Source: Patescibacteria group bacterium
GTDB taxonomy: Bacteria > Patescibacteriota > Patescibacteriia > UBA9570 > JAHJKD01
Length of the DNA: 60,525 nucleotides
Direction of reading: 5' to 3'
NCBI GenBank assembly: GCA_018822435.1
Contig: JAHJKD010000021.1
Location: 1 to 60,525, forward strand
Of the stretch, positions 1 through 60,525 are shown piece by piece. Position 1 is the first letter of the stretch, and every line of letters begins with the position of its first letter. A model generated the notes under the pieces. It searched no databases. It was not told the origin of the DNA and was given only the letters and a program-made list of their open reading frames with translations. The translations under genes were made by a program, and so were the position numbers.

Positions 1-402
1 AAAATAATTTTTCCATTTAGTGGGATTTGGCACATACTCTTCAACGGCGTCTTCAGCCTGGGTGGTAGCGCCAAATTCATTTGGCCCGCTCGGTATCATA
101 ACTACCTTTTCTCCTGATTCCTGCATGCCAAATTTTTCTTTTGCTTCTTTTTCCAGGAAAGCCGATGAATTGAGAGTTTTTAACAGATCGTCCATTTCTG
201 CGTTTTGCCGTTCAATTTCAGCAATTTCCACTTCTAAAACTTTTATCTCGTTGTTGATTTCTGCTTTTCTGATAATTTCTTTGACTAACGAAATTGAAAT
301 CGGGATTAAGATTATAATGCCGAGAACAATAAAAATTTTGGAATAAAAAATTGCTTTTAGACTGAATTTTCTTTTTGATTTTGGCGCTTTAGTTTTGGGC
401 AT
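1..402 (-). CDS. FtsB/DivIC-like septum formation initiator (C-terminus runs off the window start)
   Basis: Not in the supplied ORF track because it is open at the window edge. My translation of the minus strand from the ATG at 402-400 reads MPKTKAPKSKRKFSLKAIFYSKIFIVLGIIILIPISISLVKEIIRKAEINNEIKVLEVEIAEIERQNAEMDDLLKTLNSSAFLEKEAKEKFGMQESGEKVVMIP...KWKNYF and stays in frame to base 1. A basic N-terminus, one TM helix, a coiled coil and an EKEAKEKFGM..GE.V tail fit the DivIC/FtsB pattern. It overlaps the stop of the upstream gene by 14 nt. Confidence 0.6.
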   Translation of the reverse strand, partial: MPKTKAPKSKRKFSLKAIFYSKIFIVLGIIILIPISISLVKEIIRKAEINNEIKVLEVEIAEIERQNAEMDDLLKTLNSSAFLEKEAKEKFGMQESGEKVVMIPSGPNEFGATTQAEDAVEEYVPNPTKWKNYF

Positions 403-901
403 TTTGTTTTAGACATTGTATCTGGGTGTGATGAATTTCTTCCCTCACTTTATCCGGGTTTTTTACCCTTCTAATTCGATAATTTATGCCTTCATTTTTT
501 GTTTGTATCTTAATGTCACCATAATTAAATATGGTGGCAAATAAGCCTTTCTTATTATAACTAATTTCTGCAATATTATCAAAATCTGTCTCCTTTACTG
601 CTTTGTGGAAAAGTCCCTGCTGAATACATCCCAGGATTCTTTTATCGGTTACGATAAAAATATTATTGTTATAGAGGAAAAATGCCCGGATCCCAATAAT
701 TATCCCGAGGGTTAAAAATAACATGAAAGCCAGGATTCCCCATAAACGATATGAAAATAACGGATATAAGAAAAAAAACGGTAATAATATGAGAACTATT
801 GACAAAACCCCGTGCCACCAGTAAACAATAAAGTATTCTTTATAAGTTTCAATCAGTTTTTCGCCGGCTCTTAGGTTTTTATTTAACAATTTTTCACTCA
901 T
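389..901 (-). CDS. membrane-tethered bacterial PH-domain protein (bPH_2/YdbS-like)
   Basis: 170-aa ORF. Two N-terminal TM helices (VLSIVLILLPFFFLYPLF, WGILAFMLFLTLGIIIGI) are followed by IFIVTDKRILG...GDIKIQT...RIRRVKNPDKV, the layout typical of membrane-anchored bacterial PH domains. Confidence 0.55.
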   Translation of the reverse strand: MSEKLLNKNLRAGEKLIETYKEYFIVYWWHGVLSIVLILLPFFFLYPLFSYRLWGILAFMLFLTLGIIIGIRAFFLYNNNIFIVTDKRILGCIQQGLFHKAVKETDFDNIAEISYNKKGLFATIFNYGDIKIQTKNEGINYRIRRVKNPDKVREEIHHTQIQCLKQNAQN

Positions 902-1012
902 GCGTTAAAATATATTTATGTATAGTAAGAAAAAATTAAGAATTGCTTGGATAATAATCGGTTCAGTAATGATTATCGCCATGCTTTTATTTACAATCCT
1001 ACCGGCTATTTA

Positions 1013-2065
1013 TTAAAAGGTCTGAAAATCAAGTAAAAACAATATAAATCCAATAACTGCCATTACTCCGGAAATGACCCAAAAACGCATTACGATCTTA
1101 GGCTCAGGCCATCCTTTAGCCTCCAGGTGATGATGTATTGGTGCGGACAGGAAGATCTTCTTCTTCCTGATTTTTTTTGAACCCACCTGTAGAATTACAG
1201 AAAGGGATTCTATTACTAAAATAAATCCAATAACCGGCAATAATAATGTGTAATTTGTCAGCATGGCAATGATACCAAGCGTAACTCCCAGGGCCATAGC
1301 GCCGGTATCGCCCATGATAAACCGGGCGGGATATATATTAAACCAAAGAAAGGCCAGGAGCGCCCCGGCAATAACTCCGCAAAAAGCGGCTAGGTCATAC
1401 CGGCCCATAGCAAAGGCAATGGCTCCGTAGGCGCCGAAAGATGTTAACAGAACGCCGCCAGCCAGCCCATCTAATCCATCAGTTTCATTAACGGAAAAAG
1501 CAGTGGCAATCACAACGATGACAAATATTGGTATATACCACCATCCAATTTCAAAATTTCCCACAAAAGGGACATGGATGACATCCCAGTCAAGCTTATA
1601 GTAAAACCATAGCGAAGCAATAGTGACAATAACTGTATATAATAAAAATCTGTGTCTTAATCTGAATCCCCCGCCATTGGTGTAGATCTTTTTAATATCA
1701 ATCAAATCATCAATGAGGCCGACTAAAGCAGTTACTATTAAAACACCTAAAGGTAAAAGGGTCTGGGCTCGGCTCAAAAAATTAAACTCTGAAATAACGG
1801 GAATTTCAAAGACAGAGCCGACATAGAAAAAAAGGATTAGCACCAAAGCCGTGCCCCATATCAATATACCGCCCATGGTTGGCGTGCCAGATTTTTTTTC
1901 GTGCAACTTTGAATATACAGGCGCCTCATCTCCGCTCCTGATCTGTTTTCCCAGTTTATATTTGTATAAAAAATGGGATAACGCCGGAGTAAACATAATA
2001 GCCACAATAAAAGCCAGAGTAGTCAGAAAAAAGATTTTAATCATTTGAAATGATAGATCGTCCAT
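1013..2065 (-). CDS. mraY: phospho-N-acetylmuramoyl-pentapeptide transferase
   Basis: 350-aa polytopic ORF carrying MraY hallmarks: GTPTMGG, NETDGLDGLAGG, MGDTGAMALG and SAPIHHHLEAKGW. Confidence 0.95.
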   Translation of the reverse strand: MDDLSFQMIKIFFLTTLAFIVAIMFTPALSHFLYKYKLGKQIRSGDEAPVYSKLHEKKSGTPTMGGILIWGTALVLILFFYVGSVFEIPVISEFNFLSRAQTLLPLGVLIVTALVGLIDDLIDIKKIYTNGGGFRLRHRFLLYTVIVTIASLWFYYKLDWDVIHVPFVGNFEIGWWYIPIFVIVVIATAFSVNETDGLDGLAGGVLLTSFGAYGAIAFAMGRYDLAAFCGVIAGALLAFLWFNIYPARFIMGDTGAMALGVTLGIIAMLTNYTLLLPVIGFILVIESLSVILQVGSKKIRKKKIFLSAPIHHHLEAKGWPEPKIVMRFWVISGVMAVIGFILFLLDFQTF

Positions 2066-2067
2066 GT

Positions 2068-2448
2068 CTAGAGATTAATATATATTATTGAAAAGGCAGC
2101 TAAAGCCAAAAATATTTGGCAGAGAATAACTGTCACCATTAGAAAATAAGATATTACCTTTTCTTTCTTATAAATTATTAGGGAAATCACTAAATTAATC
2201 AAGAAAAAAATAAGACCGGATAATGGAATATAATACATCTCGAACCAGGGACCGATTAAATCAATTCCAAAATAAATGTTATAATGTAAATAGATGGGTT
2301 CCTCTTGAGGACGAATCCTCCAGAATAAAAATGCCCAAAGAGCTAAATTTAAACAAAGAGAAATTAAAAAAGAGATAAGCATGAACTTATCAGCAATCAA
2401 GCACTCCTGGAACGTTTTCTTTAAACGGTATGTAAAATTTGTAGCCAT
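2068..2448 (-). CDS. hypothetical small polytopic membrane protein
   Basis: 126-aa ORF with 3-4 hydrophobic helices, sitting 2 nt upstream of mraY. Its 5' end overlaps the divergent 2381..3973 ORF, so an internal start (ATG at 2382, MLISFLISL) is possible. Confidence 0.45.
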   Translation of the reverse strand: MATNFTYRLKKTFQECLIADKFMLISFLISLCLNLALWAFLFWRIRPQEEPIYLHYNIYFGIDLIGPWFEMYYIPLSGLIFFLINLVISLIIYKKEKVISYFLMVTVILCQIFLALAAFSIIYINL

Positions 2449-3973
2449 ATTAATCTTAATTGTAATGTTATGTTTGGAGATTTTTTCGGCTTATCAGGAA
2501 TCCCAGACATTGGATGAAGCGGCTCATTTATTGGCAGGCTATCAGTATTGGCAAGATTATTCCGTGGTATTAAACCCGGAACATCCACCGTTAATAAAAC
2601 AACTAGCGGCCTTGCCTTTATTGTTCATGGATCTGAACTATCCCTGGGAGGACCCAACTCAAATCATACAATGGCCTGACTCTGACGCGTTTTTATATGA
2701 GCTCGGAAATCCGGCTGATACCATGATTTTTTGGGGAAGATTGCCCATCATGCTGTTATCTTTGCTTTTAGGATGGTTCATTTTCAAATGGACAAGGCAA
2801 ATAGCAGGTAATTATTGGGCTATATTTGCGCTTATTTTGTTCGCATTTGACCCGAATATAATAGCACATTCCCGATATATTACAACAGATATAGGGGTTT
2901 CCTGCTTTATGTTCATGACAATGTATTTTTATTGGCGATTCTTTTTGACGGAAAAGATGAAAGACTTGATTTTTTTAAGCGTGGCTTTAGGATTTGCTAT
3001 GTTAAGCAAATTTAGCGCCCTTGTTATTGGTCCGGCCATGCTGATTATATTAGTGGCGGTTAAACACTTTAAGAAAAATATAAATTATTTGTGGTTAGTG
3101 CTAATCGGTACTTTGATCGTAGTTTCAATGATTACGGCATTTTACTATTTTGAACCGATTAAATATTTTGAAGGTTTTCAGATGGTTAATGAGCATAACA
3201 GTTATGGCCATGATTCTTATTTATTAGGTGAAAACGGGGAAGATGGCTGGTGGTATTATTTCTTGGTTGCTTTTGCTGTAAAAACTCCTGTTATTACGCT
3301 CGCTTTTTTTGCCGGCAGTTTATTGTATTTCTTTTTTTTCTGCATATCACTATTTAAAAAAGGAGAATTTAAAAAAAATAAAAAGACTTTACAAACTTTT
3401 TTATTTCTATTACTGCCAATAGGCGTTTATTTTGCTATTTCCATGACGAGTAAGATTAATCTTGGTGTAAGGCATTTATTGCCCATTTATCCTTTTGTAT
3501 TTGTATTTATAGCATATAGCTTCTCTCAAATTGGGGAAAAGATGCAGATGAAAATGCTAAAAAATTCTTTTAGTTGGTTAATATTTGCGGTACTACTAAT
3601 ATACATGGCTTCAGCTATTATTGTATTTCCCAATTATCTCTCTTACTTTAATGCTGGCGTGGGCGGTTCTGAAAATGGACTGGATTATTTAAGTGATTCA
3701 AATATTGACTGGGGCCAAGGCTTAAAAGCTATGGCAAAATATATGGAAGAAAATAATATTGATGAACCCATATACATGAATTATTTTGGCCGGGCATTCC
3801 CGGAATATTATGGCATTGAAGAACACGAATGGTGGGATGGCGAAAAAAAGGATCGATTAATCTTTATTTCAAGAAGCTATATTGTGGCCGAGGATAGTAC
3901 TGCTAAGTGGTTGTTAGACATTGAACCAAAAGATGTAATTGCAGAATCAATAGAAGTTTATGACTTCCGGTAG
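2381..3973 (+). CDS. GT-C fold, PMT_2/ArnT-like lipid-carrier-dependent glycosyltransferase
   Basis: 530 aa with many TM helices. It has an acidic DEAAH motif in the first extracytoplasmic loop, GWWYYF, and a C-terminal soluble domain. This resembles the GT39/GT83-type dolichyl/undecaprenyl-phosphate-sugar transferases. The exact start is uncertain because the 5' end overlaps the divergent neighbour. Confidence 0.75.
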   Translation: MNLSAIKHSWNVFFKRYVKFVAILILIVMLCLEIFSAYQESQTLDEAAHLLAGYQYWQDYSVVLNPEHPPLIKQLAALPLLFMDLNYPWEDPTQIIQWPDSDAFLYELGNPADTMIFWGRLPIMLLSLLLGWFIFKWTRQIAGNYWAIFALILFAFDPNIIAHSRYITTDIGVSCFMFMTMYFYWRFFLTEKMKDLIFLSVALGFAMLSKFSALVIGPAMLIILVAVKHFKKNINYLWLVLIGTLIVVSMITAFYYFEPIKYFEGFQMVNEHNSYGHDSYLLGENGEDGWWYYFLVAFAVKTPVITLAFFAGSLLYFFFFCISLFKKGEFKKNKKTLQTFLFLLLPIGVYFAISMTSKINLGVRHLLPIYPFVFVFIAYSFSQIGEKMQMKMLKNSFSWLIFAVLLIYMASAIIVFPNYLSYFNAGVGGSENGLDYLSDSNIDWGQGLKAMAKYMEENNIDEPIYMNYFGRAFPEYYGIEEHEWWDGEKKDRLIFISRSYIVAEDSTAKWLLDIEPKDVIAESIEVYDFR

Positions 3974-3974
3974 T

Positions 3975-5129
3975 TTATTTAAAAGGTGAAATTTTTCTTA
4001 ATTTTTCAATAATCGGCGGCAGTTTTTTCAAAAGATATTTAACATCTTCTTCTGTATTAAAGCGCCCTAAAGAGAATCTGGTAGAACTATGGGCCCGCAG
4101 AGGGTCGTTTTGCAGCGCCATCATGACATGAGACGGCTCAAGCGAGCCTGATGAACAAGCTGACCCTGTAGAAGCGGCGATTCCCTCCATATCAAGAGAT
4201 ATTAATATGCCCTCGCCCTCAATGTTTTTAAAACTAATATTCAAGTTACTAGGTATTCTTTGTTCTAGAGATCCGTTTAAATCCGCATTTTTAATATTTT
4301 TCTGAATACCAGCCCATAATTGATCACGTAATTTTTCTACTTTGTCATAATCTTTCTTGCCCTCTTTGGAAATAAGCTCGATCGCCTTTCCTAAGCCGAC
4401 AATTCCAGGAACATTATGGGTACCAGCCCTAAGACCGGCTTCTTGGGCGCCGCCTTGCTGGATCTGCTTTAAGGCTGTCCCCTGCTTTACAAATATTGCT
4501 CCAATACCTTTAGGGCCGTAAATTTTATGGCCAGAAAGAGAAAGCATGTCGATATTCAGCTTCTTAACATCACAGTCTAAGTAATTCACAGCTTGAACCG
4601 CATCGGTGTGGAAAATGGCTTTGCCTTTATTTTTTCCAATTTCGGCAATTGGCTGGATAGTCCCGATTTCGTTATTAACATACATGATTGAAATTAGAAC
4701 GGTGTTGTCTTTTATCTCTTTAATTACGTCTTCAGCTTTAATTACACCGTCTGGCTGCGGTTTGATATAAGTCGCCCCTATTTTTCCTTCTTTTTCCAAT
4801 CTTTCCACTGTTTCCAAAACACAATGATGCTCTATGGCTGAAGTAATTACATGCGGCTTGTCTTTACCAGAATATGCCTGAATAATGCCTTTGATCGCTA
4901 AATTATTTGATTCAGTGGCTCCGGAAGTAAATATCACTTCTTGGCCAAGGCAATTCAGGAATTTAGACACGGAATTACGGGCATTATCTAAGGCTTGAAG
5001 AGCAATTTGTCCGGGTGTATGCACAGACATAGGATTGCCGAATTCTTCACTAAAATAAGGCTCCATAGCTTTAAAAACCCTGGGATCCATGGGTGTGGTG
5101 GCGGCGTTGTCGAAATAATGGTATTTCAT
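3975..5129 (-). CDS. iscS: cysteine desulfurase, NifS/IscS family (class V aminotransferase)
   Basis: 384 aa. PLP-lysine region LSLSGHKIYGPKGIG and active-site Cys loop STGSACSSGSLEPSHV are both present. Confidence 0.9.
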   Translation of the reverse strand: MKYHYFDNAATTPMDPRVFKAMEPYFSEEFGNPMSVHTPGQIALQALDNARNSVSKFLNCLGQEVIFTSGATESNNLAIKGIIQAYSGKDKPHVITSAIEHHCVLETVERLEKEGKIGATYIKPQPDGVIKAEDVIKEIKDNTVLISIMYVNNEIGTIQPIAEIGKNKGKAIFHTDAVQAVNYLDCDVKKLNIDMLSLSGHKIYGPKGIGAIFVKQGTALKQIQQGGAQEAGLRAGTHNVPGIVGLGKAIELISKEGKKDYDKVEKLRDQLWAGIQKNIKNADLNGSLEQRIPSNLNISFKNIEGEGILISLDMEGIAASTGSACSSGSLEPSHVMMALQNDPLRAHSSTRFSLGRFNTEEDVKYLLKKLPPIIEKLRKISPFK

Positions 5130-5151
5130 AAGGTGAAAATATAACTTATTC

Positions 5152-5178
5152 TTGACAATTTGGCAATAATATTATAAT
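5152..5178 (+). promoter_or_regulatory. sigma70-like promoter candidate for rpmA
   Basis: TTGACA at 5152-5157 and TATAAT at 5173-5178 with a short 15-nt spacer, about 35 nt upstream of the rpmA ATG. Confidence 0.35.
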
Positions 5179-5212
5179 CTATCTTTTGTAAATTAACACT
5201 AATATTTAGTAT

Positions 5213-5485
5213 ATGGCACACACAAAAGCAGGCGGATCAACACAGCTCGGACGAGATTCACGTTCACAAAGATTAGGCGTGAAAGTTTTTGGCGGTCAAA
5301 GAATTGGTGCTGGTGAAATCATCATCAGACAAAGAGGTACAAAGTTCAGGCCTGGTAAAAACGTGGAACGCGGTGAAGATGATACTTTGTATGCAAAAGT
5401 TGGCGGGATCGTTGATTTCACGGAAAAGAAAATAAAGAAATTTGACGGTAGCCTCAAGAGCGCAAAATTTGTTTCCGTTGTATAA
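5213..5485 (+). CDS. rpmA: 50S ribosomal protein L27
   Basis: 90 aa starting [29 protein letters not shown]...[10 protein letters not shown], the canonical L27 sequence. There is no N-terminal propeptide and no adjacent rplU. Confidence 0.95.
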
Positions 5486-5495
5486 CTTAAATCCA

Positions 5496-5553
5496 TGAAA
5501 GCGGACATCACATGTCCGCCATAAAGAAAGCGGATGTAGTGACATCCGCTTTC
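5496..5553. repeat. twin-hairpin GC-rich repeat, copy 1 (GAAAGCGGA family)
   Basis: The left arm is TGAAAGCGGACATCACATGTCCGCC (5496-5520). The right arm is GAAAGCGGATGTAGTGACATCCGCTTTC (5526-5553). Each arm is a perfect hairpin. Related copies lie at 48433-48510, 52707-52772 and 56016-56080. Confidence 0.85.
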
Positions 5554-5559
5554 TTTTTT
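5526..5559 (+). terminator. rho-independent terminator for rpmA, formed by the right arm of repeat copy 1
   Basis: 12-bp stem GAAAGCGGATGT/ACATCCGCTTTC with loop AGTG, followed by a T6 run (5554-5559). It sits between the convergent rpmA and pyrG genes. Confidence 0.7.
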
Positions 5560-7216
5560 ATTTCTTTCTTGATTTTTTTACTTTTTTCTTTTCTTGTTTA
5601 ACCATAGTTTCCACCCATTTCACGTATAAAGGGTGTGGATCTAGCGGTCTTGATTTAAATTCCGGATGGAATTGTACGCCTACGAAGAAAGGATGGCTCT
5701 TGAATTCAATTATTTCAACTAAATCCTGTTGGGTATTAACCCCGGAAAATACAACTCCGGCTTTTTCTAGTTTTTGGCGATACTTATTATTAAATTCATA
5801 TCTGTGTCGGTGACGTTCTGAAATAGAGGGTTTACCATAAGCAGAATAAGCGATCGTGTCCTTGGAAAGCTTGCAAGGATAAGCGCCTAGACGCATAGTA
5901 CCGCCATATTTATTTTCCAGAATATTTTTAGTCTGAAAAGGATTAACGTGAATAATCGGATGCTTTGTTTTCGGATTGATTTCCATGGTATTGGCTCCGG
6001 TTAGTTTGGCAACGTTGCGGGCGATCTCAATCGAAGCCAGTTGCATGCCGTAACAAAGTCCTAAATAAGGAATATTATTTTCACGGACATACTTGATGGC
6101 TTTGATGATGCCTTCAATGCCGCGGGAACCGAATCCACCCGGAACGATAATGCCGTCATATTGAGAAAGCTCATTTATTTTAATTGGAGTTTTTTCATAT
6201 TCTTCAGAATCAACCCAAACCATCTCTGGTACACGGTTATTAGCCCAGCAAGCATGCTTAACAGCCTCTAGGACTGATATATAAGAGTCTGCAATGGTAA
6301 AGTCGCCTGTGCCAAAGTATTTTCCAACCACGGCAATTTTGAGCGGTTTTTTTGCTTTCTTAATACTGCTGACCATCTTGCGCCAATCATTAATATCCTG
6401 TTTTTTTGGTTTTAAGTTTAATTTAGCGAGGATTTTTTCTCCTAAATTTTCTTTATCAAATAATAATGGAATTTCATAGATAGAATCAGCGTCAGGCGCG
6501 GAAATGGCGTTGTCTGGATCAATGCCGCAAAAAGTGGCTAATTTTTCCCGACGTTTATTATCTAATTTCTGTTCTGAGCGAGCGACTATAAAATCAGCCT
6601 GGATGCCAGCGGAATTCAATTCTCTGGCCGCATGCTGGGTCGGCTTTGTTTTCATCTCACCGACTCGGTTCGGAATAGGCAGATAACTTACTAATACAAA
6701 GGCAACATCGCCAGGATGTTTTAATTTTAAGCGGCGCGCAGCTTCTAAGAACAGAATATTCTGGTATTCTCCAACTGTACCGCCAATTTCTATAATGACA
6801 ATATCTGCTTTGTCTTTGGCTCCAGCTTTTTCAATGCGGCGATTTATTTCATTGGGGATATGAGGGACGACTTCAACACATTTGCCTTTATATTCTAGGT
6901 TTCTTTCTTTTTGAATAACGTCTAAATAAACTCGGCCGGTGGTCATGTAATTGACGGAATAAATGTTCTTATTTAAAAATCTTTCGTAATTTCCGATATC
7001 CTGATCAGTTTCGTCCTTGTCTTCGGTAACGAAAACTTCGCCGTGTTCGGTCGGGTTCATGGTTCCGGCGTCTACATTTATATAAGGATCAGCCTTAATG
7101 GCAGTAACATTATATCCTTTACTAACAAGTAGCCTGCCAATAGACGAGGCGGTAACGCCTTTTCCCACGGAAGACATAACTCCACCAACAATAAAAATAT
7201 ATTTTCTATTTTTCAT
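5558..7216 (-). CDS. pyrG: CTP synthase
   Basis: 552 aa. N-terminal synthetase motif GGVMSSVGKG, glutaminase Cys in GLCYGMQ, and the HPEF motif (VQFHPEFKSRP). Confidence 0.95.
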   Translation of the reverse strand: MKNRKYIFIVGGVMSSVGKGVTASSIGRLLVSKGYNVTAIKADPYINVDAGTMNPTEHGEVFVTEDKDETDQDIGNYERFLNKNIYSVNYMTTGRVYLDVIQKERNLEYKGKCVEVVPHIPNEINRRIEKAGAKDKADIVIIEIGGTVGEYQNILFLEAARRLKLKHPGDVAFVLVSYLPIPNRVGEMKTKPTQHAARELNSAGIQADFIVARSEQKLDNKRREKLATFCGIDPDNAISAPDADSIYEIPLLFDKENLGEKILAKLNLKPKKQDINDWRKMVSSIKKAKKPLKIAVVGKYFGTGDFTIADSYISVLEAVKHACWANNRVPEMVWVDSEEYEKTPIKINELSQYDGIIVPGGFGSRGIEGIIKAIKYVRENNIPYLGLCYGMQLASIEIARNVAKLTGANTMEINPKTKHPIIHVNPFQTKNILENKYGGTMRLGAYPCKLSKDTIAYSAYGKPSISERHRHRYEFNNKYRQKLEKAGVVFSGVNTQQDLVEIIEFKSHPFFVGVQFHPEFKSRPLDPHPLYVKWVETMVKQEKKKVKKSRKK

Positions 7217-7248
7217 AATAGTTTTTTATTAAAAATTAAATATATTAA

Positions 7249-8766
7249 CTATGTTCCTTTTTCCAAGGAATCAGTTGTTACCCAAATGCCTATTTTTCTA
7301 AAGATATTTTCATCATCCTTGCTTAAAGTATGAGTAGAATGAAAATAACAATTATTTAAAAACTTTAATTGCTGTTGCGCCTTTTTAGCCAATGGATTAG
7401 AAACTGAAGAAACTGCTAATGCTAATAATGCCTCAGCTGTGGTCAGGCTTTTGCTGGCTTCTCCGATAAGGTCTTTCTGGGCATTTATTTGTTGGATTAT
7501 TTGTTTGGAAATCAGTTCAAAATTATCTGGAATGCCAGCTAAATCTTTAATAGCATTAATTATGGCAGATGCTTCAGCATATAAAAGCTCTGAATTTTTC
7601 CCGGCGATTATTTTTCCGTCATGTAGTTCGATGGCAGCACCGCAATGGATGCCAGATTCACCCTTTCCTTTTTGGGAAACGGCTTCACGGGCGGCTTTTC
7701 TGGCCGCCGGAACTGTTTTTAAGTAAGTTTCTTTTATTTTCAATCTCTTTAAGAGGTTGTCCATGCGCTTTAATACGATTTCATCTACTAATCCCCTTTC
7801 AAATTCGCCGCGATAACGGAAAAGGAAGAAAATAATCTCTTTTTTTGCCGCTTCCTGGCAGACCTTATCATCAATAATACCTACACTAATACGGTTGACG
7901 CCCATGTCTGTAGGTGAATTATAAGAACTCATAAAATTGTTCTGGGGAATCATTTGTTTAATGAGATTCTCGATAATTGGGAACGCATCAACGTCCCGAT
8001 TATAATTAATGGCTCGCTTATTGTATTTTTTTTTGTGAAAAGGATCGACCAGATTATAATCTCCTAAATCTGCGGTAGCGGCTTCATAAGCATCGTTGAT
8101 CGGGTGTTTGAGAGGGAGGTCCCATACCGGGAAGGTTTCAAATTTAGCATAACCAGAATTCATGCCAGTTTTCTGATCAAGATAAATTTGACCGAGGCAT
8201 GTAGATAATTTACCGGCGCCTGGTCCGGCGCCCCAAACAACGACTAATTTTTTCCTAGTCTTGATATGAGGATCTTTTCCATACCCGCGGCTGCTTAGAA
8301 TTTTATTAAGATTATTTGGATAATTTTCTATCTCATTTCTCAAATAGACTTTTATTTTCTTTCTTTCAAGCAGTTTTTTGAAAATAATTGCTTCATTTTC
8401 ACCGTCAAAACGATTTATGACAACGCAATTAAGAGGTAGTCCGAAATCTTTAAGATCATTCAGGGCTTTCAGGGTAGCTAAATCATAAGTCATGTTTAAA
8501 TCACCGCGCATTTTCTTTTGATGAAGCTGTTTGGCGGAAATGCAATAAATAATTTCTAAATTTTGTTTAAGGGACAATAAAAGAGAGACCTTGGCATTTG
8601 GTTCATAACCAGGCAAGGTTCTGGAGGCATGAAAATCTTCAATTAACTTGCCCCCAAATTCCAGATATAAGCGGTCCGGAAAATGAGACAATCTTTCGTT
8701 AATTGAATTGGCTTGAGCGTTTAAATACTTTTTTGTGGAAAATCCTGCTTTCTCTGTATTAGGCAT
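7249..8766 (-). CDS. DUF1846/UPF0371 family protein
   Basis: 505 aa. The N-terminus (GFSTKKYLNAQANSINERLSHFPDRLYLEFGGKLIEDFHASRTLPGYEPNAK) matches my recollection of the conserved UPF0371 N-terminal block. No TM helices. Confidence 0.7.
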   Translation of the reverse strand: MPNTEKAGFSTKKYLNAQANSINERLSHFPDRLYLEFGGKLIEDFHASRTLPGYEPNAKVSLLLSLKQNLEIIYCISAKQLHQKKMRGDLNMTYDLATLKALNDLKDFGLPLNCVVINRFDGENEAIIFKKLLERKKIKVYLRNEIENYPNNLNKILSSRGYGKDPHIKTRKKLVVVWGAGPGAGKLSTCLGQIYLDQKTGMNSGYAKFETFPVWDLPLKHPINDAYEAATADLGDYNLVDPFHKKKYNKRAINYNRDVDAFPIIENLIKQMIPQNNFMSSYNSPTDMGVNRISVGIIDDKVCQEAAKKEIIFFLFRYRGEFERGLVDEIVLKRMDNLLKRLKIKETYLKTVPAARKAAREAVSQKGKGESGIHCGAAIELHDGKIIAGKNSELLYAEASAIINAIKDLAGIPDNFELISKQIIQQINAQKDLIGEASKSLTTAEALLALAVSSVSNPLAKKAQQQLKFLNNCYFHSTHTLSKDDENIFRKIGIWVTTDSLEKGT

Positions 8767-8778
8767 GGATTTATTATA

Positions 8779-9189
8779 TTATTTTTCCGGAATTATTTCC
8801 AATTTAATTATCCCCTTTTCACCAGATTTGAATTCAAGATCGATTTCATATTCACCGATTTTTTTAATAGGTTTTTTGATTTTGATGATTTCTTCAGTAA
8901 TTCCGGCAACACTGGCAATATCTTTTCCAGTTAAAGCTGCAAATAAACCGCCTTCTTCGTTTGCTTTGACTTTTAAAGTGACTTTTTTATCACTTAATTT
9001 TTCGATTGTTTCTTTATCTTTTTTGGTCAGATCCTCAGCTTTGGCCGCTTTTTCTTTTTGCGCTAACTCAGCTTTTTTAATAGCATCGGCAGTAGCTGAA
9101 ATTGCTAATTTTTGCGGGAAAAGATAATTTCTGGCATATCCGTCCGCGACCTCCTTGATTTCGTTTGTCTTAAGGATGATTACTTTCAT
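8779..9189 (-). CDS. rplI: 50S ribosomal protein L9
   Basis: 136 aa starting MKVIILKTNEIKEVADGYARNYLFPQKLA, the canonical L9 N-domain, followed by a long helix and a C-domain. Confidence 0.9.
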   Translation of the reverse strand: MKVIILKTNEIKEVADGYARNYLFPQKLAISATADAIKKAELAQKEKAAKAEDLTKKDKETIEKLSDKKVTLKVKANEEGGLFAALTGKDIASVAGITEEIIKIKKPIKKIGEYEIDLEFKSGEKGIIKLEIIPEK

Positions 9190-9190
9190 T

Positions 9191-10480
9191 TTATTGGTTT
9201 ATAATTATATTTTTAGCTTCGTCTAATTGGGGATCAATGTCAGCATCAATGTCTTCTATTGTTCTTTCCACTTCAATGTCAGGAGTAATGCCGACTTCAT
9301 CGATATTCTGTAAATTCGGCGTCAGCCATTTGGCAATAGTCAGTTTTAGGCTCGAGCCATCATCAAAAGTCTTATAATCCTGAACAGAACCTTTCCCAAA
9401 AGTAGTTTTGCCCACCAAAGTGGCCAGACTATAATCCTGAAGAGCACCGGCAATGATTTCTGAAGCAGAGGCAGACCCTTCATTAATCAGAACAACTGTT
9501 TGCATGCCCTTTAATTGAGGTGATCCATTGGAATTATATTCTGCCCGTGATCCGTCTGAAAATTCTTCGTATAAAACCGGCTTGTCTTCAATCCACTTAG
9601 AGGCAATATTGATGGAGCTGTCCAGATATCCGCCGGGATTATTTCTAAGATCCACAATTAAGCCTTCCGGATTTTCTAATAGTATTTCATTAACTGCCTG
9701 ATTAAATAAGCCTTCCGTATCCACTGAGAAATGAATAATTTCAATGTAACCGATATCTCCCTGGTCTGTTTTCAGTATTTCCCAACGGACTGAATCAACT
9801 AATATAGTATCCCTAATTATTTCTATTTCCCTTATTTCATCTTCATCTTTTCCAATTACAGTCAGAACAACAGGTGTGCCTTTTTCTCCGCGGATCAGCT
9901 TAATGGCCTGATCCAGCGACATGTTTAATGTATCAGTATCATCTATTTTTAAAATTATATCACCTGTTCTGAGGCCGGCTTTTTGTGCGGGCGTATCTGG
10001 TAACGGGGCAATTACTGTCAATTCGTTATTACGAACGCCAATTTCTGCGCCAATGCCATCAAAAGCTCCGTTCATTTCCGCTGAGAATTCCTCGGTCAGT
10101 TCCGGATCCAAGAAAATCGAGTACGGATCCTGAAGAGAAGCGGTCAGGCCCATTAAAGAGCCGTAGAACATATCCTTTTCTGCAACTGGTTGTTTGTAGA
10201 AATTTTCATTTATTTCATCCCAAACTTTCCAGTAAAGCCTGAAATCAATATTTTCGTCTTCTACGTTTTGATCTGAAGTATTAATTATCCTTTGGATAGC
10301 CTGTTGCGGGCTCAGCCGAGCCTGGTCCCAGACTCCGGTGATGTAACCTCCGGAAAATCCTACTAGGATTAAGAAAATTAAACCAAAAATTGTCAGAATT
10401 ATTTTCCCTTTAGATTTTTTCGGTTTATGTTTTATTACATTGATGCGTTCAAATTTATTCATGGCGGTCAATATCGGCAT
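9191..10480 (-). CDS. ctpA: S41 family carboxyl-terminal processing peptidase with PDZ domain
   Basis: 429 aa. It has an N-terminal TM anchor, a PDZ domain (GLRTGDIILKIDD), and catalytic blocks VVLINEGSASASEI and GKTTFGKGSVQ. An alternative start at 10462 (MNKFERIN) would reduce the overlap with murA to 8 nt. Confidence 0.85.
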   Translation of the reverse strand: MPILTAMNKFERINVIKHKPKKSKGKIILTIFGLIFLILVGFSGGYITGVWDQARLSPQQAIQRIINTSDQNVEDENIDFRLYWKVWDEINENFYKQPVAEKDMFYGSLMGLTASLQDPYSIFLDPELTEEFSAEMNGAFDGIGAEIGVRNNELTVIAPLPDTPAQKAGLRTGDIILKIDDTDTLNMSLDQAIKLIRGEKGTPVVLTVIGKDEDEIREIEIIRDTILVDSVRWEILKTDQGDIGYIEIIHFSVDTEGLFNQAVNEILLENPEGLIVDLRNNPGGYLDSSINIASKWIEDKPVLYEEFSDGSRAEYNSNGSPQLKGMQTVVLINEGSASASEIIAGALQDYSLATLVGKTTFGKGSVQDYKTFDDGSSLKLTIAKWLTPNLQNIDEVGITPDIEVERTIEDIDADIDPQLDEAKNIIINQ

Positions 10481-11717
10481 TTAATTGATTAAGACGGGCC
10501 TGGAGATTTTCATATCCCCGATCGATCTGATAGATATTGCCTATTCTGGTTTCACCTTGGGCAATTAATCCGGCAATAACCATGGCAATCCCAGCGCGAA
10601 GATCAGGACTTTCCACTTCTTTGCCATGTAATTCATGGGCGCCTTTAATAGTTATTTTTTGCGGATTCTCCATGGTAATGTCAGCTCCCATTTTTTTAAT
10701 GGAGTCAATATACATGAATCTATCTTCAAAAATTGTTTCAAACACGGATGAATTGCCTTCAGCTTGGCTAAGAAGGACAGTCATTGGCGCTTGCAAGTCT
10801 GTGGGGAAACCAGGATATTCTTTCGTGGATATATTTATGGCGTGAAGTTTCTTTTTAACCGGACGGATTTCAATCCAATCTTTACCCCAGGAAATGTCTG
10901 CCCCCATATCTTTGAGCATGGTTAGGGGCAATTCACATTGAAGCGGGTTGCAATTCGTGATGCCAATACGGGAATTCGTAGCCACGCCCATTATGGCAAA
11001 GCTGCCGGTTTCAATCCGGTCGGGAATTATTTTGCACTCACCGGCTGAAATAGATTCCACGCCTTCAATAGTGATAGTATGGGTACCAGCGCCTTTTATT
11101 TTGGCGCCCTGCGAATTCAGATATTCAGCTAGGGCGGGAATTTCCGGTTCACAAGCACAGTTTATGAGAGCAGTTGCGCCTTCAGCCAAAACAGCGGCCA
11201 TCATCATGGTTTCTGTGCCTGTAACAGAAGGCTTAGGAAATCTAAAGCGATTTCCTTCAAGTCTTCCTGGTTTTTTAAAAAAATATGAATCGTTTTTACA
11301 ATAATATTTCACCCCTAATGAAGTCAGGCCGTCTATAAATACATCAATTGGCCTTTTGCCAATGGAACATCCACCCGGATGAGGTAAGCTTACTTCATTA
11401 AAACGAGCCAGCAGCGGTCCGATAAGAACGATTGAGGATCTTAGGGTAGGCACTAATTTTTCGTTCAATTTGGGTTTTGATATTCCCTGGCTCTCAATTT
11501 TTAACCGGCTATCTGTTTCCCAGGTGGCAACCGCACCTAAATCCTCTATGATTTCAATAAGACGATTCACGTCTTCAATTCGGGGAATATTTGATATTAT
11601 CATGGGTTCGTCAGAAAGTATGGATGCGGCAATGGCTTTTAATGCCATATTTTTCGCCCCTTTTACTTCGATTTCACCCTCTAATTTTTTTGGTCCGGAA
11701 ATTTCAAAAGAAGACAT
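10455..11717 (-). CDS. murA: UDP-N-acetylglucosamine 1-carboxyvinyltransferase
   Basis: 420 aa. It has KGAKNMALK near the N-terminus and the catalytic Cys loop PHPGGCSIGKRPID. The MurA/EPSP-synthase fold repeats are evident. Confidence 0.95.
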   Translation of the reverse strand: MSSFEISGPKKLEGEIEVKGAKNMALKAIAASILSDEPMIISNIPRIEDVNRLIEIIEDLGAVATWETDSRLKIESQGISKPKLNEKLVPTLRSSIVLIGPLLARFNEVSLPHPGGCSIGKRPIDVFIDGLTSLGVKYYCKNDSYFFKKPGRLEGNRFRFPKPSVTGTETMMMAAVLAEGATALINCACEPEIPALAEYLNSQGAKIKGAGTHTITIEGVESISAGECKIIPDRIETGSFAIMGVATNSRIGITNCNPLQCELPLTMLKDMGADISWGKDWIEIRPVKKKLHAINISTKEYPGFPTDLQAPMTVLLSQAEGNSSVFETIFEDRFMYIDSIKKMGADITMENPQKITIKGAHELHGKEVESPDLRAGIAMVIAGLIAQGETRIGNIYQIDRGYENLQARLNQLNADIDRHE

Positions 11718-11806
11718 ATTAAGTCTTGTTGTATTAATTTTAACTTATGTTATTATAGGTATAATAATTTTGGATTATAACAGAATAATATTAACTCGTC
11801 AAAGTA

Positions 11807-12565
11807 ATGCTGAGAAAAAACAGAAGGATTTATTTTTGGATATTATTTGCTACTGCCCTCTTTATTATATTTGCGGTCATGTTTTTCATCAGCGGCTATC
11901 GCATTAATTTTTGGGACAGACAAATCAGCACGACCGGCAGTATTTTTCTTAAAACTGAACCAAAAAAAGCTGAAGTCGTCCTGAATGACAAGCTTTATAA
12001 AAAAACAACTCCTATTCTAATAAATAACCTTGCGCCGAAGAAATATAATATTAAATTAGACTATCCGGATAGATTCAACTGGGAAAAGACCTTGGATGTC
12101 GAACCCCAAAAGACCACCATAATTGATGAGGTTATTCTTTTTAAGGAAACGACTGAACCAGAACAGATTGAAAAAAAATATGAACGAGAAGACATTATAG
12201 CTTATTTCACCCCAGTGGTTTTTAAAGAACAATACTCTGATTATATGTTTCCAGATTTTCAAACCAAAAACAGGATCATGTTTTATAACAAACATGAAAT
12301 ATGGGTGTGGGATGAAGTTGAAGAATCAAAATCTCTGGTGGTGAGATTGGGTTCAGAAATAAAAGAAGCTATCTGGCATCCGTCTGGAGCCTATATTATT
12401 TATACTGAGTCTAATCATCTCAGAATAATTGAAGTAGACGGCACAGATTACCGCAATAGTTATGATTTATTAGATCATGGTGTAGAAGACATAGAAGTGG
12501 ATGGTGATGGTGAAAATATCTACTTTAAGAAAGATTCTAATTACTGGAAGTTAAATATTCTTTGA
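11807..12565 (+). CDS. membrane-anchored PEGA-domain protein
   Basis: 252 aa. An N-terminal TM helix is followed by a PEGA-type block IFLKTEPKKAEVVLNDKLYKKTTPILINNLAPKKYNIKL and a C-terminal beta-rich domain. Confidence 0.6.
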   Translation: MLRKNRRIYFWILFATALFIIFAVMFFISGYRINFWDRQISTTGSIFLKTEPKKAEVVLNDKLYKKTTPILINNLAPKKYNIKLDYPDRFNWEKTLDVEPQKTTIIDEVILFKETTEPEQIEKKYEREDIIAYFTPVVFKEQYSDYMFPDFQTKNRIMFYNKHEIWVWDEVEESKSLVVRLGSEIKEAIWHPSGAYIIYTESNHLRIIEVDGTDYRNSYDLLDHGVEDIEVDGDGENIYFKKDSNYWKLNIL

Positions 12566-13385
12566 GAGCGTGTTTCCAAGATCGCATTTTTGGAAGTTTA
12601 GTGTTAAGTAAAATTGAATATTCAGGTCGCTTGGCTGGTCTAGGAAATTCATCGGTCGTGCAGGGATCCAGTTTTGTCTGGATCTTTTTTATTTTAAATA
12701 TTTCTTTTGTAAATTCATACCAGGTGCATTCATTTGAATTAGTAGCGTGATATACCCCCAGTTCCAGATTCTTTTTTATAATATGCTTTGTCATTTCAGC
12801 CACATCTCTAGTGTATGTAGGACTACCGTGTTGATCGTTCACTACTTTTAATTCGTCTTTTTCTTTACCTAGATTAATCATAGTGTCAACAAAATTCTTG
12901 CCGCCATGGCCATAAAGCCAGGAAATTCTGATAATATAATAATTATCACAATTTATTTTAATGGCTTCTTCACCTTCAGCCTTTGACTGGCCATACATGT
13001 TTATCGGATCCATATCTGAATAATCTTCTGGATAGCCATTTTTATTCTCACCATTAAAAACATAATCAGTGCTGTAGTGCACTAATTTAATATCATATTT
13101 TTTACTGATTTTAGCTAAATTTTCCGGACCAGTTGCATTTACTGCTAAACAAATATCTTTATTCTCTTCGCAGCCGTCCACATCTGTATAAGCAGCTGCG
13201 TTAATAATGTAATTTGGTTTTTCTTTTTTTATAACTTTTTCTACTTCATCAATATTTGTAATATCTAATCTATTTTTATCAAATAAAAGTAAATCATAAT
13301 CTGAAAAAACTTGGGCCAGATCCTGCCCAAGCATGCCATTGGCACCGGTAATTAAAATTTTACCGTTTTTCATATTGGTCTTCAT
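12537..13385 (-). CDS. rfbD: dTDP-4-dehydrorhamnose reductase
   Basis: 282 aa. Rossmann motif ILITGANGMLGQDL, YxxxK in YGQSKAEGE, and an overall RmlD-like layout. Confidence 0.9.
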   Translation of the reverse strand: MKTNMKNGKILITGANGMLGQDLAQVFSDYDLLLFDKNRLDITNIDEVEKVIKKEKPNYIINAAAYTDVDGCEENKDICLAVNATGPENLAKISKKYDIKLVHYSTDYVFNGENKNGYPEDYSDMDPINMYGQSKAEGEEAIKINCDNYYIIRISWLYGHGGKNFVDTMINLGKEKDELKVVNDQHGSPTYTRDVAEMTKHIIKKNLELGVYHATNSNECTWYEFTKEIFKIKKIQTKLDPCTTDEFPRPAKRPEYSILLNTKLPKMRSWKHALKEYLTSSN

Positions 13386-14367
13386 AGTAATCCTTATATT
13401 CTCCGGATTTTATGTTTTTCCACCAAAGTTCATTTTCCTTATACCAGGCAATGGTATTATCAACGCCTTCTTCAAAGCTGATTTTTGGTTCCCAGCCAAG
13501 CTCATCTTTAATTCTGGAAATATCAATAGCATATCGTAAGTCATGGCCAGGTCGGTCTTTGACATACTCTATACTATCATCTCCTTTGCCCATTTTTTTA
13601 AGAATAGTTTTGGTGATGGTCATATTGTTTTTCTCTTCTTCGCCACCAACACAGTAAGTCTCCCCTATTTTGCCTTTTTTTACAATAACATCAATAGCCT
13701 CGCAATGGTCTTCTACATATAACCAGTCGCGAATATTTTTGCCATCGCCATAAACAGGAACTTTTTTGCCTTCTATTAGGTTTGTAATAAATAAGGGGAA
13801 TAATTTTTCTGGAAACTGAAAAGGGCCATAATTATTAGAACAGTTAGATATCGTGATTTCTAGACCGTATGTGTCAGCATAAGCGCGTACTAGATGGTCT
13901 GAGGAGGCCTTAGACGCGGAATAAGGGCTATGCGGGTCATAACAAGTCTTTTCATTGAACCTAATCACCTCATCGAGGTCCAGAGAGCCGAATACTTCAT
14001 CAGTAGAGATGTGATGGAAGCGCTTTTTATATTTCACAGCCGCGCCTAACAAAACCTGTGTTCCTAGAATATTGGTTTTTAAGAAAGCAGCTGGTTCTAA
14101 GATTGACCTGTCAACATGAGACTCAGCCGCAAAGTGGACTATCAAGTCGACTTCTTTAACCAGTTTATCAACTAGTTCTGAATCTAAGATATCGCCTTTT
14201 ACGAATTTATGATTTTTATTTTCTTCAACTGATTTTAGATTCTCTAGATTTCCCGCATAAGTCAAAGCATCCAGATTGATGATCTCGTCTTTGGGGTATT
14301 TGTTGAGCCAATAAATTACAAAATTGGCGCCGATAAAACCTGCTCCTCCGGTAACTAATAATTTCAT
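13360..14367 (-). CDS. rfbB: dTDP-glucose 4,6-dehydratase
   Basis: 335 aa with [24 protein letters not shown] and YSASKASSDHL, a typical RmlB. Confidence 0.95.
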   Translation of the reverse strand: MKLLVTGGAGFIGANFVIYWLNKYPKDEIINLDALTYAGNLENLKSVEENKNHKFVKGDILDSELVDKLVKEVDLIVHFAAESHVDRSILEPAAFLKTNILGTQVLLGAAVKYKKRFHHISTDEVFGSLDLDEVIRFNEKTCYDPHSPYSASKASSDHLVRAYADTYGLEITISNCSNNYGPFQFPEKLFPLFITNLIEGKKVPVYGDGKNIRDWLYVEDHCEAIDVIVKKGKIGETYCVGGEEEKNNMTITKTILKKMGKGDDSIEYVKDRPGHDLRYAIDISRIKDELGWEPKISFEEGVDNTIAWYKENELWWKNIKSGEYKDYYEDQYEKR

Positions 14368-14374
14368 AATGCAA

Positions 14375-15058
14375 TTAAATTAACTCGACTTTCTTATAAT
14401 AGTCAATAATACTTAGAACAGCCTTAGCTTGCCTGCGGTCTATTAACCTGACCTGGTTTGTCTGGTCAGTGGTGTCTCCATCTAAAAAGACAAATATGTC
14501 TTTTCTACTTAATTCATTGATTCGATATGCAATCGCTGAATCTTCCCCAGATAAAGGGACGAAATCCTTTGCCGGAACTCCAAAAATATCTCGATCCCGA
14601 TTAGCCGCTAAGAGAGCAAAAAACTCATCAATTTTCTTATCCCATTCCGGACCCATGACTTTTTTTAATTTTGTCAGAAACTTTGGTTTTTCAAGACCTA
14701 AATCAGGGCTTTTTCTAAATAATTCAACTTTCCTAACAATGTCTTGGGCTTCTTCAAAAGGAATTCCATATAATTGGGCGAGGGTTTTTTCTATACTTGC
14801 TCCAGGATGAAGGCTCATGTGTTCTTCTACTAAAATACCGTCCATTTCATAAAATAAATCATCAGATATTCTTCCCGCCTCTAAATCTTCAGCATTTTTT
14901 CGACGTTGCTCTCCTATAGATCGAATTTTTTCCGTGTCATGCCGAGCCACATTTCGCCTTTGAACTTCAAACTGTGATGAACTTAATAATTTTGATAATC
15001 TTTTTAAATCATCAACTTCAGGAAGCTTTAATTTTTCCGCACCTCTCTCAAGAGACAT
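14375..15058 (-). CDS. hypothetical soluble protein
   Basis: 227-aa ORF with no TM helices and no motif I recognise. It starts 1 nt after the ahcY stop and ends 7 nt before the rfbB start, so it is very likely co-transcribed. Confidence 0.5.
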   Translation of the reverse strand: MSLERGAEKLKLPEVDDLKRLSKLLSSSQFEVQRRNVARHDTEKIRSIGEQRRKNAEDLEAGRISDDLFYEMDGILVEEHMSLHPGASIEKTLAQLYGIPFEEAQDIVRKVELFRKSPDLGLEKPKFLTKLKKVMGPEWDKKIDEFFALLAANRDRDIFGVPAKDFVPLSGEDSAIAYRINELSRKDIFVFLDGDTTDQTNQVRLIDRRQAKAVLSIIDYYKKVELI

Positions 15059-15059
15059 G

Positions 15060-16316
15060 TTATGTGCCTAATTGCCAAGAAGCTAAATATTCAACTTGTT
15101 CAGGAGTTAACGTATCAATTTTTATACCCATGGAATCAAGCTTGATCTCCGCGATCATGTTATCAAGTTTTTCCGGTAAGACATAAACCTTGTTTTCCAT
15201 CTTTTTATGATTTTTCTTCACGTACTCAGCCGCTAAAGCCTGATTGGCGAAACTCATATCCATGACAGATGGCGGGTGTCCTTCGGCTGAAGCCAGATTA
15301 ATTAATCGGCCTTCAGCCAGAACACGTATATGTTTATTACCAGGCATTGTATATTCCATGACAAAATCCCGGACTTCTCTCTTTTTTATAGAATTTTTTC
15401 GAAGCCATTTCATATTAATTTCATTGTCAAAATGACCAGAGTTACAAACAATGGCACCATCTTTCATTTTTTTCATGTGTGGGCCATCAACCACATTTAA
15501 ATCACCGGTAAGGGTGACGAAAAAATCTCCAAGCGGAGCCGCGTCCATCATAGGCATGACCTGAAAGCCATCTAAGACGGCTTCGATAGATTTAATAGCA
15601 TCGACTTCAGTTACGATTACATGAGCGCCCATGCCCCTGGCTTTAGTGGCAAAACCGCGGCCACACCAACCATAACCAACCACAACAATTGTTTTTCCAG
15701 CCAGAAGGACGTTTGTGGCCCTGACAATTCCATCAACAGTACTTTGGCCGGTTCCGTATCTGTTATCAAAGAAATGCTTTGTTTTTGATTCATTAACTGC
15801 GATTACCGGGAAAATTAATTTGCCGGCTTTTTCCATGCTTTCCAGGCGAACAACTCCGGTGGTAGTCTCTTCGGTGGAGCCCCAGATATTTTCGGCTAAA
15901 TTTTTCCGTTTTGAATGAAGCAGGGCGACTAGATCGGCGCCATCATCCATGGTTATTTCTGGCTTGGTATCCAGAACAGCATTTAAATGTTTGTAATAAG
16001 TTTTTCTGTCCTCGTTGTTGATCGCAAAGACGGGAATCTTATAGTCGTTAACAAGAGAAGCGGCCACGTCATCCTGGGTGCTTAGGGGATTAGAAGCGCA
16101 TAAAACCGCATTAGCGCCCCCTTCTTTTAAGGTCCGCATGAGATTGGCTGTTTCCGCGGTCACGTGAAGGCAGGCCGCGATGCTTATATTTTTTAAAGGC
16201 TTGGTTCTTTTGAACCTTGTTTTAATTGTGCGCAACACGTCCATTTGTGATTCCGCCCATTCGATCCTTTTTTTACCTTGAGGAGCAAGTTTGATGTTTT
16301 TAACGTCTGATTTCAT
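15060..16316 (-). CDS. ahcY: adenosylhomocysteinase
   Basis: 418 aa. NAD-binding motif [13 protein letters not shown], with strongly conserved SAH-hydrolase blocks throughout (e.g. [14 protein letters not shown]). Confidence 0.95.
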
Positions 16317-16369
16317 TTTTAGATTTTATTGAGACGCGATAAATCGCGCCTTTACTTAAAATTAATTAT

Positions 16370-17302
16370 TTATATATCTTGTTTAAAGCTCTCTTTATAT
16401 CTATTTTTAAATTCGTCGATTTCAAAAAAGTGTTCTTGCGTGCCGTATTCTTCCACCGCATAAGTAGCTGTGAGTGAACCTAATTGGCCGCAGGTTTTTA
16501 GGTCTTTGCCATTTGTCAGGCCATGAATAAATCCGGCCCTATAAGCATCACCGGCTCCGGTCGGATCAGTGACTTTTTTTGGCTTCACGGCTGGAATTTT
16601 TATTTCTTCATCTTTAGTTCTGATAATAGATCCTTCTTCACTGTTGGTAGTCACAACTATTTCACATGCATTTTGAATTTCTTCAAGTTTTAAACCTGTT
16701 TTCTTTTTGGTCAGCTCTAATTCATATCCATTAGAGAAAAAAGCCTTGGCACTCAAAATTAATGAATTAAGCTGATCTTTGTCTAAATAGGTCAGCATTT
16801 GTCCGGGATCAAATAAATAAGGAATTTTTTGGTCCAGATAAGCATCCTTATAATGTATCATGTCATCTAAATTACCTGGCGCAATAATGGCAATATCATT
16901 TTCATCTCCGTTTATCTTTTGCTTTGATGGCGTGGCCATGGCTCCCATATAAAAACCAGCGATCTGATTATCAGCGTCGTCTGTAATAATGTGAGCAGTG
17001 GGTGTAAGTTCATTATTGACCTTTTTAATCTTTGACAAGTCAATTTTATGCGTTTCCAGCCAATTGCGGTATTTATCGAAGTCTTTGCCAATCGTGCCTA
17101 AAACAGTCGCTTCTTGCCCAAATAGGGACAAATTAAAAGCGATATTGCCAGCTGTGCCGCCAAATCTTTCTTCGATTCTTTCAATTGGAAAACTCACGTT
17201 CAGAACGTGAATCTTGTCCGGCATGATGTTGTCCTTAAAATAACCGGGAAAATTCATTATCCGGTCATAAGCTAAACTGCCTGATACAAATATTCTCCTC
17301 AT
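16370..17302 (-). CDS. PfkB-family carbohydrate/nucleoside kinase (adenosine kinase plausible from context)
   Basis: The anion-hole motif DPTGAGDAYRAGF and an N-terminal GSLAYD are present. I prefer the start MRRIFVSGSLAYD at 17302 over the track start at 17353, which would overlap rfbC by 47 nt. Confidence 0.8.
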   Translation of the reverse strand: MRRIFVSGSLAYDRIMNFPGYFKDNIMPDKIHVLNVSFPIERIEERFGGTAGNIAFNLSLFGQEATVLGTIGKDFDKYRNWLETHKIDLSKIKKVNNELTPTAHIITDDADNQIAGFYMGAMATPSKQKINGDENDIAIIAPGNLDDMIHYKDAYLDQKIPYLFDPGQMLTYLDKDQLNSLILSAKAFFSNGYELELTKKKTGLKLEEIQNACEIVVTTNSEEGSIIRTKDEEIKIPAVKPKKVTDPTGAGDAYRAGFIHGLTNGKDLKTCGQLGSLTATYAVEEYGTQEHFFEIDEFKNRYKESFKQDI

Positions 17303-17306
17303 AGTA

Positions 17307-17765
17307 TTATTGATTTTTAATTTCCCAATCAAAGCCGATGCCAGGATCGTCAAACGCGATTCTTTCCTCGTCCGGATCCTTAGGATCGTATGATTCGGTT
17401 GTAAAATAAATTAATGTGAATGGTTTTTCACCTAAAACCCGGTAACCATGCGCAACGCCTTTAGGAATTACAATTAAAACCGGTTCGGCATTGTCGCCGA
17501 CAGCAATTTCCATGGTCTCGCCTTTTGTGGTTGAGTCTTCCCGTAAATCATGCAGCACTACTTTGGCATTGCCGGAAACAGCATACCAGAGGTCATCTTG
17601 CCGCTTGTGCCAATGGAAAGCTTTGATAACATTTGGGTAAGTTACTGTCATTGATGCCTGCCCAAACTTTTTTAATAATTTATCATCATTGCGCAAGATT
17701 TCACGGAAGTTTCCCCGGTCATGGGCAAGAGTTTTGATTGGTCTTAATTGGACTCCGTCTATCAT
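17307..17765 (-). CDS. rfbC: dTDP-4-dehydrorhamnose 3,5-epimerase (short cupin type)
   Basis: 152 aa. RmlC-like cupin with DRGNFRE, FHWHKRQDDLWYAVSG and PKGVAHGY. Confidence 0.85.
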   Translation of the reverse strand: MIDGVQLRPIKTLAHDRGNFREILRNDDKLLKKFGQASMTVTYPNVIKAFHWHKRQDDLWYAVSGNAKVVLHDLREDSTTKGETMEIAVGDNAEPVLIVIPKGVAHGYRVLGEKPFTLIYFTTESYDPKDPDEERIAFDDPGIGFDWEIKNQ

Positions 17766-17779
17766 ATATTATTTAATCC

Positions 17780-17824
17780 AGCCCTTCGATACTGTTTTTG
17801 CTTCGCAAAAACTTACTCAGGGCT
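17780..17824 (-). promoter_or_regulatory. nested hairpin between rfbA and rfbC
   Basis: The inner 8-bp stem is GTTTTTGC (17794-17801) paired with GCAAAAAC (17805-17812). It is enclosed by the outer pairing AGCCC (17780-17784) / GGGCT (17820-17824). No clear U-run follows on the minus strand. Confidence 0.3.
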
Positions 17825-17832
17825 TTACTTTA

Positions 17833-18558
17833 TTATTTATTATTATGTCTATCTGCGGCCAGGTTACAGGCTTTGAGGTAAGAATCAAATGATTCGCCGC
17901 CATCGCCCCACCAGCCGGCGAGTTTTTTATATGTAAGCTCTCCTTTGTCGGCGTAATAATTATTTACGTCAGTTATCTCCAATTCTCCGCGGCCTGAGGG
18001 CTTAAGATTTTTAATAACATCCCAGACCTGGGAATCATAAATATATAAGCCGATGACTGCCTGGTCTGTTTTTGGATTGGCCGGCTTTTCTTCTATGCTT
18101 TTAATTTTATCGCCTTGAATTTCAGCTACGCCGAATGACCTGGGATCCTGGACTTCTTTCAAAAAAACTTTAGCGCCTGTTTTTTGCTTTTTGAAATCTT
18201 CAACCGCGTCCTTAACGGGATCTTCGATCAAATTATCACCAAGCATTACCATGACCTCTTCGTGATCAGAAAAATCTTCACAAATTCCCAGAGCCTGGGC
18301 AATGCCGCCGGCTTCCTCTTGCACGCCATATGAAAACCGGGCACCGAAGTCTCCGCCCGACTTTAATAATTCTAAGAAATGTCCGGCATGGCCCTTGCCT
18401 GAGACGATCATTATGTCTTTAATGCCGGCATTAACCAATGTTTCTATGGGATAATAGATCATTGGCTTGTTATATATGGGCAGTAAATGCTTATTTGTGA
18501 CTTTGGTCAAGGGAAAAAGCCTTGAACCAGTTCCTCCGGCTAAAATTATTCCTTTCAT
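17833..18558 (-). CDS. rfbA: glucose-1-phosphate thymidylyltransferase (short form)
   Basis: 241 aa starting MKGIILAGGTGSRLFPLTKVTNKHLLPIYNKPMIYYPIE, the sugar-1-P nucleotidyltransferase signature. It lies in an rml context. Confidence 0.85.
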   Translation of the reverse strand: MKGIILAGGTGSRLFPLTKVTNKHLLPIYNKPMIYYPIETLVNAGIKDIMIVSGKGHAGHFLELLKSGGDFGARFSYGVQEEAGGIAQALGICEDFSDHEEVMVMLGDNLIEDPVKDAVEDFKKQKTGAKVFLKEVQDPRSFGVAEIQGDKIKSIEEKPANPKTDQAVIGLYIYDSQVWDVIKNLKPSGRGELEITDVNNYYADKGELTYKKLAGWWGDGGESFDSYLKACNLAADRHNNK

Positions 18559-18568
18559 ACTCGCATTA

Positions 18569-18772
18569 TTATAGTTTTTTTTGCAATATTTGTAAACTGC
18601 CGAATATTAGGCCGCAAACCACAACTATCCACAATATAATATTTAAATTAAAAAAGTATTGAAAAAAGTTATTAGTCAGTCCATTAATCACTAAAAACAG
18701 CAAATAAAATATCAGGGAAATCGAAAATAAATCTTGGAAAATCCTGGTCATTTTTTGAATATTTTCTGCCAT
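18569..18772 (-). CDS. hypothetical small two-TM membrane protein
   Basis: 67-aa ORF with two hydrophobic helices. It overlaps the end of the upstream 460-aa ORF by 25 nt. Confidence 0.4.
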   Translation of the reverse strand: MAENIQKMTRIFQDLFSISLIFYLLFLVINGLTNNFFQYFFNLNIILWIVVVCGLIFGSLQILQKKL

Positions 18773-20130
18773 AAACTTGGTCTTTCTAGTTGAATATTTA
18801 TATTATGCACTATTATTTTTTCACTAACCTGATCCAGGCCTGGGGCCGACAAAACAAAATTAAGTTCTTTTCTGTCTCCAGGAACTCCTTCAAGATTAAA
18901 TTCAGACATAGCTGTTATCCTGTCTTTGCTCTCTTCGGGGGATTGATAATTACCGACAATTATATAATCAAAGCTATTGATATCAGAATAATATTTCAGC
19001 TTTTCGATATTCGCATCGGGATTAAAGAACATATCCTGATCAAGGGCAAAATATCCGTCGCCGATTATTTCCAGATTGCCTTCAGGCAAAATAATATTTT
19101 TTTCTTCATTGTCTCTCCAGTTAAAAAGCTTCATGACTTTATTCAGGACCAGATCCTGATCGTTAATCTGAATGGTCTGGAGTCCGGAAGCGATCCAGGG
19201 ACGGAAATTTACATCAACGCTATTGGTGAATAATTCTACATCTTCAGAGTCAGCCGGATAGATCTTGTTTTTCAGGACCATTTTTTGCAAATTGGTCTTA
19301 AGATGGTCTATTTTGGTATTTTCACTAGCCGTGATAGATACGCTGACCATGCCCGGACCCAGGCCGACCAGATCCATCTCTTTGGCATTTTCCTGAAATG
19401 ATTCATTGACCAGTTCCACTCCGCCTTTTTTGACCTTGAGGTTTATGGGGCTGGTATCACCTTGTTCATCTATATGGCGAAAATTGAATTGCAAATAGGC
19501 ATCTTCGCCTTCGCTCAGATAAAATACAAATTCGTGCGTGCCAATCAGACCTAATGGAATTTCTTTTACTTGGTCTGACGGCACATAATCATTAATATTA
19601 ATTTTTGGATTGAGATTATAATGATATGTGCCGATCTTACCGTCGGTGGGCAGATTTTTTTCAAAATCCCCGATAGTTTCAAATTTATTTTCTTTTTGGT
19701 AAAGAGCGCGGCCGTCTTCTTCTATTATATTCCAGTCCAGATTATCAAGGGCTTTAAATTCAAACGGTTTTAATTCAAAATTGCCTTCTCCGTATTTTTC
19801 TATGCCTAATTCAACTAATGATTGTTCTGGATTTGTGTATTCTATTGTGACCAGGGCGGAATCATAAGATCGCGGTACTTGCGCCGTAAAATAAACCGGA
19901 TCAGCCAAAACGCGCTGGTAATATTCATTGCTGCTTAAATTGTGTTCCCTGCCCCAAACGCGGCCGGACGGCTCTAATTCAGAGATGTAAGTTGCTTTAT
20001 GAGAAAAATCGTAGTTAGCGGTGAATGACCCGCCGATAGCAAAGTATCGGTATAAAAAAGTAATCAGGATTAATAAAAATATTCCTATAATAATTACTTT
20101 GATAATATTTCTAATAGAATTAAATTTCAT
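18748..20130 (-). CDS. hypothetical N-terminally anchored extracytoplasmic protein (paralog A)
   Basis: 460 aa with a single N-terminal TM helix (VIIIGIFLLILITFLY) and a large beta-rich ectodomain. It is a distant paralog of the adjacent 480-aa ORF. Confidence 0.6.
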   Translation of the reverse strand: MKFNSIRNIIKVIIIGIFLLILITFLYRYFAIGGSFTANYDFSHKATYISELEPSGRVWGREHNLSSNEYYQRVLADPVYFTAQVPRSYDSALVTIEYTNPEQSLVELGIEKYGEGNFELKPFEFKALDNLDWNIIEEDGRALYQKENKFETIGDFEKNLPTDGKIGTYHYNLNPKININDYVPSDQVKEIPLGLIGTHEFVFYLSEGEDAYLQFNFRHIDEQGDTSPINLKVKKGGVELVNESFQENAKEMDLVGLGPGMVSVSITASENTKIDHLKTNLQKMVLKNKIYPADSEDVELFTNSVDVNFRPWIASGLQTIQINDQDLVLNKVMKLFNWRDNEEKNIILPEGNLEIIGDGYFALDQDMFFNPDANIEKLKYYSDINSFDYIIVGNYQSPEESKDRITAMSEFNLEGVPGDRKELNFVLSAPGLDQVSEKIIVHNINIQLERPSLWQKIFKK

Positions 20131-21569
20131 TGGGTAAATAAATTTTTAATATAAGGTAAGAGCGGGCGATAAAAAGTCGCCTTTGTCCCGGTAAATTTCA
20201 TCATTGTTTCCAGGGGACGGATATGCGGCGCTACAATGGAAAATTTTACTTTATCATTTTTCGTGAGCCTGAATTCAGATAAATCGAAATTCGATTTTAA
20301 GGTAACATTTTCACCCCTTATTTCAGGTTGATCATATTGATTTGTAGTCATGACTAAATTAACTTCACTTAATTGGGGCGGATGATTTCTGTTCTCAAGC
20401 AGGTGAAATAAATATTCCGCAAATAAACGGGATTCCCTATTTACAACTGCCACTCCGTCAGTTTGGATTGTAATATCATTTTTTGCAATAGCCAGCTTAT
20501 TGAAATATGTGGGAAAAATATTATGTTCGTATTTTTCTCTTTTTTTCCTAATCTCAACAGCCTGGTCATTTAGATACAAAGTTTGCTTACCTTCAACATG
20601 GACGGTTTCGTATTCAAGGTTATTACCAATAATATAAAAGGTTGTGTTAGTATTTTGGTCATCCATATCAATTTTACTTGTCAGGCCTAAATATTTTTGT
20701 TTTGTATCAAACGACATTAAGCGAGTGTCATTGGCCATCGGAATCTTGATCTCATATATCCCGGCCGCTAAATCTTTTTTTACATATTCAACCGTATTTT
20801 TAAAATCATATAACTCATACGTTGTTTTTTCAATAATTGAATTTCCAGAAAATAAAATAATTTCAAATGGCTCAATACCAGGCGTCTTGCCTAGGTCCTT
20901 ACAATGAAATCGCCAAGCCAGTTCTTCGCCGGGACCGATATATGTAAATATAGAGTGAGAGCCGCGCAAAGGGATTAAATAAGTTTCGTAATCTTCTTGG
21001 GCAAAATAATTAGGGAAATCTACAAATTGAAAATTATTAACGGCAAAATATGTATTTTGATAACCGAGATTACTGTTGAATTCTTCCAAAGAATTGTACT
21101 GGATATTTTTTTGCCATAAAGTAACACCGGAATCCTCATCAATAATATTGCTCCATTCTGATGATGAATTAATTTCTTCCAAGGCTTGGTTGTATACCAT
21201 GCGATTATCAAAACCATCATTGCTAAGCGGCATCGCCAAATTGAACACTGGTACTGGATTTTGAATATCTATTTCCATGTCAACGCTTTGCGGACGGTGC
21301 GGTGGAATGACAGAAATATAAGCCTGATCTTTAAACATGACCTGGAAATCTCCATCAACGGAAGTCTCTAAATTTTCCGGCGGCTTGACTGTTGAGACAT
21401 TATTGAATTCACGGGAGTAATCTTGCCTGTAAGTGACCTGGCCGGTGAAGAGCAAGAAATTATTTAAAAGAATAAGTACCAAGATACATAAAATCACTCT
21501 GAGAATAATTTTCACAGCCAGCTGATATTTTTCAAATGGAGTCCTATTCTCTGGTCTCATCGTGTTCAA
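20127..21569 (-). CDS. hypothetical N-terminally anchored extracytoplasmic protein (paralog B)
   Basis: 480 aa with a single N-terminal TM helix (VILCILVLILLNNFLLF). It has an ATGA-type 4-nt overlap with paralog A and shares blocks with it, e.g. TLWQKNIQYNSLEEFNSNLG versus ALYQKENKFETIGDFEKNLP. Confidence 0.6.
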   Translation of the reverse strand: MNTMRPENRTPFEKYQLAVKIILRVILCILVLILLNNFLLFTGQVTYRQDYSREFNNVSTVKPPENLETSVDGDFQVMFKDQAYISVIPPHRPQSVDMEIDIQNPVPVFNLAMPLSNDGFDNRMVYNQALEEINSSSEWSNIIDEDSGVTLWQKNIQYNSLEEFNSNLGYQNTYFAVNNFQFVDFPNYFAQEDYETYLIPLRGSHSIFTYIGPGEELAWRFHCKDLGKTPGIEPFEIILFSGNSIIEKTTYELYDFKNTVEYVKKDLAAGIYEIKIPMANDTRLMSFDTKQKYLGLTSKIDMDDQNTNTTFYIIGNNLEYETVHVEGKQTLYLNDQAVEIRKKREKYEHNIFPTYFNKLAIAKNDITIQTDGVAVVNRESRLFAEYLFHLLENRNHPPQLSEVNLVMTTNQYDQPEIRGENVTLKSNFDLSEFRLTKNDKVKFSIVAPHIRPLETMMKFTGTKATFYRPLLPYIKNLFTQ

Positions 21570-21945
21570 ATAAAATTAAATAGCTCATGCTAAAAATTAT
21601 TATTCCGGAAAATAATGCAATAATATATGAAATCCAACCAAGACCGATTAATTTAGCAAATATAATAAAGGCTCCGATGATGGCGTACGCACAGACCAGT
21701 ATCCAGGTCCAAATATTTATATCAGTATCTTTCTTTATGATCTCGGGTTTACTAAAAAAAACATAAATAGCGCCGCTAAGAATCAGGGGCACTAAAATAT
21801 AATTAATATTTATTTGGTCAAAAATTACGCCTGTGTAAAGATTCTCTAATAAGATCACAACCAGGTATAACAAAAAAATATCCTGAAAGAATTCAGAATT
21901 TAGATAGAGAAAGTAGTCCTTTTTTGTCCTTTGCAACGAGGCCAT
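21544..21945 (-). CDS. hypothetical polytopic membrane protein
   Basis: 133 aa with four hydrophobic helices. It is the first gene of a long minus-strand gene run (21945 down to 12537). Confidence 0.5.
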   Translation of the reverse strand: MASLQRTKKDYFLYLNSEFFQDIFLLYLVVILLENLYTGVIFDQININYILVPLILSGAIYVFFSKPEIIKKDTDINIWTWILVCAYAIIGAFIIFAKLIGLGWISYIIALFSGIIIFSMSYLILFEHDETRE

Positions 21946-22008
21946 TCAATTTTGACTTTTTATTCAATATGTGTTTTTATTATACAAGTAAAATAAATAA
22001 AGTCAAAT

Positions 22009-22683
22009 ATGAAAACGGTCGTAATTATCCCGGCTTACAATGAAGAAAAGACCATCGGAACGGTCCTGGCAAACGTGAAAAATCATATTCCTGCTGAGAA
22101 TATTATTGTTATTGATGACGGCTCAAAGGACAGAACTCCCCAGATTGCTGACTCCCATGGTGTCCATGTATACACCCACAAATTAAATCGCGGCCTGGGC
22201 GGTGCTCTTGGCACAGGCCTGGAGGCCGGGAAATTACATGACGGCGACATCATCGTAACCATGGACGCGGATGAGCAACATGATCCGGCAGAAATAAAAA
22301 ACCTGATTGCACCAATAGAGCAAGAAAATGCGGATGTCGTTATCGGATCCAGGTTACTTAAAGGCGAAGGCATGCCCCTGACCAGAAAAGGCTTTAATTG
22401 GGTAGGAAACGTTATTACCTGGACTTTATTTGGAATCTGGACAACAGACAGCCAATCAGGTTTTCGCGCATTTTCTTATAAAGCTTGCGAACAAATCAAG
22501 ATCAGGACTAATAAAATGGAAGTTTCTTCTGAGATTATTAAAGAAATTAAAAGAAATAGATTAAGGTTTGAAGAAGTACCGATTAAAGCCATTTATACCC
22601 AATATTCCATGTCTAAAGGCCAGAACTTTTTTGAAGGCATAAAGACCGTAACAAAATTAGTTATTCTTAGATTTCGAAAATGA
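22009..22683 (+). CDS. GT2 glycosyltransferase, polyprenyl-phosphate sugar synthase-like (no TM tail)
   Basis: 224 aa with VIIPAYNEEKTIG, IVIDDGSKDRT and MDADEQHDP, a DPM1/GtrB-like catalytic domain. Confidence 0.85.
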   Translation: MKTVVIIPAYNEEKTIGTVLANVKNHIPAENIIVIDDGSKDRTPQIADSHGVHVYTHKLNRGLGGALGTGLEAGKLHDGDIIVTMDADEQHDPAEIKNLIAPIEQENADVVIGSRLLKGEGMPLTRKGFNWVGNVITWTLFGIWTTDSQSGFRAFSYKACEQIKIRTNKMEVSSEIIKEIKRNRLRFEEVPIKAIYTQYSMSKGQNFFEGIKTVTKLVILRFRK

Positions 22684-23006
22684 TCATTAAATTTTTAATA
22701 ATTTTATTTATTTTGTTTGCCCTATCCCGACTGATACTCAGGTTTAAGGACGGGTCGGTTGGCATATGGGGCTTTCTTCTCTGGGGGGCTCTTTGGATTA
22801 TAATAGGAATAGTAACTTTTCTGCCTCAAACAACTACGGTGGTAGCGAGCATTTTAGGTGTTGGACGTGGCGCAGACGTCGCGGTTTATATCTCTATTAT
22901 CCTCCTTTTTTACGCTGTATTCCGATTAGGAATCAAACAAGAAAATATTGAATCCCAAATCACAGAACTAGTGCGAAAAGACGCACTAAATAGTAAGAAG
23001 AAATGA
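22680..23006 (+). CDS. DUF2304-like small membrane protein
   Basis: 108 aa, three TM helices and a charged C-terminal helix. It overlaps the preceding GT2 by 4 nt, a pairing I recall as typical for DUF2304. Confidence 0.6.
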   Translation: MIIKFLIILFILFALSRLILRFKDGSVGIWGFLLWGALWIIIGIVTFLPQTTTVVASILGVGRGADVAVYISIILLFYAVFRLGIKQENIESQITELVRKDALNSKKK

Positions 23007-24124
23007 ACATTCTTTACTTAACAGAATTTTTTCCGGTGCGTAGCGAAGAAATCACCGGAGGCGTGGAAGCACGCTCCTTTTTTTTGGTTAAAGAACTTGA
23101 TAAACATAATAAATTTTTAATTATTTCTTCTCGCATTAAGGACCAGCCAGAACAAAGTTGTGAGTTTACACAAGTAAAAATTTTTCGATGCGGCAATGGA
23201 GGAGATTATTTGCATGACGGGGGTTTGTGGCAAAGATATAAATTTTTCAAAGCCGGATTAAAAAAAGCGAAAGAATTAGCGCCAGAAGTTGATATTATAG
23301 AGGCCTCGGGTTGGTTGGGTTATATAATTGCCATGCATCTTAAAAAAATTATAAAGAAACCATTTATTATTACTTATCATGAAGTCTGGATCGGCCAATG
23401 GAAAAATTTATTTGGAATATCCGGGAAAATCGGTGAATATTTTGAACGGAAAATATTAAAGCAAAATTGGAATAAAATTATTGCAGTAAGTGAACAAACT
23501 AAGCTGGCGCTAGAGAAGCAGGGAATTCCAGAGAATAAAATTAGCGTGATCCATAATGGCGTTGATAATAAAGAAATCTATTCAGCCGAAATAAAAAAAT
23601 ATGAAAAACCGACTGTCGTGGTTGTGTCCCGATTGGTTAAATATAAACGAGTTGCGGACGTAATTTCTGCTATAAAAATTCTAAATAATAAAGTTGATCT
23701 GAAAATTATCGGCAATGGGCCAGAGTTAAAAACGCTCAAAGAATCTGCTGAGAATCTTCCGGTGGAATTTTTTGGCCATATTAAATCACACGATGATTTA
23801 ATTAAAGAAATTAAGAAGTCACATATATTAATATTTCCGTCAGAGAAAGAAGGTTTTGGCATTGTTATTATCGAAGCAGCCAAATCTGGCACGCCTTTTA
23901 TCGTGTCTGACATTCCTGTATTCAAGGAAGTTACAAAGAATGGTAAAGGCGGCTTGATATATAAAGTCGGTGATTGTCAGGATTTGGCTGATAAAATTAA
24001 TAATCTTATAACAGATAAAAAGGTCTATCAAAATAAAGCGGAAGAAGCAAAAGAACTTTCTCAAGATTATAACTGGACCAAAATAGCGGATAAAATGGAG
24101 GAAGAATACAAAAAATGCGCATAG
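23003..24124 (+). CDS. GT4 glycosyltransferase
   Basis: 373 aa, GT-B fold. The E-x7-E region reads FPSEKEGFGIVIIEAAKSGTPFIVSD. Confidence 0.85.
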   Translation: MNILYLTEFFPVRSEEITGGVEARSFFLVKELDKHNKFLIISSRIKDQPEQSCEFTQVKIFRCGNGGDYLHDGGLWQRYKFFKAGLKKAKELAPEVDIIEASGWLGYIIAMHLKKIIKKPFIITYHEVWIGQWKNLFGISGKIGEYFERKILKQNWNKIIAVSEQTKLALEKQGIPENKISVIHNGVDNKEIYSAEIKKYEKPTVVVVSRLVKYKRVADVISAIKILNNKVDLKIIGNGPELKTLKESAENLPVEFFGHIKSHDDLIKEIKKSHILIFPSEKEGFGIVIIEAAKSGTPFIVSDIPVFKEVTKNGKGGLIYKVGDCQDLADKINNLITDKKVYQNKAEEAKELSQDYNWTKIADKMEEEYKKCA

Positions 24125-25227
24125 CCGTAATATCAGAAGTCTGGCCGCCAGCCATAGAAGGCGGGGCTGAAATCCATATCAAAGAAACATGCATCCGCAT
24201 CGCCGCAAGCGGCAATTTTGATTTTAATATTATTACCAGAAAATTAATTGATGCGAATGATGTTAAATTTACAAACTTAGGCCATGACGGAAAATTACTG
24301 ATTACCAGATGTGGATTAACGACAAAATTTTCAAATATTCTGGGCCGGCTCTGGTATATCCCCTCCTCTATTTTAAAAATTATTAAATATAAGCCTGATA
24401 TTATTCACGCTCATTCTTTTATTCCTGGAATAATTGCCAAGCTAACAAGAATTTTTATTAAAAAACCTATCTTACTGACAGTTCACGGCACGACTCAATT
24501 CACATCTCCAAAATCCATCAGAGCGAAAATAGAAAAATGGCTGGAAAAAATTATTACGACGAAGTTCGAATACAACCAGGAAATTTCTGTGGCGCAAAAT
24601 TTTTTAAAGTTGCCCAATAAAAATAAAGATATTGCGATTGTTCCCAATGGTGTGGATATCCAAATATTTGATGACGTCCAGGCCGGAAAATACGATAAAT
24701 TTACTCTTATTTTTGTTGGGCGCTTTGACTATGTAAAGGGATTGGATTTATTAATTGAAGCCATTAAGGAATTAAAAGACCAGGATTTACAATTGAATCT
24801 AATTGGTAATGGATATGAAGAGAAAAACTTGAAAGCTTTAGTTGAAAAAAATAAATTAGAAAATAAAATAAATTTTCTGGGAAGGTTATCTGGTGGTGAC
24901 CTGATTACTGAAATAAAAAAATCCCACGCATTAATATTACCTTCCCGATCGGAAGGATTTCCGTTGACAATTTTAGAGGCGTGGGCAGCCAAAATCCCTG
25001 TAATAGCGACTGATGTAGGAGAAAATTCGTACTTAATAACAAAAGGAAATGGATTTTTAATAAAGCCAAATAGTATCTCAGAAATACAAAGTGGAATCGT
25101 TAAAGCGGTTGAAAATAGTGACCGACTAGAAGAAATGGGGAAAAATGGCTATAATTTAGTAGTAGAAAAATTTTCCTGGGACAAGAGCGCCCAAAGCCTG
25201 AAAGTAATTTATGAACAAAGCATTTAG
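24115..25227 (+). CDS. GT4 glycosyltransferase
   Basis: 370 aa. The E-x7-E region reads PSRSEGFPLTILEAWAAKIPVIATDVGEN. Confidence 0.85.
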   Translation: MRIAVISEVWPPAIEGGAEIHIKETCIRIAASGNFDFNIITRKLIDANDVKFTNLGHDGKLLITRCGLTTKFSNILGRLWYIPSSILKIIKYKPDIIHAHSFIPGIIAKLTRIFIKKPILLTVHGTTQFTSPKSIRAKIEKWLEKIITTKFEYNQEISVAQNFLKLPNKNKDIAIVPNGVDIQIFDDVQAGKYDKFTLIFVGRFDYVKGLDLLIEAIKELKDQDLQLNLIGNGYEEKNLKALVEKNKLENKINFLGRLSGGDLITEIKKSHALILPSRSEGFPLTILEAWAAKIPVIATDVGENSYLITKGNGFLIKPNSISEIQSGIVKAVENSDRLEEMGKNGYNLVVEKFSWDKSAQSLKVIYEQSI

Positions 25228-26809
25228 AATTATTTTATTAATTTTAATCCCCTGCGTAGGATTGTTTTCAATCCTGTCTTTTAGCATAAATCCAGATAAA
25301 AATATTTTTTCCCGGGATGCACTAGCTCATTCGGCTGAAATTAAATTCATTTCTGAAACTGGTAATTATGATATTGATAAAAGAATATTATGGGAAGAAC
25401 AAAATAAATATCCTCCCATGATCTATATGATTGGAATTGGGGTTCTTCAAATTACTGGAATTTCTGATTTTTACATTCTTTCTCTTGTGATAAATTCAAT
25501 TTTTTATATATTGCTTCTTCTCCTCTTTTATATTTTAGCGAAAAAAGTGTTTAAAAACGAAGATGCCGCCCTCCTTAGCGTGTTAATCCTAAGTATCAGT
25601 AATTTTATTATATATCGGTTCACATTAATGCTACCGGAGAATTTTGCCATTATTCTCATGCTTTTATTTTTTATCATTTTTATTTCCGATAAGATGCCTA
25701 TTAAACTCAGGATTATTTTATGCAGTTTTATTTTGGCAGTGATCGGCATTACCAATATTTTGACTTTTTTTGTGGTTGCGGCTGGCTTAATACTATATAT
25801 TCCCGTCAAAATCTGGGAAAAAAAATATATAAACGTTCTAGGCTTAGGATCAATATTACTTGTCAGCGTGGTTGTGAACATTGTTTACCGTTTATTAAAT
25901 GGCTTCAACCTGTGGATGATATCTCTATTGCTTATTCCTTTTATCTTTGCAGTCTTGACGTCCGGGCTGGCATTTTTAGGCGGGAAGATAAAAAGAAAAA
26001 CTCTTTATCAAATTCTAGGCATTGCTGGCATTGTTATTTTATTAGGAATAATTTTGGTAATCACTTTTAATGAACCATTTATAATTAATAACCTCAGTGA
26101 TACACATGTGGATCCCACCTATTATAAAGAACATATTGTGAATAATATTAGATTGTTCTTTTTTGGAACTAGCGACAATCACATAAATATGAATGGCGTG
26201 ATTTCTATAGTTGTGCTGTTGGGAATATTTTTTATGTTTGTAAAAAGAAAATATGATCTGGCTATCTTTCTAATCATATTGTCGATAGGCTGGGTGACGA
26301 TGATATTTGCACCACTTTTTGGATTGGATCCCCTGCAGAACACGCCCCGAGCCATGATGTATATATCTATCTTTGCGGCGCTCTTTGCGGCCTATGGATT
26401 GGTTAATTTTAATTCTAAAAAGCTGGCCATAACAGCCCTGTTTTTTATCATGGTCACGTCTATCCCGAATGCGGTCGTGGCATCGAGCTACAATTCTTCC
26501 TTTTTTGTTCCCAAAGTAATCAAAGACTATCTGGCTATTCGGATTAATGACCAATTAATTTTAACAGATGACGTAACAGCAAAATCCCTATATATTTCCG
26601 GCCCGGACTTCAATCATATTATTAATACCCCGGCTGTAAAAAAAGATGATCTTCAGGATATGAATATAGATTTCTTTAAAGAAAATAATATCAATTTTAT
26701 TATCACTTCCCCTATTTATAAAGGGGGAGGATATAAAAATCTATTGGAAAAATATTTTAATGCCGTACTAGAAGAAGACGGTTACATTCTGTATATGATA
26801 AATAACTAG
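25211..26809 (+). CDS. polytopic membrane protein, GT-C-like (possible glycan polymerase or transferase)
   Basis: 532 aa with more than 10 TM helices, an acidic DALAH motif in the first loop and a C-terminal soluble domain of about 100 aa. The family assignment is tentative. Confidence 0.55.
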   Translation: MNKAFRIILLILIPCVGLFSILSFSINPDKNIFSRDALAHSAEIKFISETGNYDIDKRILWEEQNKYPPMIYMIGIGVLQITGISDFYILSLVINSIFYILLLLLFYILAKKVFKNEDAALLSVLILSISNFIIYRFTLMLPENFAIILMLLFFIIFISDKMPIKLRIILCSFILAVIGITNILTFFVVAAGLILYIPVKIWEKKYINVLGLGSILLVSVVVNIVYRLLNGFNLWMISLLLIPFIFAVLTSGLAFLGGKIKRKTLYQILGIAGIVILLGIILVITFNEPFIINNLSDTHVDPTYYKEHIVNNIRLFFFGTSDNHINMNGVISIVVLLGIFFMFVKRKYDLAIFLIILSIGWVTMIFAPLFGLDPLQNTPRAMMYISIFAALFAAYGLVNFNSKKLAITALFFIMVTSIPNAVVASSYNSSFFVPKVIKDYLAIRINDQLILTDDVTAKSLYISGPDFNHIINTPAVKKDDLQDMNIDFFKENNINFIITSPIYKGGGYKNLLEKYFNAVLEEDGYILYMINN

Positions 26810-26811
26810 GC

Positions 26812-27666
26812 TCACCTCCAGAAATCAAGGCTTCTTCCGATCATTCCCTCTAATTGTTGAATATCTTCCTTATAAAAATCTTGTAATAATTCTCTTTGTT
26901 CCGGCCTTAAGGTCGGTTTTGATTTTGTTATTTTTGAAAGCGGCGTTTCAATCAGTCCGTAATATGCTTTACGAACAATGCGCCTACCTGCCAACTTGCG
27001 TCCGGTTTCGGTTTTTACGAATCTGGTAATAACATTTATATGAAATTTATTATACCAACCAATATTTTTAACATTGGTGGGATTAATGATTTTATTCGCA
27101 GTTTTCGGCACAAACTTATCTTCAACTTCCAAAAATTTGTATATATATTGGATAAATCTAACTGGATCTTTTTTAATGTCTTCAAAAATCAGAACCTGAA
27201 CCTGGTCTCGACCAAATAATTCATAATATAATGCAAGCGTATCCGCATAAAGGCTTTCGGTGAGAAATTCGTTATCTTTTTCTTTGACAAGTTGGGCAAG
27301 ATCCCGATTTTTTTCCTGCTTACTCCACTGACGATGTAAAAAATTCGATGTCGCCCGATCGATGGGATTGCGGAGACAGACAATGATCTTAACATTTCCT
27401 AATTCTTTTTTAATCCGCCTGGCTGCTTTTTCATTAAAATAGCCGGAAGAATATTCTCCTGCCTTAGCACCAGGTTTGCAGTGGTCAAAAAATCGATTGT
27501 AATAATAATCCAGGCCCCGGGAATAATGATGATCATCATAAAAAAAATAAGACTCTTTGTTTTTAGAGAGGCAAAGTTGCGGATGCTCACTCAGGCATTC
27601 ATAGGTCCAGGTAGTGGCGCATTTTCTTGTGCCCACGCCCATAAAATCAAGTTTTTTCGGAATCAT
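26812..27666 (-). CDS. sulfotransferase-domain protein (PAPS-dependent type)
   Basis: 284 aa. 5'-phosphosulfate-binding-like loop GVGTRKCATTW and 3'-phosphate-binding-like block VCLRNPIDRATS. Confidence 0.8.
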   Translation of the reverse strand: MIPKKLDFMGVGTRKCATTWTYECLSEHPQLCLSKNKESYFFYDDHHYSRGLDYYYNRFFDHCKPGAKAGEYSSGYFNEKAARRIKKELGNVKIIVCLRNPIDRATSNFLHRQWSKQEKNRDLAQLVKEKDNEFLTESLYADTLALYYELFGRDQVQVLIFEDIKKDPVRFIQYIYKFLEVEDKFVPKTANKIINPTNVKNIGWYNKFHINVITRFVKTETGRKLAGRRIVRKAYYGLIETPLSKITKSKPTLRPEQRELLQDFYKEDIQQLEGMIGRSLDFWR

Positions 27667-27684
27667 TAATAATTTATTAATTTT

Positions 27685-28548
27685 TTATTTCCAGCAATCC
27701 AGGTTCCTGCCAATTAATTTTTCCATTTGCTCTATATCATCTTTATAATATTGGTTTAGATGCTCTCTTGTTTCCGGTTTAATATCAGGTAAAGATTTAG
27801 ACATCTTAGCCACCGGCTTTTCTATTATATTATAATACATTTTCCTGGCATATGCCGAACGATAGAGCCGCATGCCAAAAGGACCCTTTTTTATCCGGTC
27901 AATCACGCCAAAATGGAATACTTTATAGATTCGAGACGTTTTTACGTTAGTAGGATTAATGACCTGCTCGGCTGACGGAGGAACAAAATTATCATTCACG
28001 CCTAAAAACTTAAAAATAGATTGCTGAAAAGCAACTGGATCATTTTTAATGTCCTCGTAGATTAAAACTTTGATTTTTTCCCGGCCGAATAACTCATAAT
28101 AATATTTTAATCTTTTTGCATATAAGCTGTCTTCAAGAATTTGATTTGTATCAGCTTTAATTAAATCATCAAAATCTTTTAAATCATGATGCGAATCAAA
28201 TTTGGCATGATAAAAAAAAGACATGGACCGATCAATCGGTTTTCTCAAGCAAACTAGTATTTTTATATCCGGAAAATTTTCTTTGAACCTGGCTGCACAC
28301 TTATCGTTGAAATAATCAGTCGTGAACTCCCCTTTTATTTGATTATCCTTACATTGATTATAATAAGTTGAGAAATAATAATCTAAACCCTTATTATAAT
28401 TTTCATCATGGCTAAAAAAACCTGTGTCTTTTATATTAGACATGCAAATATCCGGATGCTCGGCCAGGCATTCGTAAATCCAGGTGGTAGCGCATTTGGT
28501 CGCTCCGATGCCGACAAAATCCAATTTTTTATTGTTTGAACGCGTCAT
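27685..28548 (-). CDS. sulfotransferase-domain protein, tandem paralog
   Basis: 287 aa with GIGATKCATTW and VCLRKPIDRSMS. It aligns with the preceding ORF along its whole length. Confidence 0.8.
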   Translation of the reverse strand: MTRSNNKKLDFVGIGATKCATTWIYECLAEHPDICMSNIKDTGFFSHDENYNKGLDYYFSTYYNQCKDNQIKGEFTTDYFNDKCAARFKENFPDIKILVCLRKPIDRSMSFFYHAKFDSHHDLKDFDDLIKADTNQILEDSLYAKRLKYYYELFGREKIKVLIYEDIKNDPVAFQQSIFKFLGVNDNFVPPSAEQVINPTNVKTSRIYKVFHFGVIDRIKKGPFGMRLYRSAYARKMYYNIIEKPVAKMSKSLPDIKPETREHLNQYYKDDIEQMEKLIGRNLDCWK

Positions 28549-29698
28549 TATAAAAAGGCATTAATTTATTTGTAATTATGTAATCCCAGTTATGATCTTC
28601 TACGATCCTATCCCATGGTTTCAGTTTTAATGTATCAAAATTTTGAAGGGCATATTTCATAGCCCGAATAATATCTTTTTCCTCCACTTTTATCAACAAG
28701 TTTTTCATCTCATCATCAAACCAAGTAATAAACTCGGAAGCGCCGGGTGAGTTCGAAACAATTGTCGGCTTATTACATGACAGGCATTCGATTGTTTTTA
28801 ACGGAGGTTGATTTTCAAAAGGATCGTAGGCCAGACAGATATCCGCACTATTTATATAATCTGGGATTTTTTCAAATGGGACAGCCTCATGGAATAATAT
28901 TTTTTTTAAATTGTTCTCCTGAACATATTTAATTAAATTTTCCCTGTCATCACCCTGGCCAATAAATATCAAGAAAGAGTCAGACTGCCCCTGATTGATG
29001 TCCTTAAAGGAATCAATTATAATTTTTAGATTTCTAGCCTTGCCGTGCGTCCCAATATAAAGGAATATTCTGCACTTACAATCAATATTATATTCTTTTT
29101 GGAGAAGATTTGACGGCTTAGCAAAAAACTTTTCCTGATTGACGCCAATAGGAAGAATTTTAATATTTTTTATTTTCTTAAAATTTTTCTGAATTAATTT
29201 CGGAAAAATCTCATCTTTTAATACTTCCGCAATAATACTGACCTGATCAGCAAATAAACTGGCCATCACGGTTTGCCACCGGCCAATAACATGCACCAGC
29301 CCCCGGCTTATTGGTCCGGTCTTAATGTCATAAAATGATTTAATAATCTTACTTGGAAAAAATATCTTTTGCCAAATTATTAATAAAGCAACGGCTGGTG
29401 AAGGCTGGATGTAATGAATAATTGTCTTTTTATTATCAGCTTTAGATTTGTTTTTAATAATCTTCCTGGCATCAATAAAAAACCTCCAGATACTTCCCAA
29501 TGAGATGCTATCATCTGCCCTAGTATGAAAAACTTTTACGTTTTCTTCTATTTGTCCCTGATCATCTTGTTGCTTTGCACAGATAACATTTATCTCTAAA
29601 TCGTCTTTTTTAGACAAAGCATCAACATAACCAAACATTTCTGTGGCTTTTACATCGGGGAAGTAAATTGGCTGGATAATTATTACTCTTTCTATCAT
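28529..29698 (-). CDS. GT-B fold (GT4-like) glycosyltransferase
   Basis: 389 aa. The C-terminal half resembles a GT4 donor-binding domain (FLYIGTHGKARN...IFIGQGDD...CNKPTIVSNSPGASEFI), but the E-x7-E motif is degenerate. Confidence 0.65.
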   Translation of the reverse strand: MIERVIIIQPIYFPDVKATEMFGYVDALSKKDDLEINVICAKQQDDQGQIEENVKVFHTRADDSISLGSIWRFFIDARKIIKNKSKADNKKTIIHYIQPSPAVALLIIWQKIFFPSKIIKSFYDIKTGPISRGLVHVIGRWQTVMASLFADQVSIIAEVLKDEIFPKLIQKNFKKIKNIKILPIGVNQEKFFAKPSNLLQKEYNIDCKCRIFLYIGTHGKARNLKIIIDSFKDINQGQSDSFLIFIGQGDDRENLIKYVQENNLKKILFHEAVPFEKIPDYINSADICLAYDPFENQPPLKTIECLSCNKPTIVSNSPGASEFITWFDDEMKNLLIKVEEKDIIRAMKYALQNFDTLKLKPWDRIVEDHNWDYIITNKLMPFYNDAFKQ

Positions 29699-29699
29699 A

Positions 29700-29727
29700 T
29701 TGATTTTTTAGATACAACAGATATAAT
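29700..29727 (+). promoter_or_regulatory. sigma70-like promoter candidate close to the ATG of the third sulfotransferase
   Basis: TTGATT (29700-29705), a 16-nt spacer, then TATAAT (29722-27). The ATG at 29739 is only 11 nt after the -10 box. Confidence 0.35.
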
Positions 29728-29738
29728 AATAGAAATAT

Positions 29739-30650
29739 ATGAATAATTCAAGCCCTATACTGATTACAGGCGGGCCGCGTTCCGGATCAACCTGGGCTGG
29801 TAAAATTATCAGCAAATCCCCTGAAGTCGGTTATATCCATGAACCGTTTAACTTAAAATGCCACCCGGGCATATGTAATTGCCCGATTGACAAGTGGTTT
29901 TTTTATGTTAATGAAATTAATGAACATGAATTTTCAGAATGTTTTAACAGGACCTTGCATTATGAATACAATACAAGAGCCCAATTAAGCCGTAGTTTGA
30001 CCGTAGGAGCCAAACAATGGCTAGATTGGCAATATTATCGAATAACCAATAAGAGACCTCTTATTAAAGATCCGATTGCTATATTTTCGACAGAATGGCT
30101 GGTAAAAAATTTCAACATGAAACCGGTTATATTAATTAGACATCCGGCGGCTTTTATTAGCAGCCGAAAAAAACTAAATTGGGCTTTTCCGGCAAAAGAT
30201 ATATTATCCCAACCAGAGTTGATGAAAAAATTAGGGCCATTTAAAGAAGAGATCGAGAAACAGGCTGTCCAGAAACACGACATAATCGACCAAGGCATAC
30301 TAACCTGGAACCTGATGTATTATTTTATCAACGAACTAAAAGAGAAGCATGATGAATGGCTATTTATCCGATATGAAGATCTGGCCAAAGATCCTTTGAA
30401 AAAATATGCCGAAATATTTACATATCTTGATTTGGATTTTTCTAAAAAAATTAAAAATTTTATTTTGGATACAACCAGGGGAAAAGAGGTGGAAGTGGCC
30501 GTTGAAGACAGGCATGCCATTAAATTAAATACGGCCAAGGCTTTGAATAACTGGAAAAAGAGATTGTCTGAACAAGAAATTGAAAAAATAAAAATAGGGA
30601 CTGATCCCTATTGGAAATATTTTTACAAAGAGTCTGATTGGACGGACTAA
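29739..30650 (+). CDS. sulfotransferase family protein (third, divergent type)
   Basis: 303 aa. P-loop-like GGPRSGSTW near the N-terminus and ILIRHPAAFISS as a 3'-PB-like block. Confidence 0.7.
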   Translation: MNNSSPILITGGPRSGSTWAGKIISKSPEVGYIHEPFNLKCHPGICNCPIDKWFFYVNEINEHEFSECFNRTLHYEYNTRAQLSRSLTVGAKQWLDWQYYRITNKRPLIKDPIAIFSTEWLVKNFNMKPVILIRHPAAFISSRKKLNWAFPAKDILSQPELMKKLGPFKEEIEKQAVQKHDIIDQGILTWNLMYYFINELKEKHDEWLFIRYEDLAKDPLKKYAEIFTYLDLDFSKKIKNFILDTTRGKEVEVAVEDRHAIKLNTAKALNNWKKRLSEQEIEKIKIGTDPYWKYFYKESDWTD

Positions 30651-31405
30651 AAACCGGTTAAGTAATTTTTAATCTTAATCGGCATCGCAGAAAGTAATAT
30701 TGATTTATATTTATTTTTCTCCTTAATATTATATTTTTTATAAATGTCCCTTTTTTCTTTTTCCAATTTTATGAATTCACGCCGGCTTTTAGGAGTGCTT
30801 ACACCGCCTATTTTGAAGGTTGCGAACGGCATTCCTAAGTATTGGAAAGAAATTTTATTTTTTACGGCTCGGGCCAGCCATTCGTAATCGGCGGCTACGG
30901 GATAGTCCGGATCAAAGACGCCAATTTTTTTAAAAACATCGCAATGAACAAAGAAGCTTTGCTGGGTTATGCCCGGTTGAAAATAATTTTCAGGGGATTT
31001 GTTTTCCTGCTTTATCAATTTTTTTTCACGGCTTGATTTTTCAATAATTATATCTCCATAATAAATTTCCGCATTATTATTTATATTCTCCTTTACTTTG
31101 CTCAATACTTGATCATTGCAGAACCTATCTCCACAATTAAGGAAAAATATATATTGGCCAGCCGCACGTTTGATTGCCCTGTTCATCGCATCGTAAATGC
31201 CATTATCTGCCTCACTAACCATGATATCGATATTGTCTTTATATCTTTTAATGATAGGGACAGTTGCATCAGTTGAATTTCCGTCAATAATAATAAACTC
31301 AAAATTATTATTATCCTGATTGATCAAACTTTTAATCGTGGAAGCGATCTCTTCCTCACCATTATAAACAACCGTAATAATGCTGAAAAATGGTTGGGTA
31401 GGCAT
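30647..31405 (-). CDS. GT2 glycosyltransferase
   Basis: 252 aa with FSIITVVYNGEEEI, IIIDGNSTD and an FFLNCGD (DxD-like) motif. Confidence 0.85.
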   Translation of the reverse strand: MPTQPFFSIITVVYNGEEEIASTIKSLINQDNNNFEFIIIDGNSTDATVPIIKRYKDNIDIMVSEADNGIYDAMNRAIKRAAGQYIFFLNCGDRFCNDQVLSKVKENINNNAEIYYGDIIIEKSSREKKLIKQENKSPENYFQPGITQQSFFVHCDVFKKIGVFDPDYPVAADYEWLARAVKNKISFQYLGMPFATFKIGGVSTPKSRREFIKLEKEKRDIYKKYNIKEKNKYKSILLSAMPIKIKNYLTGF

Positions 31406-32853
31406 TAATATTTGGCCATTAATAATATTACTATCGCAACGGCCAGTAGTAGCAGATTAAGGACAACAACTTTTTTCAAATAGATAAATATATTTTGATG
31501 GACTGACTTTAGGGACTTCACCAATGGCTGCCAATTAAATATAACCACGCGCGATACTAATTGAGCTAAAATAATCCCAACTATGCCCCAGCGTCCGAGG
31601 GTGAGGGCGACCAATACCAGGAAAATGATGGCCGATGCAATATAATGTTTATAATAAATTATTTTATTGGTGGTGTAATATAACTGGATTCTGGTGAAAT
31701 TATGCATGTCATAAAACCAGGCTACCATCATTAATGCCCAAATAGCAACAGGGACGAAGGCAACATTGGCTTTAATTAAAACTAAAAGCGGTTCAATAAA
31801 TATTCCGGTCAGACACGCGGCCAAACTGAAAATTAACAAGCCGATATTCGTTTGCCGATTAGTAAGAGCGGCAAGTTTTTCCAATTTTCCTTGAGCCCGT
31901 AATTTGGAAAAAACGGGAATATGACTAACATATGGAGCAAGAGCCAACTGATAAATAACTGTGATAAGGCGCAAAGAAAATAAATAGGCAGCCACATCCG
32001 GCGTGGCGCCGAATTGAGCAAAGATGATGCCACTGCCCTGGGATACGCCTCGATTTGATAAATCACTAAGACCGGAACGCCAGGCCGGAGCCCAAACTGA
32101 CCGAAATAATTTCTTATCAAGGGAAAAGGGCTTAAAGGCGCGGTATTTTTTATTCTCTAATTTTAATAAATAGAATCTCATTATAATCATGGCAATAATA
32201 CTGGCTAACTGTTGGATTATAATTAAATATAAAATACTTGGCATATAAAGTAAGATGCCAATGGATAATATTAGAGAAATTACCTGAGAAAAAAATAAAC
32301 AACGATTGACTAAAGCCACCTTATTCATGCCAATTAGGACGCTCTGATATTTTTTTCCAAAGAATATAAGAGTAAAGCCGCAAAAAAGAATAATCCAGGC
32401 TATCCATAAATCTGAACCTCCGCCCGCCAATGTAACTGTCCGATATACAAATATTGTCCCAAAAATGGCCAGGGATATGAAGACGATTCCGGTTAAGATC
32501 AAATATATGGATCCGATAGTCCCATATAACTTTTGCATCAAGGGCCAATTGGCCGTGCCATCGCCGTGCTTTTTAGGGTCATTGCCTTCAAAATGAGTAA
32601 TGTCCTTTGCTCCGGCCATGGTATAGGAAACCATGCGGGAGAAACTGGAGAAAAATCCAAAATCGAGAAGTTGAGTCAGAGCGGTAATGGAATAAAATAA
32701 ATACCAGACGGCTATTTCGTCGGCTTCAAATACGCGTAAAAGAAAAGGGGCTAAAATTAAAAATTTTGAAATACCCATGAGGCTCTGGGCCCATTGGGTG
32801 ATTGTGGGTGAACTCCAAATTAATTTAGCCCATTTCTTAACCATAGTTTTCAT
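31405..32853 (-). CDS. oligosaccharide flippase (Wzx/MOP superfamily)
   Basis: 482 aa with about 12 TM helices and an N-terminal region typical of polysaccharide-biosynthesis/flippase proteins. Confidence 0.65.
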   Translation of the reverse strand: MKTMVKKWAKLIWSSPTITQWAQSLMGISKFLILAPFLLRVFEADEIAVWYLFYSITALTQLLDFGFFSSFSRMVSYTMAGAKDITHFEGNDPKKHGDGTANWPLMQKLYGTIGSIYLILTGIVFISLAIFGTIFVYRTVTLAGGGSDLWIAWIILFCGFTLIFFGKKYQSVLIGMNKVALVNRCLFFSQVISLILSIGILLYMPSILYLIIIQQLASIIAMIIMRFYLLKLENKKYRAFKPFSLDKKLFRSVWAPAWRSGLSDLSNRGVSQGSGIIFAQFGATPDVAAYLFSLRLITVIYQLALAPYVSHIPVFSKLRAQGKLEKLAALTNRQTNIGLLIFSLAACLTGIFIEPLLVLIKANVAFVPVAIWALMMVAWFYDMHNFTRIQLYYTTNKIIYYKHYIASAIIFLVLVALTLGRWGIVGIILAQLVSRVVIFNWQPLVKSLKSVHQNIFIYLKKVVVLNLLLLAVAIVILLMAKY

Positions 32854-33763
32854 ATACTTTAGTCAATCCATCTCTAAGCTTTGTGGCTGCTTTCCAGCCT
32901 AAGTTATTTATTTTTGTTACATCTAATAATTTTCTCTCCGTGCCGTCCGGTTTAGAAGTGTTCCATTTAATATCGCCCGAATAACCAACAATTTTTTGAA
33001 TTAATTCGGCTAATTCTTTAATAGATAAATCTTCCCCTGTTCCAATATTGACATGAGTTTTTAAATCAGGATAATTAATATTCTTCATTAAAAATATACA
33101 GGCATTAGCTAAATCATCGCTATAGAGAAATTCACGCTTAGGTTTGCCTGTACCCCATACTTCAACAAAGAGTTTATTCTCTATTTTTGCTTCATGAAAT
33201 TTTCTGATCAAAGCCGGGATAACATGTGAAGTGCTTAAATCAAAATTATCATTTAGTCCATATAAATTAGTGGGCATCACAGAGATGTAATTAGTTCCAT
33301 ATTGAGAATTAAAAGCCGCACATGTTTTTAGTCCGGCAATTTTTGCAACTGCATAGGGCTCATTCGTGTGTTCTAGCTCACCAGTTAATAAATATTCCTC
33401 TTTAATCGGCTGCGGACAATTTTTCGGATAAATACAGCTTGATCCCAAGAATAAAAGTTTTTTAACTTTGTTATTATAACTGGAATTTATTATATTGCTT
33501 TGAATCTGTATATTATCATTTATAAAATCCGCTCTGAATTCATCATTAGCCTGAATTCCCCCAACTTTAGCAGCCGCCAAGAAAACATACTCAGGCTTTT
33601 CTTCTTTAAAAAAATCACTCGTTGCTTGTTGATTTCTTAAATCTAATTCATCAAAAGATTTACCGATCAAATTATTATAGCCTTCTTTTTCTAAACGACT
33701 CCAGATAGCTGATCCGACCAAGCCCCGGTGGCCGGCAATATATATTTTTGAATTTTTATCCAT
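32837..33763 (-). CDS. fcl: GDP-L-fucose synthase
   Basis: It has [23 protein letters not shown] (YxxxK) and a typical Fcl/WcaG C-terminus. I prefer the start [11 protein letters not shown] at 33763. The track start at 33862 would run 107 nt into gmd. Confidence 0.9.
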
Positions 33764-34793
33764 TGGTTTGCTTAAGATCAAATTCACACATTTCTCTAAC
33801 AAGATCATTAAAAGAAATCTTTGGTTTCCAGCCCAGTTCTTTTTTAGCCTTAGAAAAATCACCGATTAATTCTTCTACTTCAGCCGGTCGAAAATATTTT
33901 TCATCTATTTCAATTATTGTTTTACCTGTTTTCTTATCAATGCCTGATTCTTCCGTGCCCTTTCCCTGCCATTCGAGGTCAATATCAAAATGGGGAGCAG
34001 CAATTTCGCAGAATTCTCTTACGGAATGATTTTCTCCGGTCGCGATCACATAATCCCGGGGCTTGTCCTGTTGGAGCATGAGCCACATGGCTTCGACGTA
34101 ATCTTGGGCATGGCCCCAGTCTCGCTTGGCTTCCAGATTACCTAACAATATTTTTTCATCAAGGCCGGCTTTTATCCGGGCCAAGCCCCTGGTTATTTTT
34201 CTGGTCACAAAAGTCTCGCCTCGTCGCGGAGATTCATGGTTGAACAAAATTCCGTTGGTAGTGAAAATATCAAATGATTCTCTGTAATTAACAGTAATCC
34301 AATAAGCAAAAACTTTAGCGCACCCATACGGGCTGCGGGGGTAAAAAGGAGTTTTTTCTGTTTGAGGAGCTTCTTGTGCTTTGCCAAACATCTCCGATGA
34401 GGAGGCCTGATAATATCGGACCGGCTTCTTCTTATTTAGCTCTTTAATTGCATCTAATAATTTAACGGCTCCGATAGCATCAACATCAGTTGTATATTCA
34501 GGCAGTTCAAAGCTCACTTTTACATGTGATTGGGCACCTAAATTATAAACTTCATCTGGTTCAACTTCAAATATAATATTTCTTAAGCTAGAAGAATCGG
34601 TTAGATCCCCGTAGTGCAGGAACAAATTTACCCCATTAATGTTTGGATCATTATGCAGATGATCAATTCGACCGGTATTAAACGTACTGGCCCGGCGGAT
34701 AATGCCATGGACTTCATATCCTTTATCCAATAAAAGTTCCGCCAGATAAGAACCATCCTGACCGGTAATTCCAGTAATTAAAGCCTTTTTCAT
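33756..34793 (-). CDS. gmd: GDP-mannose 4,6-dehydratase
   Basis: 345 aa with [31 protein letters not shown] and [17 protein letters not shown]. Confidence 0.95.
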
Positions 34794-35743
34794 ATTTTGT
34801 AATATTCTTTATACCAGGAGATAAATTTATTTATGCCTGATTGAATATCTGTTTTTGGATCATAGCCAAGTAACTTTTTGGCTTTATCTATATTAGCGTA
34901 TGTTTCTAAAACATCCCCTGGCTGCATGGGCAGCATTTCTTTTTTAGCCTCTTGTCCTAATTCTTTTTCTATGGTCTGAATAAAATCTAATAAAGCGACT
35001 GGCTTATTATTTCCCAAATTAATAATTTCATATGGGAAGGGATTGTCTATGCATTTAATAACACCGGCAACGATGTCGTCGATATAAGTAAAGTCTCTTC
35101 TTAAGTCTCCGTTGTTGAAAACTTTGATTGTCTTGCCAGAGAGAATGTCTTTAGTGAATGAGAAATAGGCCATATCAGGCCGGCCCATAGGACCGTAAAC
35201 CGTAAAAAAGCGCAATCCGGTCATATTAATGCCATACAAGTGGTGATAAGTATAGGCCATAAGTTCGTTCGCCTTTTTTGTAGCCGCATAGAGAGAAATC
35301 GGGTTATCAACATTATCTGTCTCAGAAAAAGGAATCTTTTTATTCATACCGTAAACAGATGAAGAAGAGGCATACACAACATCTTTTACTTCAAAATGGC
35401 GGGCCGCTTCAAATATGTTTAATGTTCCGGCTAGATTTGATTTTTCATAAGCATGCGGATTTTCCAATGAGTAACGAACTCCGGCTTGGGCTCCTAAATG
35501 GCAGATCTTATCAATTCTTTCGTTCTTAAAAATCTCTTCTAATTCATCATAATTAGAAAAATCTGTACGGTATATTTTATAATTAGTATTTTTCTCTAAA
35601 AGCTTAATCCGGTCTTCTTTAAGACTGGGATCATAATAATCGTTAAAATTATCTAGGCCCGCCACATTATCTCCCCTTTCGAGCAAAACCTTGGAAATAT
35701 AAAAACCAATAAAACCAGCGCCCCCAGTTACTAAAACATTCAT
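34790..35743 (-). CDS. NAD-dependent epimerase, UDP-glucuronate 4-epimerase-like SDR
   Basis: 317 aa with [30 protein letters not shown] and [10 protein letters not shown], resembling the CapI/WbnF-type epimerases. Confidence 0.75.
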
Positions 35744-36033
35744 GTATTTTTTTTATTAAAGATTTTTTTTCCGTAAAAGGCAATAAGTCCGCCTAGAACT
35801 GCCAATATTAACAGAATTTCTAGAAAAATATTAAGAGTTGTAAGTTTAAAACCAATTAAATTCATTAGGAAAATTGCCACCGGAACTATCGCCATGGAAA
35901 GGCCTATGCTGATGAGAATTCTCTCCAACCAGATCCAATTACTCTTGAAAAAAAGAAAGCTTAAAAGAAAGCCAGGTAAGAATAATAAGTATATTAACCC
36001 GAAGACAATTCTAAGTAAATCAAGAAAATCCAT
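35740..36033 (-). CDS. hypothetical small membrane protein
   Basis: 97 aa with three TM helices. It overlaps the start of the downstream epimerase gene by 4 nt. Confidence 0.45.
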   Translation of the reverse strand: MDFLDLLRIVFGLIYLLFLPGFLLSFLFFKSNWIWLERILISIGLSMAIVPVAIFLMNLIGFKLTTLNIFLEILLILAVLGGLIAFYGKKIFNKKNT

Positions 36034-36088
36034 TAAAATGATTGATTTTTTTTAATTAACTTGTATATTATAGTAAGACTAATAGCCA

Positions 36089-37627
36089 ATGTCAATGAAT
36101 GAATTTCTAAAAAAATACTTGCCACTCATCGCCCTTGGGGCCTTTATTATCATATTACTAACTTCTCATATAAGTATAATTCTTGAAGCGCCTTTTTCAT
36201 CTAATACAGATAGTATTATTTATTTTGAAAAGGCTAAGAACATCATTGCTGATCAAGGCATAAGTTTTGCCGGGAATTTTGAAGCTTATGACCTGACCCC
36301 ATCCCTCTTTTTATTGCTGGCCGGCTTAAGTGGCTTTAGTGTAAAGATTATTCCTTATATCGGAGTGCTACTTTTATTATTACAAGTAATATTTATTCCT
36401 ATATTTACTTTTTGGCTAGGGAAAATTATTCTAAAAAACTCCTGGGCCGCCTTGTTAGTGACTTTCCTTTTTATACTTCGAGCCGATCAATTGCTATTTG
36501 AGGGTTATGACCTGGCCTCCTTCTTTTTACTGCGCACTAGCAATTTTTCTTTCATTCTTTTTCTTCTGGCCGTGATTTTGGCATTTAAATTTTTTACGAG
36601 AATAAATACAAAGATATTTTATATTATACTTCTTACTACCCTGGCGATGTTTTCATTTCATCACCAATCCGGCCTGGTATTCTGGATCATTTTTTATTTA
36701 TTTTTTTGCTCATGTTTGTATTATTTGTATCGAAATAAAAAAATCCAAAAAAAATATTTTTTTATATCTCTGGGAGTATTTATCTTTCCATTTATTGCCG
36801 GGGTAATAGCAGATATAATTTTAGGAGGCAAAATTTTGGAAACACTTTCATTTTTAACGGACGGCTTAGTGGGCGGGTATTCGGAAAACATTGATCCATT
36901 CAGCCTAAATTATATTTCTTATCTAGGTATAGTAATTATTCCCTTGGCTATTTTAGGATTGATTTTCCTCATAAAAAAACGAAAGGATAATATGTTTACC
37001 ATATTTTTCTTAAGTGCTTATTTTTTAATTATTTTTCTAGGCATATATCAAACTCTTTTTGGCTTACAGATATTTGCAGAAAGATTTTTGTTGTTACTCT
37101 TTTTTCCCATGTGTTTATTGGCAGGTGTATTTTTTGTTTATATATTTAAGAAATCAAAATATTTTTTTGCCGGTATAGGTATTTTAATTATCATAATTGG
37201 CACGGTGAATTATTTTTCTATGATGAGCCAGATAAAATTTAATATGCCTTGGCCGTATTTTAAAGCAACTGCCTGGGCCGCGGGGAATTTTGACCAGGAT
37301 TACAAATTTATGACTGATGTCAATACACTTATCCAATTTCGGGCCCTAACATTCAATGAGCCAGCGTTTTCATTCAGACGAACAAGGGATCTTAATAAAC
37401 AAAACAAACAAGAACCCGTAAAAGTGATTATTAAATCAGAAGACGCACAGACAGCTTATGATTATATGATTGAAAATAATATTAAATATTTTATTTTTGA
37501 CACAAGAATGGGGCCCAGATCTTCCCCTGGAGATTATAATAAATTTTCTGATGAATTATTATTCCAGGAAATATATAGAGAGGAATTAAAAGAGGGTCGA
37601 GAAATGATTATTTACGAAACTAAGTAA
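36089..37627 (+). CDS. polytopic membrane protein, GT-C-like
   Basis: 512 aa with more than 10 TM helices and a C-terminal soluble domain. It sits immediately upstream of a polyprenyl-phosphate GT2. The family assignment is tentative. Confidence 0.55.
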   Translation: MSMNEFLKKYLPLIALGAFIIILLTSHISIILEAPFSSNTDSIIYFEKAKNIIADQGISFAGNFEAYDLTPSLFLLLAGLSGFSVKIIPYIGVLLLLLQVIFIPIFTFWLGKIILKNSWAALLVTFLFILRADQLLFEGYDLASFFLLRTSNFSFILFLLAVILAFKFFTRINTKIFYIILLTTLAMFSFHHQSGLVFWIIFYLFFCSCLYYLYRNKKIQKKYFFISLGVFIFPFIAGVIADIILGGKILETLSFLTDGLVGGYSENIDPFSLNYISYLGIVIIPLAILGLIFLIKKRKDNMFTIFFLSAYFLIIFLGIYQTLFGLQIFAERFLLLLFFPMCLLAGVFFVYIFKKSKYFFAGIGILIIIIGTVNYFSMMSQIKFNMPWPYFKATAWAAGNFDQDYKFMTDVNTLIQFRALTFNEPAFSFRRTRDLNKQNKQEPVKVIIKSEDAQTAYDYMIENNIKYFIFDTRMGPRSSPGDYNKFSDELLFQEIYREELKEGREMIIYETK

Positions 37628-37629
37628 GA

Positions 37630-37658
37630 TTGACATAAATTAATATTTCTGGCAGAAT
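37630..37658 (+). promoter_or_regulatory. sigma70-like promoter candidate abutting the ATG at 37668
   Basis: TTGACA (37630-35), a 17-nt spacer, then CAGAAT (37653-58). The ATG lies 9 nt after the -10 box. Confidence 0.35.
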
Positions 37659-37667
37659 AATGTAGCT

Positions 37668-38591
37668 ATGAAATATTCAGTTGTAATACCAGTATACAAT
37701 GAAGAGGCAAATATAAAGGAACTTTTTGCCCGAATCAAGCCGACTATGGATAATCTCAATGAAGAATATGAGGTTATTTTTGTTAATGACGGCAGTACTG
37801 ATGGTACGCGGAAAATGCTTGAAGAATTATCCCCTATTACGGTTGTTAATTTCAGGAAAAATTTTGGCCAAACTGCCGCTTTAGATGCTGGTATTAAGCA
37901 AGCAACTGGAGAATTTGTAATAACCCTAGACGGAGATTTGCAAAATCCACCAGAGGAAATTCCTAAACTGATTCAAAAACAAAAAGAAGGCTATGATGTG
38001 GTTTCTGGATGGCGAAAAAACCGACAAGACACTTTTGACAAACATCTAATTTCCCGCGGAGCAAATTCTCTAAGGAAAATATTTATAAACGAAGGCATTC
38101 ATGATTCCGGCTGTACTTTAAAGATCTATCGCCGGGAATGTTTTGCTGATTTGAATTTATACGGAGAGATCCACAGATTTATCCCGGGAATTTTAAACTG
38201 GCAGGGTTATAAGATCGGCGAAGTAGAGGTTCAGCATGATCCGCGCAAGCACGGAGAAACTAAATACAAATCCAGCCGAATTTTAAAAGGCCTGGTCGAT
38301 ATGATCGGTGTCTGGTTCTGGCGCAAATATTCTTCCCGGCCATTGCACTTGTTCGGGGGCACAGGCATTATCTTTACTATGGCTGGTTGTATTATGTTAT
38401 TAGTCCTGGCTGTACTGCGCATAATGAAATTAATGTCTTTAGCTGAATCTATCTGGCCATTAATATCTATCTTGTTGATTCTGGTTGGTATTCAATTATT
38501 TGTTTCCGGATTACTTGCGGAAATCATGGTAAAGAATTATTACAACAACAATCGTACGCCTTATAACATCAAGAGCGTGATAAAAAAATAA
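37668..38591 (+). CDS. GT2 polyprenyl-phosphate glycosyltransferase (ArnC/GtrB-like, with C-terminal TM pair)
   Basis: 307 aa with YSVVIPVYNEEANI, FVNDGSTDGT and LDGDLQNPPEEI, plus two C-terminal TM helices. Confidence 0.85.
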   Translation: MKYSVVIPVYNEEANIKELFARIKPTMDNLNEEYEVIFVNDGSTDGTRKMLEELSPITVVNFRKNFGQTAALDAGIKQATGEFVITLDGDLQNPPEEIPKLIQKQKEGYDVVSGWRKNRQDTFDKHLISRGANSLRKIFINEGIHDSGCTLKIYRRECFADLNLYGEIHRFIPGILNWQGYKIGEVEVQHDPRKHGETKYKSSRILKGLVDMIGVWFWRKYSSRPLHLFGGTGIIFTMAGCIMLLVLAVLRIMKLMSLAESIWPLISILLILVGIQLFVSGLLAEIMVKNYYNNNRTPYNIKSVIKK

Positions 38592-38592
38592 C

Positions 38593-39654
38593 ATGAACAT
38601 TCTGGTGATCGCGCCGACGCCGTTTTTTGCGGACCGGGGCTGCCACATAAGAATATACGAAGAAGCGAAAGCAATGAAAAAGGCCGGCCACAACCCGGTC
38701 ATTTTTACGTATCACAACGGCCGTGATGTGGGCGACCTGGATATCAGAAGGATCATGGATGTGCCCTGGTATAAAAAGGAGTCAGCCGGTGCTTCCTGGC
38801 ATAAAATTTATTTGGACATATTACTGCTTGGTCGCGTACTCGCCGGAAGTTATGGGAAAAAATATGATTATATCCATGCTCATTTACATGAGGGCTGCTG
38901 GATTGCCTGGTGGATTAATTTATTCCACTTTGGCCGCCTGCCCATTATTTTTGATGCTCAGGGAAGCTTGGTTTCTGAAATGTGGGCGCATAATTTTATT
39001 AAGAGCAATTTTCTGAAAAATTTGTTTACTTTCATGGAAAATTTTATTAATGCTTTGCCCAATTTTATTGTGGCGTCATCCCCTGCTTTTAAAGCAAAAA
39101 GAGAAGTGATTGTTGTTGAAGACGGCGTTGATACAGATTTTTTTAAAGTAGATGTTAAAAAAGAAGCCAATACTTTAATTTATGCGGGCGGCCTGTCTGA
39201 TCATAAGGGCATTAATATGCTGCTGGATGCAATGAACAAATTGCCGGAATATAAGTTAAAAATAATCGGATATCCGGTCATGGAAAAATATAAAGCCAAG
39301 GCTGGTGATAATGTTGAATTTATTGGCAGGGTAGATTATTTTAAGATGCCGGAATATCTGGCGAGAGCACAAGTTGGAGTAGACCCCAAACCGACTGGCA
39401 CAGAAGAAGCGTCGGGAAAAATTATTAACTATATGGCCGCTGGCTTGCCCGTTGTTTGTTTTGATACGCCGAATAATAAGAACTTGCTCGGTGAAAATGG
39501 TTTTTATGCCAAAGAAAATGATGTTGATGATTTTGCCAGACAGATCAAACTAGCAATGGAAGCGGATTATAATGGAGAGGCCGAAAAGAAAATAATTCAT
39601 GATAAATTTAACTGGGACAAGAATATATGGAAAATCCTAAAGTTGGTGTCGTAA
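38593..39654 (+). CDS. GT4 glycosyltransferase
   Basis: 353 aa, GT-B fold. The donor-site region reads GTEEASGKIINYMAAGLPVVCFDTPNN. Confidence 0.8.
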   Translation: MNILVIAPTPFFADRGCHIRIYEEAKAMKKAGHNPVIFTYHNGRDVGDLDIRRIMDVPWYKKESAGASWHKIYLDILLLGRVLAGSYGKKYDYIHAHLHEGCWIAWWINLFHFGRLPIIFDAQGSLVSEMWAHNFIKSNFLKNLFTFMENFINALPNFIVASSPAFKAKREVIVVEDGVDTDFFKVDVKKEANTLIYAGGLSDHKGINMLLDAMNKLPEYKLKIIGYPVMEKYKAKAGDNVEFIGRVDYFKMPEYLARAQVGVDPKPTGTEEASGKIINYMAAGLPVVCFDTPNNKNLLGENGFYAKENDVDDFARQIKLAMEADYNGEAEKKIIHDKFNWDKNIWKILKLVS

Positions 39655-40682
39655 TCCTTAATTACAATGGATTAAAACATCTTAAGACATGTTTGGATTC
39701 TGTCTTGGCCTTAGATTATCCTGATTTTGAAATATTTTTAGTTGAAAATGGATCTAATGACGGTTCGCTTGAATTCATCAATGACAATTACAAAGATAAA
39801 ATCACGTTAATTGCGCTTGATAAAAATACGGGATTTGCCAAAGGTAATAATATTGCCATTAAAGAGGCTTTTAAGGATCCTGAGATAAAATATATCGCTC
39901 CGCTTAATAATGATACGAAAGTTGAATCTGGTTGGTTAGGAGAAATGATGAATATTATTAGAAAAGATGAGAAAATTGGATCAGTGTCATCTAAGATGAT
40001 GTTTTATTATGAAAAAGATCTGATAAATGCAATCGGGGTTTTAATTTCTAGGGACGGAGGCGGCATTAATTTAGGATACAAAGAAAAAGATGAAGGCCAG
40101 TTTGAAAAAGATATGGAAATTTTCGGGCCGTCAGCTGGTGCCTGTTTGTATTCCAGAAAGATGTTAGAGGATATTGACCTAGGCGACGGCGAATTTTTTG
40201 ATAATACGTATTTTGCCTATTATGAAGACGTGGATATATGCTGGCGAGCCAGATTAGCTGGCTATACAAGCTGGTATTCCCATAAATCAGTCGTCTATCA
40301 CGTCCATTCAGCCACAGGCGTGTCTCACTCCCCTTTTAAAGCCTTTCATATTCAACGCAACCGCCTTTTCAATATTTTAAAAGACTTTCCTTTCTGGAGT
40401 GCAGTTTATGCTTTTCTAATTATTACCCCGGTCAGATATCTTCATCTTTTAAATGCGGCATTTTTCAGAAAATCAGGTCCGGCTGCGAAAACCAAATCAA
40501 AAGCTGGCTCAGGCTCTCTTTTTAAACTTACTTTCAAGGCATGGGCTGATTTTTTCAGGCTTATGCCGGAAATGATGAGGAAGAGAAGAAAAGTTATAAG
40601 ATCTAAAATAGTAAGTAATAAGCTAGTAAGAGAATGGTTTAAAAAATACAAATCAGATTTAGAAACAGAAATTTATAAATGA
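39627..40682 (+). CDS. GT2 glycosyltransferase (rhamnosyltransferase-like subgroup)
   Basis: 351 aa with VGVVILNYNGLKHL, LVENGSNDGS and YYEDVDICWR. Confidence 0.85.
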   Translation: MENPKVGVVILNYNGLKHLKTCLDSVLALDYPDFEIFLVENGSNDGSLEFINDNYKDKITLIALDKNTGFAKGNNIAIKEAFKDPEIKYIAPLNNDTKVESGWLGEMMNIIRKDEKIGSVSSKMMFYYEKDLINAIGVLISRDGGGINLGYKEKDEGQFEKDMEIFGPSAGACLYSRKMLEDIDLGDGEFFDNTYFAYYEDVDICWRARLAGYTSWYSHKSVVYHVHSATGVSHSPFKAFHIQRNRLFNILKDFPFWSAVYAFLIITPVRYLHLLNAAFFRKSGPAAKTKSKAGSGSLFKLTFKAWADFFRLMPEMMRKRRKVIRSKIVSNKLVREWFKKYKSDLETEIYK

Positions 40683-41947
40683 TAAAAAGAATCTTAGGCA
40701 ATACAATCTGGATTACAATCGGACAAGGACTGGGAAAGTTTGTGGCTTTCTTGTTAATGATTTTTATTGCCCGATATTTAGGCGATGAACTTTATGGTCA
40801 ATTTTCTTTTGCTATCTCTCTCGTTGGCATCCTGGTTTTATTCGGAGACGCAGGCCTGGGCGCATATATTACCCGGGAACTGGCTAAACACAAAGACCTG
40901 ACCAAGCAATATATTGGGCAGCTTATTACACTGAAAATATTTTTATCTCTGCTGACCTTTGGATTGATATTTTTGTGTTTGTTTTTACTAGGTAAAGATC
41001 CTGTTACTCGTCAATTAACTTATATCGCGGCATTGTATGTGGTGGGCATTGGTTTTGTGGAATTTTTCTTTGCCGTGTTCCGCGCCTGGGAAAAAATGAA
41101 ATATGAAGCCATTACTAAGATCGTTTACAACTTATGTTTATTTGCCATAGGCATGGCCTTTATTCTTCTGAATTTGAGCGCTCAGGCGCTAATGAGCGCT
41201 TATGTGATCGCGACTCTGATTGCATTTATCGTGAGTTATAGTCTTATTAAAAAATATTTTACTGGTTTTAAGCTGGGCTGGGACACTAAATTCTGGAAAA
41301 TGACCCTGAAGCGTAGCTGGCCTTTTGCCCTGTCTTCTATATTTGTCGTGCTTTACTTTAAAATAGACACGGTTATGTTATCAGCTATGCGGACCGACGC
41401 GGAAGTGGGTTGGTACAATGCGGCTTATAATTTGGTGTTTGCATTAATTATGATCCCCACGATTTTTGATATTATTTTTTATCCGATTTTATCTAAAACA
41501 TTTGGCCATAAAAAAGAATTCACCCAAGTAGTGAATAAAATTTTTAGCTACGCCGTTTTAATTGCCGTACCTGTAGCAATATTTGTTTATCTGATCCGTG
41601 GCCCTTTAGTGGAATGGATTTACGCGGGAAAATACGATATGGCTATTCCTATTTTAGGAATATTAGTATGGTCTTTTATGCTTAACCTAATAAACCGCTT
41701 TCCATTTATATTAAACGCGGCTAATCTGGCGCAAATTATCACTTTTCAGGCCGGTTTAGGCGTTCTGCTTAATGTCGGGTTGAATTTTATATTAATTCCA
41801 AACTTTGGCACGATCGGAGCGGCCTGGGCAACTGTAGCCACAGAAGTATTAGCCATTGCCGTGCTTACATATTTTGGACTGTATCGATATAGAAAACTTA
41901 TTTTTTCCTCAAAGTCTGATCACTCCAGCGATACACCTGCATATTAG
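40679..41947 (+). CDS. oligosaccharide flippase (Wzx/MOP superfamily)
   Basis: 422 aa with about 12 TM helices and a typical polysaccharide-biosynthesis-protein N-terminus (ILGNTIWITIGQGLGKFVAFLLMIFIARYLG). Confidence 0.8.
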   Translation: MIKRILGNTIWITIGQGLGKFVAFLLMIFIARYLGDELYGQFSFAISLVGILVLFGDAGLGAYITRELAKHKDLTKQYIGQLITLKIFLSLLTFGLIFLCLFLLGKDPVTRQLTYIAALYVVGIGFVEFFFAVFRAWEKMKYEAITKIVYNLCLFAIGMAFILLNLSAQALMSAYVIATLIAFIVSYSLIKKYFTGFKLGWDTKFWKMTLKRSWPFALSSIFVVLYFKIDTVMLSAMRTDAEVGWYNAAYNLVFALIMIPTIFDIIFYPILSKTFGHKKEFTQVVNKIFSYAVLIAVPVAIFVYLIRGPLVEWIYAGKYDMAIPILGILVWSFMLNLINRFPFILNAANLAQIITFQAGLGVLLNVGLNFILIPNFGTIGAAWATVATEVLAIAVLTYFGLYRYRKLIFSSKSDHSSDTPAY

Positions 41948-43400
41948 TATCATTTAAATCCTCCACTTTTTCCATATTATTTTTCACGTATTTTTTCAGC
42001 TTGTAGCGCAAGTGATATTCTTTGTATTTGGGCCAGACAACCCAACCGGTCTTATTTTCTGAAACAATTTTCTTGAGTTCACCTCTCGTGAACTGCTTGT
42101 CTTTCTTTAGCTTCTTTATATTAAGGTCAGGATTGGAAAAATAGTAGGTGTGCACACCCTGGATGATAACGGGTTCTTTTGGTTTAGCATTATCTTCTAT
42201 ATATGCGTACGCCTCAGAAAAGTTATGGACTTCATCATCTTGGTAGGTCCAGTCAGCTCTGGCTTTTTGAAAAATCCCGCTGGCTTCAATGCCAGGCCAA
42301 GAAAGAATAGGGCCAGTAACCAGAAATAAGATTATGAAAACAAGGTTAATAGCGTATTTTTTCTTGAATAATTTTTTAGAAATATTATACAAGCTATCAG
42401 AATATAAAATTAAAACAAACGGAATAATAAATATTATATATTTCTTCGCCGAATACCGCCCGGCAAAAAATGTAAAGAATATCAGAACAGGGATAAACAT
42501 GGAATAATAATAAACGCGCAGCTTATTCCATTTCCAGGCCGCGAGTAATCCTAAAGCTAAGACTATCCAGCCGAGATAGGCAATTCTGATCTGATTGAAG
42601 GGAAAGCCTAAATATTCCCAGGCTGGTTCATCCCTGATGGTGATGTAATCCGGAATTACTATGGGTGCAATTAAAAATTGAAATAGCAGGCCGATTATTA
42701 TTGCTCCTAAAAAAATGGCTGTAAAAGTAAAATACCGGTTCCACTTGAATTTTTTCTGGATTAATAAGTGGATGGCATTGGCGCCAAAATAAAATAATAG
42801 GCTTAGCCCGAATAATAAGGCTGATTCATGGACTAAATAAGCAAAGCCAAGGACTAATGCTCCGGGGACGAGATAATACCAGTTAAATTTAGTTTTATTT
42901 TTTTCCAGTCCTAAAAATATCAGCCAGCAAGCCAGAACAAAGAAAAACACAAACATAGAATACATCCGCGATAAACGGGACGACCAAATAAATATCTGGT
43001 CAAAAGCAATCAGAGCCATGCTGGCCAAAGCCACAATATGATTTTTTGATAATCGGTATGACAAATAATAAACAAGCGGTAAAAGCATGATGCCAAAAAT
43101 TACAGACATAATGCGGCCGGCAAATTCATTTGTACCAAGCACTGTAAAACTTGAGGCCACCAACCATGTGTAAGGAAATGCCCGCGTGTATTCAGTAATC
43201 GGTTCTTCGGCCATAAAATCCCAGGTAACAAATTCCCCTGTCTTTAAATATCCGGTGGCGGCATCTAAATGGAAGTATTCGTCATTCTGAAAATCGATGC
43301 TGCCAAGATTGGCGTATCTTAACCATAGTCCGGCATTGAATATGATCAGGAATACTAGGGCAATAAGAATAATAGCTATCCATTGCTTATTTAATTTCAT
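41898..43400 (-). CDS. GT-C fold, PMT_2/ArnT-like glycosyltransferase
   Basis: The start MKLNKQWIAIILIALVF at 43400 is preferred. The 42-codon extension in the track (to 43526) is a read-through of the intergenic repeats. It has DEYFH in loop 1, many TM helices and a C-terminal soluble domain. Confidence 0.8.
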   Translation of the reverse strand: MKLNKQWIAIILIALVFLIIFNAGLWLRYANLGSIDFQNDEYFHLDAATGYLKTGEFVTWDFMAEEPITEYTRAFPYTWLVASSFTVLGTNEFAGRIMSVIFGIMLLPLVYYLSYRLSKNHIVALASMALIAFDQIFIWSSRLSRMYSMFVFFFVLACWLIFLGLEKNKTKFNWYYLVPGALVLGFAYLVHESALLFGLSLLFYFGANAIHLLIQKKFKWNRYFTFTAIFLGAIIIGLLFQFLIAPIVIPDYITIRDEPAWEYLGFPFNQIRIAYLGWIVLALGLLAAWKWNKLRVYYYSMFIPVLIFFTFFAGRYSAKKYIIFIIPFVLILYSDSLYNISKKLFKKKYAINLVFIILFLVTGPILSWPGIEASGIFQKARADWTYQDDEVHNFSEAYAYIEDNAKPKEPVIIQGVHTYYFSNPDLNIKKLKKDKQFTRGELKKIVSENKTGWVVWPKYKEYHLRYKLKKYVKNNMEKVEDLNDTNMQVYRWSDQTLRKK

Positions 43401-43407
43401 ATGGGCA

Positions 43408-43541
43408 AGTATATTAGATATCTTGATTAAAATCAATCTTACCCCCAATGAATTGGGGGCTGAATAATTTAACATATTTGACCAAGCCCCAAATTTATTT
43501 GGGGTATTGGTCTTGATTAAAATCAAGGTTTATACTATAAT
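43408..43541. promoter_or_regulatory. mirror-image divergent promoter pair, two identical 16-nt boxes and two CCCCAA/TTGGGG hairpins
   Basis: TCTTGATTAAAATCAA occurs at 43421-43436 and again at 43511-43526. The hairpins are CCCCCAATGAATTGGGGG (43442-43459) and CCCCAAATTTATTTGGGG (43488-43505). On the plus strand the order is TTGATT (43513-18), 17 nt, TATAAT (43536-41), 7 nt, ATG 43549. On the minus strand it is TTGATT (43436-31), 17 nt, TATACT (43413-08), 7 nt, ATG 43400. Confidence 0.4.
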
Positions 43542-43548
43542 AGCGCTC

Positions 43549-44466
43549 ATGGATGAAAATATAAAGATCTCAATAATTATCCCGGTTGTGGGCGAAAAAT
43601 TACTGCCTGCTTGCTTAGAATCAATTAAAAAACTGGATTATCCGAAGGAAAATCTGGAAATAATTGTTGTTAATAATTTACCTGAAAACACTAAGATTAA
43701 GGAAGTAAGCGATAAATTTAATGTTAAATATACAGAAGAAAAAAAACGAGGGTCTTATCGGGCCAGGAATATGGGCGGATTCAAAGCTCGGGGAAAGATA
43801 TTGGCATTTACTGACGTCGATTGTGAAGTTAACCGCGAATGGCTAAAGCAGGCGGAAAAATCTTTAGAAAATTCAGATATAGTAATTGGCTGGAACGAAG
43901 GCATAAATGCCAATAAAACGGCGGCGTTAGAACAGGCTTTTTACGAAAAAATCTTCACTGATTTTACCAAAAAAGAAAAACTGGACCGGATTGATACGCG
44001 TAATTGTGCCATGAAAAAAGATGTCTTTAAAAAACTGGATGGTTTTCAAGACAAGCTGGCTTTTGGCGGTGATATGGAATTTGGGGCCCGGGCAGCAGAT
44101 GCCGGTCTGAAAATCACTTTTAATAATGACATGAAAGTGAAACACAGAAATCCGGCCAAGCTCATGCCTCTGATTGCCAAACGGATTACCCAGAATTTTG
44201 ATAATTATAATATTACGGAGTTTCATGATGATGAATTTTTGAAAAAATATTTTCCGCATATATATGATTATAAATTGCTCGAGCAGAAAAAATTCTTGAT
44301 AAATTTAAAACGCATGTATTATCAGATGATATTAGGACTGAATTATTTTCTAGCGCCGGTTTTGATTTTGATTTTACCAGGCACGCTGGCCTATATTTAT
44401 TATAAAAAGCTGAATGGCCTTTGCATGCATTTCGGCTTTTTGGCGAATATTTCCCGGAGGAAATGA
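43549..44466 (+). CDS. GT2 glycosyltransferase
   Basis: The start MDENIKISIIIPVVGEK at 43549 is preferred over the non-ATG track start at 43507. It has a FTDVDCEV DxD motif and a C-terminal TM segment. Confidence 0.8.
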   Translation: MDENIKISIIIPVVGEKLLPACLESIKKLDYPKENLEIIVVNNLPENTKIKEVSDKFNVKYTEEKKRGSYRARNMGGFKARGKILAFTDVDCEVNREWLKQAEKSLENSDIVIGWNEGINANKTAALEQAFYEKIFTDFTKKEKLDRIDTRNCAMKKDVFKKLDGFQDKLAFGGDMEFGARAADAGLKITFNNDMKVKHRNPAKLMPLIAKRITQNFDNYNITEFHDDEFLKKYFPHIYDYKLLEQKKFLINLKRMYYQMILGLNYFLAPVLILILPGTLAYIYYKKLNGLCMHFGFLANISRRK

Positions 44467-45911
44467 TTTTTAAAAAAATCGCATCAAACTTAACTTCTAT
44501 AATGGCGGCCCGGATTTTATTCCAGGTTTTTAATGCTGTCACCCAGATCACGATCGCGCGCATGCTCGGGGTGGAACTTTTTGGCGTATTTTCAACGGCC
44601 CTCGCCCTGGTAAATGCATTTTTAGTAGCTAATGACATCGGCATGTCCACCCTAATGATAAAGGAAGGGTCGCATATGCGGGAAAAAATCAAGTTTTTCC
44701 TGGGCAATACCCTGCTGGTACAGCTATTTGCCTCCCTGCTGTTTTATACCGTTGCCTTAGTTGTGGGTTTTTCCATCGGGTATTCGTTCCAGATAATGAT
44801 GCTGGTCATGATACTCGGCGTGGCCTACATGATCTTTGAATTCCGCAAACCGTTCCGGGCGGTTTTACGCATATTGCTCAAACTGAAGAAAATAGCTGTT
44901 TTTGAAATTATTTGCGGTGCCCTGATCATGGTTTCGGTAATTTCCCTTTCTTTTACCGGCCTTTCCAAAACGACGCTGCTTCTTGCGGTCGTATTAGTGG
45001 AGTTGGCCGGGTATATAGCCCTTTCATTGGCTATTTATATTTACATGCGCCGATTTATTCGTCCCGATTTCAGCCACCGAAAGCAGATCAGGAGCGAACT
45101 GAAAATATCGTGGAAGTACTCGTTTTATAATGTCATGTTCATCCTGTATTTGCAGCTTTCCATCATTATGACCGCGGCCATTGCCGGCAGTGAACAAGCC
45201 GGCCTATATTCAGCGGCGTCCAAGCTTGTCGTTCTCTTGTTTATGGTGCCCCAGATGATATTTCAAATCGGATTGCCTCTATTATTCAAATATTTTAAGA
45301 CTGACCGGGAAAAATATAAGAGGGTCCACGCCTTTATTTTCAAATATCTTACCGCTTTCGGCTTTCCGGTGGCCGTGGGCATGTGGATGCTGTCCGACCC
45401 GATAATTTCACTGATATACGGGCATGAAGGATATGGCCCGTCTGCGCAAGCTCTCCAATTTTTTGCCATTTTTATTATGTTCCGCTTCCTGGGAAATATT
45501 TCCGGCCAATCATTAACGACATCAGACCGTCAAAACCAGGAAAATATCATTGTCTTGATCTACACGATATTTTTAGTTATCGGCAATTATTTCATGATCG
45601 GCGCTTACGGCTTCATGGGAGCCGTTTATATGACGGTAATTTGCGAAGTTTTGCTCCGGGTGACTTATATGATCGTTGATTTTTCCCACCTGCGCATCGC
45701 TATCTGGCCTTACCTGAAAAAAGTCTTTCCGGTTGTCCTCTCTTGCGCTTTTATGTCCGTCTTCATATACTTTACACAGGACATTTTTAATGTTATTATC
45801 GTCATTATATTTTCAGGCATTTTCTATGGATTATTCCTTTGGCTGTTCCGATTTTTCGACAAATATGACAAAACATTATTTTCCCAATTAATTACAAAAA
45901 ATAAAGGTTAA
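44463..45911 (+). CDS. oligosaccharide flippase (Wzx/MOP superfamily)
   Basis: The start MIFKKIASNLTSIMAARILFQV at 44463 forms an ATGA overlap with the preceding stop. About 12-14 TM helices. Confidence 0.75.
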   Translation: MIFKKIASNLTSIMAARILFQVFNAVTQITIARMLGVELFGVFSTALALVNAFLVANDIGMSTLMIKEGSHMREKIKFFLGNTLLVQLFASLLFYTVALVVGFSIGYSFQIMMLVMILGVAYMIFEFRKPFRAVLRILLKLKKIAVFEIICGALIMVSVISLSFTGLSKTTLLLAVVLVELAGYIALSLAIYIYMRRFIRPDFSHRKQIRSELKISWKYSFYNVMFILYLQLSIIMTAAIAGSEQAGLYSAASKLVVLLFMVPQMIFQIGLPLLFKYFKTDREKYKRVHAFIFKYLTAFGFPVAVGMWMLSDPIISLIYGHEGYGPSAQALQFFAIFIMFRFLGNISGQSLTTSDRQNQENIIVLIYTIFLVIGNYFMIGAYGFMGAVYMTVICEVLLRVTYMIVDFSHLRIAIWPYLKKVFPVVLSCAFMSVFIYFTQDIFNVIIVIIFSGIFYGLFLWLFRFFDKYDKTLFSQLITKNKG

Positions 45912-45912
45912 T

Positions 45913-46653
45913 ATGCAAACAATTATCCTGGCCGCTGGCCAAGGTACGAGGCTAGCCCCTCTGTGCGATGAGATACCAAAAACATTACTGGCTTTGGATG
46001 ACAAAACCATTCTTGAACATATTTTTAATGTTTGTGTTAATTGTGGTTTGTATGATTTTTCGATTGTAACCGGGCACGGGCATCAGGCAGTAGATACTTT
46101 TTTAACCGATTATTTAATTCAGAGACCAGACATAAGAACAGAACTTATTTACAATGGTGAATATTTGAAAAAAGGAAATATATATTCTTACTACATGACT
46201 AAAGAAATTTTTCATGATGATGATCATGTAATAATCAATTCCGATACAATTTTTCACCAGAGCATTTTAGAAGACCTGCTTAACCATCCGGAAAAAAATG
46301 TTATGGCAATTGATGATGAAAAGGAGCTATCAGAAGAAGAAATGAAAGTCCTGCTCTGTGATCAAGGTAAAATAAACAAAATTCATAAATCAATTGACCC
46401 CGGGGAAGCTAAAGGTGAATATATTGGCTTAATGAAGCTCGGCCGGGAATACGCTTCTCAAATTGAAGAAGGTTTGGAAAAAACAATGTCTGAAGATGAC
46501 TCTCTTTATTATGAGGATGGTTTGCAAAAAGCGATTGATTTGGGCTTGACTATTCATCCCTTAAGCACAAAAGGGCGTCCGGCCATGGAAGTTGATACGC
46601 ATAACGATCTCGTAGACGCCAAGGAAATGATCAAAGATATTAGACTTTCATAA
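45913..46653 (+). CDS. sugar/polyol-phosphate nucleotidyltransferase (cytidylyltransferase-like)
   Basis: 246 aa. The N-terminal LAAGQGTRLAPL...PKTLL signature indicates the NTP_transferase fold. Confidence 0.8.
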   Translation: MQTIILAAGQGTRLAPLCDEIPKTLLALDDKTILEHIFNVCVNCGLYDFSIVTGHGHQAVDTFLTDYLIQRPDIRTELIYNGEYLKKGNIYSYYMTKEIFHDDDHVIINSDTIFHQSILEDLLNHPEKNVMAIDDEKELSEEEMKVLLCDQGKINKIHKSIDPGEAKGEYIGLMKLGREYASQIEEGLEKTMSEDDSLYYEDGLQKAIDLGLTIHPLSTKGRPAMEVDTHNDLVDAKEMIKDIRLS

Positions 46654-46654
46654 T

Positions 46655-47704
46655 ATGTCCGTAATATCCCGAAACATTCCTGCTCCCCTTTTTATAAAGA
46701 TAGAATCTGGCGCTTTTCGGAAATTAAAAAAAGTCCTGAAAGAAAATCATATTGAATTTGATAAACCGTTAATTATTTCAGAACGGAAAGTTTTAGAACT
46801 GGGCGGGAATGAAATAGTACGATCATTCGGCGAACCCGGCATTCATCTGGCCAAAGATAATTCTATTTCAGAGGGAGATGAGATTGGCATCAGCTTAAGG
46901 CAAAATAATAATGACGTCGTAATTTGTATCGGGGGCGGACGCATTCTTGATCTGGGAAAATATGCCGCTACCAAAGCTAAGCTAAACTATATCAGTATTC
47001 CTACTTCACCTTCTAATGACGGACTAGCTTCTCCTGTGGCTGTCTTAAAAAATAGCATTGGATTAACAGAAAGCCTGGGCGTGAACATGCCCATGGGAAT
47101 TTTAGTTGACCTGGATATGATGAAATCAGCCCCGATTGATAATATTAAAGCCGGCACTGGGGACCTGCTCTCTAATTTCTCTGCTTTAGAAGACTGGAAA
47201 CTGGCTTACGACGAAAATAAAGAGGGAATGGATGACTTTGCCGCATCCCTGGCTTATTCCGCGGCCGACCTGATGTATGGCAAGTTTGCCGGGTGCCAAA
47301 AAGTGGAACTTGATGAAGAGAAATTTTTAAAAACCCTAGTCAACGGATTGATACTATCAGGCATTGCCATGAATATTGCCGGATCTTCCCGCCCTTGTTC
47401 GGGCGCGGAACATGAAATATCCCACGCGATTGATAAATTATTTCCGGGCCGGTCCATGCACGGGCTTCAGGTTTCTCTGGGTATTTTGATAGCTGAGAAA
47501 TTAAGGAAAAAAGATTTTGAGAATTATAATAAGTTTTTTGAACTGATCGGCCTGCCAACCCGGGCTGAAGATATTGGCCTGACTGATGATGAATTAATGC
47601 AAGCATTAGAACTGGCACCCAATACTCGACCGGATCGGTTCACAATATTAGAAAAAAAGAATTTAGATAAAAAAAAGATCAAAGAATTAGTTAAATCACT
47701 TTAA
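46655..47704 (+). CDS. egsA: sn-glycerol-1-phosphate dehydrogenase family (EgsA/AraM-like, Fe-ADH superfamily)
   Basis: 349 aa. GGGRILDLGKYAATKAKLNYISIPTSPSNDGLASPVAVL, AGTGDLLSNFSALEDWKLA, SRPCSGAEHEISHAID and HGLQVSLG match the conserved G1PDH blocks as I remember them. Confidence 0.8.
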   Translation: MSVISRNIPAPLFIKIESGAFRKLKKVLKENHIEFDKPLIISERKVLELGGNEIVRSFGEPGIHLAKDNSISEGDEIGISLRQNNNDVVICIGGGRILDLGKYAATKAKLNYISIPTSPSNDGLASPVAVLKNSIGLTESLGVNMPMGILVDLDMMKSAPIDNIKAGTGDLLSNFSALEDWKLAYDENKEGMDDFAASLAYSAADLMYGKFAGCQKVELDEEKFLKTLVNGLILSGIAMNIAGSSRPCSGAEHEISHAIDKLFPGRSMHGLQVSLGILIAEKLRKKDFENYNKFFELIGLPTRAEDIGLTDDELMQALELAPNTRPDRFTILEKKNLDKKKIKELVKSL

Positions 47705-48429
47705 TGGAGGAAAACGACCCAAGAAGGGTTATTAAAAAAGAAGACGGCCTGTGGGCTTATTATTTTATTGCCCAGCTGGGCAATATTTTTGCCCGCATCG
47801 GGACTCGGGAAAAATTTCTAACTCCTAATCTTTATACTACTCTGTCATTCCTATTAGTAATGGCCGCATGTGTTTTATTTGCTGGATTCAGAGATTATTG
47901 GTACATGATTATCGGGGCTGTTCTTATTAATTTAGCCTTGGCATTTGATTGCGCTGACGGACAGCTGGCCCGCCTATCTAATCAGATGAGCAAGCTGGGC
48001 CATTGGTATGATTATCATTCTGATAAAATCAAAGACGGCATAATTTTAATATCTCTTACTATTGCCGCTTATTACCAGACAGAATGGATCTGGTTGTTTT
48101 TTGTTGCCTTCGGCACCATATTTTTCCAGTTTCTCAGAAATATTACCCGGTTGAACAGAGTAATTTTTCAATTAGAGACTAAAGGCGAAATTAAAGATAA
48201 GAAAGCAGTTGAGGATAGCAAAGTTAAATCGCAGTTCATGCGCAGCTTTCGCCATTCGCTTTTATTTAAAGAAGCTGATCGTTACTTTCTGTTTACAATT
48301 GCAATTGTTTTAAATCAAGTAGCAATAGGTTTAATTATTTATTTCGCTTTAGAAATTATTTTTGCCGCCGTATCAGCGGCAATATCTTATAAAGAATACG
48401 CCCGGTATGACCGACGCATGGCAAGATAG
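47704..48429 (+). CDS. CDP-alcohol phosphatidyltransferase family protein
   Basis: 241 aa, polytopic. The signature D-x2-D-G-x2-A-R-x8-G-x3-D-x3-D is present as DCADGQLARLSNQMSKLGHWYDYHSD. Confidence 0.85.
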   Translation: MEENDPRRVIKKEDGLWAYYFIAQLGNIFARIGTREKFLTPNLYTTLSFLLVMAACVLFAGFRDYWYMIIGAVLINLALAFDCADGQLARLSNQMSKLGHWYDYHSDKIKDGIILISLTIAAYYQTEWIWLFFVAFGTIFFQFLRNITRLNRVIFQLETKGEIKDKKAVEDSKVKSQFMRSFRHSLLFKEADRYFLFTIAIVLNQVAIGLIIYFALEIIFAAVSAAISYKEYARYDRRMAR

Positions 48430-48432
48430 CCA

Positions 48433-48510
48433 TGAAAGCGGATTTCACAAATCCGCCTATATGAACCCGTCTGCCAAAGCACGTATGGCGGACATGTGAT
48501 GTCCGCTTTC
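48433..48510. repeat. twin-hairpin GC-rich repeat, copy 2
   Basis: The left arm is TGAAAGCGGATTTCACAAATCCGCC (48433-48457). A 29-nt spacer follows, then the right arm GGCGGACATGTGATGTCCGCTTTC (48487-48510). It lies between two co-directional genes. Confidence 0.85.
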
Positions 48511-48534
48511 CATAAATATAATCAAATATAAAAT

Positions 48535-50127
48535 ATGAACAAAGTAGTAGTAATCGGACTTGATGGCGGAACTTTTAAATTACTGAAACCTTTAGCCGAA
48601 GAAGGCGTCATGCCGAATTTCAAGAAACTTTTAGACCAAGGCTCTTCTTCTATTTTATGGTCCACGATGCCGCCGATGACAGGCACAGCCTGGTCCAGCT
48701 TTGCCACAGGAAAAACTCCGGGGAAACACACGGTGTATGACTTTTTATTGCCGGATGAAGATCTATCACAATTTCATATTACTTCGGGAAAAGATATTAA
48801 AGGAAAGACTTTACCAGAAATAATATATGAAAATAGCAAACATCCAATTACGGTAAACATGCCTAATTCCTGGCCTCCTCGTCTAGGAAAGACCGGCGAG
48901 GTAGTAATTACTTCAATTCTGACCCAGGGCGACCAATGGATCTGGCCGGAAGGCTTGGAAAAAGAAATCCCGGAATTAAAAGATTATCAACTTACGCCAA
49001 ATGAATCACTCCGATTAAAAGGAGCAAAAGACTCTTATGCTGATGCGGTCCTTGATCTGGCAGATAAACAAATGGCTTGTGTAAAAAAATTATTCAAGCA
49101 AAAACCCTGGGACTTCTTCTTTTATTTATTTTCATCAACTGACTGGATCCAGCATGCTTCTTTTGACGAGTTAATGGAAAACAGGGCTGAGTCCCCACTT
49201 AGAATCTATAAACAAGTCGATGAATATCTCGGCTGGTTTATGGATAGCCTGCCAGAAGGGGCTGATCTGATGATCATGTCTGATCATGGCTTTAAATCAT
49301 TCAAGAAGACTTTTTTCTTCAATAAATGGCTGGAAAAAGAAGGTTACTTAAAAACCAAATCTACGGGAGATGATTTTAAGCAAGCTGTGACCCGCCGCGC
49401 TAAAGAGACTGAGAAAGTCCGGGCGAAAAAGAAAAAGTTCAGCATTGGAAAACCGATTTTTGATCTGATGGAGAAAATGCCTTGGTTAGAAAAGCCGGCC
49501 AAAAATGTTTATCATAAAGTTGTAAAAAAATACCTGCCTGTAAATGTGAAGGTTGATATCGGCATTGATTATGATCATACCAAATGTTGCTTTCCTAAAG
49601 GATCATATATGACCAATGCTTATATTAATGATACGAAGAAATTTAAAAATGGCGTGGTTAAAACTGACGAGGAATATAATCAAATTCGTGACGAAATTAT
49701 AAGGAAAATTAAAAATCTCAAAGGCCCTGACGGCGAACCGGTCGTCTCTGATGTATTTACCAAAGAACAAATTTACGGTGAAGACACGGCCACTATGTGC
49801 CCGGATCTTTTCTTTAAGCACGCGGACTATTGGCTGGACGGCCAGTTCCACACGGGAAAATTATTTGAAGAAGGCGTGGTTTCCAATAAACATGATTTTG
49901 ACGGCGTATTCATCGCCTATGGCCCCAGCTTCAAAGAAGGCCATAAGATCAAACAAAAAATCGGCATCAAGGATATTGCGCCGAATATTCTGCACCTGAT
50001 GGATGTGCCCGTACCGAAAGATATGGATGGCGTAATTATTGAAGAAATTTACAAAGAAAAAAAGCCTGTTAATTATCAGACGGAAAAAAGTGAAATCAGC
50101 GGCATGCTGGATGATATTGATATATAA
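48535..50127 (+). CDS. alkaline-phosphatase superfamily protein (type I phosphodiesterase/nucleotide pyrophosphatase-like), cytoplasmic
   Basis: 530 aa with no TM helices or signal peptide. Metal-site Asp in VIGLDGGTF, nucleophile region TMPPMTGTAWSSFATG, and MIMSDHGF. Confidence 0.75.
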   Translation: MNKVVVIGLDGGTFKLLKPLAEEGVMPNFKKLLDQGSSSILWSTMPPMTGTAWSSFATGKTPGKHTVYDFLLPDEDLSQFHITSGKDIKGKTLPEIIYENSKHPITVNMPNSWPPRLGKTGEVVITSILTQGDQWIWPEGLEKEIPELKDYQLTPNESLRLKGAKDSYADAVLDLADKQMACVKKLFKQKPWDFFFYLFSSTDWIQHASFDELMENRAESPLRIYKQVDEYLGWFMDSLPEGADLMIMSDHGFKSFKKTFFFNKWLEKEGYLKTKSTGDDFKQAVTRRAKETEKVRAKKKKFSIGKPIFDLMEKMPWLEKPAKNVYHKVVKKYLPVNVKVDIGIDYDHTKCCFPKGSYMTNAYINDTKKFKNGVVKTDEEYNQIRDEIIRKIKNLKGPDGEPVVSDVFTKEQIYGEDTATMCPDLFFKHADYWLDGQFHTGKLFEEGVVSNKHDFDGVFIAYGPSFKEGHKIKQKIGIKDIAPNILHLMDVPVPKDMDGVIIEEIYKEKKPVNYQTEKSEISGMLDDIDI

Positions 50128-50132
50128 AATTT

Positions 50133-50819
50133 ATGAAATTTGAACGGCAGGAACCTAAAGGTAAAATTGATGTGGACATTACCCAGGGTGAAAAAGTCGG
50201 ATCCGGACATTTTGGGGATGTTTATTTAGTGGAAGGAAAAATTGGCAATCATAAAAAAGAATTTGTTATAAAAAGATATAAAGATGATCTTGGCGATAGT
50301 TTTGATTCCCTCATGGATGCCAAAAAAGCTTTTAGTAATCATAGCAAGGCAAAAAAAGCCGGCTTAAAAGTTTTTCCTACGTATAGGCTAAGTGAAGACA
50401 AAAATAGCATTTTAATGACCTCAGCTGCAGGTGAGGGGAAATATTGCCTGGCTATAACAATTGATGAGATTGATCGGAGCTATGTGGATTCTAAAGGTTT
50501 TGAAAATATTAAAGAAATTCCTAACTTTGAAGAACTGGCCAATAATATTTTTAAAGGAGCCGTAAAGGCAGCTGAAAATAATATTTTTCTCTATATGGAT
50601 TCTTATTTTTTTATGACTGGTGAAAATGAAGATGTTGATTATGTAATTGGAGATCTGGATCTTGTCTATGAAATGCCGGATGTCAAATCAGAGAATTTAA
50701 ATAAAGTAAATTTAAAAGCGGCCAAAAAGGCGCTGGATCAATTCCTGGCCACTTATACGGATTGCCGTGATAAATACAAACCTGAACTGGAAGAGATATT
50801 CTCAGCTTATTTAGAATAA
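50133..50819 (+). CDS. minimal protein-kinase-like fold protein (putative small-molecule kinase)
   Basis: 228 aa. Gly-rich loop GSGHFGDVY, a VAIK-like FVIKRY, and a DFG-like IGDLD. No HRD motif is present. Confidence 0.4.
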   Translation: MKFERQEPKGKIDVDITQGEKVGSGHFGDVYLVEGKIGNHKKEFVIKRYKDDLGDSFDSLMDAKKAFSNHSKAKKAGLKVFPTYRLSEDKNSILMTSAAGEGKYCLAITIDEIDRSYVDSKGFENIKEIPNFEELANNIFKGAVKAAENNIFLYMDSYFFMTGENEDVDYVIGDLDLVYEMPDVKSENLNKVNLKAAKKALDQFLATYTDCRDKYKPELEEIFSAYLE

Positions 50820-50824
50820 TAGCT

Positions 50825-50863
50825 AAAAACTATCCTGCCCCTTCAGGGGTAGGATAGTTTTTT
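50825..50863. terminator. bidirectional rho-independent terminator (hairpin family 2, intergenic copy)
   Basis: The order is A5, CTATCCTGCCCC, loop TTCA, GGGGTAGGATAG, T6. It lies between convergent genes ending at 50819 and 50878. Confidence 0.75.
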
Positions 50864-50877
50864 ATTTACAAAATAAA

Positions 50878-51552
50878 TTATTCTGCTTTAGATAATCTCC
50901 AAGCACTTAAAACCTGCTTGATAATAAGCGGTATACTGATCAGAATGATGAAGACCAGTAAATATATTTCAATGTTGAAGATAACAGCCAGAGAAACAGC
51001 ATAAATGGTGATGTCGACCGTGCCTAAATAAATTTTTTCCGTGATATAAAATTCAGCGGTCCGCGTGGTGGGCCAGCTGGATTTTTTGGCTTCGCGCAGA
51101 TAGCCGACCATCAGCCACAGAACCATGGCCGCGGCGCCAATAACAATGCCGAAAGTAAGGTGGGTTTCCGACCACCAGAGATAAGTCATGGCCGCGAACA
51201 TGAGCATTTCTTTGATGCGGTCGGAAATAGAATCAAACCAGGCCCCGAATTTGGAAGACATGTTCTTGATACGGGCAATCTCACCATCAGAGCAATCAAG
51301 AGCAAAACCGACCTGTAAGAGAACGACACCGAATAAACGCCACCAATAATAAGGCATCATGAAAAATACGGCCGCCAGGATCGTGATCATGAAGGACAGC
51401 ATGGAAACCTGATTCGGCGTAACGCGCGGATCCAGCTTCATCAGCCAGAAAGTGAACAAACGAGAAAGACGCCGCGTGAACAGCGTGGAAAATATGCTGT
51501 CGTGCGGTTTTTGATAGGCTTTGACGTCGCTAATCTTTTGGGGTAAGTTCAT
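50878..51552 (-). CDS. CDP-alcohol phosphatidyltransferase family protein (second copy)
   Basis: 224 aa, polytopic. The signature reads DCSDGEIARIKNMSSKFGAWFDSISD. Confidence 0.85.
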   Translation of the reverse strand: MNLPQKISDVKAYQKPHDSIFSTLFTRRLSRLFTFWLMKLDPRVTPNQVSMLSFMITILAAVFFMMPYYWWRLFGVVLLQVGFALDCSDGEIARIKNMSSKFGAWFDSISDRIKEMLMFAAMTYLWWSETHLTFGIVIGAAAMVLWLMVGYLREAKKSSWPTTRTAEFYITEKIYLGTVDITIYAVSLAVIFNIEIYLLVFIILISIPLIIKQVLSAWRLSKAE

Positions 51553-53359
51553 ATATTTTTACTTCATCTACCAGGTCAAACTGGTAAGAGCCGTATTCAT
51601 TTAAATTATAATTTTTATTTAAGAAATCATTGGTGACTGCTTGGGTGCCGGAATCCTGCCAGAAATAAATTGTATAACCTTCGTCCATTAATTTGTCCAT
51701 GAACTCCCTGACCTGATCATTGTCAAACACAAACTTTTCCTGTTCCATGGGCGTGCGCACTGTTTTTAAGCCCGTATGCGTTTCCATGGTTTCAGACAAA
51801 CCATATTGCCAGCGGCCACTAAACATGAGTATTGGCGGCAGACTGTCCTGCCCCTTTAGGGGTAGGACAGTCGAGCCAGCCGGGGCAGTCGAGCCAGCAT
51901 GCTCTTGATTAATACTATCACCTATCTCAATTAAGGTTAACAGGTCATTTTGAGAAATAGCCTTGTTTTTTAACACTTCTAATTCTATATTTTCTTTTAC
52001 CTCAGAATAAGCCGGAACATAGATGACCAGAATCGATAGGACCGCCAGAGCGCCCACCAGATACGATATGCGCTTGGATTTAAATAAAGATGGAATCAGT
52101 ACCGATAAAACCCAATACAAGCCAAAAGAGCCTAATATGGCCAAGGCAGGAAAGGCCACGATCATATACCGGGAATAAGGATTGATCCACATGCTGAAGA
52201 GAGCAAGAAAGCCAAGTACCCATAATGCCAGAAAGGCGGATAAAAATTTATTCTTGCGCCAGATAAAGATAATGCCGATTATGACGAGGATCATGAAATA
52301 AGGGATCCACGACATCCGGTTGTTCATGATATCCCAATAATGCTTCAGTCCCCCGTTTTCAGTTTTGAATTTTCCGCGGCTTTCGAAAATATTTAACGGG
52401 CTTAATGAAGTGACATGATCAATATTTGATACGACTACAGATCCGGAAGTGTCTTTTTTCTTGAAGGCCTCTTTGTTTGCAGAAATATCCACGGAGTTTT
52501 TGATAGTCAGGCCAAGGGGAATAATCATGAGGATGGCAAAAACCAGGAGCAAGCGCGATATTTGCATCGTGTTTATTTTCCGGGTTTTTTGCTTGTCCCA
52601 GAACAGACCGAACAAAACAAGATAAGCGGGTAAAAATGCGACTCCGGTATGGCGGATGTTTAAGCTAAAGCCTAAACATAAAATACTTAAAATAATTAAA
52701 GCAAGTTGAAAGCGGACGTCACTACGTCCGCCACCACCGGATGATAGGCGGATTTTGTGAAATCCGCTTTCAAATTGGTAAAAAGCCAGCAAAAATAAAT
52801 AAACAGAAAGAAGTATAAAAAACAATGAAGGGATCTCACGCATAGGCTGCGAAATCGCATAGTCATAGTATAAGCTTGAGAATCCGACAGTTATGGCCGC
52901 GAGCAAGCCAAATGCCCAGCCCCATTTTTTTATTTTAAGTGCTTTGAATAAAAGCTGACAAATTAAGAAGATTAATATTAAGTTCAAGGCGGCCAAAACC
53001 GGAACAACCGAATATATAGAAAGGTCGTTTCCAGTAATAGTTGCGGTCCAGTACATAATATAAGACAGGCCAACCGGATATATTGAAGACAGCCAGCCAT
53101 CCGGAGAAATTATTTCATGATGGGTCGGGGTAAGCCAGCGGGCCAGGCGCTCGTCGCCGAAATGTTCTATCCCCTTTTGGACGAGTTCATCCTGATAAAC
53201 CAAAGGCTCGCCCTGAAGCAGGCGTCCGGCCAAATACAAATAACCCGGACTGTCATCGCCCCAGGCGCCATATGCGTGGTTCTGCCAGTAGATCCAGCCG
53301 AAGCCCAGGCCTAAAATTAAAACAAGGATAATCGTAATTATCCAGGCGTACTTTTTCAT
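51530..53359 (-). CDS. GT-C fold polytopic glycosyltransferase-like protein carrying two in-frame repeat insertions
   Basis: 609 aa with GDDSPGYLYLAG in the first loop, more than 10 TM helices and a C-terminal soluble domain. It contains twin-hairpin repeat copy 4 (52707-52772) and a family-2 hairpin (51843-51870) without any frame disruption. Confidence 0.75.
   Translation of the reverse strand: MKKYAWIITIILVLILGLGFGWIYWQNHAYGAWGDDSPGYLYLAGRLLQGEPLVYQDELVQKGIEHFGDERLARWLTPTHHEIISPDGWLSSIYPVGLSYIMYWTATITGNDLSIYSVVPVLAALNLILIFLICQLLFKALKIKKWGWAFGLLAAITVGFSSLYYDYAISQPMREIPSLFFILLSVYLFLLAFYQFESGFHKIRLSSGGGGRSDVRFQLALIILSILCLGFSLNIRHTGVAFLPAYLVLFGLFWDKQKTRKINTMQISRLLLVFAILMIIPLGLTIKNSVDISANKEAFKKKDTSGSVVVSNIDHVTSLSPLNIFESRGKFKTENGGLKHYWDIMNNRMSWIPYFMILVIIGIIFIWRKNKFLSAFLALWVLGFLALFSMWINPYSRYMIVAFPALAILGSFGLYWVLSVLIPSLFKSKRISYLVGALAVLSILVIYVPAYSEVKENIELEVLKNKAISQNDLLTLIEIGDSINQEHAGSTAPAGSTVLPLKGQDSLPPILMFSGRWQYGLSETMETHTGLKTVRTPMEQEKFVFDNDQVREFMDKLMDEGYTIYFWQDSGTQAVTNDFLNKNYNLNEYGSYQFDLVDEVKIYELTPKD
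51843..51898. repeat. hairpin family 2, intragenic copy, plus an 18-nt tandem duplication
   Basis: CTGTCCTGCCCCTTTAGGGGTAGGACAG spans 51843-51870. CAGTCGAGCCAGC is repeated at 51868-51880 and 51886-51898. On the minus strand the region is translated as AGSTAPAGSTVLPLKGQDS. Confidence 0.8.
52707..52772. repeat. twin-hairpin GC-rich repeat, copy 4, inside a CDS (66 nt, in frame)
   Basis: The left arm TGAAAGCGGACGTCACTACGTCCGCC is followed by a 14-nt spacer and the right arm GGCGGATTTTGTGAAATCCGCTTTCA. On the minus strand it is translated as ESGFHKIRLSSGGGGRSDVRFQ. Confidence 0.85.
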
Positions 53360-53385
53360 AAAAACATTATGGCAGAAAATGCTGA

Positions 53386-54879
53386 TTATTTCAAGGGATT
53401 ATGATTTATTCTTCTGATTAGGAAAATTGCCGATGCTCCAGCAAATAAAGTTAAAATAAGAGTAAAATATGTGAATTCAGGTACGCCAGGTCCGGGCGGC
53501 TCCTCATCGCTTTCATAAGGGCCGATATCATAACCGGATCCCTGCGGCCGGGCCGTACCCATAATATCTATTGTCACGGCCGCGATCGTAAGGCCATTAT
53601 CCACTCCGCTCCAGGTATTATCGCGGATAAAACGGGTGACATAAAACGTATCACTGGCGCCGACGCCGTAATCTGAAGGCGCATACCCTATTTCCGGTCG
53701 GGCCACATTAAGAGTATTTTCGTCATTATCAATGATATACCACATATGCCGGGTGTCGTCGTCCGGCACAAAGTAATATCCGCCCATCATGAACTGGTGC
53801 GCTGTCCACGGACTGCCGCTCACGTTGATGTCTGTCACGAAGTCATAGGCATTACTACCGCTTTCTGTTAGGGAGCTGACTGTTCCGGTAGCGGTTTTTA
53901 TGAAATTCGGATCATCACTATTTGTGTTTGGTCCTTTTGAACACTGGTCGAGATATATATCACCCCCATTGTTGTACCAGCTGTTGTAATCAAAGGTGCC
54001 GCAATTCGAACCTAGCAATCTTCGGAGCGCATACCCTTCAGCTCCATAAAACATATTATTGTAAAAAACCGGAGCCACCACATTATATAGGTTCAATTGG
54101 TTGGTGGTAAACATGTTGTTATAGTACAAGGGTGAACCAAATATATAGGCGGGAGGACCGCCCCATGCAAAGATACTATTAAATGCCTGTAGTGATGGAG
54201 GGTACTGACCGTCTCCGTTTGATAGACGCGACTGATAAATATTGGCAATACCACCACCGGTTGGAGTGCTTACGAGGGCCATGGGGCCGCCGGCCAGTTC
54301 TGAATTCTGCAAAGTGCCGGATGAATTCATTATTATCTGAATCCCGCTATTTGAGCCAGTGCCATTCTGGGTAGACCAAACGTCATCAAGCGTATAATTC
54401 GTACAATTACGTGAATCAATGCCATTATTGATATTTCGGTTGGCCCAGATGCGCGTGACAACCGGACACGCAGTTGCGGAAGGGCTGATCCAGATTCCTG
54501 CTTTGCCGGTTCCGGCACCGGTAACCTGTAAATCCTGAATGATTACCGCGTCACTTAGGGCATTGGCGTCAATACAATGGTCAACGGGCGAAGCGCCTGA
54601 GCAATCAATAATAGTTTGTGTCCGTCCTGCCCCGAGCAGGTCAATTTCTTTAATCAGGTTTACATCTTCAAAATATGTCCCTGCGGCGATGCTCATGCTG
54701 TCGCCGTTCGCACCCTGGCCGATTGCATAATTGATCGTACAGCACGGGCTTCCCGCGGTCTGGCAATTTCCAATATCCGCGCAACCATCATCATCAACAT
54801 AAAGATCAGCCGCCATGGCCATGCCGGCTGCTCCGAAGATTCCAAAACATAAAATTAGGAGATATCCTCCGATTTTCAT
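53386..54879 (-). CDS. secreted parallel beta-helix protein with PEF-CTERM-like sorting tail
   Basis: 497 aa. It has a signal peptide (MKIGGYLLILCFGIFGAAGMAMA), a Cys-rich N-terminal cap and Asn/Gly/Ser-rich beta-helix repeats. The sequence ends ARPQGSGYDIGPYE...PGPGVPEFTYFTLILTLFAGASAIFLIRRINHNPLK. Confidence 0.8.
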   Translation of the reverse strand: MKIGGYLLILCFGIFGAAGMAMAADLYVDDDGCADIGNCQTAGSPCCTINYAIGQGANGDSMSIAAGTYFEDVNLIKEIDLLGAGRTQTIIDCSGASPVDHCIDANALSDAVIIQDLQVTGAGTGKAGIWISPSATACPVVTRIWANRNINNGIDSRNCTNYTLDDVWSTQNGTGSNSGIQIIMNSSGTLQNSELAGGPMALVSTPTGGGIANIYQSRLSNGDGQYPPSLQAFNSIFAWGGPPAYIFGSPLYYNNMFTTNQLNLYNVVAPVFYNNMFYGAEGYALRRLLGSNCGTFDYNSWYNNGGDIYLDQCSKGPNTNSDDPNFIKTATGTVSSLTESGSNAYDFVTDINVSGSPWTAHQFMMGGYYFVPDDDTRHMWYIIDNDENTLNVARPEIGYAPSDYGVGASDTFYVTRFIRDNTWSGVDNGLTIAAVTIDIMGTARPQGSGYDIGPYESDEEPPGPGVPEFTYFTLILTLFAGASAIFLIRRINHNPLK

Positions 54880-54903
54880 TGAATTTATTATACCAAAAAT
54901 AAC

Positions 54904-56007
54904 CTAAAATGTAGAGGCAATGTCTTTGGCTACTTCTTTCCAAGTATATTTTTGGGCATATTTTTTATTATGTTCAGAAATTTCTCCAAGTTTAGGATTT
55001 TTTAAGAGTTTTTCGATTTTTTCACCCAATTCATTGACATCTCCTTCGGAAAAAAGTTCCCCACATTCAGGCGTGATTATCTTTTTAATTAGAGGAAAAT
55101 CCGTTGACACTACTGGTAATCCGCAAGCCATGTATTCAAAGATTTTAAGGGGTGAAAAGTAAAAACCATATTTTTTGAATTCCCCTTTTTCACTTAGTTT
55201 TGTGTTAAAAGGAGCCACGCCGATGCGGGCCTGGCATAAATAATTTTTCACTTCTTCAATCGGCACTTTTCCGGTTATAGTAATATTTTTTAATCTATAT
55301 TTTTGAATCAATACTTCAACCCTTTCCCGCCGTACTCCGTCTCCTATTAATAAAAATTTTATTCCTCTATAACGTCTTGCTACCTCAACCAAGTCTTCCA
55401 GACCATCCCACTCTTTAAAAGCGCCCAAATAGGCAACATCGTACTTTTTTTCCTGCTTGACCGGATAAAAATACCTAGGATCAAAGCCAGCATCAACTAA
55501 TTTCACTTTTTTCTTGTATGCCGGCTGGAAAAAAGCATTGGTGTAGGCAATAATAGCTTTGGCCCGCCTTTCCGACATGAAAGAAAAAATATGGTCAATA
55601 GTTTCCAAAACTAAGGGCCGGCCCGTTAATTTTGAGGCGATAGCTCCGACCCCGCGGGAATGGCCTCTTTCAATTATTATATCGGCTTTTTCCTGCCTGA
55701 TCAGTTTGGCAATATGCTGGGCTAAAATTGTATTCGGGATTATACGAAGCGGACGCAATAAAACACGAGCTCGTGTTTTTTTGATGGACTGAGCTGATCC
55801 AACTACAGTCCGGTTAAGACGATATATTTTTATCCCGTCAATCATTTCAACCTCTTTTTCGTTGGGATATTTCTCGGAAATAATAAAAACCTCATGCCCC
55901 ATTTTTGTAAGTTCCTTGGCAATGGAAAACGTGTGCGTGGTCGCCCCGATCGCTTCATTGAAATCAGAAGAGATGTGAACAGTGGTGGTTATGTAGAAAA
56001 TTTTCAT
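54904..56007 (-). CDS. GT4 glycosyltransferase
   Basis: The start MKIFYITTTVH at 56007 is preferred. The track start at 56031 (MMSAFKKY) is a translation of repeat copy 3. The E-x7-E-like region reads SPLKIFEYMACGLPVVSTDFP. Confidence 0.85.
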   Translation of the reverse strand: MKIFYITTTVHISSDFNEAIGATTHTFSIAKELTKMGHEVFIISEKYPNEKEVEMIDGIKIYRLNRTVVGSAQSIKKTRARVLLRPLRIIPNTILAQHIAKLIRQEKADIIIERGHSRGVGAIASKLTGRPLVLETIDHIFSFMSERRAKAIIAYTNAFFQPAYKKKVKLVDAGFDPRYFYPVKQEKKYDVAYLGAFKEWDGLEDLVEVARRYRGIKFLLIGDGVRRERVEVLIQKYRLKNITITGKVPIEEVKNYLCQARIGVAPFNTKLSEKGEFKKYGFYFSPLKIFEYMACGLPVVSTDFPLIKKIITPECGELFSEGDVNELGEKIEKLLKNPKLGEISEHNKKYAQKYTWKEVAKDIASTF

Positions 56008-56015
56008 GTATTTCT

Positions 56016-56080
56016 TGAAAGCGGACATCACATGTCCGCCAACAGTTTTTTATAGGCGGATGTAGTGACATCCGCTTTCA
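56016..56080. repeat. twin-hairpin GC-rich repeat, copy 3 (divergent intergenic region)
   Basis: The left arm is TGAAAGCGGACATCACATGTCCGCC (56016-56040). A 14-nt spacer follows, then the right arm GGCGGATGTAGTGACATCCGCTTTCA (56055-56080). Both arms are identical to those of copy 1. Confidence 0.85.
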
Positions 56081-56085
56081 TCCCA

Positions 56086-56114
56086 TTGAAAAATGTACTA
56101 TTCCTTAGTATAAT
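56086..56114 (+). promoter_or_regulatory. sigma70-like promoter candidate abutting the exosortase-family gene
   Basis: TTGAAA (56086-91), a 17-nt spacer, then TATAAT (56109-14). The ATG at 56122 is 7 nt after the -10 box. Confidence 0.4.
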
Positions 56115-56121
56115 ATATTAT

Positions 56122-57099
56122 ATGCCAGCCTTAGAAAAAGTCAAAGACAAGTTCTCAACCGGATTTTTCCAGTTCATCGCACTCGGAATTCTTTTTGTAG
56201 TCATTATTTTTGTGGAAAAGCAATTTTTCCCTTCTTCCAAAGAACTTGTCCAGTTCAATGTGGTGGGCCGCAGTTCCGTGGTCCTGCCTCTTTTAATGAT
56301 GCTAGTATTCTTTGCCTGGACAAAAGACAAGCTTTTTAAAGTAAAAAAATTCGCTTTCCGGTATAAACAAGCGATTTTCTTTGGACTGCTTCATTTAGGA
56401 GCATTATTTGCCTTTATTGCCCTGAAAAACTTTATTATTTACGATGAGCCGATTGCCCTTGAACATTTTAATCTGATCGTGTTTCTTCGTTATTTACTAC
56501 CGGCTCTTGTGGTCATATTTCTGGCTCTGGCATTATTTTCCCGGACTTTTATCAGACATTTTATCTGGCCGCTTTTGGGTTCGGCCGTACTGGGTTGGAT
56601 ATTTTTTCAATTAAGCCTGTATTTTAAGAGATTTTGGGAAGTTTTTTCCGATGCAGTCGGTTATTCTGTCTTTTGGTTATTACAACTCTTTGGTCAAAAT
56701 CCCACTTTCTCTGAGTCAAATTTCGGGCCGGTAATTGGGTTTCCGGAATTTTCTTTACGCATTGAAGCACCATGTTCTGGCATAGAATCAATTAGCTTGT
56801 TTATTTTTCTTTTTGCCCTGATCGTTATTATCGACCGGAAAAAGCTGATTCCCTGGCGAGCGGTATCAATGTTTGTAATCGGAATATTAGGCGTATTTTT
56901 GGTAAATATTCTAAGAATTTTTATTTTGTTTTTAATTGCCATTTATATTGATCTTGAATTTGCCGTCCACACTTTTCATACTAATGCCGGCTGGATATTA
57001 TTTATCATGTACTTTGGATTGTTTTGGTTTTTTGTTTATGGTTTTATTAATAAAAAACAAATCGATACTAATATTCGACCGTCTGATCTGAAGGATTAA
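56122..57099 (+). CDS. exosortase/archaeosortase family transpeptidase-like membrane protein
   Basis: The start MPALEKVKDKF at 56122 is preferred. The GTG track start at 56065 lies inside repeat copy 3. The protein is polytopic and carries APCSGIES (Cys), NILRIF (Arg) and FHTNAGW (His), in the order expected for the EpsH/exosortase superfamily. Confidence 0.8.
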   Translation: MPALEKVKDKFSTGFFQFIALGILFVVIIFVEKQFFPSSKELVQFNVVGRSSVVLPLLMMLVFFAWTKDKLFKVKKFAFRYKQAIFFGLLHLGALFAFIALKNFIIYDEPIALEHFNLIVFLRYLLPALVVIFLALALFSRTFIRHFIWPLLGSAVLGWIFFQLSLYFKRFWEVFSDAVGYSVFWLLQLFGQNPTFSESNFGPVIGFPEFSLRIEAPCSGIESISLFIFLFALIVIIDRKKLIPWRAVSMFVIGILGVFLVNILRIFILFLIAIYIDLEFAVHTFHTNAGWILFIMYFGLFWFFVYGFINKKQIDTNIRPSDLKD

Positions 57100-57123
57100 T
57101 ATTAATTTTAATGAATATGTTTA

Positions 57124-57144
57124 GCCAGCCTTGGCTGGTTTTTT
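57124..57144. terminator. weak hairpin plus T-run between convergent genes
   Basis: GCCAGCCTTGGCTGG is followed by a T6 run (57139-57144). The stem is short and the T-run overlaps the stop of the minus-strand gene. Confidence 0.3.
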
Positions 57145-58498
57145 AGATTGTATTGTGTTTCTTGTTCAATCGCCCGATCAGCAGGATCAAGCCGATGCCG
57201 GCGCCAAGGGCGAGCATCATGGTAAGGATGGTGAATTCCGGCACGCCACCGCCGCCGCCGCCGTCAAGCTGGTCAGCACCCATGGACCAGGCACCGCCCC
57301 AGGGCCTGGGGTCGCCGTCATAGTCATCATTAATGCCTACAATAGTGGTTCCCAGGTCATTAACTGGCGAGCCAGCCTGGATGTGGAGGTTGCTCGGAGC
57401 ACTGACGAACTGAGGATTTACATCAGTGGAATTGGCGTCTCCGGAAGAAGCTGTCTGCCAGTTGGCCAGCGTTTGCTGGGCGCCGCTGACCCAATAACCG
57501 GCATTAGAACCGCCGCCTTCAAGATAGAAGTCATTGTAATTGGATGCCAGGCCGGAAGTGGAAGCGGCATTATATACGTAAATTCCATAAGCTGCCCGGC
57601 TGGGTATGGAAAAAATATTGTCTCTAATGACGGTGTTGGTGGCTGGAGAGCCCTTGGAGTCGCCCAAATTTACGCCAACATCATTATCAGCAAAACTATT
57701 GTTGACCACGCTATTTGAATCGTCGTAAGCGGTAAATGTCACGCCATTAAGGTCATTGCTGTAAATAAAATTATTGGCGATAGTCACGTTTGACACCGAA
57801 AAACTCACAGTTCCGCCCAATGCAATGCCATCTCCCGCGCCGCCTCCATTTGTAATATTATGAATGGCATTCCGCGTGATGGAAAGGCCGGAAAAACTAT
57901 CCGGTGTTGCGCGAGAACCGTTAATTCCAGCAACTTGGTGGCTAAATATATTATTTTGAGATATAACAATGTCAGTTCCAGACGATATGTTAATGCCGTT
58001 TCCGCTGCTTGATATCGTGTTGTTCAAAATAGTGGCATTATGCGAGTTAGAGCCGATCATAATCCCGTCAAAAATTGCCGTGGTAATAGTAAGATCGCGA
58101 ATAGTCACATTCAGGGCCGGGTTGCCCGCGTCGCCCAGAACGAATCCGTAGAACGCAGTCGGAGGATTTGGCGGATCAACTGTACAGGAATTGCCGGACC
58201 AGTTGTCCCAGGTAGTGTTGTCATGGCCGGCTGAAGAACCAAGAGTGATTTGCTCATTAAATGTTCCTTCGCAATAGATGTTTTCCCCGCTGGTTGAGGA
58301 GGACGCGGCCGTTACCAAAGAGTTACAGGTAGTTGCCGGAGTCGGCGGCAGAGCTTGGCGGATGCAGGGATTGGCGCCGCCCTGGTCTGACACCCATAAA
58401 GCGGCCCAGGATGCCTGAGGCATTAATAAGAATCCGCCCAAAACCATGGCCGATATCAGGATTTGGAGGGATTTTTTTATTTTTAGATCAGCACGCAT
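57143..58498 (-). CDS. secreted parallel beta-helix protein with PEF-CTERM-like sorting tail
   Basis: 451 aa with a signal peptide (..LLMPQASWAALW) and PbH1-like repeats (NNTISSSGNGINISSGTDIVISQNNIF). It ends ...GGGGGVPEFTILTMMLALGAGIGLILLIGRLNKKHNTI. Confidence 0.8.
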   Translation of the reverse strand: MRADLKIKKSLQILISAMVLGGFLLMPQASWAALWVSDQGGANPCIRQALPPTPATTCNSLVTAASSSTSGENIYCEGTFNEQITLGSSAGHDNTTWDNWSGNSCTVDPPNPPTAFYGFVLGDAGNPALNVTIRDLTITTAIFDGIMIGSNSHNATILNNTISSSGNGINISSGTDIVISQNNIFSHQVAGINGSRATPDSFSGLSITRNAIHNITNGGGAGDGIALGGTVSFSVSNVTIANNFIYSNDLNGVTFTAYDDSNSVVNNSFADNDVGVNLGDSKGSPATNTVIRDNIFSIPSRAAYGIYVYNAASTSGLASNYNDFYLEGGGSNAGYWVSGAQQTLANWQTASSGDANSTDVNPQFVSAPSNLHIQAGSPVNDLGTTIVGINDDYDGDPRPWGGAWSMGADQLDGGGGGGVPEFTILTMMLALGAGIGLILLIGRLNKKHNTI

Positions 58499-58518
58499 AG
58501 ATTTATATATATATAAAT

Positions 58519-59832
58519 TTAATTAAGGGCACTATGAGATTTGTTGATTTTGGAAATAAGAATAATTACGCCCAGGCCGGCGAACAGGGCCAGCATAAGG
58601 GTGAAGAGGGTGAATTCCGGGACGCCTGGTTGGTCTTCCAGTCTTTCATCGGCACCAATGTCATAGGCCGGACCCTGGGGCCGGGAAAGGCCCTTGTGGT
58701 CAACCAGGACGCTGGCAATGGTCACTCCCTCGTCAATTGCCGGCGAACCGGCTGATAATCCCAAACCGTCAATTGTAGGATTTTCATATAAAGGATCCTG
58801 GTCAATGGAATTAACAGATTGGCCAGTTAATGTTTGCCAGTGAGCAAGAGAAGTGGCAGTTGTTCCAGCCCATCGGCCGATACTAGCTCCACCAGTTGCA
58901 TATATGTCGTTGTAATCAACCGTCATGGTGCCAGTTGAATTCCCATCAACTACAACCATTTCTCCCGCACCAGCATTGCGGTAGTGGGCATTATTCCGGT
59001 AATTAGTGTTTGAACACGGACCAGCAGCTGTACCAATCTCAATTCTGTTCTGATAAAAGGAATTATTCCAGATATTTACATTACTTGCTGTCGTATGGCA
59101 TGTCAGAGAGGGAAGAAAACTTTGCCCTTGCTGACCGAAATAAGTATTTTTTATGGTCACGTCATCCCAATTATCAATCGCCATGCCGGCTTCAAAATTG
59201 ACTTTGCTGTTTGTGGAAACCGTGCCCTTATTAATGGTTAAGCCGCTGGGATTATTGGTTGCAGGATCAAAAGCATATATTCCATAACCGTCATTATTTT
59301 TAACCTCAGGCCCGATTAAACTGACATCGAATGAACTGGCAATCTCAAAGCCGGCATTATCAGATTTATTAACAGATATGGTTTCCATGACAATGTCGCT
59401 GGCAGCCGCCCGGATCCATACCTCCCGCATAGTATGATCTTTTACTTCAAAATCCTGGATATATATATGATCAGCCGCAAATATTTCAATCCCTTCTTGT
59501 ACAGATCCTCCACCATTAATGACTGGCCTTACTTCACCGGGCCAGCGGATAATGCTTTTTCGATTGGCAGCACTGGCGCCCGAGTCTCCCGCACCAACAC
59601 TAAAGGCTGACAGATTTCCAGATGCCCAAATAGTGTCACTGGCAGTAACTGTTTGAGTCAAAGCATAATTAATTGAAGCGCAGGCGGATGAGGTGGATGC
59701 GCATGACTGGCAATTGCCGGCATCAGCCCCGCCCTGCCAAACGCAAAGAGTGGCTGCTTGAATTAATGTGGGGACAAGCAGTATAAATGCACAAATGAAA
59801 AATAATATTTTTTTTAGAGCGCTTTTTTTCAT
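58519..59832 (-). CDS. secreted parallel beta-helix protein with PEF-CTERM-like sorting tail
   Basis: 437 aa with a signal peptide (..FILLVPTLIQAATL) and a Cys-rich cap (NCQSCASTSSACASINYAL). It ends SRPQGPAYDIGADE...DQPGVPEFTLFTLMLALFAGLGVIILISKINKSHSALN. Confidence 0.8.
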   Translation of the reverse strand: MKKSALKKILFFICAFILLVPTLIQAATLCVWQGGADAGNCQSCASTSSACASINYALTQTVTASDTIWASGNLSAFSVGAGDSGASAANRKSIIRWPGEVRPVINGGGSVQEGIEIFAADHIYIQDFEVKDHTMREVWIRAAASDIVMETISVNKSDNAGFEIASSFDVSLIGPEVKNNDGYGIYAFDPATNNPSGLTINKGTVSTNSKVNFEAGMAIDNWDDVTIKNTYFGQQGQSFLPSLTCHTTASNVNIWNNSFYQNRIEIGTAAGPCSNTNYRNNAHYRNAGAGEMVVVDGNSTGTMTVDYNDIYATGGASIGRWAGTTATSLAHWQTLTGQSVNSIDQDPLYENPTIDGLGLSAGSPAIDEGVTIASVLVDHKGLSRPQGPAYDIGADERLEDQPGVPEFTLFTLMLALFAGLGVIILISKINKSHSALN

Positions 59833-59836
59833 CTTA

Positions 59837-60525
59837 CTAAATGTCTAGCGAACTTCTAATTATTCTATCTACCAATTCTTCAAAACCAATGCCGGCGGCT
59901 TTGGCTGCCTTCGGCAGCAGGCTTGTGCCGGTAAGTCCCGGTAATGTATTTACTTCTAAACAGAACGGTTCCAAGTTGTTGCTCAACCTAAAATCTATCC
60001 GTCCATACGCTCTGCAATCTACAGCTTTATAAGCAAGCAGCGCATCCTTCTGTAAATGCTCGACTACATCCGCCGGAAACTTTGCAGGAACTTCGTATTC
60101 GCTCATTCCGTGAGTATATTTACACTCGTAATCATAAAACGAGTGTTTCGGTTTTATTTCCAGAACCGGCAAACTTTCATTCCCTATTATCCCGACCGTG
60201 ATTTCATGTCCCGCGATAAATTCTTCGATCAACACTTTTTCAGAAAAGTTAAATGCGAGATTGACTGCACCTTCCAATTGCGTATCATTTTCACAAATTG
60301 TGAGACCGATTGCCGAACCTTGATCATTCGGTTTTACCACGCAAGGGAAACCGATATTTGTTTTGACATTAATAAGTAATCGCCGGTAATCACAATCTTT
60401 TTTATTTATTGAAATCCATTTCGGGGTATTTACATTAAAATGCTGCAGCAGCACTTTTGTATGTTCTTTATTCATTGAAATAGCGCTTGCTAAAATTCCT
60501 GACCCGGTATATCGTATTCCCTGAA
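59837..60525 (-). CDS. ddl: D-alanine--D-alanine ligase (N-terminus runs off the window end)
   Basis: The frame stays open upstream of the track Met at 60475. My translation reads ..QGIRYTGSGILASAISMNKEHTKVLL.., which matches the conserved Ddl GIPY.GSG.L.SA..MDK block. The ATP-grasp C-terminus (EVNTLPGLT) is present. Confidence 0.9.
   Translation of the reverse strand, partial: QGIRYTGSGILASAISMNKEHTKVLLQHFNVNTPKWISINKKDCDYRRLLINVKTNIGFPCVVKPNDQGSAIGLTICENDTQLEGAVNLAFNFSEKVLIEEFIAGHEITVGIIGNESLPVLEIKPKHSFYDYECKYTHGMSEYEVPAKFPADVVEHLQKDALLAYKAVDCRAYGRIDFRLSNNLEPFCLEVNTLPGLTGTSLLPKAAKAAGIGFEELVDRIIRSSLDI

Follow-up and report, generated by a model that had tools for sequence, protein, structure and literature searches.

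We analysed a window of 60,525 nt (contig JAHJKD010000021.1) from a tiny uncultured Patescibacteria (CPR) bacterium, labelled 'Patescibacteria group bacterium' by NCBI. At the end of a ~40-kb glycan locus, which encodes a GT-C enzyme, lie three minus-strand genes for proteins with GVPEF tails (S1, S2 and S3, the putative substrates) and, among them, a plus-strand gene for a polytopic membrane enzyme.

50878..51552, minus strand: CDP-alcohol phosphatidyltransferase (PF01066, 62.8 bits), with a 23-nt overlap with the GT-C gene
51530..53359, minus strand: GT-C-type (PMT_2/ArnT-like) membrane glycosyltransferase, 609 aa, immediately downstream of S1
53386..54879, minus strand: putative substrate S1, 497 aa, with signal peptide, Cys-containing N-terminal cap, Asn/Gly/Ser/Thr-rich body, choice-of-anchor Q motif and GVPEF tail
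53389..53499, minus strand: putative sorting tail of S1, read from the ORF, PPGPGVPEFTYFTLILTLFAGASAIFLIRRINHNPLK
54904..56031, minus strand: GT4 glycosyltransferase (PF13692, 79 bits; PF00534, 77 bits), between S1 and the enzyme and divergent from the enzyme
56086..56114, plus strand: sigma-70-like promoter match TTGAAA-17-TATAAT, 11/12 positions, ending 7 nt upstream of the enzyme ATG
56122..57099, plus strand: exosortase/archaeosortase-family polytopic membrane enzyme, 325 aa, 8 predicted TM helices
57123..57140, plus strand: hairpin followed by a T-run, terminator-like by pattern match only, lying in the 43 nt that separate the convergent genes of the enzyme and S2
57143..58498, minus strand: putative substrate S2, 451 aa, with signal peptide, right-handed beta-helix and GVPEF tail
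57146..57259, minus strand: putative sorting tail of S2, read from the ORF, GGGGGVPEFTILTMMLALGAGIGLILLIGRLNKKHNTI
58519..59832, minus strand: putative substrate S3, 437 aa, with signal peptide, right-handed beta-helix, choice-of-anchor Q motif and GVPEF tail
58522..58638, minus strand: putative sorting tail of S3, read from the ORF, EDQPGVPEFTLFTLMLALFAGLGVIILISKINKSHSALN

The four ORFs of the enzyme and S1-S3, as well as the three tails, had been described in a first-pass annotation and were recovered exactly as described there; the GT4 gene was missing from it. Gene callers agree on the ATG at 56122 as the start of the enzyme ORF. The sigma-70-like site at 56086-56114 favours this ATG over an upstream GTG at 56065, although this match is a hint only, as promoter-like sites in the region overall showed no excess over shuffled sequences.

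S1, S2 and S3 are paralogous beta-helix proteins, and each has a signal-peptide-like N terminus. The motif RPxG..(Y/W)D(I/M)G, initially described as common to all three, is the choice-of-anchor Q domain of NCBIfam (NF041518, cutoff 25); it was detected in S1 (25.9 bits) and S3 (39.1 bits), while S2 remained below the cutoff (17.4 bits). Similarly, the beta-helix repeats proposed for all three proteins were borne out by PF13229 for S2 (48.5 bits) and S3 (34.4 bits), and S2 also scored 40 bits against PF05048, while S1 had no match among the Pfam beta-helix models. In the AlphaFold model of S3, the core has a pLDDT of 86-96 and residues 409-432 form the C-terminal helix. The PDB matches to this model are right-handed beta-helix structures only, and PfbA, a beta-helix adhesin of Streptococcus pneumoniae that is anchored via LPXTG, is among the best of them. 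The modelled fold is at least as close to adhesins and glycan-active enzymes as it is to an S-layer protein. N-sequons were not enriched beyond composition.

A Pfam search of the 609-aa GT-C-type protein gave no direct match; however, the protein has 78 homolog clusters, mostly from Patescibacteria, and ~20 of these carry PF13231 or PF02366. For the CDP-alcohol phosphatidyltransferase, the best NCBIfam matches are inositol-phosphate transferases, all below cutoff. The GT4 protein best matches, weakly, the model for a glycosyltransferase of the PEP-CTERM/XrtA system.

Family and predicted active site of the enzyme

The enzyme exceeded the cutoffs of both the general exosortase/archaeosortase model TIGR04178 (51.3 bits, cutoff 23) and PF09721 (56.7 bits, cutoff 25.7), in agreement with the family membership originally assigned to it. 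By contrast, among the named Art/Xrt subfamily models of NCBIfam every cutoff was missed, and the assignment holds at the level of the family only. The best-scoring named subfamily is ArtC (TIGR03762), with 62.4 bits against a cutoff of 100. Ten other members of the enzyme's clade scored at most 64 bits against ArtC, and four of these ten had no ArtC hit at E <= 1e-4. XrtE, the partner of VPEID-CTERM signals, is second-best for the enzyme (46.5 bits, cutoff 150) and best for several archaeal clade members, and VPEID-CTERM has the residues V-P-E in common with the tails here; however, XrtE contains a fused CPBP protease domain that is absent from the enzyme, and such fusions occur only among its most distant homologs. 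XrtA/EpsH, a superfamily member that pairs with PEP-CTERM in Gram-negative bacteria and is classically found in exopolysaccharide loci, scored 22.8 bits (cutoff 208), and ArtA is absent from the NCBIfam matches of the enzyme.

The enzyme contains the sequences APCSGIES, NILRIF and FHTNAGW, as first reported. In a family alignment of 51 homologs, which includes the distant exosortase-CPBP fusions, C218, S219, G220, N262, R265 and H286 are invariant, and the Cys, Arg and His residues are invariant in the fusions too. These three residues, for which alignment with the catalytic positions had been predicted, correspond to the catalytic triad suspected for the family by Haft. The AlphaFold model of the enzyme is a confident 8-TM structure (pLDDT 87, pTM 0.78), and by the positive-inside rule Cys218, Arg265 and His286 are all placed on the outer membrane side. 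The enzyme probably belongs to an unnamed exosortase/archaeosortase subfamily with members mostly in DPANN archaea.

Tails and their association with the enzyme

The C termini of S1, S2 and S3 consist of GVPEF, a hydrophobic helix and basic residues. They are similar to the PEF-CTERM signals that have been paired with ArtC in methanogenic and methanotrophic archaea in that a literal PEF abuts the TM helix and is followed by basic residues; signals whose motif abuts the helix are typically those that enzymes deep in the membrane cut. PEP-CTERM signals have PEP in the place of the PEF seen here. LPXTG signals, which also are C-terminal, tripartite and anchor secreted proteins, have a spacer between motif and helix that the tails here do not have, and the LPXTG motif itself is absent from these tails. 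The PEF-CTERM model TIGR03024 did not detect the tails of S1-S3, and the S1 tail passed none of the curated sorting-signal models (Loki-CTERM, 16-17 bits, cutoff 19.9). By contrast, one tail beside a Woesearchaeota homolog of the enzyme reached 25.1 bits against the curated PEF-CTERM model and thereby passed its cutoff of 23. Because the enzyme and the S1-S3 tails lie below the curated ArtC and PEF-CTERM cutoffs, ArtC/PEF-CTERM is not their formal class; the signal of S1-S3 is best described as a likely divergent relative of PEF-CTERM.

Scanning of 53 independent enzyme-bearing loci (724 kb) identified 40 [V/I]PEF-TM-basic tails in 19 loci, compared with 0-2 tails for each of 15 control tripeptides, including all P/E/F permutations, and 0 PEP tails in the same 53 loci. 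Unlike in PEF-CTERM, V or I is preferred at position -1 of the motif. The [V/I]PEF tails cluster near enzymes with identity down to ~30 % and accompany the enzyme over distant loci instead of turning up independently, in line with the sortase/substrate cassette initially proposed; no PEF tail was present within 10 kb in L004 (bacterial) and L006 (archaeal), two loci examined in detail. In another assembly with an identical enzyme (L010), five proteins have GVPEF tails.

S1-S3 being paralogs, and the enzyme lying inside a glycan locus, their tails might be ordinary, unprocessed membrane anchors that are alike through paralogy, with the enzyme acting elsewhere, e.g. in polysaccharide export as in the old EpsH idea. 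Several observations make this improbable. First, a Laminin-G protein, an unrelated passenger, carries the tail, with ~33 aa that are 53-62 % identical and no similarity in the rest of the protein, which supports that the tail is a portable sorting signal. Second, tail conservation far exceeds that of the passenger bodies, e.g. S1 and S3 are 55 % identical over the last 69 aa and 28 % identical over the N-terminal ~160 aa. Third, the residues V/I-P-E-F-S/T/G are kept while the hydrophobic stretch varies, and beside ~30 % identical enzymes from another domain of life the motif recurs on small proteins that are unrelated. Finally, passenger homologs elsewhere bear other anchors or none; distant homologs end directly after the choice-of-anchor Q motif or run into a T9SS domain. 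Thus, pairing of the tails with the enzyme is the preferred reading.

Host and origin of the cassette

The same contig encodes MraY and MurA, both above equivalog cutoffs, as well as the bacterial ribosomal proteins L9 and L27, confirming a bacterial host whose genes predict synthesis of peptidoglycan precursors. The cassette is 100 % identical across four independent assemblies. Its position at the end of a large glycosylation locus stands, whereas its linkage to ddl is uncertain: at 59815, a position within the 5' end of S3, the window ceases to agree with two other assemblies, the first ~6 codons of S3 differ in other assemblies, and the S3-ddl adjacency is for this reason seen in this assembly only.

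The 'archaeal flavour' noted for the cassette was upheld by the best score for ArtC and by the distribution of the clade, for which 37 of 39 species-representative genomes are archaeal, mostly DPANN, by domain labels that were taken from MAG bins and in some cases look doubtful. The nearest non-CPR relatives of the enzyme are almost all in DPANN archaea. In contrast to the methanogens with ArtC/PEF-CTERM, the host here is bacterial, and most of the other clade members carry the label of DPANN archaea. In a neighbour-joining tree with an arbitrary outgroup, the bacterial enzymes were monophyletic in 188 of 200 bootstraps (94 %) and in 83 % of the replicates were nested among archaeal sequences by two nodes or more. 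The GC and GC3 of the enzyme gene match those of housekeeping genes, and the GC of the cassette region, somewhat above that of the rest of the window, is raised by the Gly/Ala-rich substrate genes.

Mis-assembly or mis-binning of archaeal DNA into a bacterial contig, which the mostly archaeal relatives, the regional GC and the disagreement at 59815 might suggest, is very improbable: the independent assemblies join the cassette to mraY, murA, L9 and L27 without a break, the base composition of the enzyme gene is that of its host, the adjacent GT-C gene is from a Patescibacteria-wide family, and L004, a contig that is clearly bacterial by its ribosomal operon, RpoA, MreB and FtsA, holds a 43 % identical enzyme. 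Most likely, the bacterial copies of the enzyme descend from one inter-domain transfer, old enough for the enzyme gene to have acquired a host-like base composition.

Proposed mechanism and fate of the substrates

Together, these data support, with a probability of about 0.8, that the locus is a dedicated exosortase/archaeosortase-type protein-sorting cassette in a CPR bacterium. As judged from their sequences, the beta-helix proteins would leave the cytoplasm via Sec, directed by the signal peptides at their N termini. The tail architecture suggests that the C-terminal helix would then hold each protein in the cytoplasmic membrane, with the basic residues in the cytoplasm and [V/I]PEF at the outer membrane face. 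There, the 8-TM enzyme would recognize the motif and cut via Cys218 together with Arg265 and His286; this chemistry is extrapolated from work on ArtA and, for the enzyme itself, is based on family assignment and residue conservation. Resolution of an acyl-enzyme intermediate onto an acceptor would leave the mature protein on the surface without its helix. Candidate acceptors are a membrane lipid amine, which has been proposed for ArtA, and a glycan or glycolipid from the adjacent locus.

ArtA of Haloferax volcanii, the only experimentally characterised family member, removes the PGF-CTERM tail of the S-layer glycoprotein and lipid-anchors it, as stated in the first-pass annotation, with Cys173 as active-site residue; the background given there on PEF-CTERM and its archaeosortase likewise agrees with the literature. 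ArtA and the enzyme here share the superfamily, the Cys/Arg/His logic and a tripartite signal, and differ in motif (PGF in ArtA substrates) and in the lipids of the host, which are bacterial here. Moreover, ArtA depends functionally on PssA, a CDP-alcohol phosphatidyltransferase homolog, and CDP-alcohol transferase genes are also found near the cassette. The phosphatidyltransferase is a possible, unproven supplier of the acceptor head group; unlike PssA, the nearby transferases best match inositol-phosphate transferases and are not kept in the 55 % identical relatives, the gene being kept in L054 and absent from L001 and L002.

A sorting pair with a different outcome, i.e. hydrolytic release or attachment to a cell-wall or glycan polymer of the adjacent locus, is possible but the less probable alternative. 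Attachment would resemble the exopolysaccharide-linked PEP-CTERM model or sortase A, a functional analogue that is a Cys/Arg/His transpeptidase of unrelated fold. The host makes peptidoglycan precursors, and the cassette closes the ~40-kb glycan locus with its GT-C enzyme. The GT4-enzyme pairing is kept in 55-56 % identical Kerfeldbacteria-type loci; the arrangement was found in L001, L002, L010 and L054, in the last together with the GT-C-type gene. Across the 53 loci, a GT4 or flippase gene directly abuts the enzyme gene in 13 and lies within 3 kb in 22. This association is partial, as the density of glycosyltransferases within 3 kb is only ~1.7-fold higher than further out. Archaeosortases may or may not be one-step transpeptidases, but ArtA, the one member studied by experiment, yields lipid-modified proteins.

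In total, we suggest that the sorting cassette of this CPR bacterium would represent a surface-protein sorting system of a kind already known, although the host is unusual.

An exosortase/archaeosortase-family enzyme among GVPEF-tailed proteins

The first-pass annotation, made from sequence alone, had described three minus-strand ORFs ending in GVPEF tails and, among them, a polytopic plus-strand ORF carrying APCSGIES, NILRIF and FHTNAGW. All four are present in the ORF list: the C termini of the three candidate substrates (S1, S2 and S3) are identical to the tails that had been quoted, and the polytopic ORF lies between substrate genes. A GT4 glycosyltransferase gene in the same stretch was absent from that annotation. 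The genes of the cassette are as follows.

53386-54879, minus strand: S1, 497 aa
54904-56031, minus strand: GT4 glycosyltransferase, between S1 and the enzyme gene and divergent from the latter
56122-57099, plus strand: the exosortase/archaeosortase-family enzyme, 325 aa
57143-58498, minus strand: S2, 451 aa
58519-59832, minus strand: S3, 437 aa

Each substrate has a signal-peptide-like N terminus and, at the extreme C terminus, GVPEF followed by ~20 hydrophobic residues and a basic cluster. The mechanical start of the enzyme ORF is the GTG at position 56065. In three assemblies, the start chosen by gene callers is the ATG at 56122, which gives a protein of 325 aa, and a sigma-70-like site (11/12 match) ends 7 nt 5' of this ATG.

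In a search with exosortase/archaeosortase models, the enzyme scored above the cutoff on TIGR04178 (51.3 bits, cutoff 23) and on PF09721 (56.7 bits, cutoff 25.7). The best named subfamily was archaeosortase C (ArtC; TIGR03762), for which the score of 62.4 bits was below the cutoff of 100, followed by exosortase E (VPEID-CTERM; TIGR04162) with 46.5 bits, below the cutoff of 150; a fused CPBP protease domain (PF02517) was absent from the 325-aa protein in a Pfam search. Ten other members of the clade, at varied distances, all passed the generic signature alone; with the ArtC model, six of them scored 39-64 bits and four had no match at E <= 1e-4.

[quoted passage not shown] In an alignment of 51 homologs, which takes in distant exosortase-CPBP fusions, C218, R265 and H286 of the enzyme occupy the suspected catalytic positions of the family, as proposed from the order of the three motifs, and are invariant together with only S219, G220 and N262. 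Hydropathy and the positive-inside rule predict eight TM helices with both the N and the C terminus in the cytoplasm. In this topology, TM6 carries Cys218 at its outer end, TM7 carries Arg265 in its outer half, and His286 falls in the outer TM7-TM8 loop. This predicted outer face is the side on which the PEF motif of a tail inserted N-out/C-in would sit. An AlphaFold model of the enzyme with 41 homologs as input reached a pLDDT of 87 and a pTM of 0.78; a sequence profile search of the PDB detected no solved structure resembling the family, and the best match in a fold search with this confident model had E = 1.4. In total, we conclude that the enzyme is a member of the exosortase/archaeosortase superfamily.

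The enzyme itself contains a PEF tripeptide (GFPEFSLRIEAPCSG; window 56733-56741, residues 204-206), and the catalytic Cys follows 12 residues further on. At this position, FPDF, FREF or FGSF is found in relatives; given this lack of conservation, the occurrence of the tripeptide in the enzyme is probably a coincidence.

The modular C-terminal tail and the proteins that carry it

Four lines of evidence indicate that the tails represent a sorting signal and not a mere feature of paralogs. S1 and S3 are 55 % identical over their last 69 residues vs 28 % over the N-terminal ~160 residues. An assembly with an identical enzyme (L010) encodes an uninterrupted run of five GVPEF proteins; among these is a Laminin-G protein that has only the last ~33 residues in common with the others (53-62 % identity there). 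Moreover, the RPxG..(Y/W)D(I/M)G motif that had been noted at the close of each helix matches the NCBIfam choice-of-anchor Q domain NF041518, which lies just before the C-terminal anchor (cutoff 25 bits; S1 and S3 pass with 25.9 and 39.1 bits, and S2 is below with 17.4 bits). This motif is a known end-of-passenger marker, and in distant homologs a stop codon or a T9SS C-terminal domain replaces the PEF tail after it. Finally, the tails recur beside related enzymes: in a Ca. Kerfeldbacteria MAG and on a related contig, GIPEF, DIPEF, DVPEF and IPEY tails lie beside enzymes with 55-56 % identity, and others are found beside enzymes of ~30-45 % identity, with eight in a row on one Woesearchaeota contig.

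The proposed pairing of tail and enzyme was borne out at the scale of 53 independent enzyme loci (724 kb). We detected 40 tails consisting of PEF, a TM helix and basic residues, distributed over 19 of these loci; in the same 53 loci, a control set of fifteen tripeptides, among them PEP, PGF and all the permutations of P, E and F, gave 0-2 tails each. Enzyme and tail co-occur across the two domains. V or I precedes the motif (position -1) in 33 of the 40 tails, and S, T or G follows it (position +1) in 39; the PEF motif abuts the TM helix with no spacer, an arrangement described for signals cut by deeply embedded enzymes (Haft 2023 preprint). A search of 1.84 billion representatives with a tail profile returned 6 genuine matches, all close relatives; in a database of that size, a profile of 39 residues lacks the power to extend to the wider [V/I]PEF family.

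Two substrate genes beside the 55-56 % identical enzymes differ from this layout. In Ca. Kerfeldbacteria GCA_043813585.1 (L001:13722-15851, minus strand), a single reading frame holds two complete substrates joined end to end: the first closes with ...EIPEYSLVTILLALVGGVSVFLYLKYSSR, showing the PEY variant of the motif, and is followed directly by a new signal peptide (MKRVFFGIGVV...), so that the tripartite signal is internal. This arrangement is reminiscent of Haloferax HVO_0405, the ArtA site of which is internal. On the related contig (L002:13980-15223, minus strand), a frame change divides one of the beta-helix substrate genes into a called protein of 385 aa without a tail and a separate 82-aa ORF that ends ...DVPEFSLITLIVAIGLGLGTFGFVRRR; the split reflects either a pseudogene or a fault in the assembly.

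The beta-helix architecture assigned to all three substrates was recovered for S2 and S3 (PF13229, 48.5 and 34.4 bits, respectively), and S1, which had no Pfam match, is related by BLAST only. An AlphaFold model of S3 has a confident beta-rich core, the top PDB matches of which are all right-handed beta-helices (probability ~1.0), among them alginate epimerases/lyases, polygalacturonases, phage tailspikes, NosD and the pneumococcal surface adhesin PfbA. No S-layer family matched the cassette proteins in Pfam or NCBIfam. Because the substrates have very few detectable homologs and differ in number between strains (three vs five), we suggest that they may be fast-evolving surface proteins, i.e. 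adhesins or glycan-active enzymes; their features fit this reading at least as well as the S-layer lattice that had been considered.

Glycosylation of the substrates, also proposed earlier, is plausible from the context of GT4 and GT-C genes and a large glycan locus. An N-glycosylation signal in the substrate sequences themselves was rejected: sequons were not enriched beyond the level given by composition (P = 0.17-0.71), and the linkers before the tails are Gly/Pro/acidic and not Ser/Thr-rich.

Relation to the PEF-CTERM/archaeosortase C pair and origin of the enzyme

According to the literature, archaeosortase C is paired with PEF-CTERM in Methanosarcinales-type archaea, in agreement with the statement in the first-pass annotation that this signal and its enzyme were described from methanogens. 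The cassette resembles this pair in that the cognate PEF motif is literal in all three window tails and in the 40 tails of related loci, and in that the window tails have the same tripartite architecture (motif, hydrophobic helix and basic cluster) at the extreme C terminus. The PEF-CTERM model TIGR03024 (cutoff 23) did not match the window tails even at E <= 10; of the tails in the Woesearchaeota locus, one passed with 25.1 bits and four others scored 14.8-17.7 bits, several of them aligned from model position 1. Formal ArtC/PEF-CTERM membership was rejected, as the enzyme and the window tails are under the NCBIfam cutoffs. Since one Woesearchaeota-locus tail passes the PEF-CTERM model while the window tails and the enzyme do not pass theirs, the system grades into PEF-CTERM/ArtC without formally belonging to it; it is a sister subfamily, so far without a name, whose PEF-type signal is divergent.

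Two further signal families were considered for the window tails and rejected, i.e. Loki-CTERM (14-17 bits, below 19.9) and PEFG-CTERM (10-14 bits, below 25). At the one non-CPR bacterial match, in a Planctomycetota MAG, a protein beside a distant homolog of the enzyme (L052:9197-9619, plus strand) ends ...APEIDPALWVSGAILLVGGLLIVTGRRR; this tail resembles the VPEID-CTERM signal, in line with the secondary similarity of the enzyme to exosortase E.

A scan guided by motifs and covering one genome for each GTDB species yielded 39 enzyme loci, 37 of which are labelled archaeal (Woesearchaeota, Nanoarchaeia/Nanoarchaeota, Pacearchaeota, unclassified archaeal MAGs and some 'uncultured Methanosarcinales'); the remaining two are the Kerfeldbacteria relative and a weak Planctomycetota match with a VPEID-like tail. 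Together with ArtC as the best-scoring named subfamily, this distribution upholds the archaeal flavour that had been ascribed to the enzyme. Some of the labels look doubtful from the sequences: the enzymes of the 'uncultured Methanosarcinales archaeon' MAGs from binchicken assemblies (L016-L018, L021, L026, L033 and L040) cluster among those of Woesearchaeota/Nanoarchaeia, in some cases with near-identity to a Woesearchaeota enzyme.

By neighbour-joining, the window enzyme, its close relatives and the Kerfeldbacteria enzyme formed one clade in 200/200 bootstraps, and the clade with the enzyme of L004 added was recovered in 188/200; the contig of L004 is unmistakably bacterial, with a ribosomal operon, RpoA, MreB and FtsA. 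In 83 % of the bootstrap replicates, the bacterial clade was nested two or more nodes deep among archaeal sequences. This placement would fit one inter-domain transfer into CPR bacteria; the direction read from the tree is graded as likely only, because neighbour-joining is a simple method, the root is arbitrary and the domain labels come from MAG bins. A metagenome scan with the alignment of the bacterial clade confirmed at least 9 loci, all of them distant, and gives no measure of the abundance of that clade. A 2018 review placed archaeosortases in 'a subset of Euryarchaeota', and our literature search found no paper linking archaeosortase or exosortase to Patescibacteria or the 'candidate phyla radiation'.

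The bacterial host, its glycan locus and the proposed anchoring

The host is bacterial and encodes peptidoglycan synthesis, as stated earlier: mraY, with 226.5 bits over a cutoff of 192, and murA, with 495.6 bits over a cutoff of 392.7, both lie in the window, as do genes for the ribosomal proteins L9 and L27, which are specific to bacteria, and NCBI labels the genome holding these proteins 'Patescibacteria group bacterium'. With respect to ddl, which had also been listed, the gene is in the window; its join to S3 is found in the window only, as other assemblies diverge at 59815. The bacterial assignment is independent of ddl. The cassette is 100 % identical between the window and four independent assemblies, and the GC (0.366) and GC3 (0.371) of the enzyme gene match those of housekeeping genes, which speaks against a recent import and against a chimera. 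The divergence at 59815 lies at a T-run inside the 5' end of S3, where the window differs from L010 (L010:11383) and from an NCBI MAG contig (end of L011), both of which have the same AT-rich spacer at the junction; beyond it, L010 encodes two more GVPEF substrates (one of them the Laminin-G protein) and a GT4 gene. This difference is either strain variation or an assembly join.

The giant glycan locus reported in the first-pass annotation extends from ~12 kb to 56 kb of the window and includes Rml genes, many GT2/GT4 genes, flippases, a PMT-family GT-C and three sulfotransferases. The sulfotransferase-family genes (PF00685; window 26812-28548, minus strand, and 29739-30650, plus strand) suggest a sulfated surface glycan. 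No tRNA genes and no Rfam matches were found in the window. Close to the cassette, the following genes are of interest.

45913-50127, plus strand: row of four genes for an NTP-transferase, a glycerol-1-phosphate-dehydrogenase-like protein, a CDP-alcohol phosphatidyltransferase and a Phosphodiest-family protein
50878-51552, minus strand: second CDP-alcohol phosphatidyltransferase, overlapping the 609-aa GT-C gene by 23 nt
51530-53359, minus strand: 609-aa membrane glycosyltransferase of the GT-C class (PMT_2/ArnT-like), directly downstream of S1

The 609-aa membrane protein has no direct family match. It belongs to a Patescibacteria-wide family, most members of which are without Pfam annotation, and it is read as a GT-C glycosyltransferase because about 20 of the 78 members carry PMT_2 or PMT domains. 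In the four-gene row, the glycerol-1-phosphate-dehydrogenase-like protein scored 266.6 bits on NF002022 (cutoff 413), and the best match of the CDP-alcohol phosphatidyltransferase was archaetidylinositol-phosphate synthase, below the cutoff. The set, which is kept in an 81 % identical relative (L054), looks like a pathway for a CDP-activated polyol-phosphate, which would be unusual beside a CPR glycan locus.

By analogy with ArtA, the enzyme would cleave the substrate at the motif using the Cys as nucleophile, form a thioester intermediate and transfer the substrate to an acceptor. A glycan or glycolipid acceptor stays in play because GT4/flippase genes adjoin the enzyme gene in 13 of the 53 loci and lie <=3 kb away in 22. 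The CDP-alcohol transferases near the cassette recall the link between ArtA and PssA; unlike PssA, they score best as inositol-phosphate transferases, and they are missing from the 55 % identical relatives.

Altogether, the cassette is real and its earlier interpretation holds: the type of system is known, the subfamily is new, the host is unusual and the distribution is cross-domain. The underlying mechanism being of a known kind, the advance lies in distribution, annotation and evolution and not in a new principle. Patescibacteria/CPR bacteria and DPANN archaea are ultra-small and mostly episymbiotic, and their surface proteins mediate contact with the host; to our knowledge, little has been learned about the way in which CPR cells display them. 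We speculate that CPR bacteria took archaeosortase-type anchoring from DPANN archaea with which they share groundwater and use it instead of LPXTG sortases; that it attaches quickly evolving proteins, namely beta-helix adhesins or glycan-active proteins, covalently to the cell surface; and that the acceptor is a lipid or glycolipid made by the adjacent glycerol-1-phosphate-dehydrogenase-like, NTP-transferase, two CDP-alcohol transferase and GT-C genes. That all these parts hold jointly is unlikely, at a probability of roughly 15 %. If they did, this would be a previously undescribed, cross-domain way of anchoring surface proteins in bacteria without an outer membrane, with a direct bearing on host attachment by these episymbionts.

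The cassette points to a defined pair made up of an archaeosortase-like subfamily, so far unnamed, and the [V/I]PEF-CTERM tag, both of which are missed by current curated models, and it adds an example from the cell envelope to the genes common to CPR bacteria and DPANN archaea. The pair could allow the anchored surface proteome of these lineages to be predicted from sequence.
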